Source: Schaalia meyeri
GTDB taxonomy: Bacteria > Actinomycetota > Actinomycetes > Actinomycetales > Actinomycetaceae
Direction: 5' to 3'
Length of the DNA stretch: 32,000 nucleotides
NCBI RefSeq assembly: GCF_900105015.1
Contig: NZ_FNLK01000008.1
Span: 120,001-152,000 of the forward strand
Shown: positions 1-32,000 of the stretch, piece after piece
Numbering within the stretch: the first letter of the stretch is position 1
How the letters are laid out: each line of letters begins with the position of its first letter
The notes under the pieces: generated by a model
Database searches by the model: none
The model's input: only the letters and a program-made list of their open reading frames with translations
Told to the model about the DNA's origin: nothing
Made by a program: the position numbers and the translations under genes

Positions 1-1
1 A

Positions 2-502
2 GCGGGCGACAAAGTACACGTCCTGGGAGTCGATTCCCGTGTGCGCGCACGCGTGTCGGGCGTGCGCGGCGCGAAGGTCATCGAGACTCTGGCCCACGCG
101 TTCATGGACATCTCACCGCGCCTGGACGTCACCGACTGGTCCGAGGTGACCCGTGCCGTTGAGCAAACCGTCCACCACTCGGCCTTCGTCGTGATCGCCA
201 CGAAGATCCCTCCCGCCGGCATGGACACCGAGTTCACCGACGCGCTGGCGCGCCTGAGCGAGCGCCACACGGTGCTCGTCGCCTCCGCGACGGACCCCGA
301 CGAGATACGCGCGCGTAACAACGTCGGCGACGCCGAGCAGGTGTTCCTGGCGGCATCAGCGGCGCTCGCGGAGCGCTCCGACGACGCCGGGGCGGCCGAC
401 GCCCGTCTTGCCGGCGCGCTGACGGTGCGCGCCTCGGCCGGCCTGCTTCCGGCGCGCACGGCAGACTATTACATCGACCTCAAAAAGAGCGGCCGCCTCT
501 AG
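2..502 (+). CDS. DUF58-like (vWA-fold, MoxR-associated) protein, C-terminal part; the 5' end lies upstream of the window
   Basis: Frame 2 is open from nt 2 to the stop at 500-502, so the listed ORF 41..502 is only its internal part. The C-terminal pattern 'HSAFVVIATKIPP...LSERHTVLVASATDPDE' resembles the C-terminal half of DUF58 proteins. It sits next to SpoIIM-like and RDD genes, as in the mycobacterial moxR-DUF58-spoIIM-RDD neighbourhood. The family call is from memory, not from a search. Confidence 0.5.
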   Translation, partial: AGDKVHVLGVDSRVRARVSGVRGAKVIETLAHAFMDISPRLDVTDWSEVTRAVEQTVHHSAFVVIATKIPPAGMDTEFTDALARLSERHTVLVASATDPDEIRARNNVGDAEQVFLAASAALAERSDDAGAADARLAGALTVRASAGLLPARTADYYIDLKKSGRL

Positions 503-547
503 GAGCACCGGCAAGAGCCCAGGCAATCCCCGACGCTGTCCGGGCGC

Positions 548-1540
548 TCAGCCGGCGACGGGTTGATAGTAGCCCGCGTCGATGCCGACGTCCGCGCTCT
601 CCTGCGCCCGATGCGCCCGGCTGCCGAGGATTAGGGTGTACGCCCACGTGGCCACGGTCAGGAGGGTGCCAAGAGTGATCTTGAGAGCATCAGGCAGCTC
701 GGAGGGCGTGACGAAGCCTTCGAGGAAGCCGGATCCTGCCAGAAGAATCGCGCACCCCACCGCCGCGGTTATGGAGGCGCGGGCGGCGCTGCCGACAGCC
801 TGGAAGCGGGTCGCCTCACCGGGGACCAGGAGCGCCCAGAACACCCGCAGGCCCGCCGCGAGCGACATGAATATAGCCGTCAGTTCGGGCAGCCCATGTG
901 GCAGGATGAAACGAAAGAAGTGCCAGGGACCCCCGTAGGCGATGACGATGCCCGCCACGTTGCCCAGCACCGTCGCGTTCTGCCACAGGAGCCAGAGGGG
1001 ATACACGCCCGTGATGCCCGTGGCCACCCCCTGCAGCGCGATCCACGAGTTGTTTGCCCACACAGACAGGCCAAACTCTGAGCGCGTGTCCTGGTGATAG
1101 TACTCCACGAAGGCGCTGTGGGCGTAGTTTCGCAGCTGCTCCGGCGTTCCCAGCGCGTTCATGGCGTCGGGTGTGGTCATCAGATAGTGCGCCTGGATCG
1201 CGCTGATCGCGATGAAGGCGGCCATGATGGCCAGGGTCACCCACCGGATCCGATACAGCGTGAGCGGCAGCGAGACCGCAAAAAACCGCGCGATGACGGC
1301 CCCCGTCAGCCCGCCTGTGCCCGCCAGGCGTCCGCGCGCGGCGGACAGGGTACGCGATAACTCCGCGATCACGTCGGGATCGGGACTCACGGTGCGCACG
1401 CGCGCCAGGTCCGTGGTGGCCACCCGGTAGAGGCGGTCGAGTTCGTCGATCTGTTCGCCGGTCAGTGACCGCTTGCGTGTCAGCTCGTTGAGCCGTTTCC
1501 ACTCCGCTTTTCCGCTCACCCGCAGCACGTCAATGTCCAT
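548..1540 (-). CDS. SpoIIM-like (DUF95) integral membrane protein
   Basis: A 330-aa ORF with an ATG at 1540. It has a soluble helical N-terminus (EWKRLNELTRKR...LDRLYRVATTDLARVR) followed by about 6 hydrophobic segments. This architecture is typical of actinobacterial 'stage II sporulation protein M' homologues. It is syntenic with the DUF58 and RDD genes. Confidence 0.65.
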   Translation of the reverse strand: MDIDVLRVSGKAEWKRLNELTRKRSLTGEQIDELDRLYRVATTDLARVRTVSPDPDVIAELSRTLSAARGRLAGTGGLTGAVIARFFAVSLPLTLYRIRWVTLAIMAAFIAISAIQAHYLMTTPDAMNALGTPEQLRNYAHSAFVEYYHQDTRSEFGLSVWANNSWIALQGVATGITGVYPLWLLWQNATVLGNVAGIVIAYGGPWHFFRFILPHGLPELTAIFMSLAAGLRVFWALLVPGEATRFQAVGSAARASITAAVGCAILLAGSGFLEGFVTPSELPDALKITLGTLLTVATWAYTLILGSRAHRAQESADVGIDAGYYQPVAG

Positions 1541-1549
1541 TGGACTAGC

Positions 1550-2392
1550 GTGTCACATATGAGCGCACCACGCAGTCACACAAATGATGTTCCAGGGGAC
1601 TACGTCCGCACCGGCGAGGCCGTATCCCTTGACATGACGCCGGCGTCTCCCCCGGAACGGCTCGCGGCGGCCTTCATGGACTGCACCACCTACCTCGGGG
1701 CTGCCCTGATCATCACGGTTATTGCCGCGCGAACCTGGTCGTCGGGTTCCGACTCGCTCGTGCGCGTGTTCTTTATCGGCGTGTTCTCCTCGGTCACGTT
1801 CTTCGCGCCTTTCGTCGTCGAGGTGGCCACGCGCGGACGATCTCTGGGGAAGTGGGCGATGAACCTGCGGGTCGTTCGCGACGACGGCGGAGCGATCACG
1901 GCGCGCCACAGCGCGGTTCGCGTCTCGACGGGCATCTTAGAAAACTGGCTGACCGCGGGGGGCATCGCCTGCGGCGCTGAGCTGATTAGCTCACAGGGCA
2001 AGCGCCTGGGAGACATGGCGGCGGGGACGATGGTGTGTTCTTTGGGCTCCGCTACGTTCTTCCCGCCCCTTGTGACGCCCCCCGGTCTCGAGGGGTGGGT
2101 GCGCACGGCCACGATCCTTCCCCTCGACAACGCTCTTGCCGCCGAAGCACGCGCGTTCTTAGGGGCGAACCGCTCCCTCAACAAGGATCTGCGGGCCCAG
2201 GTCGCCTTATCGCTGGCGGAGCGCTTATCGCGGCGCGTCCAGACTCCCCTGCCCGCGGGCCTCCCCCCAGAGATTGTGATTGCGGCGGTGATGGTGGCGC
2301 GCAGGAATCGGGAGTGGGAACGCGAAACGCGGCGCCGCGCGCACAGCAAGGCCCGTTTTCACGAAGCAACGCGGGCTCGTTTCGACCTCTAG
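1550..2392 (+). CDS. RDD family membrane protein
   Basis: A 280-aa ORF starting at GTG 1550 or ATG 1559. It has hydrophobic segments and the 'GRSLGKWAMNLRVVRDDGG' motif characteristic of RDD domains. It is divergent from the SpoIIM-like gene. Confidence 0.65.
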   Translation: MSHMSAPRSHTNDVPGDYVRTGEAVSLDMTPASPPERLAAAFMDCTTYLGAALIITVIAARTWSSGSDSLVRVFFIGVFSSVTFFAPFVVEVATRGRSLGKWAMNLRVVRDDGGAITARHSAVRVSTGILENWLTAGGIACGAELISSQGKRLGDMAAGTMVCSLGSATFFPPLVTPPGLEGWVRTATILPLDNALAAEARAFLGANRSLNKDLRAQVALSLAERLSRRVQTPLPAGLPPEIVIAAVMVARRNREWERETRRRAHSKARFHEATRARFDL

Positions 2393-2847
2393 GAGTTGCC
2401 CGTCGCCTCGTCGTCGGCGCCGCTCACGACGGTGAACTGCGCGCGCCTGCGCGCGTAGGGACTCGACGGGTCCAGGGGGCTGGTCGTGTCGGGGGTTCCC
2501 GCAAAGCGTGCGGGGCTAAAGGGACCGGCCTGCGCCTTGTGGGAGTCTGGGTTCGGGGACGGCGCTTCCTGAGCCTCTTCGGCAACCCTGCGCACGGCGT
2601 CAACGAGGGCGGCGAGATCGTCGCCCGACGGGGGCGCGGGCTCGAAGCTCGTCGCCAGGCGGACGACCTGCCAGCCGAGAGGGGCCGTCAGGTGTTGCGC
2701 ATGTTCGTCGCACAGATCGTAGGAGTTCGGGTCGGCGACGGTCGCGAGGGGGCCGACGACAACCGTCGAGTCGCGGTAATCGTACGTGAGGGTTGCGACG
2801 GCTGCCGTTGAACAGCCGGGCTTGGAGCAGTGTCGTTGGGCAATCAC
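2389..2847 (-). CDS. DUF3499 domain protein
   Basis: The motif 'RHCSKPGCSTAAVATLTYDYRDSTVVVGPL...YDLCDEHAQHLTAPLGWQVVRL' matches the Cys-rich N-terminal signature of DUF3499. The longest ORF reaches 2958 and would overlap the divergent neighbour. The GTG at 2847 gives the family-typical start just before the CxxxC region, but the start remains uncertain. Confidence 0.65.
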   Translation of the reverse strand: MIAQRHCSKPGCSTAAVATLTYDYRDSTVVVGPLATVADPNSYDLCDEHAQHLTAPLGWQVVRLATSFEPAPPSGDDLAALVDAVRRVAEEAQEAPSPNPDSHKAQAGPFSPARFAGTPDTTSPLDPSSPYARRRAQFTVVSGADDEATGNS

Positions 2848-2919
2848 GTCCCTAAGGGTACGACACTCTGCACCCGCATCGCGCGTTCCAACGCCCCTTG
2901 AGCCTAGGCTGAGGGGGTG

Positions 2920-3339
2920 ATGCACAAGCGCCGTCATGTATCGAGTCGCGACCGTCATGGTCGCGGTCCGCGCGGTCCCCTCTTTTTCCCGGGGACCCCA
3001 GCGTGGAGGACGCGGCGTGAGGACTTCGATCTGATGGTCGGCGAGCTGGTGGCGGGGATGATTCGCCGTTGGCCGCAGGTTGCCACGATCGAGTTCGCCG
3101 TGGAGGATGTTCCCCCCTCAGACCCCGCCCCGTGGGAGTCCCATAATGTCGTCGTCGCCCGGGTTTTTCCGGCGGATCGGCGCAGGGGGCTTCGGGATCG
3201 GATCGTGGTTTATCGCCTGCCGATCACCCAGCGTTGCCCGCCAGAGGAGGTGTCCGTCGTGACGCGCCGGGTGCTGGTGGAGCGGATCAGTCACATTCTG
3301 GCGCTGCCGCCGGACGAGATCGACGATGCGCTTCGCTGA
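2920..3339 (+). CDS. Small conserved actinobacterial protein (annotated in databases as metallopeptidase family, Rv3259-like)
   Basis: A 139-aa ORF with ATG 2920 preceded by GAGGGGG. The N-terminal 'RRHVSSRDRHGRGPRGPL' and 'IEFAVEDVPP' patterns and the divergent pairing with DUF3499 are as recalled for this conserved gene pair. The function call is weak. Confidence 0.45.
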   Translation: MHKRRHVSSRDRHGRGPRGPLFFPGTPAWRTRREDFDLMVGELVAGMIRRWPQVATIEFAVEDVPPSDPAPWESHNVVVARVFPADRRRGLRDRIVVYRLPITQRCPPEEVSVVTRRVLVERISHILALPPDEIDDALR

Positions 3340-3348
3340 GCGCGCGGT

Positions 3349-4878
3349 TTAGTTGGCGGTGCGAATGTCGCCGGTGGCGGCGCTGATGCCCTCGGTTCCG
3401 ACGTTCCACGTGGTGGTCATGGTGCCGACAGCGGTGTCGGCTGAGACCACGAGGGCCGCCTGAATCGGCGATTCCGCGTTGATCTGCACCGCAGCGTCGG
3501 GCGCCTCCACGAGGGTGGGGACACCGGGTGCGACGTGGATGGTCCGTCCCCCCACCCGAACGGTAACGGCTCCCGGAGTGGAGGGGGATGTGCCGCTTGA
3601 CTGAGCATCCTGGGCGGGGCCGGATTGCGGGGGCGCAGGCGAGGGGGACGCCCAGATGTCGGGGGTGGGGGTAGGGTCGCCGGACTGAGCGTTATTCCGC
3701 CGGTTTTGCTTTGCCGAGACACCGGAAGTATCGGCGGGAACGTAGAGCAGGAGGCTCGCGCGAACGGTGCTCACCCCGGAGTCGGTGGCGAGGGAGGTGG
3801 CGCGTATCGGAGTCGAGGACAGCACGCGGGTGGCCATCTCCTTGAGCTGGGTGCGACCCGGAATCATCGCCTCCGTCAGGGGGGTCGAGGGGGTCGCGTT
3901 GGAGCGCATGATCCAGGCACTGGCGCGCTCGGCCCAGGGGGCGCCCAGGGTGATCGTCGTCGTCTGGGCGACGACCTCGCGATCGGATGTGACGATGAGG
4001 GCGATCGGGGTCGAGTCGCTCGAGGCGCCGTCCAGGGGCATTTCGAGGGTGGTTCCCTCCGCCACGGTCGCCTCTGCGCCGGGCAGCGCCCGCACGCCCG
4101 CTGAGTCCGCGACCGATACGCTGACGTGGGCGTCACCCGAGGGCGAGATGAGGCGCAGCAAGGAGGTTCCCCGCGGGTCCACCCCGAGGATGGTCTGGCT
4201 GGTCGCGGGCACCACCGCCGGGGCGAGCGTCGTTCCCTGGGGAACCTCGCCGTTCATCAGGGAAGCCTGTGCCCACGCGGCAACGCCTCCGCCGTCGGCG
4301 CGCACGTGCACGGCGAGGGCCGTTTCGTCCGGGAACCATCCGGCGAGCAGGACAGATGCGGATGAGGACGCCGGGACGGTCACCTGGCGCGGGGCCGCGT
4401 TGAGGGGCCCCGACGAGCCGTATCCGTCGACGCTGACGACGGAGGCCGTGGGTCCGGGGTTAGACAGGACCAGAACCATGTCGGCGCCGGAGGTGGTCGC
4501 GCCCGTTGCAATCCACTGGGAGGTGCGGGGGGCTGCACACCCGACCGCGCTGAGTCCGGCGAGCTCGCCGCCCCCCTGTCCAGCGAGTGTCAGCGCGCTC
4601 GGGATGACGCCTCCGTGCCCCGTCAGGCTGAAGGGAGCGGGGGTCGGGGCGGCGTCCAGTGAGGACCAGGTGGAGGCTGCGGCGACGTTGCTCGTATCGA
4701 AGGGGTCAACGATTCCAGACGGGCAGGCCAACTGGACCTGGGAGGGGTGGGCGCTCTGCGCGGTTCCGCCCACCGTTGAGGGAGCGGGACCAACCCACAG
4801 GGACGCCACCGCCATGACCGCCACCGCGCACCCGGCGCCCGCGGTGGTCATCAGGGAGCGGATCCTGGGGGGTATCAT
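3349..4878 (-). CDS. DUF5719-like secreted or membrane-anchored protein
   Basis: ATG 4878 is preceded by GAGGAGGAAGAG and overlaps the stop of the upstream GT2 gene (ATGA). An N-terminal hydrophobic anchor (MTTAGAGCAVAVMAVASLWVG) is followed by an Ala/Ser/Thr/Val-rich, beta-rich body and a Pro/Ser/Thr-rich stretch near the C-terminus. Its position downstream of the whiB-linked giant GT2 is typical of DUF5719. Confidence 0.55.
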   Translation of the reverse strand: MIPPRIRSLMTTAGAGCAVAVMAVASLWVGPAPSTVGGTAQSAHPSQVQLACPSGIVDPFDTSNVAAASTWSSLDAAPTPAPFSLTGHGGVIPSALTLAGQGGGELAGLSAVGCAAPRTSQWIATGATTSGADMVLVLSNPGPTASVVSVDGYGSSGPLNAAPRQVTVPASSSASVLLAGWFPDETALAVHVRADGGGVAAWAQASLMNGEVPQGTTLAPAVVPATSQTILGVDPRGTSLLRLISPSGDAHVSVSVADSAGVRALPGAEATVAEGTTLEMPLDGASSDSTPIALIVTSDREVVAQTTTITLGAPWAERASAWIMRSNATPSTPLTEAMIPGRTQLKEMATRVLSSTPIRATSLATDSGVSTVRASLLLYVPADTSGVSAKQNRRNNAQSGDPTPTPDIWASPSPAPPQSGPAQDAQSSGTSPSTPGAVTVRVGGRTIHVAPGVPTLVEAPDAAVQINAESPIQAALVVSADTAVGTMTTTWNVGTEGISAATGDIRTAN

Positions 4879-7800
4879 CTCTTCCTCCTCGATAGGGCGC
4901 TGGCCGTGGCGACGACCAGGCAGATGCCCGCGCCGATTCGCCAGGGAATGGTCCACCAGGGGCTGTATGTGACGCTCAGGTGTCCCGCCGTTGGCATGTC
5001 GAACGCCTGTGACCAGCCATCCGCCGCCTTGACGGCGGACAGTTCAACGCCGTCGACCGACGCGCGCCATCCGGAGCTGGCCCTCTCCGCGAGGATGAGG
5101 GTGCCGCTCGCGTTGACCTCGCCGTCAACGCGCAGCTGCGAGGAACCGACGGGGCTCGAAACGCCGCTGGGGGATTCGACCCGCACGAGGGAGGGCGCGA
5201 CCCCTTCGGGACGAACGCGCCACACGGTACCGGAATTGGTCTCGCCCACCTTCTCCAGTCCCGCCGCCCGGTCCAGGCCCGCGGCGAGGGCCTGCGCGCC
5301 GCTGGCTCCGAGGGGGACGAGGATTGTGTCGACGCCGTGGGCGGCCAGGGTCGCCACGGTCGTGTCGTCGGGGTAGACCACCAGCGTGTAGGCTGCCTGC
5401 GCCAGCGAGGCTGTGGCGGGGTCACTCAGGGACCCGCTGGCCGCACCTGCGCGCGCTTGGGCGAGGGAGCGCGCGCGGGTCGCGGGTGAAGAATCGGTCA
5501 GGCTGACGCCCGTCCCGCGCCACAGGGCAGCATTGACGGTGCCGGTCGTCGGATCGCCGTCGAGAACGAGGACGCGTCCGGCTCGCTGCGAGCGCTGCGC
5601 CTGGGCGGCTACGGCGGAAATGATGGGGGAGGATATCGGCGAAACCGTCTCGCGCTGGGACAGGGTGTAGGTCGGGGTGGATGAGGCATCGGCGCGCGCA
5701 GCGATAGCGGAGGCAGCTGCGGCCGAGCCCGCGCCGACGAGGGTGACGGCAGCCAGGGTGGCGCACGCGCGCAGCACGAGGGGGCGCGAAGCGTCCCAGG
5801 CAAGGGGCTGGCCGGTTGCCTCCGCGCGCGCGAACCGCGTGAGGGTGAGGTTCGAAGACAAAGCGAGCAGGAGCCCGAAGGACAGGGACAGGGCGGGGGA
5901 GGTCCACGCGGAAGCGATGTATGTGCCGTGAAGCCCCACTGCGACGTGTGAGCCCGCCCAGCCGAGCGCGGCCGCGATGAGGGCGCGGCAATAGGCCGCA
6001 AAAACGGCGCGCGACCGACGCTGCACGAGCGCGATGGTCGCCAGCACCGCCACCGCGGCGCCTACGCCGCCGAGCGCAATCCCCTCCTGCAGGGACGAAG
6101 GCGCCGCTGGCATGCCCAGGATAGCGAGCCAGGAGGGCGCGCGCGTGTAGGCGTGCACTCCCCCGGCGGTGGAGGCCAGGGCGACCCAGGAGGCGGGACG
6201 TACCAGGATCGAGACATAGGTGGGGGCAAGCAGGACGGCCGCGGGCAACGCCACGACGAGGCGGCGCCTGGAGGACCACGCCAGCACAGCAGCGCCGACC
6301 GGCAGCGTCCACGGCGCGCAGCACGCCAGGACGAGGAGGGCCAGCGATGCGCAGCCTGCGTTGATGGCGCGCGGGCGCAGCGGCGCGGGCGTGACGCCGG
6401 AGGCGCCGGCGACGAGCAGCGGGCCGGGAGAACGCAGGCAATGCGCCGCAAAGATCGGCAGTGCGCAGTGAGCGAGGGTGCCCGCGAGGACGCCGTGGGT
6501 GGCGCTCATCATGAGCGCGGGGCCGAGCGACCACGCCAGGGACAGGAGGAAACGGGCGGGCAGGGACGAGGTCAGGGTCCGAGAGGGGATCCATGCGGCC
6601 ATCGCCGCGATGGGGCCAGAGGCGAGAAGCAGGAATGTCGCCAGAGCCCCCGGAGTGACGCCCAGGGGGACGACCGGCGCGCTCAGGAGGGCCATGAGGA
6701 TGGTCAGGGGGTCGGCGCCGCCGGCGTATCCGTCGCCGCCGGGGATCCAGGCGGACCAGGCGGCGCTCCACAGCTCGATCCACGTGGGAGGCAGATACGC
6801 CCATGCCCCACCAACGAGTCCCCCCGACGCGCCCCACCACTGCAACAGGGCGATGAGGCAGGTCGCGGCGAGCAGGCTCAGGCCCGTGGACGCGCAACGG
6901 ATCCGGTAGCGCCGCATCGAGGAGCAGGCGAGCGGATCGATACGTTCTCCGCGGTCGTCTTCATCCGCTCCGGCGGGCTTTGCGCGCAGGGACGAGGGGG
7001 CGGTTTCCAGGGAGCGCAGGGAGGAGCGCGGCACGACGCGGGATTTGGCAGCCCGAGCGCGCCCGAGGAGCAGGCGCGGTGCGGCGCCGATCAGGGACAG
7101 GAGCGCGCCGAACTCGGGGAGAGCCAGGGACACGCGGCCCGTCAGGATTCGCCCGAGGGCGCGGGCGGGGGTCCACACCAGGAGCCACAGCGCCAGGAGC
7201 GGGAGGAGGAGCGCGGGCACGGCCTTGCACCAGTTGTACAGCTGCGCATAGCGTCGCCTGCGGAAGGATCCGTCGGCGGCCGACTCGGGATCCGAGGGGA
7301 CCGCAGCGGTATCGATGTGGATGTCGGGGTAGAGGGAGGCGCGGGCGTGGCGCACGCGCGCGCGGGGGGCAACGACGACGCGGTAGCCGGCCAGGTGAAG
7401 GCGGCGCCCCATGTCGAGGCCGTCGCCGAAGGGACCCAGCGCGGGGTCGAAGCCCCCGACGGCCTCGTAGGCGTCGGCGCGCAGGAGGAGGCCGACGGTT
7501 CCGGCTCCCAGGACGTCGCTCGTGCCGTCGTACTGGCCCTGGTCGATGTCCCCCTCGCCGACGCATTCGAGTCTGCGGGCGCTGGCCGTCGCGAAGATTC
7601 CCAGTTCAAGGAGGCGGCTGCCGTCCCAGCTGAGCTGCTTGACGCCGACGGCCCCCACCGTTTTGCTGATGGCCGCGACCCTGGTGAGTTCGCTGAGGCA
7701 CCGGGGTTCGGGCGCGCAGTCGTCGTGCAGGATCCACCACCACTGCTGCGAGGCGAAGGGGGCGCCTTGGGCGCGCGCGCGCCGGATGGCGTCGCCGAGG

Positions 7801-8009
7801 TTGCGCGCACGCCCGACGCGCACGAGCTCCGCGCCTTCGGGCACTCGATCGGCCGGGAAAGGGGTTACGTGACGCCCCGCGACGTCAACGATGGTAAGGG
7901 AGTGTGGGGCCACCGTTTGTTCCTCGATGGCCCGCATAACGGACTGTGTGAGCGGCGCTTCTCCCCGCGTGACCAGGATTGCGCCGACCGTGCGCTGCGT
8001 AGGACTCAA
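4875..8009 (-). CDS. Large GT2 glycosyltransferase fused to a polytopic membrane domain and a C-terminal extracytoplasmic domain
   Basis: A 1044-aa ORF. The N-terminal roughly 235 aa show a GT-A/GT2 pattern (VGAILVTRGE..., WWWILHDDCAP, GAGTVGLLLRADAYEAVGGFD). More than 10 hydrophobic segments follow, then a soluble domain and a terminal TM segment. The only start upstream of beta-strand 1 is TTG 8009, which overlaps the whiB stop. Confidence 0.8.
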   Translation of the reverse strand: MSPTQRTVGAILVTRGEAPLTQSVMRAIEEQTVAPHSLTIVDVAGRHVTPFPADRVPEGAELVRVGRARNLGDAIRRARAQGAPFASQQWWWILHDDCAPEPRCLSELTRVAAISKTVGAVGVKQLSWDGSRLLELGIFATASARRLECVGEGDIDQGQYDGTSDVLGAGTVGLLLRADAYEAVGGFDPALGPFGDGLDMGRRLHLAGYRVVVAPRARVRHARASLYPDIHIDTAAVPSDPESAADGSFRRRRYAQLYNWCKAVPALLLPLLALWLLVWTPARALGRILTGRVSLALPEFGALLSLIGAAPRLLLGRARAAKSRVVPRSSLRSLETAPSSLRAKPAGADEDDRGERIDPLACSSMRRYRIRCASTGLSLLAATCLIALLQWWGASGGLVGGAWAYLPPTWIELWSAAWSAWIPGGDGYAGGADPLTILMALLSAPVVPLGVTPGALATFLLLASGPIAAMAAWIPSRTLTSSLPARFLLSLAWSLGPALMMSATHGVLAGTLAHCALPIFAAHCLRSPGPLLVAGASGVTPAPLRPRAINAGCASLALLVLACCAPWTLPVGAAVLAWSSRRRLVVALPAAVLLAPTYVSILVRPASWVALASTAGGVHAYTRAPSWLAILGMPAAPSSLQEGIALGGVGAAVAVLATIALVQRRSRAVFAAYCRALIAAALGWAGSHVAVGLHGTYIASAWTSPALSLSFGLLLALSSNLTLTRFARAEATGQPLAWDASRPLVLRACATLAAVTLVGAGSAAAASAIAARADASSTPTYTLSQRETVSPISSPIISAVAAQAQRSQRAGRVLVLDGDPTTGTVNAALWRGTGVSLTDSSPATRARSLAQARAGAASGSLSDPATASLAQAAYTLVVYPDDTTVATLAAHGVDTILVPLGASGAQALAAGLDRAAGLEKVGETNSGTVWRVRPEGVAPSLVRVESPSGVSSPVGSSQLRVDGEVNASGTLILAERASSGWRASVDGVELSAVKAADGWSQAFDMPTAGHLSVTYSPWWTIPWRIGAGICLVVATASALSRRKR

Positions 8010-8302
8010 CCGGCCATACGGCGCAGGCGCCGCCTCTCACGTTCGGACATGCCACCCCAGATACCAAAGCGCTCGTCGTGAGCCAACGCGTATTCGAGGC
8101 ACTCTGCACGCACCTGGCAGGACTGGCAGACAGCCTTGGCCTCGCGCGTCGAACCGCCCTTTTCGGGGAAGAATGCCTCAGGATCCGTCTGGGCACACAG
8201 CGCGTGCTGCTGCCACGCCAGAGGGCCGTCAATGCGCGCATACAGCGCCGCGTCGGCGTCCTCGGACCACTCAACGGGCCCGTCACCGAAGATGTTCCAC
8301 AT
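8006..8302 (-). CDS. whiB: WhiB-family Fe-S transcription factor (WhiB/WhiB2/WhmD orthologue type)
   Basis: 'ALCAQTDPEAFFPEKGGSTREAKAVCQSCQVRAECLEYALAHDERFGIWGGMSERERRRL' carries the four conserved Cys, the GIWGG turn and the basic tail. It is near-identical in pattern to Streptomyces WhiB. AAGGAGG lies 7 nt upstream of ATG 8302. Confidence 0.92.
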   Translation of the reverse strand: MWNIFGDGPVEWSEDADAALYARIDGPLAWQQHALCAQTDPEAFFPEKGGSTREAKAVCQSCQVRAECLEYALAHDERFGIWGGMSERERRRLRRMAG

Positions 8303-8458
8303 TGCGGAGCCTCCTTATAACGAATCGATCAATAAGAGAATTACACGCGTGTCGTTGCTGGAAGTCAAGCGCATTCACGATAGTGAGACCTTTCCCGTTC
8401 CGCTTGACCCGACGGTAAAACAGTGCAGCATCCCGAAAGCTTCACAGTTACTAAGTAC

Positions 8459-8486
8459 TTGGAGGGCATGACACCTCCGATATACT
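8459..8486 (+). promoter_or_regulatory. Candidate promoter giving a leaderless transcript for the TIGR03089-like gene
   Basis: TTGGAG (8459-8464), a 16-nt spacer and TATACT (8481-8486) are present. The -10 ends 7 nt before ATG 8494 and no SD is present. Confidence 0.25.
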
Positions 8487-8493
8487 TGAAACC

Positions 8494-9225
8494 ATGAACG
8501 ATAATCTGCCGCATAATATGATCAGGCTCACTGACTGTGTCAGGCTGGTTAACGGCTGGTCAGGACCCGCTCTGACGCAGTACGGCCAGGAGCGGGTCGA
8601 ACTCGGCGGCCCCGTTGTCAGCCGGTGGCTGGCAAAGATCGCGAACTACCTGACCAACGAACTTGCGACCGATCTGTTTGACACGGGGGAAGCGGCTCCC
8701 GCTCGCCTATACACTTCCCTTCAACCGTGGCAGGACGTCCTCTGGCAGGTCGCGGCGCGCGCAATGGCGTGGGAAATCCTCGGCACCCGGCGCCCCCTGC
8801 CCGGCGACCTCTTTGTGACGAACACTATAGGCCCTGAGTCCTTTAATGCCCTATTAGCGGGCGCTCACGTCCTGGCACAACCCCCCGCCTACCTCTCCTT
8901 CGCGTGGGATGGGCCACTTGACGGCGCCTTGGATTGCCTGGCGGAGATCGCCATGCAGCCCGACGCCCTCATCGTCGGTACTCCCCCCGTGCTCGCAGCA
9001 GCGAGGGACGAGGCGCTGGCGGGCTCGCGCCCCTCGGCGCCCATCGACGGCGGTCGCGTCGCGCTCCTGTGGGACGCGCATACCGGCGCGGGGCAGGTGT
9101 TGGATCAGTGGATGGCCGGCCGCTCCGTCGTCGTCATCGACCCGCGACACACCCCTCCCGATTCGCTCCCCCAGATCCTGGCCACGGAGGACGTGGATGC
9201 GGGCCTGGTGAGGTACCGGCGCTGA
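8494..9225 (+). CDS. TIGR03089-like conserved actinobacterial protein (function unknown)
   Basis: A 243-aa ORF. The 'PALTQYGQERVELGGPVVSRWLAKIANYLTNEL' pattern and the location between whiB and rhamnose genes fit my recollection of TIGR03089 members. This was not verified by a search. Confidence 0.45.
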   Translation: MNDNLPHNMIRLTDCVRLVNGWSGPALTQYGQERVELGGPVVSRWLAKIANYLTNELATDLFDTGEAAPARLYTSLQPWQDVLWQVAARAMAWEILGTRRPLPGDLFVTNTIGPESFNALLAGAHVLAQPPAYLSFAWDGPLDGALDCLAEIAMQPDALIVGTPPVLAAARDEALAGSRPSAPIDGGRVALLWDAHTGAGQVLDQWMAGRSVVVIDPRHTPPDSLPQILATEDVDAGLVRYRR

Positions 9226-10191
9226 CTACCAGACCCCCAGGACGCGCGCGGCGGCCAGCTTTATCCCCTCGATTCGGTCGCGCCTGATCTGCGGCCAGCG
9301 CAGGAAAAAACGCAGCCGGGACCCCAGCCCGCGGTCCTGAAGTTCGCCCAGGATCGCTACAAGCTCGCGGCGACGCTCGGGCTCGAAAGAACCGACCTCC
9401 AGGGCGGCGCGGGCCGTCAGGACGAATTGATTGCAGTAGAAACCGCTGCGCAGCCTGGCCATGCGAGCGTCGCGCGCTCCCGCGCCGGAGTTCGCGCCCT
9501 GCACGTTGCCCCCGTGCTGGCGGTATTCCAGGGTAGGCGACTCTCCGATCACCCACGGCAGACCGATCGATCGAGCCAGCGCGTACACGTACCAGTCGTG
9601 TACGCCAATCTCGGCGTAGTCCAGGCGAGCCAGAGCCTCCACCAAAGTGCGGTGGGCCTCGGGAGAAAATAGGTAGGTGGACCCGGGGCCGGCGGCCTCG
9701 AAGAGAAAATCCCAGGCGCGCTGGGGCTGAGACTTGCGAATGAGGCGCCGCTCCCCCACGCCGCCCCCCGGCAGGGAACGGAACGAGGTGACGTTGGAGG
9801 ACACGACGAACGCTCCCGCATCGCGCATGAGGGCCAGCTGCCTCTCCAGCTTGTCCTCATGCCACACGTCGTCCTGGTCGGTGAAGGCAACGAAAGAACC
9901 GTCGGGAACGTGGGTCGTGAACAGGTGCAGGAAATTACCCGTCACCCCGGGCGGACCGTCGCGCTGGGGCAGGACTGTGATGCGAGGGTCGAGGGCCGAA
10001 CGCCGCTGGAGGTGGGCGCGCGTCGCATCCGTTGAAGCGTCGTCGGATACGACGAGCGACACGTCCACGCCCACCTGGGCGAGCACGGAGTCAACCTGCT
10101 CGTCGAGCCACGCCCCGCCCTCGGCCATCCCGTTGTAGGTGGCCATGAGGACGGTGACGCGGGGACGAGGCACTCCCCCATCCGGGGTCAC
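9226..10191 (-). CDS. GT2 glycosyltransferase (rhamnosyltransferase-like)
   Basis: 'VTVLMATYNG', 'VVSDDASTD' and 'FTDQDDVWHEDKL' are GT-A/GT2 motifs typical of polysaccharide rhamnosyl- or glycosyltransferases. The longest ORF (to 10383) overlaps rmlB by 179 nt, so the true start must lie after the rmlB stop. Candidates are TTG 10200, GTG 10191 and GTG 10173; the start is uncertain by about 30 nt. Confidence 0.7.
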   Translation of the reverse strand: MTPDGGVPRPRVTVLMATYNGMAEGGAWLDEQVDSVLAQVGVDVSLVVSDDASTDATRAHLQRRSALDPRITVLPQRDGPPGVTGNFLHLFTTHVPDGSFVAFTDQDDVWHEDKLERQLALMRDAGAFVVSSNVTSFRSLPGGGVGERRLIRKSQPQRAWDFLFEAAGPGSTYLFSPEAHRTLVEALARLDYAEIGVHDWYVYALARSIGLPWVIGESPTLEYRQHGGNVQGANSGAGARDARMARLRSGFYCNQFVLTARAALEVGSFEPERRRELVAILGELQDRGLGSRLRFFLRWPQIRRDRIEGIKLAAARVLGVW

Positions 10192-10204
10192 GCCGACCAA
10201 GGAC

Positions 10205-11290
<1,086 letters not shown>

Positions 11291-11371
11291 TTATGCCGCA
11301 GATGCGAACGGAGTATTCACGCACGCGCTAGTTGGGGGAGGAAATGCCGCACGAACGGGAAAACCCGCGTG

Positions 11372-12547
11372 TCAGGCGTCCACCTCGATCGAGGAGTTCA
11401 GCGCCACGGGTCCCGACCCGATGCCGTTGCCCTGCACCACCAGATCCCACGCGCCGTCCCGTTGCGCGTAGGGTTGCCCGCCCGCGTCGTCGATCGACAC
11501 GTTCATCCGGTACATCCCCTCGCCCAGGGTCAGGGTCGGAACGGTGATCATCACCGTTGCGTCTCCTTCGATAGCGGGCAGGCTCGCACCGGAATTACGC
11601 GAGTTGTAGTAGTGCAGCTTCTGCCCGAGATTCGTATCCAGAGAAAAAGCCGTCACCCAGCCCTCAATGCGCTTGGTGGCGCTGAGATCCATGCGAATAC
11701 GGATGGTGTCGCCCGTCCGGGCGACGCGGATGGGTTCCCCGGCCTCGTCCACCATCGCGATGTCGCGGATGGATATCATGCCCGTTTCCTCCGTATGCAC
11801 GGGAGCGGCCAGCGCATCGCGTTGGAATCCCTCGCGCAAAATGCGCACGGCATCGGACGTCGATCCGTCAAAGACAAGCTTGCCGTGATCGAGGACGACT
11901 CCTCGCGTGCACACGGACTCCACCTGCTCGGCCGAGTGGGACACCAAGACGATTGCCCGCCCCTCGGTCTGGAACTCGTGGATCTTATCCATGCACTTGC
12001 GCTGGAAGGGCTCGTCGCCGACCGCCAGCACCTCGTCCACGAGAAGAACATCCGGGTCCGAGTGGACGGCGACCGCGAACGCGAGCCGCACATACATGCC
12101 CGACGAATAGAACTTCACCTGGGTATCGATGAACTGTTCGATGCCGGAAAAGTCCACGATTTCATCGAAGCACGCTTCCGTTTCTGCGCGCGTCATCCCC
12201 AGGATCGAGGCGTTCAAAAAGACGTTCTCGCGCCCCGTGAGATCCTGGTGGAATCCGGCGCCAAGCTCCAGCAAAGCGGCCATGCGCCCGCGCGTGGTCA
12301 CGCGCCCGGTCGTCGGGCGAATGATGGAACCCATAATCTTGAGCAGCGTGGACTTACCCGATCCGTTATGCCCCATCAGGCCGACGGATTCGTTGAGACG
12401 AACGTCCACGCTCACGGAGTCGAGCGCGCGAAACTTTTGGACGCGGGACCGCGAGGAACGCAGCACGCGGTCCTTCACGGAGGTGTCCCTGTGCAGCTGA
12501 AAGACCTTGGAAACGTTGTCCACTCGGACAACCTCGGGCATTGACAT
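11372..12547 (-). CDS. Polysaccharide ABC exporter ATP-binding protein (Wzt/TagH type) with a C-terminal extra domain of about 145 aa
   Basis: It has Walker A 'GHNGSGKST', signature 'YSSGM' and Walker B 'LLVDE'. The C-terminal roughly 145 aa are beta-rich, like Wzt carbohydrate-binding domains. ATG 12547 overlaps the permease stop (TAATG). Confidence 0.85.
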   Translation of the reverse strand: MSMPEVVRVDNVSKVFQLHRDTSVKDRVLRSSRSRVQKFRALDSVSVDVRLNESVGLMGHNGSGKSTLLKIMGSIIRPTTGRVTTRGRMAALLELGAGFHQDLTGRENVFLNASILGMTRAETEACFDEIVDFSGIEQFIDTQVKFYSSGMYVRLAFAVAVHSDPDVLLVDEVLAVGDEPFQRKCMDKIHEFQTEGRAIVLVSHSAEQVESVCTRGVVLDHGKLVFDGSTSDAVRILREGFQRDALAAPVHTEETGMISIRDIAMVDEAGEPIRVARTGDTIRIRMDLSATKRIEGWVTAFSLDTNLGQKLHYYNSRNSGASLPAIEGDATVMITVPTLTLGEGMYRMNVSIDDAGGQPYAQRDGAWDLVVQGNGIGSGPVALNSSIEVDA

Positions 12548-13485
12548 TACAGCTCCTGAGCGAAATTTCCCTCGAGGCGCGCGAAAACGCGGTGCGCCCC
12601 AAAGATGAGGACGAGACCGATCACGGCCGCGAGGGCCAAGCGGGTCATGAGGTGCGTGGGGCAGGGCTGATCCGCCCCCGCAGCCCACAGCGACCGCTGG
12701 AAGCCGAGAATAGCCAGCGTGATGGGGTTAGCGAGGTAGGCCTCGTGCACGATCGGATAGCTCGTGGCCAGCGCCCGCTGCACGTAGCTGTAGGAGTACA
12801 CGATCGGGGAGGCCCAGAACGCCAGGAAGGTAATGACCTCGATGAGGTGCTGAATGTCGCGCATATAAACGTTGAGCGCCGACAGCGCCAGCGCGCACAG
12901 CGTCGCGTACAGGACCAGCACAATCAGGCTAAGCGGCAGGTAGGCCAGCTGGGAAACAGAGGGGACCGCCCCCGTGACACCGATCGCCACCAGCAGGACC
13001 ACCAGTTGAATCGCAGAGTTGACCGCTGCGGTACCCAGGGTCGAGAGGGGAAAGATCTCGCGAGGCAGATAGACTTTCTTGATCAGCCCGGAATTGGCCA
13101 CGATCGACCCGGTTCCCCCGGTCACCGCTTCGAGAAAGAAACCCCAGGCCGTCAGGCCCGTGAACACGAAAATCGCGAAGGAGGGGATGCCCCGGGAGGC
13201 CCCCAGGAACTGACCGATCACGATGAAGTAGATGAGCAGCTGGGAGAGCGGCTTGAACATCGACCACACGAACCCCAGGTTCGAGTCCTTATAGCGCGCC
13301 TTGAGCTCACGGTTGATGAGCAGACGCAAAAGCTCACGACGGTGCCAGATGTCGACAAAAGCACGCTTCGTTCCGGCCCACAGACCTCTCTTGTCCCCCA
13401 GCTCGCGCAGGGGCTCTCCCTCGATGCGCGCCACTCGCACCTCAAGGGGTGACGAAGGGGATTGTGGCGTGGTTTCAGTCATCAT
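12547..13485 (-). CDS. ABC-2 type polysaccharide exporter permease (Wzm/TagG type)
   Basis: A 312-aa ORF with a soluble N-terminus, then 'ELKARYKDSNLGFVWSMFKPL' (the ABC-2 permease hallmark) and 6 hydrophobic segments. It is translationally coupled to the ATPase gene. Confidence 0.85.
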   Translation of the reverse strand: MMTETTPQSPSSPLEVRVARIEGEPLRELGDKRGLWAGTKRAFVDIWHRRELLRLLINRELKARYKDSNLGFVWSMFKPLSQLLIYFIVIGQFLGASRGIPSFAIFVFTGLTAWGFFLEAVTGGTGSIVANSGLIKKVYLPREIFPLSTLGTAAVNSAIQLVVLLVAIGVTGAVPSVSQLAYLPLSLIVLVLYATLCALALSALNVYMRDIQHLIEVITFLAFWASPIVYSYSYVQRALATSYPIVHEAYLANPITLAILGFQRSLWAAGADQPCPTHLMTRLALAAVIGLVLIFGAHRVFARLEGNFAQEL

Positions 13486-13517
13486 AACTCACTATCTCCG
13501 ACCACATCGTCAGTCAT

Positions 13518-14486
13518 TCACTGACCGTATCGCTTCAGCGGGGAACGAACGCCCCTGCGCACGCCCCTCCACTTTTGAACGTGGTAGGCGGGGTTTAAGA
13601 AGAAGCCGCTGATCTTGCGGCGCCTGCCGACCCCGCGGTCGCGGGCAAGACGCAGCGCGTCCTTCAGGATTCCCGTCGTCACCATGCGGATCACCGTGGG
13701 GATCGAGGGCATCGCGACGTCGATCCCCACCTCGCGCAGTCCCTGGGTCTCCTCGAACATGCGATCGTCATATTCGGCCACCGTCATCTCATTGGAGTGC
13801 ATGACTGCGGCGCGAGGGGCGTAGGCCTTGATGTATCCGGCCGCGATGACGTCCCGCCCCAGCAGCTGGTCCTCCGCGTAGGAGACGTCGCGGTATGGGA
13901 CCTCGCCGGTCAGCAAGTCCTTGCGGGCCGCGGAGTTCACGTCGGAATAGAAGGTAACGGCGTTTCTTACGCCCTCGTCCTGGATGAAGTCGTCGTCGTA
14001 GAACAGCGTGGTCCCAAAGCCCGGTCCGAACCCATTGAACACGCCCTTGATCTCGTATCGCAGCAGAGGAAAGGCATCGGGCCGGGGAATCTGCGATCCC
14101 ATGACGGCGACGATTCGATCGGAAATCGCGAACGGCGCGGTGATCTCGTGCAGCCACCTGTCCGAGGCCGGGGTGGCGTCGTGCGTCAGGTAGGCAACGA
14201 TGCGTCCCTTCGCCAGGTGCGCCCCGAGATTGCGGGTCTTGCCGTGCCCGAACTCGCTGTTTGGGATCTGGTGGAGGCGCACACCCGGATACTTCGCGAC
14301 AATGTCCAAAGTGGAGTCGGTGGAACCTGAGTCGATGACGACGATCTCGTAGGTACCGTCGAAGCGCTGGCTGGTCAAAGAGGCGAGGATCTCGTCAATA
14401 TGCCGCTCACCGTTGTACGTCAGGATGACCACGCTCGCGTCCAGGGTGGCGTCTTGTCCGTCAACGAAGTGGGTCTCAGTGGCCAT
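13518..14486 (-). CDS. GT2 glycosyltransferase
   Basis: 'VVILTYNGERHIDEIL...EIVVIDSGSTDSTL' and 'YLTHDATP' give the GT-A fold pattern. The start overlaps the upstream SDR gene by 11 nt. Confidence 0.8.
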   Translation of the reverse strand: MATETHFVDGQDATLDASVVILTYNGERHIDEILASLTSQRFDGTYEIVVIDSGSTDSTLDIVAKYPGVRLHQIPNSEFGHGKTRNLGAHLAKGRIVAYLTHDATPASDRWLHEITAPFAISDRIVAVMGSQIPRPDAFPLLRYEIKGVFNGFGPGFGTTLFYDDDFIQDEGVRNAVTFYSDVNSAARKDLLTGEVPYRDVSYAEDQLLGRDVIAAGYIKAYAPRAAVMHSNEMTVAEYDDRMFEETQGLREVGIDVAMPSIPTVIRMVTTGILKDALRLARDRGVGRRRKISGFFLNPAYHVQKWRGVRRGVRSPLKRYGQ

Positions 14487-15402
14487 GTGCTTGGATCTCC
14501 TGCCATGTTTTCGTGATCCCTTCGTCGAGCGGCGTCATCTCGAAAGGACCGAACTCTGCGTTCACGCGTTCCGTATTGAGGACGGATCCGTGCACGTAGG
14601 TTGAGGGGGTGGGAACGTGTTGAATCTCCGGGTTCGTCCCGGTAACTCGCCCGATGGAAGCGACAATCTGAGCGACGCTGGTGCCGTGTCCCGAGCCGAT
14701 GTTGTAGATCGACCGGGTCGCACCCCGCTGGATCATGGTCGACACGATGGAGGCGAAGTCGCCCACGTAGATATAGTCGCGGAACATGCTCCCATCGCCC
14801 ATGACGGTCAGCGGCTCGCCGCCCAGGACATGCCGCAGGAAAATGGGGATGATGCCCTGTCGCTTGTGCGGATTTTGCCTGGTTCCATACGGATTGGAGA
14901 TGCGCAGGGAGGTCGAGTTCAGCCCGAACTTACGCGCAAAGAAACGCATGTAGTTTTCGATGGTGAGTTTGCCGATCCCATAGGGGGAAACCGGAAGCGT
15001 GGGGTCGTCCTCGTGGTAGCTGACCTTGTCCTGGTCGCCGTAGATCGTGCCGCCGCTGGAGGCGAAGTACACGTGCTGCACCCCAGCGTCCACGCACGCG
15101 CGGAAGAGGTCAATGCTGCCCTGGATATTCGTGCGCACGTCCAGCGTGGGGTCGTTCTCCGCCGTCGCAGGGTCCGTCGTCGAGAGCATGTGCACGACGA
15201 TGTCCATCCCGCAAACGGCGCGCGATACGTCGTCGCGGTTGAGGAAGTTACCGTCGAAGGCCTCGACGCCGCGAGCGCTCCAGTGGGTTCCGTTGCCGAA
15301 CATATCGAAGGCGCGGATCGTCGTCGCGTCGCCCTGCGCGAGCGCGTCGACCAGGTGAGAGCCGAGGAACCCGTTTCCTCCAACCACCAAAATCTTAGAC
15401 AT
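14476..15402 (-). CDS. NAD-dependent sugar-nucleotide epimerase/reductase (extended SDR)
   Basis: It has the Rossmann motif 'ILVVGGNGFLGSHL' and the catalytic 'SPYGIGK' (YxxxK). ATG 15402 is preceded by GGAGG and overlaps the upstream gene by 8 nt. Substrate specificity cannot be read from the sequence. Confidence 0.8.
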   Translation of the reverse strand: MSKILVVGGNGFLGSHLVDALAQGDATTIRAFDMFGNGTHWSARGVEAFDGNFLNRDDVSRAVCGMDIVVHMLSTTDPATAENDPTLDVRTNIQGSIDLFRACVDAGVQHVYFASSGGTIYGDQDKVSYHEDDPTLPVSPYGIGKLTIENYMRFFARKFGLNSTSLRISNPYGTRQNPHKRQGIIPIFLRHVLGGEPLTVMGDGSMFRDYIYVGDFASIVSTMIQRGATRSIYNIGSGHGTSVAQIVASIGRVTGTNPEIQHVPTPSTYVHGSVLNTERVNAEFGPFEMTPLDEGITKTWQEIQAHGH

Positions 15403-16699
15403 GCATGGCCTCCGCAAAGTCTGAGACGAACCGCCTGCCCGAGTCCTCCCAGCTGAGGGACTTCACCGAGGCCGCGGCGCGACGCGAGAGCTCCACCTGG
15501 TCGGACGCGTCAACGATGCGGATCAGCTCTGTTGCCAGGGCGCCGGGCGACAGGGGCACGTAATCGATATTGGGGTTGTCTGCGACCAGCCTGTTGTTGG
15601 GGCCATCGTTGACGACCGGGATCGTCCCGCAGGACAGCAACTCGAGGGGCAGCAGCGACAGATTCGTCAGCGACATGACGAGGGCGGCGGCGCACTGGTT
15701 GTACAGCGGGGAAAGTTCCTCGAGTTTCATGGCCCCGTGATTCACATAGTCGAAGGGGACCTTCCAGTCCGAGACATCCCATCCCGCCATGTGGATGCGG
15801 ATGTCGGGGCGGCGCTTCTTGACGTCGGCCAGCACAATGCACCCCAGTTCGAAGCCGCGGCGCATGGTGACCGGACGAGAGTAGAAGAAGAGGTCTTTGC
15901 GCCGCGCATCGTTCGTGCGCTGATAGAGCGACAGGTCCGTTGCGAAGTCAAAGGGGTGGGTCGTCATCCCGTAGTCATCGTGCAGCCTCTTAGCCAGCCA
16001 CTTGCCCGCCGTGAACGCCTCGAAACCGAAGCGGTAGGTGTTTTCGGCGAGCTGATTCTCCGATCCGACGGGGTAGAAGGACGGTTCGAAGTCCTGCACG
16101 AAGTAGAAGCGCCGAGCGTTGGAGGGGTCGAGGTAGGCGGGGTAGGCGGTCTCCCACCCCGTCGCAAAGATGGCGTCGACGTCCGATCCCACCCCGACCG
16201 GCGGGTCGTAGAGGGCGTAGCTGGCTTTCAGGGACGGATAGGCGCTGGAACGCTCCACCATGTCGCGCACGCGCTGGGCATCGACGGGAATCTTTTGCGC
16301 CCAATACAGGAATATCTTCACGCGGTGCCCAGCGGCCTCCAGATAGGACAGGAAGCGGAAGATGTTCTGGTGTCCTCCCGAGGACTCTCCGGGAGGTGAC
16401 ATGATCCACGCTGTCGTGTAGGGTCCCTCGCCGACGGCGCGCGGCTCGGTCTTCCAATGAGGTTCGCTCGCCCAGTCCAGCGCGGCCGCGTCAGAGAATT
16501 TAACGAGCATCTCCAGGGGGATGCTGCCCTTGCCTTTTCCCTTGCCGGAGTTCGCGATCTGGTTGCCCATGCCCTGCAGGAGCCGGGCGGTGGTCATGCG
16601 CACCCCGTGACGTCTGAGGTAGGAGGTGCCCTTCACGACCTTACGCACCAGAGGATTCGTCTGTGTCATGCTCGCCAGTTTAGCGGCTAACGGAACCAT
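15395..16699 (-). CDS. GT-B glycosyltransferase, WsaF-like (putative rhamnosyltransferase family)
   Basis: 'SGGHQNIFRFLSYLEAAGHRV' and 'FYFVQDFEPSFYP' resemble the WsaF rhamnosyltransferase family as I recall it. There is an N-terminal extension of about 90 aa. The start is ambiguous (16699 or ATG 16669). Confidence 0.55.
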   Translation of the reverse strand: MVPLAAKLASMTQTNPLVRKVVKGTSYLRRHGVRMTTARLLQGMGNQIANSGKGKGKGSIPLEMLVKFSDAAALDWASEPHWKTEPRAVGEGPYTTAWIMSPPGESSGGHQNIFRFLSYLEAAGHRVKIFLYWAQKIPVDAQRVRDMVERSSAYPSLKASYALYDPPVGVGSDVDAIFATGWETAYPAYLDPSNARRFYFVQDFEPSFYPVGSENQLAENTYRFGFEAFTAGKWLAKRLHDDYGMTTHPFDFATDLSLYQRTNDARRKDLFFYSRPVTMRRGFELGCIVLADVKKRRPDIRIHMAGWDVSDWKVPFDYVNHGAMKLEELSPLYNQCAAALVMSLTNLSLLPLELLSCGTIPVVNDGPNNRLVADNPNIDYVPLSPGALATELIRIVDASDQVELSRRAAASVKSLSWEDSGRRFVSDFAEAMHV

Positions 16700-16747
16700 A
16701 CTCGGATGAGGGAGGCCCCAAGGTGCTGGGCGACGCTGTATCTTTAC

Positions 16748-17905
16748 TCACTTTCCCCCGCCGCGCGCTTGCGGACCGCATTTCCTGACGCGCCGCAGGG
16801 CTCGCCTGCGCAGCGCGGCGGGGAGGGCCGCGATCCCCTGGGCGACGCCGCGGGAAGCCGGGCCACTAAAACCTGCGCGCGCGGCTCGGCCCAGGGAACG
16901 GGCCAGCGCCCTGGCGAACACGCGCCAGGGGGCGTGCTCGGCTGCCACGATCAGGCGGTTGCGCGCGTTGACGCGCGCAAACATGGGCGAGGCGGCATCC
17001 GAGGAGGCGGCGTGCTCGTGATCGGCGATGGCGTCGCGCACAAAGCGCACGCCGTATCCGGCTTCGCGCAGCTTGTAGGACAGGTCCGTGTCTTCGTAGT
17101 ACATGAACAGGTCGGCGCGCATCCCGCCGACCCTATCCCAGGCGTCGCGCCGGATCGCGCACGCTCCCCCGCATACGCCGAACACGTCGGCGGGTGCGCT
17201 GAGCAGCGACGCCTCCTTCAGCCAGTCTCTGTCCTGCCCATTTCCGGACGCGTCCACCACGTTGCCGGTCGAGTTAACGAGGACCACCCCCTCCCCCGCC
17301 TCGGCCTCGGCCTCGCTGACCCGCACCCAGCGTTGACGCCCCTTCCCGCTCAACGCGTTAGCCTCGTCTTCGCGCGCGGGTCGGTACCTCCCGGCCAGGA
17401 GGAGTAGCGCGGTGGTGGCTCCCACCGCGGGGTCGCGCAGCGGCGTGAGGAGCGCGTCCAAAAATCCGTCGCGAGCCGTGGCGTCGTTATTGAGCAGGAC
17501 CAGGGCGTCCTCGCCCATCCCGCGCGCGCCCGCCATGACGCCGGCTCCGAATCCGCCATTCTCTCCCGCGTCGAGAACCTCAACCTGCCCGCATTCGGCG
17601 ATTGCCGCACCCTCCAGCTGCCCGTCTTTTTCCGTGTCTCCCCATTCGCCGCACCCTCCCGCGAGCGCGCGCAGCCCGGGCGCCTCGGCGCGCATGGCAC
17701 TCAGTGAGCCGTCACCCGAACCGTTGTCGACCAGGACGAGGCGGTCGCCGGGGGCCAGCTGGGGAGCGATGGAATGTGCTGCCCGCAGGGTCAGGGCCGC
17801 GTTCTTCCAATTGACCAGGACGATGCGCGCGCTGGGGCGCGCGGCTCCCGGGGACGGGCAGGACGCCGTCACTCGCGGAGCGTTCGCTCCGGGCGGGGGG
17901 GTCAT
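16748..17905 (-). CDS. GT2 glycosyltransferase, WbbL-like (rhamnosyltransferase-like)
   Basis: 'VLVDNGSGDGS', 'ENGGFGAGV' and 'LFMYYEDTDLSYKLREAGY' match the WbbL-type GT2 pattern. ATG 17905 overlaps the stop of the upstream GT4 gene (ATGA). The 169-codon upstream extension of the listed ORF is Arg/Pro/Gly junk. Confidence 0.75.
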   Translation of the reverse strand: MTPPPGANAPRVTASCPSPGAARPSARIVLVNWKNAALTLRAAHSIAPQLAPGDRLVLVDNGSGDGSLSAMRAEAPGLRALAGGCGEWGDTEKDGQLEGAAIAECGQVEVLDAGENGGFGAGVMAGARGMGEDALVLLNNDATARDGFLDALLTPLRDPAVGATTALLLLAGRYRPAREDEANALSGKGRQRWVRVSEAEAEAGEGVVLVNSTGNVVDASGNGQDRDWLKEASLLSAPADVFGVCGGACAIRRDAWDRVGGMRADLFMYYEDTDLSYKLREAGYGVRFVRDAIADHEHAASSDAASPMFARVNARNRLIVAAEHAPWRVFARALARSLGRAARAGFSGPASRGVAQGIAALPAALRRRALRRVRKCGPQARGGGK

Positions 17906-19020
17906 CGCGCGCCTGCCAGGGATTCGTACAGGCGGGCGTGGGAGGCGGCCGAGGACTCCCACGTGAAGTCGCGGGCGTGCTCGCGTCCAGCCGCGCTCAG
18001 GCGATCGTGATCGGGGCCTGCGGCGGCTTGAAGCGCCTCGGCCAGGGCGTGGGGGTCGGTGGCAGGTGCCAGCAGTCCCGCGTCGGCCCCGGTAATCTCC
18101 GCCATGCAGGTGCCTTCGCTGGTGACGACGGGGGTCCCGTGTGCCATGGCTTCGAGGACGGGCAGGCCAAAACCCTCCCAGATGGAGGGGAAGGTAAAGA
18201 CGCGCGCTCCGGCGTAGGCGCACGCCAGGTCTTCGTCGTCCAAGCGTCCCAGGACGTGGACGCGGGAGGCGGGCAGGTCCGCCTCGGTGGGATCCTCCCC
18301 CCACCCCGCGGGTCCCACGAGGACCAGGTCCAGCTCCGTGGTGGGGGCCAGTGCGCGGTATGCCTGAATCAGGGTGGGCAGGTTCTTGCGGGGTTCGCGG
18401 GTCCCGACCCACAGGATGTACGGGCGGTTCAGGGTGTGGCGGGCGCGAAATGCCTCGACCTGCTGGTGGGTGACGGGCGTGTGCGTCAGGCCGTGAGGGA
18501 TGACGCTGATGAGGTCCTCATCGATTCCGGCTTCCACGCAGTCTGCGGCCGTCGCCTGGGAGGGGACGATGACGGCGTCGGCGTGCTTCTTCGTCGCCGC
18601 CAAGGCGCGACGAAAGTAGGCGGCCCCGTGGGCGGTGAAATGGCTCGCCTCGCGCAGGAAAGCGACATCGTGGACGGTGACAATCAGGGGTCGAGACGTT
18701 GGGGGAATCGCCCAGGTCGTCGCGTGAACCACGTCGGCTCCCCGGCCCGATCCCGCTCCCAGCACTCGATCCACGCCGGGGATCCCCAGCCGATCCCACG
18801 CGGCGTACAGCGCGCGGCGCGGCAGGGCGCAGCTGCGCACGGGGATGGACAGGCCAACCTGCTCCGGCCGCTCTGCTCCCCTCCCGTGGCGCGCAGCGAT
18901 ACCGATGGCGTTTACTCCCTGGGCGGCCAGGCGCGAGGCGACCTCCACGATGTAGCGCCCCGACCCGCCGGGCACGCTCTGCCACATCTGCTCCACAACC
19001 ATTCCGACGCGCACGCTCAT
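17902..19020 (-). CDS. GT4 (GT-B, Glycos_transf_1) glycosyltransferase
   Basis: 'VPGGSGRYIVEVASRL' is at the N-terminus and 'FPSIWEGFGLPVLEAMAHGTPVV' gives the E-x7-E motif. This is the first gene of the minus-strand operon. Confidence 0.8.
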   Translation of the reverse strand: MSVRVGMVVEQMWQSVPGGSGRYIVEVASRLAAQGVNAIGIAARHGRGAERPEQVGLSIPVRSCALPRRALYAAWDRLGIPGVDRVLGAGSGRGADVVHATTWAIPPTSRPLIVTVHDVAFLREASHFTAHGAAYFRRALAATKKHADAVIVPSQATAADCVEAGIDEDLISVIPHGLTHTPVTHQQVEAFRARHTLNRPYILWVGTREPRKNLPTLIQAYRALAPTTELDLVLVGPAGWGEDPTEADLPASRVHVLGRLDDEDLACAYAGARVFTFPSIWEGFGLPVLEAMAHGTPVVTSEGTCMAEITGADAGLLAPATDPHALAEALQAAAGPDHDRLSAAGREHARDFTWESSAASHARLYESLAGAR

Positions 19021-19115
19021 GCCCTCACAATAGTGGACGCGACGGTCTCGTCGGAGGTCGCGCGCGCATCATGCCCTACAATGAGGGAAATCCATCGCCA
19101 CGACCGGGGACCGTC
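19021..19115. promoter_or_regulatory. Divergent promoter region between the two GT4 genes
   Basis: On the minus strand, TATTGT (19032-19027) ends 6 nt before ATG 19020, which is consistent with a leaderless mRNA. On the plus strand, TACAAT (19075-19080) lies about 36 nt upstream of ATG 19116. This is motif inspection only. Confidence 0.3.
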
Positions 19116-20261
19116 ATGCCTGTTTCTCTCTCCTCCACACCAATCCGCGTCCTGATGGACGCCACCGCGATTCCCGCGAACCTGGGGGGTGTGGGACGCT
19201 ACGTGGATGATCTGGTACCCGAACTGGAAAACCAGGGCGTGAAACTGACGATGGCCGTGCAGGAGCGCGACGCGGAACACTTCGCCAGGCGCTTGCCATC
19301 CGCTCGCATCATTCCCATTTCCCCGCGCTTCGAATCGCGCCCGACGCGCATGGCGTGGGAGCAGACGGGCCTCCCCTCCCTCGTTCGCAAGGTTCGCCCC
19401 GACGTCCTTCACTCCCCGCACTACACGTCGCCGCAGTTCCCGGGCGCGCCTGTCGTCATCACCCTGCACGACGCGACTTTCTTCTCTCACCCCCAGGCCC
19501 ACTCGCGCCTGAAGCAACGCTTCTTCACGTACGCCATCCGGCGGGCGATCCGCCGCGCCTCGGCGCTGGTGGTCCCATCTGAGGCAACGCGCGACGAGAC
19601 GATCAAGTACGCGGGCGGGGACGCCTCCCAGTTCTACGTCGCCTATCACGGGGTGGACCGGGCGATCTTCCACCCGGTGGATGACGCCGAGCGCGAGCGC
19701 GTGAAGGAATCCCTCGGGCTGGCGGGGCGAGACTACATCGGTTTCCTGGGCACGCTGGAGCCCCGTAAGAACGTCCCGAACCTGGTACGAGGATGGGTGA
19801 AGGCCGTGTCCGAGCGCCCGGATCCCCCCGCCCTGGTCCTGGCCGGCGGAAAGGGGTGGGACGAGGACATCGACCCGGCCCTGGCCTCGGTCCCCCATCA
19901 ACTGACGGTGCTGCGCCCCGGCTACCTGCCCCTGGAGGACCTGCCCGGTTTCCTGTCGGGTTGTCTCGTCCTGGCCTACCCGTCGATCGCGGAGGGCTTC
20001 GGGCTGCCCGTCCTGGAAGCCATGAGCTGTGGAGCCGCGACGCTGACGACTCGCCTGACCTCCCTGCCCGAGGTTGGCGGGGACGCCGTGGAGTACTGCG
20101 ACACGGACCCCGATTCCATCGCCCACGCGCTGGCCGCCCTGCTGGAGGCCCCGGCGCGGCGCGCCGAATTGAGTGAGGCCGCTATCCAGCGCGCGAGCGA
20201 GTTCACGTGGGAACGCGCTGCCCAAGTCCACGCACAGGCCTACCGCGCGGCCGCCGCCTGA
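19116..20261 (+). CDS. GT4 (GT-B) glycosyltransferase
   Basis: 'LGGVGRYVDDLVPEL' and 'YPSIAEGFGLPVLEAMSCGAATL' (E-x7-E) are present. ATG 19116 has GGGGA 5 nt upstream. The listed ORF start at 18699 lies inside the divergent gene and is rejected; ATG 19071 remains an alternative. Confidence 0.8.
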   Translation: MPVSLSSTPIRVLMDATAIPANLGGVGRYVDDLVPELENQGVKLTMAVQERDAEHFARRLPSARIIPISPRFESRPTRMAWEQTGLPSLVRKVRPDVLHSPHYTSPQFPGAPVVITLHDATFFSHPQAHSRLKQRFFTYAIRRAIRRASALVVPSEATRDETIKYAGGDASQFYVAYHGVDRAIFHPVDDAERERVKESLGLAGRDYIGFLGTLEPRKNVPNLVRGWVKAVSERPDPPALVLAGGKGWDEDIDPALASVPHQLTVLRPGYLPLEDLPGFLSGCLVLAYPSIAEGFGLPVLEAMSCGAATLTTRLTSLPEVGGDAVEYCDTDPDSIAHALAALLEAPARRAELSEAAIQRASEFTWERAAQVHAQAYRAAAA

Positions 20262-20300
20262 CCAATCCCCATCACACAGATAGCACGAGGAAAGAACTCC

Positions 20301-21854
20301 ATGGCCCCCGCCGATCTTCCCAGCAGTGACACCGAGGAAAAAACCACCATCCTCTCCCGCATCCGCTTTCGTCCAACGCGCCGCCAGTGGCGAATCCTCG
20401 CCGTCATCGCCCTCATCGCCTCCGTGTTCGGGACGGGCGTGGCGTGGGCCGTTTCCTCACCGATTGGCGCCTCACCGGACGACGACTATCACCTGGGGTC
20501 CATATGGTGCACTCCCCCGCTGTCCAAATCGGGATGCGCGACGGGATACACGGACAAGAACACGTACGGCCCTATCGTTCCCGAAACGATCGCATCAAAC
20601 CACGTTGCGTGCTACGCGTTTCACGGGCAGGATTCCGCCGCCTGCGTCAATAAGCTCTCCGACGAACGCTCGGTCGTGACCGACCGCTGGGATGACGGAA
20701 ACTACCCGTGGGGTTACTACCAGTTCCACCACCACTTCATCTCTCATAACACGCACCGCGCAGCCCTGGTCATGCGCGTCATCAATCTGAGCATCGCCCT
20801 GATCCTGCTCGGGAGCATCGGCGCACTCATGCCGCCTTTCCTGCGTCGCGGCTACGTTCTGGCGATGCTGGCCGCCTGGACTCCCATGGGGATCTACTTC
20901 ATCGCCTCGAACAATCCCTCGTCGTGGGCGTTCAGCGGCGTCCTTGCCTTCGCCGCGGGATTGTGGTCCGCCACCCACACCGACGGCTGGCGCCGGTGGG
21001 CTCTGATGGGCACGGCCGCGGTGGGCGCGCTCCTGGCGTGCACGTCACGCGCAGATTCGGCGTTCTTCCTTTTCGTCGTCTCCATGGCCCTGGTTTTCGC
21101 GGTTCGCTGGCGACGCAACCGTTGGCCCGAGGGGGTGCTCGCGGCTGTTTCGTCCGTCGTCGGCATTCTCGTCATGAATTCCACGAGCATGGCTTCCAAC
21201 AACCTGACGTCGACGAATGCCGCCAAGATGTCCTTCATTCAGGCGCTCGCGGCAAATCTGCATTCCCTCCCCCAGTTCTTTTCCGGCTTCTACGGGTATC
21301 GCTGGGGACCGGGATGGATGGACGTGTCCTACGACGGCTCCGTGTCGACGGTTGGCCTCCTTGTCAGCGGCGCCGTGATTATCGCCAGCGCGCGATGCTG
21401 GTCATGGCGCAAGGCGATGACCGCGCTGATGGTGGTGGGGGCGATGGCGGGGGTCCCCACGGCCCTGGGCATTCTCCAGAGGTTCAACAACGTAATTGAC
21501 TACCAGCCCCGCTACATGATGCCGCTGCTGGCTGTGTTCTTCTTCTTTATGCTCACGATGGATCGACGCGATCGCACTCTCACGCGCCCGCAGGCATCCA
21601 CGCTCGGGGTTCTGCTGGGCGGGATGCACTTCTACGCCCTGTTTGTGCTGCTGCTGCGCTACACGCACGGTTCCGCGGCGACTAACACTCTCAACCTGAG
21701 CAAGACGGCGGCGTGGTGGTGGAAAAACGCGCCGATCGGCCCGAACATGGTGTGTTTAATCGGCTCCGTTTCCTTTATCGCAGCCCTGGCTCTCTCTCTG
21801 CTTTTAACGCGCGAGGAGCCGCTGGGGCGGGGAAGCGCCGCGGCTGAGGCTTGA
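20301..21854 (+). CDS. DUF2142-like polytopic membrane protein (possible GT-C-like glycosyltransferase)
   Basis: A 517-aa ORF with more than 10 hydrophobic segments and an early periplasmic-loop motif, 'SPIGASPDDDYHLGSIWC'. That motif is as recalled for DUF2142 proteins in rhamnose-polysaccharide loci. GAGGAAAG lies upstream of the ATG. Confidence 0.6.
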   Translation: MAPADLPSSDTEEKTTILSRIRFRPTRRQWRILAVIALIASVFGTGVAWAVSSPIGASPDDDYHLGSIWCTPPLSKSGCATGYTDKNTYGPIVPETIASNHVACYAFHGQDSAACVNKLSDERSVVTDRWDDGNYPWGYYQFHHHFISHNTHRAALVMRVINLSIALILLGSIGALMPPFLRRGYVLAMLAAWTPMGIYFIASNNPSSWAFSGVLAFAAGLWSATHTDGWRRWALMGTAAVGALLACTSRADSAFFLFVVSMALVFAVRWRRNRWPEGVLAAVSSVVGILVMNSTSMASNNLTSTNAAKMSFIQALAANLHSLPQFFSGFYGYRWGPGWMDVSYDGSVSTVGLLVSGAVIIASARCWSWRKAMTALMVVGAMAGVPTALGILQRFNNVIDYQPRYMMPLLAVFFFFMLTMDRRDRTLTRPQASTLGVLLGGMHFYALFVLLLRYTHGSAATNTLNLSKTAAWWWKNAPIGPNMVCLIGSVSFIAALALSLLLTREEPLGRGSAAAEA

Positions 21855-21903
21855 CTGCTCGGGGCCGAGGAGACGCGGATTCTGCGAGACAGCAACACCC
21901 TGC

Positions 21904-21933
21904 GTTCACAAAATGAACAAAAGGTGCTAAGCT
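21904..21933 (+). promoter_or_regulatory. Candidate sigma-70-type promoter for the lic operon, with an overlapping inverted repeat
   Basis: TTCACA (21905-21910), a 17-nt spacer and TAAGCT (21928-21933) lie in an unusually AT-rich 125-nt gap. The inverted repeat GTTCA-N5-TGAAC (21904-21918) overlaps the -35. This is motif inspection only. Confidence 0.3.
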
Positions 21934-21971
21934 CGAACACGCAGTAATCAAACCGTCGAATGAACGAAAGG
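21912..21971 (+). repeat. Two copies of the 13-mer AATGAACNAAAGG in the licCA leader
   Basis: The copies are AATGAACAAAAGG at 21912-21924 and AATGAACGAAAGG at 21959-21971, a 12/13 match. The second copy runs into the Shine-Dalgarno sequence (AAAGGGGGAG). Confidence 0.5.
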
Positions 21972-21979
21972 GGGAGAGC

Positions 21980-23815
21980 ATGCCTCCCTCCACCACAGGC
22001 CCCCTCACCGAGCCCCAGTTCAACATCCTCTCCGCTCTGCTCGAGAGGGAGCGCCCGCTGACCCAGCGCACCCTGTCAGAGGTCACCGGCATGAGCCTGG
22101 GTCGCGTCAACACCGCGACCCGCGAATGCGAAGCCCTGGGATACATCAACGATCGCGCGATCACGCGGTCCGGCCGCGAGGCCCTGGACCCCTACCGCGT
22201 CACGGGCGCCGTCATCATGGCCGCCGGCACGTCCTCCCGCTTCGCCCCCATCAGCTACGAACGCCCCAAGGGCACGCTCAAGGTGCGCGGAGAAATACTG
22301 GTCGAACGCCAGATCCGTCAGCTCCACGAAGCCGGTATCACCAACATCACGATGGTGGTCGGCTACAAAAAGGAGTACTTCTTCTACCTCGCGGATAAGT
22401 ACGGGGTCACCATCGTCGTCAACCGCGAATACGCCACCCGCAACAACAATGGCTCCCTGTGGCTCGTGAAGGATCTCCTGGACAACACCTACGTGTGCTC
22501 CTCCGATGACTACTTCACGACCAATCCCTTTGAGCCCTACGTGTACAAGGCCTACTACTCGGCGAACTTCGTCAAGGGGCCCACGCCCGAGTGGTGCATC
22601 AAGGTGGGCCCTGCCGACAGGATTACGGGCGCGACCGTGGGCGGCGCTGACGCGTGGGTCATGCTCGGTCACGTCTACTTTGACCGCGCCTTCTCCGAGC
22701 AATTCCGTGCCGTCTTGGAGCGCGTGTACTCGCTCCCGGAGACCGCGTCGAAGCTGTGGGAGGCCATCTACCTGGACCACATCAAGGCATTCGACATGGT
22801 GATCCGCCGATACCCGGAAGGCGTCATCCACGAGTTTGATTCGGTCGATGAGCTGCGCAGCTTCGATCCCCTGTTCATGGAGAACGTCGACTCGGAGGTC
22901 TTCGATCACATCGCCGCTACGCTTCACTGCGCGAAGTCGGACATCCGCGACTTCTATCCGCTTAAGCAGGGCATCACGAACCTGTCGTGCCACTTCGCTG
23001 TGGGCGACGCCGAGTACGTGTATCGCCATCCCGGCATCGGCACCGAAAAGATCGTGAACCGCGGCGCCGAATTCGCGGCCCTGCGGCTGGCAGCAAAGCT
23101 GGGCATTGACGACACCTTCGTCGCGGGCGACCCGGGATCCGGCTGGAAGATCTCACACTTTGTGTGCGGCGTTCGCAACCTGGACGTCACCAGGGACGAG
23201 GAACTTCGCTCTGCCATGGAAATGGACCGCGCGCTGCACTCCTCGGGGCAGGTCCTTGATCGCTGCTTCGATTTCATCGCGGAGGCCGACCGCTACGAGG
23301 GGCTGCTCAAGCAGTTCGGACCGATTGACGTGCCCGGCTTTGAGGAGCTTCGCGATAAGGTGGCGCGCCTGAAGGCATTCGCCGACGCCGACGGCTTTGA
23401 GGTGGTGCCCTCCCACAACGATTTCTTCCCGCCCAACTTCCTGGTGGCGCCCGACGGCGCGATCAGTCTGATCGACTGGGAGTACGCGGGCATGTCGGAC
23501 GTGGCAGCAGACTTCGGCACGATGGTCGTGTGTACGCCCGAGATGACCCGCGAGCGCGCACGGGCCGCCCTGGAGTTTTACCTGGGCCGCGTACCGACCC
23601 AGCACGAGGAGCGCCACTTCTTCGCCTACGAGGTCTTTGCGGGGTGGTGCTGGTACGTGTGGGCGCTGGTCAAAGAGGCCGAGGGGGACGACGTGGGCGA
23701 GTGGCTCTACACCTACTACTCGCACGCGACGCGCACGCTTGATGCCCTGCTCGCCTCGTACGAGGCCTCCTCCAGCCCTCGCGACACCGCTCCTCGAGGG
23801 GGTGAATCGGCATGA
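21980..23815 (+). CDS. Triple fusion: winged-helix (MarR-like) domain + LicC-type CTP:phosphocholine cytidylyltransferase + LicA-type choline kinase
   Basis: - aa 1-75: 'EPQFNILSALLERERPLTQRTLSEVTGMSLGRVNTATRECEALGYI' looks like a wHTH.
- aa 76-300: these residues align by eye with S. pneumoniae LicC. Shared patterns include 'AVIMAAGTSSRF...PKG', 'VVGYKKEYFFYLADKYGVTIVVNREYATRNNNGSLWLV' and 'IHEFDSVDELRSFD'.
- aa 300-611: 'HNDFFPPNFLV' and 'LIDWEYAGMSD' are the Brenner and choline-kinase motifs. Confidence 0.85.
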   Translation: MPPSTTGPLTEPQFNILSALLERERPLTQRTLSEVTGMSLGRVNTATRECEALGYINDRAITRSGREALDPYRVTGAVIMAAGTSSRFAPISYERPKGTLKVRGEILVERQIRQLHEAGITNITMVVGYKKEYFFYLADKYGVTIVVNREYATRNNNGSLWLVKDLLDNTYVCSSDDYFTTNPFEPYVYKAYYSANFVKGPTPEWCIKVGPADRITGATVGGADAWVMLGHVYFDRAFSEQFRAVLERVYSLPETASKLWEAIYLDHIKAFDMVIRRYPEGVIHEFDSVDELRSFDPLFMENVDSEVFDHIAATLHCAKSDIRDFYPLKQGITNLSCHFAVGDAEYVYRHPGIGTEKIVNRGAEFAALRLAAKLGIDDTFVAGDPGSGWKISHFVCGVRNLDVTRDEELRSAMEMDRALHSSGQVLDRCFDFIAEADRYEGLLKQFGPIDVPGFEELRDKVARLKAFADADGFEVVPSHNDFFPPNFLVAPDGAISLIDWEYAGMSDVAADFGTMVVCTPEMTRERARAALEFYLGRVPTQHEERHFFAYEVFAGWCWYVWALVKEAEGDDVGEWLYTYYSHATRTLDALLASYEASSSPRDTAPRGGESA

Positions 23816-24786
23816 TTACACGCCACGGAGGTAAGCGCTTTGGCATCTTTTCGGGCGCCCTGTGGGGCCTGGATACGGTGGTTCTGGCGATCGCTCTGGC
23901 GATGACGCCCTTTGCCTCGTTCGGGCAGTCGGCGCTGGCCGGGGCGGTCCTGCACGACGTCGCGTGCGCCCTGATCCTGCTGGCGTACATGGCGATTCGC
24001 GGGCGCCTGACGGACACGGTTCGGGCGCTGCGCACCCGGCCGGGGCGCGCGGTGATTGCGGCGGCCCTGCTGGGAGGCCCATTCGGCATGAGCGGGTACC
24101 TGATTGCGATCGATAACATCGGACCGGGTCCAACCGCCATCATTTCGACGTTCTATCCTGCCCTGGGGACCCTGTTGGCCTTCGTCCTCCTCAAGGAACG
24201 CATGGCGCCGCGCCAGATCATGGCTCTGCTGGTGGCCCTGGCTGCGATCGTGGCGACCGGTTGGTCGGCGACCTCGGAGTCGGTCGAGGGCGGTAACGCC
24301 ATCCTGGGTGTCGCGGGCGCATTGGCGTGCGTCATCGGGTGGGGGTCCGAGGCCGTCATCCTCACGTGGGGCATGCGCGACGAGGCCGTGGATAACGAGG
24401 TGGCCCTGCAGATCCGCGAATCGACTTCTGCTCTGGTCTATCTCTTTGTCGTCGCGCCCATCACCGGTGTTTTCGGCTTCACGCTGCACGCCCTGGGTCA
24501 CCTGTCAGCGGGCGTGGCGCTGCTCGCCGGCCTGGCGGGGACGGCCTCGTACCTGTTCTATTACAAGGCCCTGTCGTTGATCGGCGCGTCGCGCGGCATG
24601 ACGCTGAATATCTCGTATTCGGCGTGGGCGGTCATCTTCGCTCTCGCGCTGCAGGGAACGGTGCCCACCGCGTTCCAGGTCCTGTGCTGCGTCGTCATCC
24701 TGGTGGGGACGATCCTGGCGGCGACCTCCTCGTGGGGTGAGCTGCTTCCCAAGCGCACGGCTACCGTCAGCGATGACCAGCCGTGA
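23812..24786 (+). CDS. DMT/EamA-type permease, LicB-like (putative choline transporter)
   Basis: A 324-aa ORF with about 10 hydrophobic segments, Gly/Ala-rich as in the drug/metabolite transporter fold. ATG 23812 overlaps the licCA stop (ATGA). Its position between licC/A and licD parallels known lic loci. Confidence 0.7.
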   Translation: MITRHGGKRFGIFSGALWGLDTVVLAIALAMTPFASFGQSALAGAVLHDVACALILLAYMAIRGRLTDTVRALRTRPGRAVIAAALLGGPFGMSGYLIAIDNIGPGPTAIISTFYPALGTLLAFVLLKERMAPRQIMALLVALAAIVATGWSATSESVEGGNAILGVAGALACVIGWGSEAVILTWGMRDEAVDNEVALQIRESTSALVYLFVVAPITGVFGFTLHALGHLSAGVALLAGLAGTASYLFYYKALSLIGASRGMTLNISYSAWAVIFALALQGTVPTAFQVLCCVVILVGTILAATSSWGELLPKRTATVSDDQP

Positions 24787-24843
24787 GACAATGGCTGGTG
24801 GGCGCGCGTGCGCCCACCAGCCACCCCACCCGGAGGACTTATG
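24756..24843 (+). repeat. Direct repeat copy A (licB 3' end, stop, hairpin, SD and licD1 ATG)
   Basis: 24756-24793 matches 25770-25807 at 37 of 38 nt. A hairpin region with indels follows, then the identical 12-mer GGAGGACTTATG. The offset between copies is 1014 nt. Confidence 0.9.
24795..24820 (+). repeat. Perfect GC-rich hairpin (11-bp stem, 4-nt loop) 9 nt after the licB stop
   Basis: CTGGTGGGCGC-gcgt-GCGCCCACCAG. No T-tract follows, so it is not a canonical intrinsic terminator. It may be an intercistronic RNA stability, processing or attenuation element. Confidence 0.6.
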
Positions 24844-25800
24844 ACAACACCCCGCAGTGACCTGCGTAAGCTCCACATGCTGCTGACCTTCATCCTGGCC
24901 GAGTTTGATCGGGTGTGCTCACAGATCGGCGTCACCTATGCGCTCTACGGCGGCAGCACGATCGGGGCGGTCCGCCACGGCGGTTTCATCCCGTGGGACG
25001 ACGACATCGACGTCTTCATGATTCGTCAGGACTACGAACGCTTCCTGCGTGAGGCCCCCGATCTCCTGGCCCAGGGGTTCCGCATCGACAATCAGCGGAC
25101 GGTGCCCCGCTACCATCTATTGTTTTCCAAGCTCGGCCTGGACGGGACCGTGTTTCTCTCTCAGGGGGAGGTTAACCCCGACTACACCCCTCCGATTTTC
25201 CTGGATATTTTCCCGCTGGACGCTGTTCCCAGCGATCAGCGTCGCTTCCGTGCGATGCGCCGCCGGACCTGGTGGTGGGGGCGCCTGCTGTTCCTGTCGG
25301 GCATTCCGACGCCGAAACTGCCGGACATGGCGCCGTGGAAGCGATCCCTGGTGCACGCGGTCACGCGAACGGCGAACGTGGCGTTGCGGGCCTGCCGCCT
25401 GTCCCCCGTCGCGCTGTATGAACGCTGGGAGAAGGCGGCCCGGTCGGCCGAAGACGAAGCGACGGACACCTACACGGACTTCACGATGCGCGACCCGCAG
25501 AACTGGATCGTTCGCCGCGACGAGTTGCTGCCGACGCGCCGCGTTCCTTTTGAGGCTATCGAGGCCCCGGTCCCCCGCGACGTGGAGGCGTTGCTGACGC
25601 GAGGCTACGGCGACTACATGCGGATTCCTGACCCTGCCGACCGCCTCACCCACCTGCCAGAAAAGATCCTCTTTGGCAGCTACGATCCCGACCGGGGAGG
25701 CGTCCCGGACCTCCTGGCACCCCGCGACCCGGCGGATTCGTCCCCCGGGGACGCGAACACGACCACGCACACGGCTACCGTCAGCGACGACCAGCCGTGA
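24841..25800 (+). CDS. LicD family phosphotransferase, paralogue 1
   Basis: 'YALYGGSTIGAVRHGGFIPWDDDIDVFM' is the LicD/LICD signature. ATG 24841 is preceded by GGAGGA. The C-terminal tail TATVSDDQP is identical to that of the upstream permease. Confidence 0.85.
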   Translation: MTTPRSDLRKLHMLLTFILAEFDRVCSQIGVTYALYGGSTIGAVRHGGFIPWDDDIDVFMIRQDYERFLREAPDLLAQGFRIDNQRTVPRYHLLFSKLGLDGTVFLSQGEVNPDYTPPIFLDIFPLDAVPSDQRRFRAMRRRTWWWGRLLFLSGIPTPKLPDMAPWKRSLVHAVTRTANVALRACRLSPVALYERWEKAARSAEDEATDTYTDFTMRDPQNWIVRRDELLPTRRVPFEAIEAPVPRDVEALLTRGYGDYMRIPDPADRLTHLPEKILFGSYDPDRGGVPDLLAPRDPADSSPGDANTTTHTATVSDDQP

Positions 25801-25856
25801 GACAATGACGGGTGGGCGCGCACCCACCAGCTATCATCCACAGTGGAGGACTTATG
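25770..25856 (+). repeat. Direct repeat copy B (licD1 3' end, stop, degenerate hairpin, SD and licD2 ATG)
   Basis: See copy A. Both copies encode T-A-T-V-S-D-D-Q-P-stop. Confidence 0.9.
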
Positions 25857-26711
25857 GCGACACCCCAGAGCGACCTGGCCAAAGTGCAGAAGCTTCTGAC
25901 GTTGATCCTGGCCGAACTCGATCGTGTCTGTCAGCTCATCGGGGTTTCCTACGCGATCTACGGAGGCACCGCTATCGGCGCGATTCGCCACGGCGGTTTC
26001 ATCCCGTGGGACGACGACATCGACGTGATGATGACGCGCACCGACTACGAGCGCTTTCTCGTTCAGGCGCCCCAGCACATGGATGAGCGCTTCCGCTTGG
26101 ACAACACCCGCACGCGCGACGACTTTCCGTTCATGTTCACGAAGATGGTGATACCCGGGACCCTGCTCGTCCCAGAAGCGGCCCGTGATTCGACGTATCG
26201 GATGCCGTTTTTCCTCGACATTCTCCCCCTGGATGAAATTCCCTCCGACGAGGAGGCTTTCCGTGCGATGTCTCGCGCGTCCTGGTGGTGGGGGCGCCTG
26301 CTGTTCCTGCAGGGAACTGCTCGCCCCTACCTCATCAATCCGCCCGCATGGAAAAAAGCCCTGATTTATTCGGCGACGACTGTGGCGCATCTGGGGCTCA
26401 AGGCGCTTCGCGCAACCCCGCGCAGCCTGCAGGCCCGCTGGGAACGTGCCGTTCGTCGTTACGAGGGGGCGGGGACGGGAGTGTACGCCGACTTTACGAT
26501 GCGTGACCCGCAGCATTGGATCGTGCGTGAGGAGGAGTTTTTCCCCACCCGCCGGGTTCCCTTCGAGGATATTACCGTGATGATCCAGCATAGCTACGAC
26601 GCCCTGCTACGCCGGGGGTACGGTGACTACATGCAGTTGCCACCGCCGGACAAGCGCTACAACCACGCCCCCGCCGTCGTTGATTTCGGCCCGTACGAGT
26701 CCATCCTGTAA
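25854..26711 (+). CDS. LicD family phosphotransferase, paralogue 2
   Basis: It carries 'YAIYGGTAIGAIRHGGFIPWDDDIDVMM'. The GGAGGACTTATG context at the start is the same as for paralogue 1. Confidence 0.85.
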   Translation: MATPQSDLAKVQKLLTLILAELDRVCQLIGVSYAIYGGTAIGAIRHGGFIPWDDDIDVMMTRTDYERFLVQAPQHMDERFRLDNTRTRDDFPFMFTKMVIPGTLLVPEAARDSTYRMPFFLDILPLDEIPSDEEAFRAMSRASWWWGRLLFLQGTARPYLINPPAWKKALIYSATTVAHLGLKALRATPRSLQARWERAVRRYEGAGTGVYADFTMRDPQHWIVREEEFFPTRRVPFEDITVMIQHSYDALLRRGYGDYMQLPPPDKRYNHAPAVVDFGPYESIL

Positions 26712-26738
26712 TCCGCCCCCCCTGTTGATCGGACACAC

Positions 26739-27638
26739 ATGAGCGCAGCAGATCCCGCAACCCTGGCAGCCATTCAGCGCATCACCAAGCGGTGCCTGGC
26801 TGAAATCGACCGCGTCTGCACTCTCCTGGACATTCGCTACGTCGCCTACGGAGGGACCGCGATCGGAGCGGTCCGGCACGGGGGGTTCATCCCGTGGGAC
26901 GACGACGGGGACGTGTGCATGCCGCGCGCGGACTATGAGCGCTTCATTGCCGAGGCCCCCGCCGTTCTCGGCGAGGAATTTTTCGTTGCTTCCCCGTCAT
27001 CTCACTCCGACTATCCAATTAGCTTCGGTGTGCTCGGCCTCAAGGGGTCGGAGTTCATATCAAAGGTCGCCAAGGATAGGCCGTTCCGCATGCCCATCGG
27101 CGTGGATCTGTTCGTGCTCGATGAGATCGCCGACTCCCCTGCCCGCTTCCGTTCGCAGATGCGGGGAACATGGCTGTGGGCGAGGCTCATGTTTCTTCGC
27201 TCGATTCCGTGCCCCCCAACGGGACTGCCCACGCCGGCTCGACAGCTCGCGGCGGTTGCGATGGCCAGCGCCCACTGGGGCATGCGGTTGCTGCGCGTGA
27301 CCGAGGCATCCCTGTACCGCCGGTGGCTGAAGGCGGCCCTCAAGGGGCGGGCAGAACCCCAGAAGGCGGCCGATGGGACGACCCTCTTCGGCGACTTTTC
27401 GACGCGCGATCCGCGCCGCTGGAGCGCCTCGGAAGCGGAGCTTTTCCCCGCGCGCACCGTTCCCTTTGAGGACATGACGATCCGCATTCCCGCCGCGTAC
27501 GACGTCATCTTGACTCGGGGATACGGCGACTACATGCGCATCCCCGACCCGCAGGAGCGCGTCACCCACGAGCCTTTCCGCATCGTGTTTGGTCCTCACG
27601 ATCCGGGTCCCGCAGCTCCGGGGGGTGAGGGCGTGTGA
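26739..27638 (+). CDS. LicD family phosphotransferase, paralogue 3
   Basis: It carries 'YVAYGGTAIGAVRHGGFIPWDDDGDVCM' and 'RGYGDYMRIPDP'. It is more diverged than paralogues 1 and 2. Confidence 0.85.
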   Translation: MSAADPATLAAIQRITKRCLAEIDRVCTLLDIRYVAYGGTAIGAVRHGGFIPWDDDGDVCMPRADYERFIAEAPAVLGEEFFVASPSSHSDYPISFGVLGLKGSEFISKVAKDRPFRMPIGVDLFVLDEIADSPARFRSQMRGTWLWARLMFLRSIPCPPTGLPTPARQLAAVAMASAHWGMRLLRVTEASLYRRWLKAALKGRAEPQKAADGTTLFGDFSTRDPRRWSASEAELFPARTVPFEDMTIRIPAAYDVILTRGYGDYMRIPDPQERVTHEPFRIVFGPHDPGPAAPGGEGV

Positions 27639-28990
27639 CAGGCAAAGAGACCACAGTATTTCCCTCTGGGGAGTCGGGAAGCGACGGGGAGGTCCATGCC
27701 GACGTTGCCGAGGACGCGCGCAAGTCGCGCGGGCAGCTAGGCAGGGACTACCTGTGGAACACGGCGGCCTCCCTGATGTCGAGCCTCGCGGTCATCATCA
27801 TGGGCGTGGCGATCGTGCGTTCGGGGACCACCGAGTCGTTCGCCCGAGCCCAGTACGGACTCTTCACCCTGGCGCTGGCCATCGGCCAGCAGTACCAAAC
27901 TGTCGGCATGTACGAGGTGCGCACATTCCACGTCACCGACGTGCGCAGGCGCTTCGACTTCGGCACCTACCTGTCGACGAGGATCCTCACCTGCTTCGTT
28001 ATGGTTGCCCTCATCGGCTACCACGCCTGGGACGTGTCGCTTAAGGACCCTTATCCGGCATTGACGGTCATTGGTTCCATAGCGTTCTTGCGCATTTTCG
28101 ACGCCTTCGAGGACGTGTACTACTCCGAGTTCCAGCGCTCGGGACGCCTTGACATCGCGGGCAAAGCCTGCTTCGCCCGCATCTTCACTACGACGATGCT
28201 GTGGTCGGTCCTCTACTGGGTGACCCAGGATCTCCTCGTATCTACACTCATCACGTTCGCAGTGACCTGCGTCATCCTCTTAGTTGTCTACGGTGCGCCG
28301 GCGCGCGGCATGTTCTCGCTGCGCCCCTCGATCGCGCTGGGCGCCGTCGGTCGGATCCTGTGGGAGTGTTTGCCCCTGTTCGTCGCCGCATTCCTCAACC
28401 AGTACTTGGCGAATGCTCCGCGTTTCGCGATCCACTCGACTCTCGGCGACGAGGAGCTCGGCGTTTTCGCCATCGTCTTTATGCCGGCCATCGCAATCAA
28501 CATGCTCTCCCTCTTCGTCTTTCGCCCACTTCTGACTCGCATGGCGCTGCACTGGGCGGAGGGAGACCGCAGCACATTCATGGCGATCGTCCGGCGCGGC
28601 CTCGCAACCACCGGCCTCGCCTTTTGTCTCGTCGCCGCCGTGACCTACGTGGTCGGCGCTCCCCTGCTCTCCCTCGTTTTCGGAACCGATGTGTCCGGCT
28701 ATGTCCGCGAGCTCATGGTCCTGGTCTTGGCCGGCGCCCTCAATGCTGCCGGCGTTATTCTCTACTATGCTCTGGCCACGATGAGGCGCCTGAGGGCAGT
28801 CCTGGCCGCGTACGCCGTTGCGGCCGCGTACGCCTACGTGACCACGCCGCTGCTAACGGAATCGCTAGGTATGCTCGGCGCTTCGGTTGCCTACGCCACA
28901 ATCATGACTCTGCTCGCCCTGCTCTTCGGCCTCATCATGGTAGTTTCGCTGCGGCAGCGTCGTGAGGAAACGGAGCCCACTGGTGATTGA
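27635..28990 (+). CDS. MOP-superfamily polysaccharide flippase (Wzx/TacF-like)
   Basis: A 451-aa ORF with about 12 hydrophobic segments. The GTG start overlaps the licD3 stop (GTGTGA). A flippase adjacent to licD genes mirrors tacF-licD1-licD2 in S. pneumoniae. The family is assigned from topology and context only. Confidence 0.65.
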   Translation: MTGKETTVFPSGESGSDGEVHADVAEDARKSRGQLGRDYLWNTAASLMSSLAVIIMGVAIVRSGTTESFARAQYGLFTLALAIGQQYQTVGMYEVRTFHVTDVRRRFDFGTYLSTRILTCFVMVALIGYHAWDVSLKDPYPALTVIGSIAFLRIFDAFEDVYYSEFQRSGRLDIAGKACFARIFTTTMLWSVLYWVTQDLLVSTLITFAVTCVILLVVYGAPARGMFSLRPSIALGAVGRILWECLPLFVAAFLNQYLANAPRFAIHSTLGDEELGVFAIVFMPAIAINMLSLFVFRPLLTRMALHWAEGDRSTFMAIVRRGLATTGLAFCLVAAVTYVVGAPLLSLVFGTDVSGYVRELMVLVLAGALNAAGVILYYALATMRRLRAVLAAYAVAAAYAYVTTPLLTESLGMLGASVAYATIMTLLALLFGLIMVVSLRQRREETEPTGD

Positions 28991-29176
28991 TTGTACTCGC
29001 GCGGCGCCGCACGCTTCGCTCCGCGCTCGGCCTGCCTATCCCGGGCGCTGCGGTAGCGGGAGTGCGATGCGTTTGTGGGGCCGGGCCTCTTTCGCAGTGA
29101 TGCCTATCGCGGTGATACGAGGCCGCCCGCACCCGTACAGCCCGGATCGTTGCCAGCCACTGACAAGGAGCAGTGA

Positions 29177-30316
29177 ATGCGTATTGCGTTCGTCGTGAAC
29201 AGCTATCCGCCCCGGCTGGGCGGATTGGAGTCCCACATTTACCACCTGTCGGTATCCCTGGCACGGTTGGGGCACCAGGTGTACGTGCTGACCATTTCCG
29301 ATGAGCCGGGTCATCGCACCCAGGAGCGGGTCGACATCCGCACCAATCGGCGTTATTTCCCCATCGCGGACATCATCAGCTTCCCCGCCGTGGGAACGAC
29401 TCGCCAGATCGCGCGCTTCCTGAAGCGAGAGAGCATCGACGCCGTCAGCGTGCACACGCGGTTCTTCCCCATGAGCTTCGTCGGGGTCCGCGCCGCACGC
29501 AAGGCGGGTATCCCGGTCATCCACACGGAGCACGGGTCGGGGTTTGTCGCCTCCTCGTCGCCCGTCATCAGATCGGCGTCGCGTGCGGTTGACGTGACGA
29601 TGGGACGCTACGTGCTGCGCCACGCGGACCGCGTGCTGGGCGTGTCCGAGCAGGCCGCCGCTTTCGCCTCACGCCTGGGCGGGGTGAACACTCAGGTGTT
29701 CTACAACGCGATCACGCCGCCCGCGCGCCGCTCAGTGCCGATCAATGATCGCCACCGTCACCTGGTCTTCGTTGGCCGCATGGTCCCGGGAAAGGGCTGG
29801 GACACGTTTATCGAGGCCGTGGCGCGGCTGCGCGAGGCGGGTGCGCAGGTGAGCGGCGAACTGCTGGGCACGGGCGCCGACCTTGAGGCCGCACGCGCGC
29901 TCATTGCGCGGCGCGGCCTCACCGAGCAGGTCTGCGCGCCGGGTCGCGTGAGCGCCGACGAGGTCCGTTCCCGTCTGGCCGGTGCGACCCTCGTGAATCC
30001 CACGGTGTTGTCTGAGGGCTTCCAAACGACGCTGCTGGAGGCCCTCGCTGAACGCGGGCGCGTCGTCACCTTCACCGTCCCGGGGGCGCGGGTCCTGGCC
30101 GAGCAGGGAAATCCGGTGATCATCACCGCCGAGAGGACGGTCGATTCGCTGGTCGCCACCCTGCGCGATTTCCTGGAGGCCCCGCCGCCCCTGGGGGAGC
30201 CCGACCTGATCGACGCCTGGACGTGGCCGGTGCGGGCACGCGAGTACGCGGCCATCGCCTCGTCGCTGATCGCGGGTTCTGGCCCCGATGTCCCGCACCC
30301 CCTGGCCCCACACTGA
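29177..30316 (+). CDS. GT4 (GT-B) glycosyltransferase
   Basis: 'MRIAFVVNSYPPRLGGLESHIYHL' and 'SEGFQTTLLEALAERGRVV' (E-x7-E) are present. AAGGAG lies 7 nt upstream of the ATG. Confidence 0.8.
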   Translation: MRIAFVVNSYPPRLGGLESHIYHLSVSLARLGHQVYVLTISDEPGHRTQERVDIRTNRRYFPIADIISFPAVGTTRQIARFLKRESIDAVSVHTRFFPMSFVGVRAARKAGIPVIHTEHGSGFVASSSPVIRSASRAVDVTMGRYVLRHADRVLGVSEQAAAFASRLGGVNTQVFYNAITPPARRSVPINDRHRHLVFVGRMVPGKGWDTFIEAVARLREAGAQVSGELLGTGADLEAARALIARRGLTEQVCAPGRVSADEVRSRLAGATLVNPTVLSEGFQTTLLEALAERGRVVTFTVPGARVLAEQGNPVIITAERTVDSLVATLRDFLEAPPPLGEPDLIDAWTWPVRAREYAAIASSLIAGSGPDVPHPLAPH

Positions 30317-30499
30317 GGCTCTATCCTCGCGCCCTCCTTGACGAAAAGGGGCGCCCGTACCGGCCAGCGGCAGCCCGCCTGCGAGGCGCGGTGTTACGCC
30401 GCCTCACCCTTCACCTCATCCGGTGAAACAGGCACGTGCCCACGGCGCGCGGTTACACGAGCCGGGGGCGTGGCCGCGCCAATGAATATTCCCCGCGCA

Positions 30500-31345
30500 T
30501 CACCCGGCGTAGGGCTGGTCGCCCACCCATTCCGCGGAGCGGACGTGCGCGGGCGGGCGCTGGTCCTCAGGGGGGATGCGCTGCCAGTCGCCGTAGTAGT
30601 CGCGCAGGATTTTCTCGGCCTGTGCGGGGATGGCGAAGCGCCGTCCCTCGAAGCTCGCCGTGCGCGTCGGGAAGAGTTCGTCGGGCCGGATGGTGTTCCG
30701 GCTCATGACGTCGTCGACCAGCAGCACCCAGCGTTCGTTATCCTCCTCGCTTACCTGCGAGCGGTGACAGCCCTGGGCCGTCTCGTCTTGCCTGCGTGAA
30801 ATGGCATAGAGATTGGCAAAACGCGTGATCGGGTACAGCAGGTACTTGATGGCGCGACGCGCAGCGGACGTGGCGTATCGCGGGTTCGATGCCGCGATGT
30901 ACTTCCACCACACCAGCCGGTGTTCCTTCCGCGCCGCGCGGTGAACGTGCGGATCGGTCACGTCGACGCGCTCGAGCGGGAAAATGTCGACCCACAGCCC
31001 CAGGGTGCCGGCCGATTCGTCGAGGAATGACTCAACGGCCCGAGTGCGCGTATCGACCAGCTTGCAGTAGGAGTTGATTGACGTGCGATCCCGGTAGCTC
31101 GCCAGCGCATAGTGCTCGCCGAGCGCCCCTTCCTGCCACAGGCGATAGAGCTTCTCGTAGTCGTCGCGGGGCATGTAGACGTCGATGTCGTCGTCCCACG
31201 GGATGAAACCGCGATGCCGCAGCGCCCCGATGAGCGTTCCGTACGCCAGCGCATAGGACAGTTGATGGTCGCGGCAGACGCGATCGAGTTCGGAGAGAAT
31301 ATCCAGTTCAATCGCCTTCACCTGGCGCGCCTCAAGTTGGGTCAT
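30500..31345 (-). CDS. LicD family phosphotransferase, paralogue 4
   Basis: It carries 'YALAYGTLIGALRHRGFIPWDDDIDVYM'. ATG 31345 gives an N-terminus of the same length as the other three LicDs. ATG 31357 is possible, and the 31468 start of the listed ORF is unlikely. Confidence 0.8.
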   Translation of the reverse strand: MTQLEARQVKAIELDILSELDRVCRDHQLSYALAYGTLIGALRHRGFIPWDDDIDVYMPRDDYEKLYRLWQEGALGEHYALASYRDRTSINSYCKLVDTRTRAVESFLDESAGTLGLWVDIFPLERVDVTDPHVHRAARKEHRLVWWKYIAASNPRYATSAARRAIKYLLYPITRFANLYAISRRQDETAQGCHRSQVSEEDNERWVLLVDDVMSRNTIRPDELFPTRTASFEGRRFAIPAQAEKILRDYYGDWQRIPPEDQRPPAHVRSAEWVGDQPYAG

Positions 31346-31522
31346 CGGCTCTCTCATCGTGTCGAATTGAGGGGTTGTGAACTGGTGTCCAGGGTAGTAC
31401 ACCGCCGCGGGCGTGCGCACTTCCTTCCCTCTCCTGGGCCCTTCGGACATAGGGGCCTGGCCGCGCACGGCGACCGTAACGGGGTTTCGTCACCCTTAGA
31501 TCGGGCCACACAAATCCCCATT

Positions 31523-31534
31523 TTGTCCAGACAA
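31523..31534. promoter_or_regulatory. Candidate HutC/GntR-type operator palindrome
   Basis: TTGTC-CA-GACAA has a core, GTCCAGAC, one mismatch from the GTCTAGAC core typical of HutC-subfamily operators. It lies in the divergent licD4/gntR intergenic region. A second TGTCCAG heptamer is at 31386-31392. Confidence 0.3.
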
Positions 31535-31633
31535 TAGGTTTAGCGCGTCGCTCCGGGGAACAACACCAGCGCTGATACCATGTAGCCCTAACAATTTATC
31601 AAATCCGTTGTGCCGCCACACGAAAGTCTCGCC

Positions 31634-32000
31634 ATGCCACGATCAGCCGCCGCAGCGACGCCCCCTTACATCCCCGACATTACGCTGGACCGATCCTCCC
31701 CGGTCCCCCTCTATTTCCAGATCTCGGAACCCATCGCGCAGCTCATTAATTCCGGCACGCTGCCCGCCGATACTCGCTTGGAAGACGAGTTATCCATGGC
31801 CGCCCGCCTGCACGTCTCGCGCCCCACCGCCCGCCAGGCCCTCCAGCGACTGGTGGATCGCGGCCTGCTGACGCGCAGGCGCGGCGTCGGCACGATCGTG
31901 TCGCCGCGCCACGTCCACCGCCCCATGGAGCTCACCTCCCTTATGCGCGACCTCGTGGAGGCCGGGCACAAAGTTCACACGACAATCCAGCGCTACGAGG
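31634..32000 (+). CDS. GntR-family transcriptional regulator, HutC subfamily type; the 3' end lies beyond the window
   Basis: This was hand-translated and is absent from the ORF track because no stop is reached: 'PLYFQISEPIAQLINSGTLPADTRLEDELSMAARLHVSRPTARQALQRLVDRGLLTRRRGVGTIVSP...LTSLMRDLVEAGHKV'. That is a GntR wHTH followed by the beginning of a UTRA-like effector domain. GTG 31610 is an alternative start. Confidence 0.8.
   Translation, partial: MPRSAAAATPPYIPDITLDRSSPVPLYFQISEPIAQLINSGTLPADTRLEDELSMAARLHVSRPTARQALQRLVDRGLLTRRRGVGTIVSPRHVHRPMELTSLMRDLVEAGHKVHTTIQRYE

Follow-up and report, generated by a model that had tools for sequence, protein, structure and literature searches.

How could an actinobacterium place phosphocholine on a rhamnose-type wall polysaccharide? 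The question is raised by a 32 kb stretch of Schaalia meyeri DNA (the window), in which a lic block spanning positions 21980-31468 adjoins a DUF2142 gene, Wzm/Wzt and RmlB genes and genes for GT2, GT4 and WsaF-like enzymes. We consider it probable that the locus builds a rhamnose wall polysaccharide by two pathways, with a Wzx-flipped side unit decorated with phosphocholine, that its choline genes are autoregulated through a winged helix-turn-helix (wHTH) domain, and that it is of recombinant origin. All eight genes of the choline module in the initial annotation (LicCA, LicB, four LicDs, flippase and GT4) were confirmed in position:

20301..21854, plus strand: DUF2142 polytopic membrane protein with a predicted GT-C-like fold (PF09913, E 3e-39; model)
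21904..21938, unstranded: operator-like inverted repeat GTTCA-N25-CGAAC, the sole match in the window
21980..23815, plus: LicCA, a wHTH-LicC-LicA trifunctional protein of 611 aa (Pfam and PDB matches)
22004-22147, plus: wHTH domain of LicCA (aa 9-56)
22205-22876, plus: CTP:phosphocholine cytidylyltransferase domain of LicCA (aa 76-299)
22958-23743, plus: choline kinase domain of LicCA (aa 327-588)
23812..24786, plus: LicB choline/H+ symporter of the DMT family (EamA; 7b0k)
24808..25800, plus: LicD1, soluble LicD-family phosphotransferase (PF04991, E 3e-35)
25812..26711, plus: LicD2 (PF04991, E 7e-35)
26739..27638, plus: LicD3 (PF04991, E 1e-32)
27635..28990, plus: Wzx-type (MOP/PST) flippase (PF01943 in relatives, model, Foldseek)
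29177..30316, plus: GT4 glycosyltransferase (Pfam)
30500..31468, minus: LicD4, convergent (PF04991, E 3e-43)

The first gene had been described as a LicC-LicA fusion. Both domains are supported by Pfam (NTP_transf_3/NTP_transferase at aa 77-192, APH/Choline_kinase at aa 327-547) and by their top solved structures, S. pneumoniae LicC (1jyk, E 9e-35) and S. pneumoniae LicA (4r77, E 5.5e-26), so that kinase and cytidylyltransferase score best to pneumococcal choline enzymes and not to non-choline families. The domain description was incomplete in one respect, as it had missed an N-terminal winged helix matched by HTH_24 (31.1 bits) and MarR_2 (28.9 bits), both above the Pfam cut-off. The LicCA fusion is present in more than 570 species genomes, and the order licCA-licB-licD(n)-wzx is kept from Actinomyces to Atopobium and Propioniciclava.

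Upstream of licCA, a 35 bp inverted repeat (consensus GTTCA-N25-YGAAC) overlaps the putative promoter, with a -35 element TTCACA at 21905-21910 and an extended -10 element TGCTAAGCT at 21925-21933. The window holds one match against 0.09 expected by chance, and the half-sites are invariant across 8 related loci. In a set of 81 loci from two actinobacterial classes, which includes many close relatives and therefore gives counts that are not independent, 77 have the repeat in the 260 bp preceding licCA; there are 108 matches in 20.7 kb upstream of licCA versus 19 in 1.51 Mb elsewhere, an enrichment of about 415-fold. It is also found upstream of a second licCA paralogue (L051) and of a licCA-adjacent transporter gene in four loci (L041, L042, L046 and L049). 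Together, the repeat and the wHTH suggest NadR/BirA-like autoregulation of licCA, in which the fused wHTH would bind the repeat over its own promoter and LicCA would thus be an enzyme-repressor. There is a serious competing possibility, although we lean somewhat against it, that another regulator binds the repeat or that it is a plain conserved promoter, with the fused wHTH serving a role other than DNA binding. The half-sites fall on the -35 and start-site regions, so conservation of the repeat could partly be promoter conservation; their spacing of 30 bp is atypical for MarR-type dimers, and a sequence search found no PDB relative of the wHTH. Against this, the repeat spacing is exact in the GC-rich intergenic regions of Actinomyces and the AT-rich ones of Atopobium and Collinsella, which are otherwise unalignable, and Collinsella carries two phased copies. 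Moreover, no genes other than licCA and licB are universally co-conserved with it, and in Propioniciclava (L038) truncation of the wHTH coincides with reduction of the repeat to a single half-site.

The three tandem LicDs and the fourth nearby, as first annotated, all match PF04991 (E 1e-32 to 3e-43) and retain the DDDxD motif in the alignment. The likely true starts of LicD1 and LicD2 are ATG 24841 and ATG 25854, each preceded by GGAGGA, and that of LicD4 is uncertain (31468, 31420 or 31345). No transmembrane segments were predicted in any of the four, which are best explained as cytoplasmic enzymes. LicD-family enzymes can also transfer ribitol-phosphate or glycerol-phosphate, and the donor is not fixed by sequence. 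It is accordingly possible, but on the whole doubtful, that only some of the four transfer phosphocholine and at least one transfers a different phospho-alcohol (candidates being ribitol-P, glycerol-P, phosphoethanolamine and AEP), with a donor whose synthesis is encoded in another part of the genome. The family is broad, the only solved-structure match is a weak one to fukutin-related protein, the only NCBIfam match is the choline transferase Mf1, far below cut-off, and the paralogues share only 34-53% mutual identity. Enterococcus faecalis has LicD with no mention of licA or licC and no report of wall phosphocholine, and AEP is also produced by Coriobacteriia that carry the same lic cassette (PMC6697681). 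Conversely, the locus specifies no activated donor besides CDP-choline, other activated-alcohol synthases being absent from the window, and the LicDs of syntenic cassettes all travel with licCA-licB. We infer that choline is the LicD donor.

The number of LicDs would follow from recombination between two cassette types. Orthologues of LicD1 (77-79%) occur in L003/L006-type loci, and those of LicD4 (78%) and of the GT4 at 29177..30316 (81%, directly after licD1) in L003, whereas those of LicD2 (83-86%) and LicD3 (87-89%) occur in L001-type loci. Judged from its sequence, the locus is a recombinant in which a licD2-licD3-wzx cassette of about 3.4 kb (25763-29165) appears to have been inserted into a licD1-GT4-licD4 type locus, leaving a 59-nt scar (family D5):

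24749..24807, plus: direct repeat copy 1 (licB 3' end and intergenic), 92% identical to copy 2
25763..25821, plus: direct repeat copy 2, the left junction of the inserted cassette

The C-terminal 9 aa of LicD1 (TATVSDDQP) are a copy of the LicB tail.

The neighbouring genes named in the initial annotation (Wzm/Wzt, RmlB, GT2/GT4 and WsaF-like) were borne out by profile matches:

9226..10383, minus: GT2 glycosyltransferase
10205..11242, minus: RmlB dTDP-glucose 4,6-dehydratase (TIGR01181)
11372..12688, minus: Wzt ATPase with a C-terminal Wzt_C carbohydrate-binding domain
12547..13485, minus: Wzm ABC-2 permease
13518..14486, minus: GT2 glycosyltransferase
14476..15417, minus: NAD-dependent sugar epimerase/reductase, under every equivalog cut-off
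15395..16699, minus: WsaF-like glycosyltransferase (rhamnosyltransferase family)
16748..17905, minus: GT2 glycosyltransferase (the longest open reading frame, to 18412, over-extends)
17902..19020, minus: GT4 glycosyltransferase
19116..20261, plus: GT4 glycosyltransferase, 89% conserved in relatives

RmlB exceeds the TIGR01181 equivalog cut-off (454.5 bits versus 365.1) and is the only one of the four rml genes in the window, RmlA/C/D being absent. The window is best explained as containing the main wall-polysaccharide locus, organized on a two-pathway plan. A 6-deoxyhexose (rhamnose-type) backbone would be built by the GT2, GT4 and WsaF-like enzymes and exported by Wzm/Wzt. Choline would be imported by LicB, phosphorylated by the LicA domain and converted to CDP-choline by the LicC domain. 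The adjacent GT4s would assemble a lipid-linked oligosaccharide, to which up to four soluble LicDs would attach phosphocholine at the cytoplasmic face. The Wzx-type flippase would then move the decorated unit outward, and the DUF2142 protein may join or polymerise it onto the backbone; both acceptor and step order are proposed. In the L003-type locus LicDs occur with no Wzx nearby, and it may therefore be the ABC-exported chain that some LicDs modify.

The flippase itself has no Pfam match, yet 33 of its 69 aligned relatives match PF01943 (Polysacc_synt), and its AlphaFold model (pLDDT 91, pTM 0.88) is closest by Foldseek to the E. coli lipid III flippase WzxE (9g9n, TM 0.74/0.81, E 4e-8), in keeping with its first designation as Wzx/TacF-like; the GT4 placed after it was upheld by Pfam. 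The first 4 nt of the flippase gene are also the last 4 of licD3, and licD-wzx adjacency is kept from Actinomyces to Atopobium and Propioniciclava. The DUF2142 protein, whose gene immediately precedes licCA in relatives, may be the extracytoplasmic enzyme that transfers or polymerises the flipped unit: the top Foldseek matches of its model (pLDDT 84) are all GT-C proteins (EmbB, ArnT, STT3, AftA/B and Pmt4), with TM only 0.3-0.4, and an invariant SPDxDxH follows TM1. Genes for a priming transferase, an LCP ligase and RmlA/C/D are all missing from the window, so attachment of the flipped unit to the chain exported by Wzm/Wzt is proposed by analogy. It is unlikely that the two systems are merely neighbours and that the phosphocholine acceptor is a distinct polymer or glycolipid that depends on Wzx (teichoic-acid-like, lipoglycan or capsule-like). 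The S. pneumoniae licD and tacF products do act on teichoic acid precursors (PMC4364537), no enzyme in the window is proven to join the two products, and the GT-C assignment of DUF2142 is supported only moderately. However, in Schaalia and Actinomyces the DUF2142 gene, GT4s, lic cassette and Wzm/Wzt/WsaF genes are conserved together as a single block, and genes for polymers of ribitol- or glycerol-phosphate (TarI/J/K/L, TagD/F) are absent from the window.

The identity of the substrate can be addressed at the residue level. LicB, whose gene shares its first 4 nt with the end of licCA, has the S. pneumoniae LicB 7b0k as its sole PDB match (E 2.7e-32, full length). The earlier LicB-like assignment holds, with the EamA match and all 10 listed residues kept: W17, Y109, W167, Y233, Y236, N252, Y255, H43, E170 and R191 (PMC8890701), comprising 7/7 choline-contact and 3/3 proton-coupling positions of the pneumococcal protein. 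The LicA domain retains the Brenner motif (SHNDFFPPN), catalytic Asp176, Thr29, Asn181, Asp194 and Glu196 (PMC4364537); the aromatic box Y197/W251/W254/Y268 reads Y/W/W/W, and Glu213 aligns with no acidic residue. The LicC domain keeps W136, W191, D107, E216, D218 and the CTP loop, with a mixed pocket in which Y190 is Leu, D192 is Glu and D105 is Ser (PMC6697681). These substitutions, together with the promiscuity described for pneumococcal LicB (PMC8890701), could indicate a related amine (ethanolamine or N-methylated ethanolamines) in place of choline, which we regard as very improbable given full conservation of the LicB choline box and LicA aromatic box, and given that Actinomyces gerencseriae, with an orthologous cassette in strain DSM 6844 (L012; LicCA 68%), is reported TEPC-15 positive (PMC10434233).

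Hardly credible is diversion of the LicCA product into phosphatidylcholine, as in the CDP-choline lipid pathway served by LicCA of Treponema denticola, which has the same LicC-LicA fusion order, because the window has no CDP-alcohol phosphatidyltransferase and the four LicDs, Wzx and GTs are encoded with LicCA in one co-directional run of genes, some of them overlapping.

A phosphocholine-decorated rhamnose-type wall polysaccharide, the reading first proposed, is thus favoured by every sequence-level test suggested with it. The teichoic-acid-independent character of the route, also proposed there, is putative, as the Wzx-flipped unit may belong to a separate polymer. Its accompanying statement that the acceptor had no genetic or structural description stands for structure, which is still undescribed, and is outdated for genetics: a 2024 preprint on Schaalia odontolytica XH001 annotates Rha-CWPS loci with 'a system for phosphocholine decoration' next to them (PMC11623550), a 2023 survey credits A. 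gerencseriae and A. viscosus with Lic-1 enzymes (PMC10434233), and a 2019 paper mentions that Atopobium rimae and Olsenella uli have lic genes (PMC6697681). Novelty is therefore modest, the choline gene set having been noted in a sister species, S. odontolytica, with the same locus layout. What goes beyond the initial annotation is the LicCA winged helix, the inverted repeat upstream of licCA and the recombinant origin of the locus; no earlier description seems to exist of the regulator domain fused to LicCA or of its conserved DNA site. Among known systems, the Glu at D192 of the LicC domain is as in the AEP-specific PntC, the Wzx-type flippase is the analogue of pneumococcal TacF, and the DUF2142 protein is comparable to WpsJ/WpsI, the proposed WpsI and WpsJ of lactococcal and S. 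thermophilus Rha-CWPS being DUF2142 proteins.

The window is GC-rich (0.60-0.73) and therefore contains many long spurious open reading frames. Genes were picked by third-position GC together with family matches, which gave the following set (GT2, GT4 and GT-C are glycosyltransferase classes, wHTH is a winged helix, and LicD1-LicD4 are numbered in window order).

11372-12688 (-), Wzt ATPase: ABC_tran plus C-terminal Wzt_C carbohydrate-binding domain
14476-15417 (-), SDR epimerase/reductase, adjoining the WsaF-like GT
21980-23815 (+), LicCA, 611 aa: wHTH, nucleotidyltransferase and APH/choline kinase (Pfam)
23812-24786 (+), LicB: EamA/DMT permease
24808-25800 (+), LicD1: LicD family, first of three tandem ORFs
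25812-26711 (+), LicD2: LicD family, second of three tandem ORFs
26739-27638 (+), LicD3: LicD family, third of three tandem ORFs
27635-28990 (+), Wzx-type flippase, from its relatives' PF01943 matches and a structure model
29177-30316 (+), GT4, from a family match
30500-31468 (-), LicD4: LicD family, convergent
Upstream of the lic block: DUF2142 membrane protein, two GT4s, GT2s, WsaF-like GT, the SDR epimerase, Wzm, Wzt, RmlB

This inventory confirms the gene content described in the initial annotation, from the LicC-LicA fusion through the permease, the three tandem LicDs with a fourth nearby and the flippase to the GT4 downstream of it. The adjoining Wzm/Wzt, RmlB, GT2/GT4 and WsaF-like genes likewise have family matches, and RmlB scores above the TIGR01181 equivalog cut-off. 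The accompanying interpretation, a complete choline module inside a rhamnose-type wall-polysaccharide locus, is supported at the sequence level. Longest-ORF calls over-extend in this DNA at 16748-18412 (-), 18699-20261 (+) and 9226-10383 (-). For the first, a GT2, the most likely start is 17905, where an ATGA overlaps the stop of the upstream GT4, and for the second, a GT4, it is 19116; the third, a GT2, shares 178 nt with RmlB when taken in its longest form. The left part of the window (548-9225) encodes SpoIIM-like, RDD, DUF3499, zincin-like, DUF5719 and TIGR03089-family proteins and a 1044-aa GT2 with ~12 TM segments. In mycobacteria, DUF3499 and zincin-like genes lie close to wbbL/rmlD within a block conserved among actinobacteria, which suggests that the locus is the core wall-polysaccharide region and not an island.

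The substrate of the pathway can be assessed from the transporter and the two enzyme domains. LicB aligns end to end with pneumococcal LicB (7b0k, E 2.7e-32), its only PDB match. All seven choline-contact residues (W17, Y109, W167, Y233, Y236, N252, Y255) and the three conserved charged proton-coupling residues (H43, E170, R191) are identical to those of the pneumococcal protein, where W17/Y109/W167/Y233/Y255 form the aromatic box, Y236/N252 are hydroxyl ligands and H43/E170/R191 have the proton role (PMC8890701). Within LicCA, Pfam places the nucleotidyltransferase domain at aa 77-192 and the APH/choline-kinase domain at aa 327-547. In PDB searches the LicA domain (aa 331-588) finds S. pneumoniae LicA best (4r77, E 5.5e-26), and it passes PF01633 (choline kinase) at 33.3 bits against a cut-off of 29. 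With residue roles taken from PMC4364537, it keeps the Brenner motif SHNDFFPPN with the equivalent of catalytic Asp176, has DWEY, and conserves Thr29, Asn181, Asp194 and Glu196; the aromatic box Y197/W251/W254/Y268 reads Y/W/W/W, and no acidic residue stands opposite Glu213 in the alignment. The LicC domain (aa 76-299) has S. pneumoniae LicC as its best PDB match (1jyk, E 9e-35) and retains W136, W191, the CTP loop and the metal ligands D107, E216 and D218 (roles from PMC6697681). Both domains thus score best to pneumococcal choline enzymes and not to non-choline families.

A substrate other than choline is unlikely. In its favor are the LicC pocket substitutions (Y190 to Leu, D192 to Glu, D105 to Ser), of which the Glu is the residue at the equivalent position in the AEP-specific PntC, and which keep the LicC sequence from fixing the selectivity of this domain; against it, PntC (6pd1) matches the LicC domain at only E 1.8e-8, an AEP route would do without a kinase, and no other activated-alcohol synthase is encoded within the window. 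Transporter and kinase together argue strongly for choline as the probable substrate. It is also unlikely that the LicCA product feeds phosphatidylcholine synthesis, the use to which the T. denticola LicCA, a LicC-LicA fusion in the same order, is reportedly put according to Kent et al. in 2004, who are said to have found that it makes CDP-choline for that lipid; in the window the fusion heads a block with LicD genes and a flippase. Conversion of choline to CDP-choline followed by LicD-mediated decoration of a glycan is, judging from these domains and residues, probably the function of the block.

The four LicDs all match the LicD family (PF04991) at E 1e-32 to 3e-43 and share an invariant DDDxD, and hydrophobic segments are lacking in all of them. 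Against the NCBIfam model Mf1 they score 54-82 bits with a cut-off of 225. Their sequences tell neither the donor nor the acceptor, and a PDB search with LicD4 gave only a marginal match to fukutin-related protein (E 0.04), of no use for donor specificity. Since these proteins are soluble, their site of action would be the cytoplasmic side of the membrane and their substrate a lipid-linked glycan made by the adjacent GTs. An E. faecalis LicD preprint was considered as precedent for phosphocholine on rhamnopolysaccharide and set aside, as phosphocholine is deduced there only from the gene name.

The flippase itself has no match in Pfam, NCBIfam or, by sequence and profile, the PDB. An exhaustive search gave 4304 relatives, and PF01943 (Polysacc_synt) is found in 33 of 69 aligned ones. 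The protein has ~12 hydrophobic segments, and its AlphaFold model (pLDDT 91, pTM 0.88) most closely resembles WzxE, the lipid III flippase of E. coli (TM 0.74/0.81, E 4e-8), with MATE and MurJ proteins next; the model and the relatives' PF01943 matches therefore identify a Wzx-type flippase, as previously annotated. On a possible specificity for choline-loaded units like that of TacF, only the conserved licD-wzx adjacency and the overlap of the two genes have a bearing. The 4-nt overlaps of wzx with licD3 and of licB with licCA point to one translationally coupled unit.

The surrounding genes provide the polysaccharide context. Export is represented by Wzm (ABC2_membrane) and Wzt (ABC_tran and Wzt_C). 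In O-antigen systems, Wzt_C recognizes a cap at the non-reducing end and thereby links the end of chain growth with export. LicD-added phosphocholine might serve as such a cap in the loci of one cassette type (L003), which lack Wzx, although this is speculative. The SDR protein falls below every NCBIfam equivalog cut-off (best GalE, 120 bits against 262), and its product may be a 6-deoxyhexose other than rhamnose; a rhamnose-fucose epimerase is mentioned in the S. odontolytica preprint (PMC11623550). RmlA, RmlC, RmlD, a priming transferase (TagO/WecA or WpsA/B) and an LCP ligase are absent from the 32 kb window; in S. odontolytica tagO is located at another locus, and rgpB, rgpF, rmlC-D and tagO were not deletable (PMC11623550).

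The DUF2142 gene lies just upstream of licCA. Its model (pLDDT 84) retrieves GT-C enzymes in all top Foldseek ranks (EmbB, EmbA, ArnT, STT3, AglB, AftA/B, Pmt4), at low TM of 0.3-0.4 and a best E of 4.8e-4, and in its relatives the first TM helix is followed by an invariant SPDxDxH motif. DUF2142 proteins of lactococci and S. thermophilus are the proposed WpsI/WpsJ, which polymerize a Wzx-flipped side chain or attach it to ABC-exported rhamnan (PMC9746298, PMC12599335). The searches give the family, fold and residue assignments directly; which donor the LicDs use, what the acceptor is and how the unit is joined, we infer. LicDs would decorate the lipid-linked glycan, the Wzx-type flippase would deliver the phosphocholine-bearing side unit outward, and the DUF2142 protein, by analogy with WpsI/WpsJ, would carry out a GT-C-like step joining or polymerizing the flipped unit. 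A bipartite rhamnose-type wall polysaccharide with a Wzx-dependent side unit bearing phosphocholine is the best-supported reading, because of the soluble LicDs, the Wzx overlap, the Wzm/Wzt exporter and the position of DUF2142 beside licCA. That the acceptor is specifically the Wzx/GT-C-delivered side unit of the rhamnose-type polymer we consider slightly favored.

At its N-terminus LicCA carries a domain (aa 9-56) that matches HTH_24 and MarR_2, both over Pfam cut-offs. This wHTH region (aa 1-75, 21980-22204) had been overlooked in the initial annotation; it is kept in LicCA homologues of Actinomycetes and Coriobacteriia, and a 76-residue wHTH query gave no PDB match by sequence search. Upstream of licCA, GTTCA and CGAACA blocks are invariant in an alignment of eight close relatives, and in more distant loci the corresponding position holds a clean palindrome, TGTTCA-N24-TGAACA. 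The 35-bp inverted repeat, GTTCA-N25-YGAAC (canonical TGTTCA-N24-TGAACA), occurs in both classes. When 81 loci were searched for GTTCA-N24-26-YGAAC within 260 bp upstream of licCA, 77 contained the repeat, many of these loci being close relatives; in two others a copy with one mismatch is present, and another locus is truncated by the contig end. Matches number 108 in 20.7 kb of upstream sequence and 19 in 1.51 Mb elsewhere, a 415-fold difference in density with which an independent pattern count agrees.

The window has a single copy, at 21904-21938, where chance would give 0.09, and this copy coincides in part with a plausible -35 (TTCACA) and extended -10 (TGCTAAGCT). This promoter (21905-21933) is our reading of the conserved alignment blocks; a sigma-70 consensus scan of the sequence found no promoter, and terminator matches were at chance level. 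Collinsella loci contain two copies phased 40 bp apart. Elsewhere a copy at 6987-7021 of locus L051 precedes a second wHTH-licCA paralogue of 49% identity. In four Olsenella/Tractidigestivibacter-type loci (L041, L042, L046, L049) a second copy, at ~11860-11900, stands before the gene that immediately follows licCA, which encodes an ABC substrate-binding protein (SBP_bac_6) with a Tat signal. In Propioniciclava (L038) the wHTH is truncated and only a half-site is present. Rfam and tRNA scans of the window gave no match, and the repeat is therefore not a known RNA element; a tandem-repeat search found no simple-sequence tract suited to H. influenzae-style phase variation.

Binding of the repeat by the fused wHTH, by which the operon would be autoregulated as in NadR or BirA systems, is a tentative proposal that we place a little below an even chance; the half-sites of the predicted operator overlap promoter elements and their 30-bp spacing is unusual, which is a caveat. 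At the lic promoter the phased TGTTCA-N24-TGAACA sites would be occupied by the wHTH, perhaps in a higher-order oligomer, and choline, phosphocholine, CTP or CDP-choline in the kinase or cytidylyltransferase sites would set the degree of repression. In this way wHTH-LicC-LicA could be a trifunctional enzyme-repressor in which occupancy by a choline-pathway ligand controls the lic promoter, a possibility to which we give just under half our confidence. In host-associated Actinomycetota (Actinomyces, Schaalia, Atopobium, Olsenella, Collinsella, Eggerthellaceae), phosphocholine display would then be on only while the host supplies choline.

The four LicDs have a composite origin. Comparison by blastn showed that 21925-25727 is collinear with licCA-licB-licD1 of the L003 cassette type, 25776-28939 with the licB tail-licD2-licD3-wzx of the other type (L001), and 29166-31412 with L003 again (GT4, licD4). 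The junction is marked by a 59-nt direct repeat, 92% identical (24749-24807 and 25763-25821), in which the licB 3' end and the intergenic region are copied to the end of licD1; LicD1 consequently ends in the nine residues of the LicB C-terminal tail (TATVSDDQP). As read from these alignments, the window is an L003-type cassette with an inserted L001-type licD2-licD3-wzx segment (25763-29165), and since both cassette types are collinear with it, LicD content would vary by cassette exchange between lineages.

Distribution among relatives was also determined. LicCA has 100% matches only in short metagenome contigs (one of 5.9 kb); the next-closest proteins, at 82-84%, come from genomes of uncultured Actinomyces (MAGs), Actinomyces bouchesdurhonensis and an isolate that bears the label Xylanimonas cellulosilytica 352_XCEL. 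Relatives of the LicC-LicA fusion are encoded in at least 574 species-representative genomes, with Actinomyces, Schaalia, Atopobium, Olsenella, Collinsella, Slackia, Adlercreutzia and Propioniciclava among them. Lineages from Actinomyces to Atopobium and Propioniciclava have the gene order licCA-licB-licD(n)-wzx, and Schaalia-type loci share the wider layout (WsaF, GT2, GT4, GT4, DUF2142, wHTH-LicCA, LicB, LicD, LicD, Wzx, GT4).

Phosphocholine displayed by bacteria is a ligand of CRP, of the PAF receptor and of natural anti-PC antibodies, which are cross-reactive with oxidized LDL. TEPC-15 reactivity of oral Actinomyces goes back decades, and we know of no carrier molecule. The locus and its close copies, in S. 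odontolytica and in hundreds of genomes of Actinomycetota, gut Collinsella among them, provide a candidate carrier, the Wzx-flipped side unit of a rhamnose-type wall polysaccharide, and a gene set to delete. Variation in LicD copy number by cassette exchange suggests strain-level epitope variation, which is relevant to attachment of phage and Saccharibacteria (TM7x), as both target this wall polysaccharide. A directly testable model of choline-responsive control follows from the regulator domain fused to LicCA and the conserved putative operator; if true, the enzyme-repressor would be an undescribed and widely conserved regulatory logic for a host-mimicry epitope.

Phosphocholine decoration is not a new idea for the Actinomyces/Schaalia group, because lic genes have already been noted (PMC11623550, PMC10434233, PMC6697681). 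Lic-1 enzymes were found in TEPC-15-positive A. gerencseriae and A. viscosus, with no ChoP glycoconjugate reported (PMC10434233, 2023), and lic genes in Atopobium and Olsenella (PMC6697681, 2019). The TEPC-15 reactivity of the two Actinomyces species is indirect evidence for phosphocholine on a surface glycoconjugate. The earlier remark that no genetic description was known thus does not hold for the genes; the carrier polymer is chemically undescribed. The literature searched contained no primary paper on TEPC-15 and Actinomyces and no description of HTH-LicCA regulation; the wHTH/operator and the cassette mosaic appear unreported there.

NadR combines an HTH with NMN adenylyltransferase and ribosylnicotinamide kinase, and BirA an HTH with biotin ligase. 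LicCA resembles these proteins in that a DNA-binding domain is fused to the nucleotidyltransferase and kinase of the pathway that it may control, with a palindromic site over its own promoter; it differs in having no homology to them and half-sites 30 bp apart, and its DNA binding and ligand control are only predicted. To our knowledge, the T. denticola LicCA has no wHTH. As in L. lactis and S. thermophilus loci for rhamnose-rich cell-wall polysaccharide (Rha-CWPS), where RgpC/D export rhamnan by an ABC route, the side chain is Wzx-flipped and WpsJ/WpsI are DUF2142 GT-C proteins, the window unites an ABC transporter, Wzx, DUF2142 and GT2/GT4 genes; in contrast, its host is actinobacterial and a WpsA/WpsB-type priming pair was not found in the window. 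The terms "LicD" and "phosphocholine" are absent from PMC12599335.

The closest described locus is that of the sister lineage Schaalia odontolytica XH001 (bioRxiv 2024.11.25.624915 / PMC11623550), which has the same gene order and a Schaalia odontolytica/Pauljensenia flippase 75% identical to that of the window. Its Rha-CWPS loci were annotated with "a system for phosphocholine decoration" by analogy, without chemistry, lic mutants or mention of a wHTH or operator (PMC11623550); by comparison, recombination has given the window two additional LicDs and another terminal GT4. Functionally, the nearest system is lic1/lic2 of S. pneumoniae, which has the same four activities with a MOP flippase beside the licD genes and provides the best or only solved-structure matches for LicB, LicA and LicC, with substrate contacts conserved in LicB and LicA. 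Unlike the pneumococcal genes, those of the window encode LicC and LicA as a fusion with an N-terminal wHTH, four LicDs instead of two, and a flippase with no detectable Pfam match; they lie in a Wzm/Wzt rhamnose-type locus with a DUF2142 GT-C-like protein, and the tarI/tarJ genes are missing, whereas the pneumococcal locus serves ribitol-phosphate teichoic acid. LicB, LicA, the LicDs at family level and Wzx fit the view that the system of the window probably works like the pneumococcal lic1/lic2 pathway.
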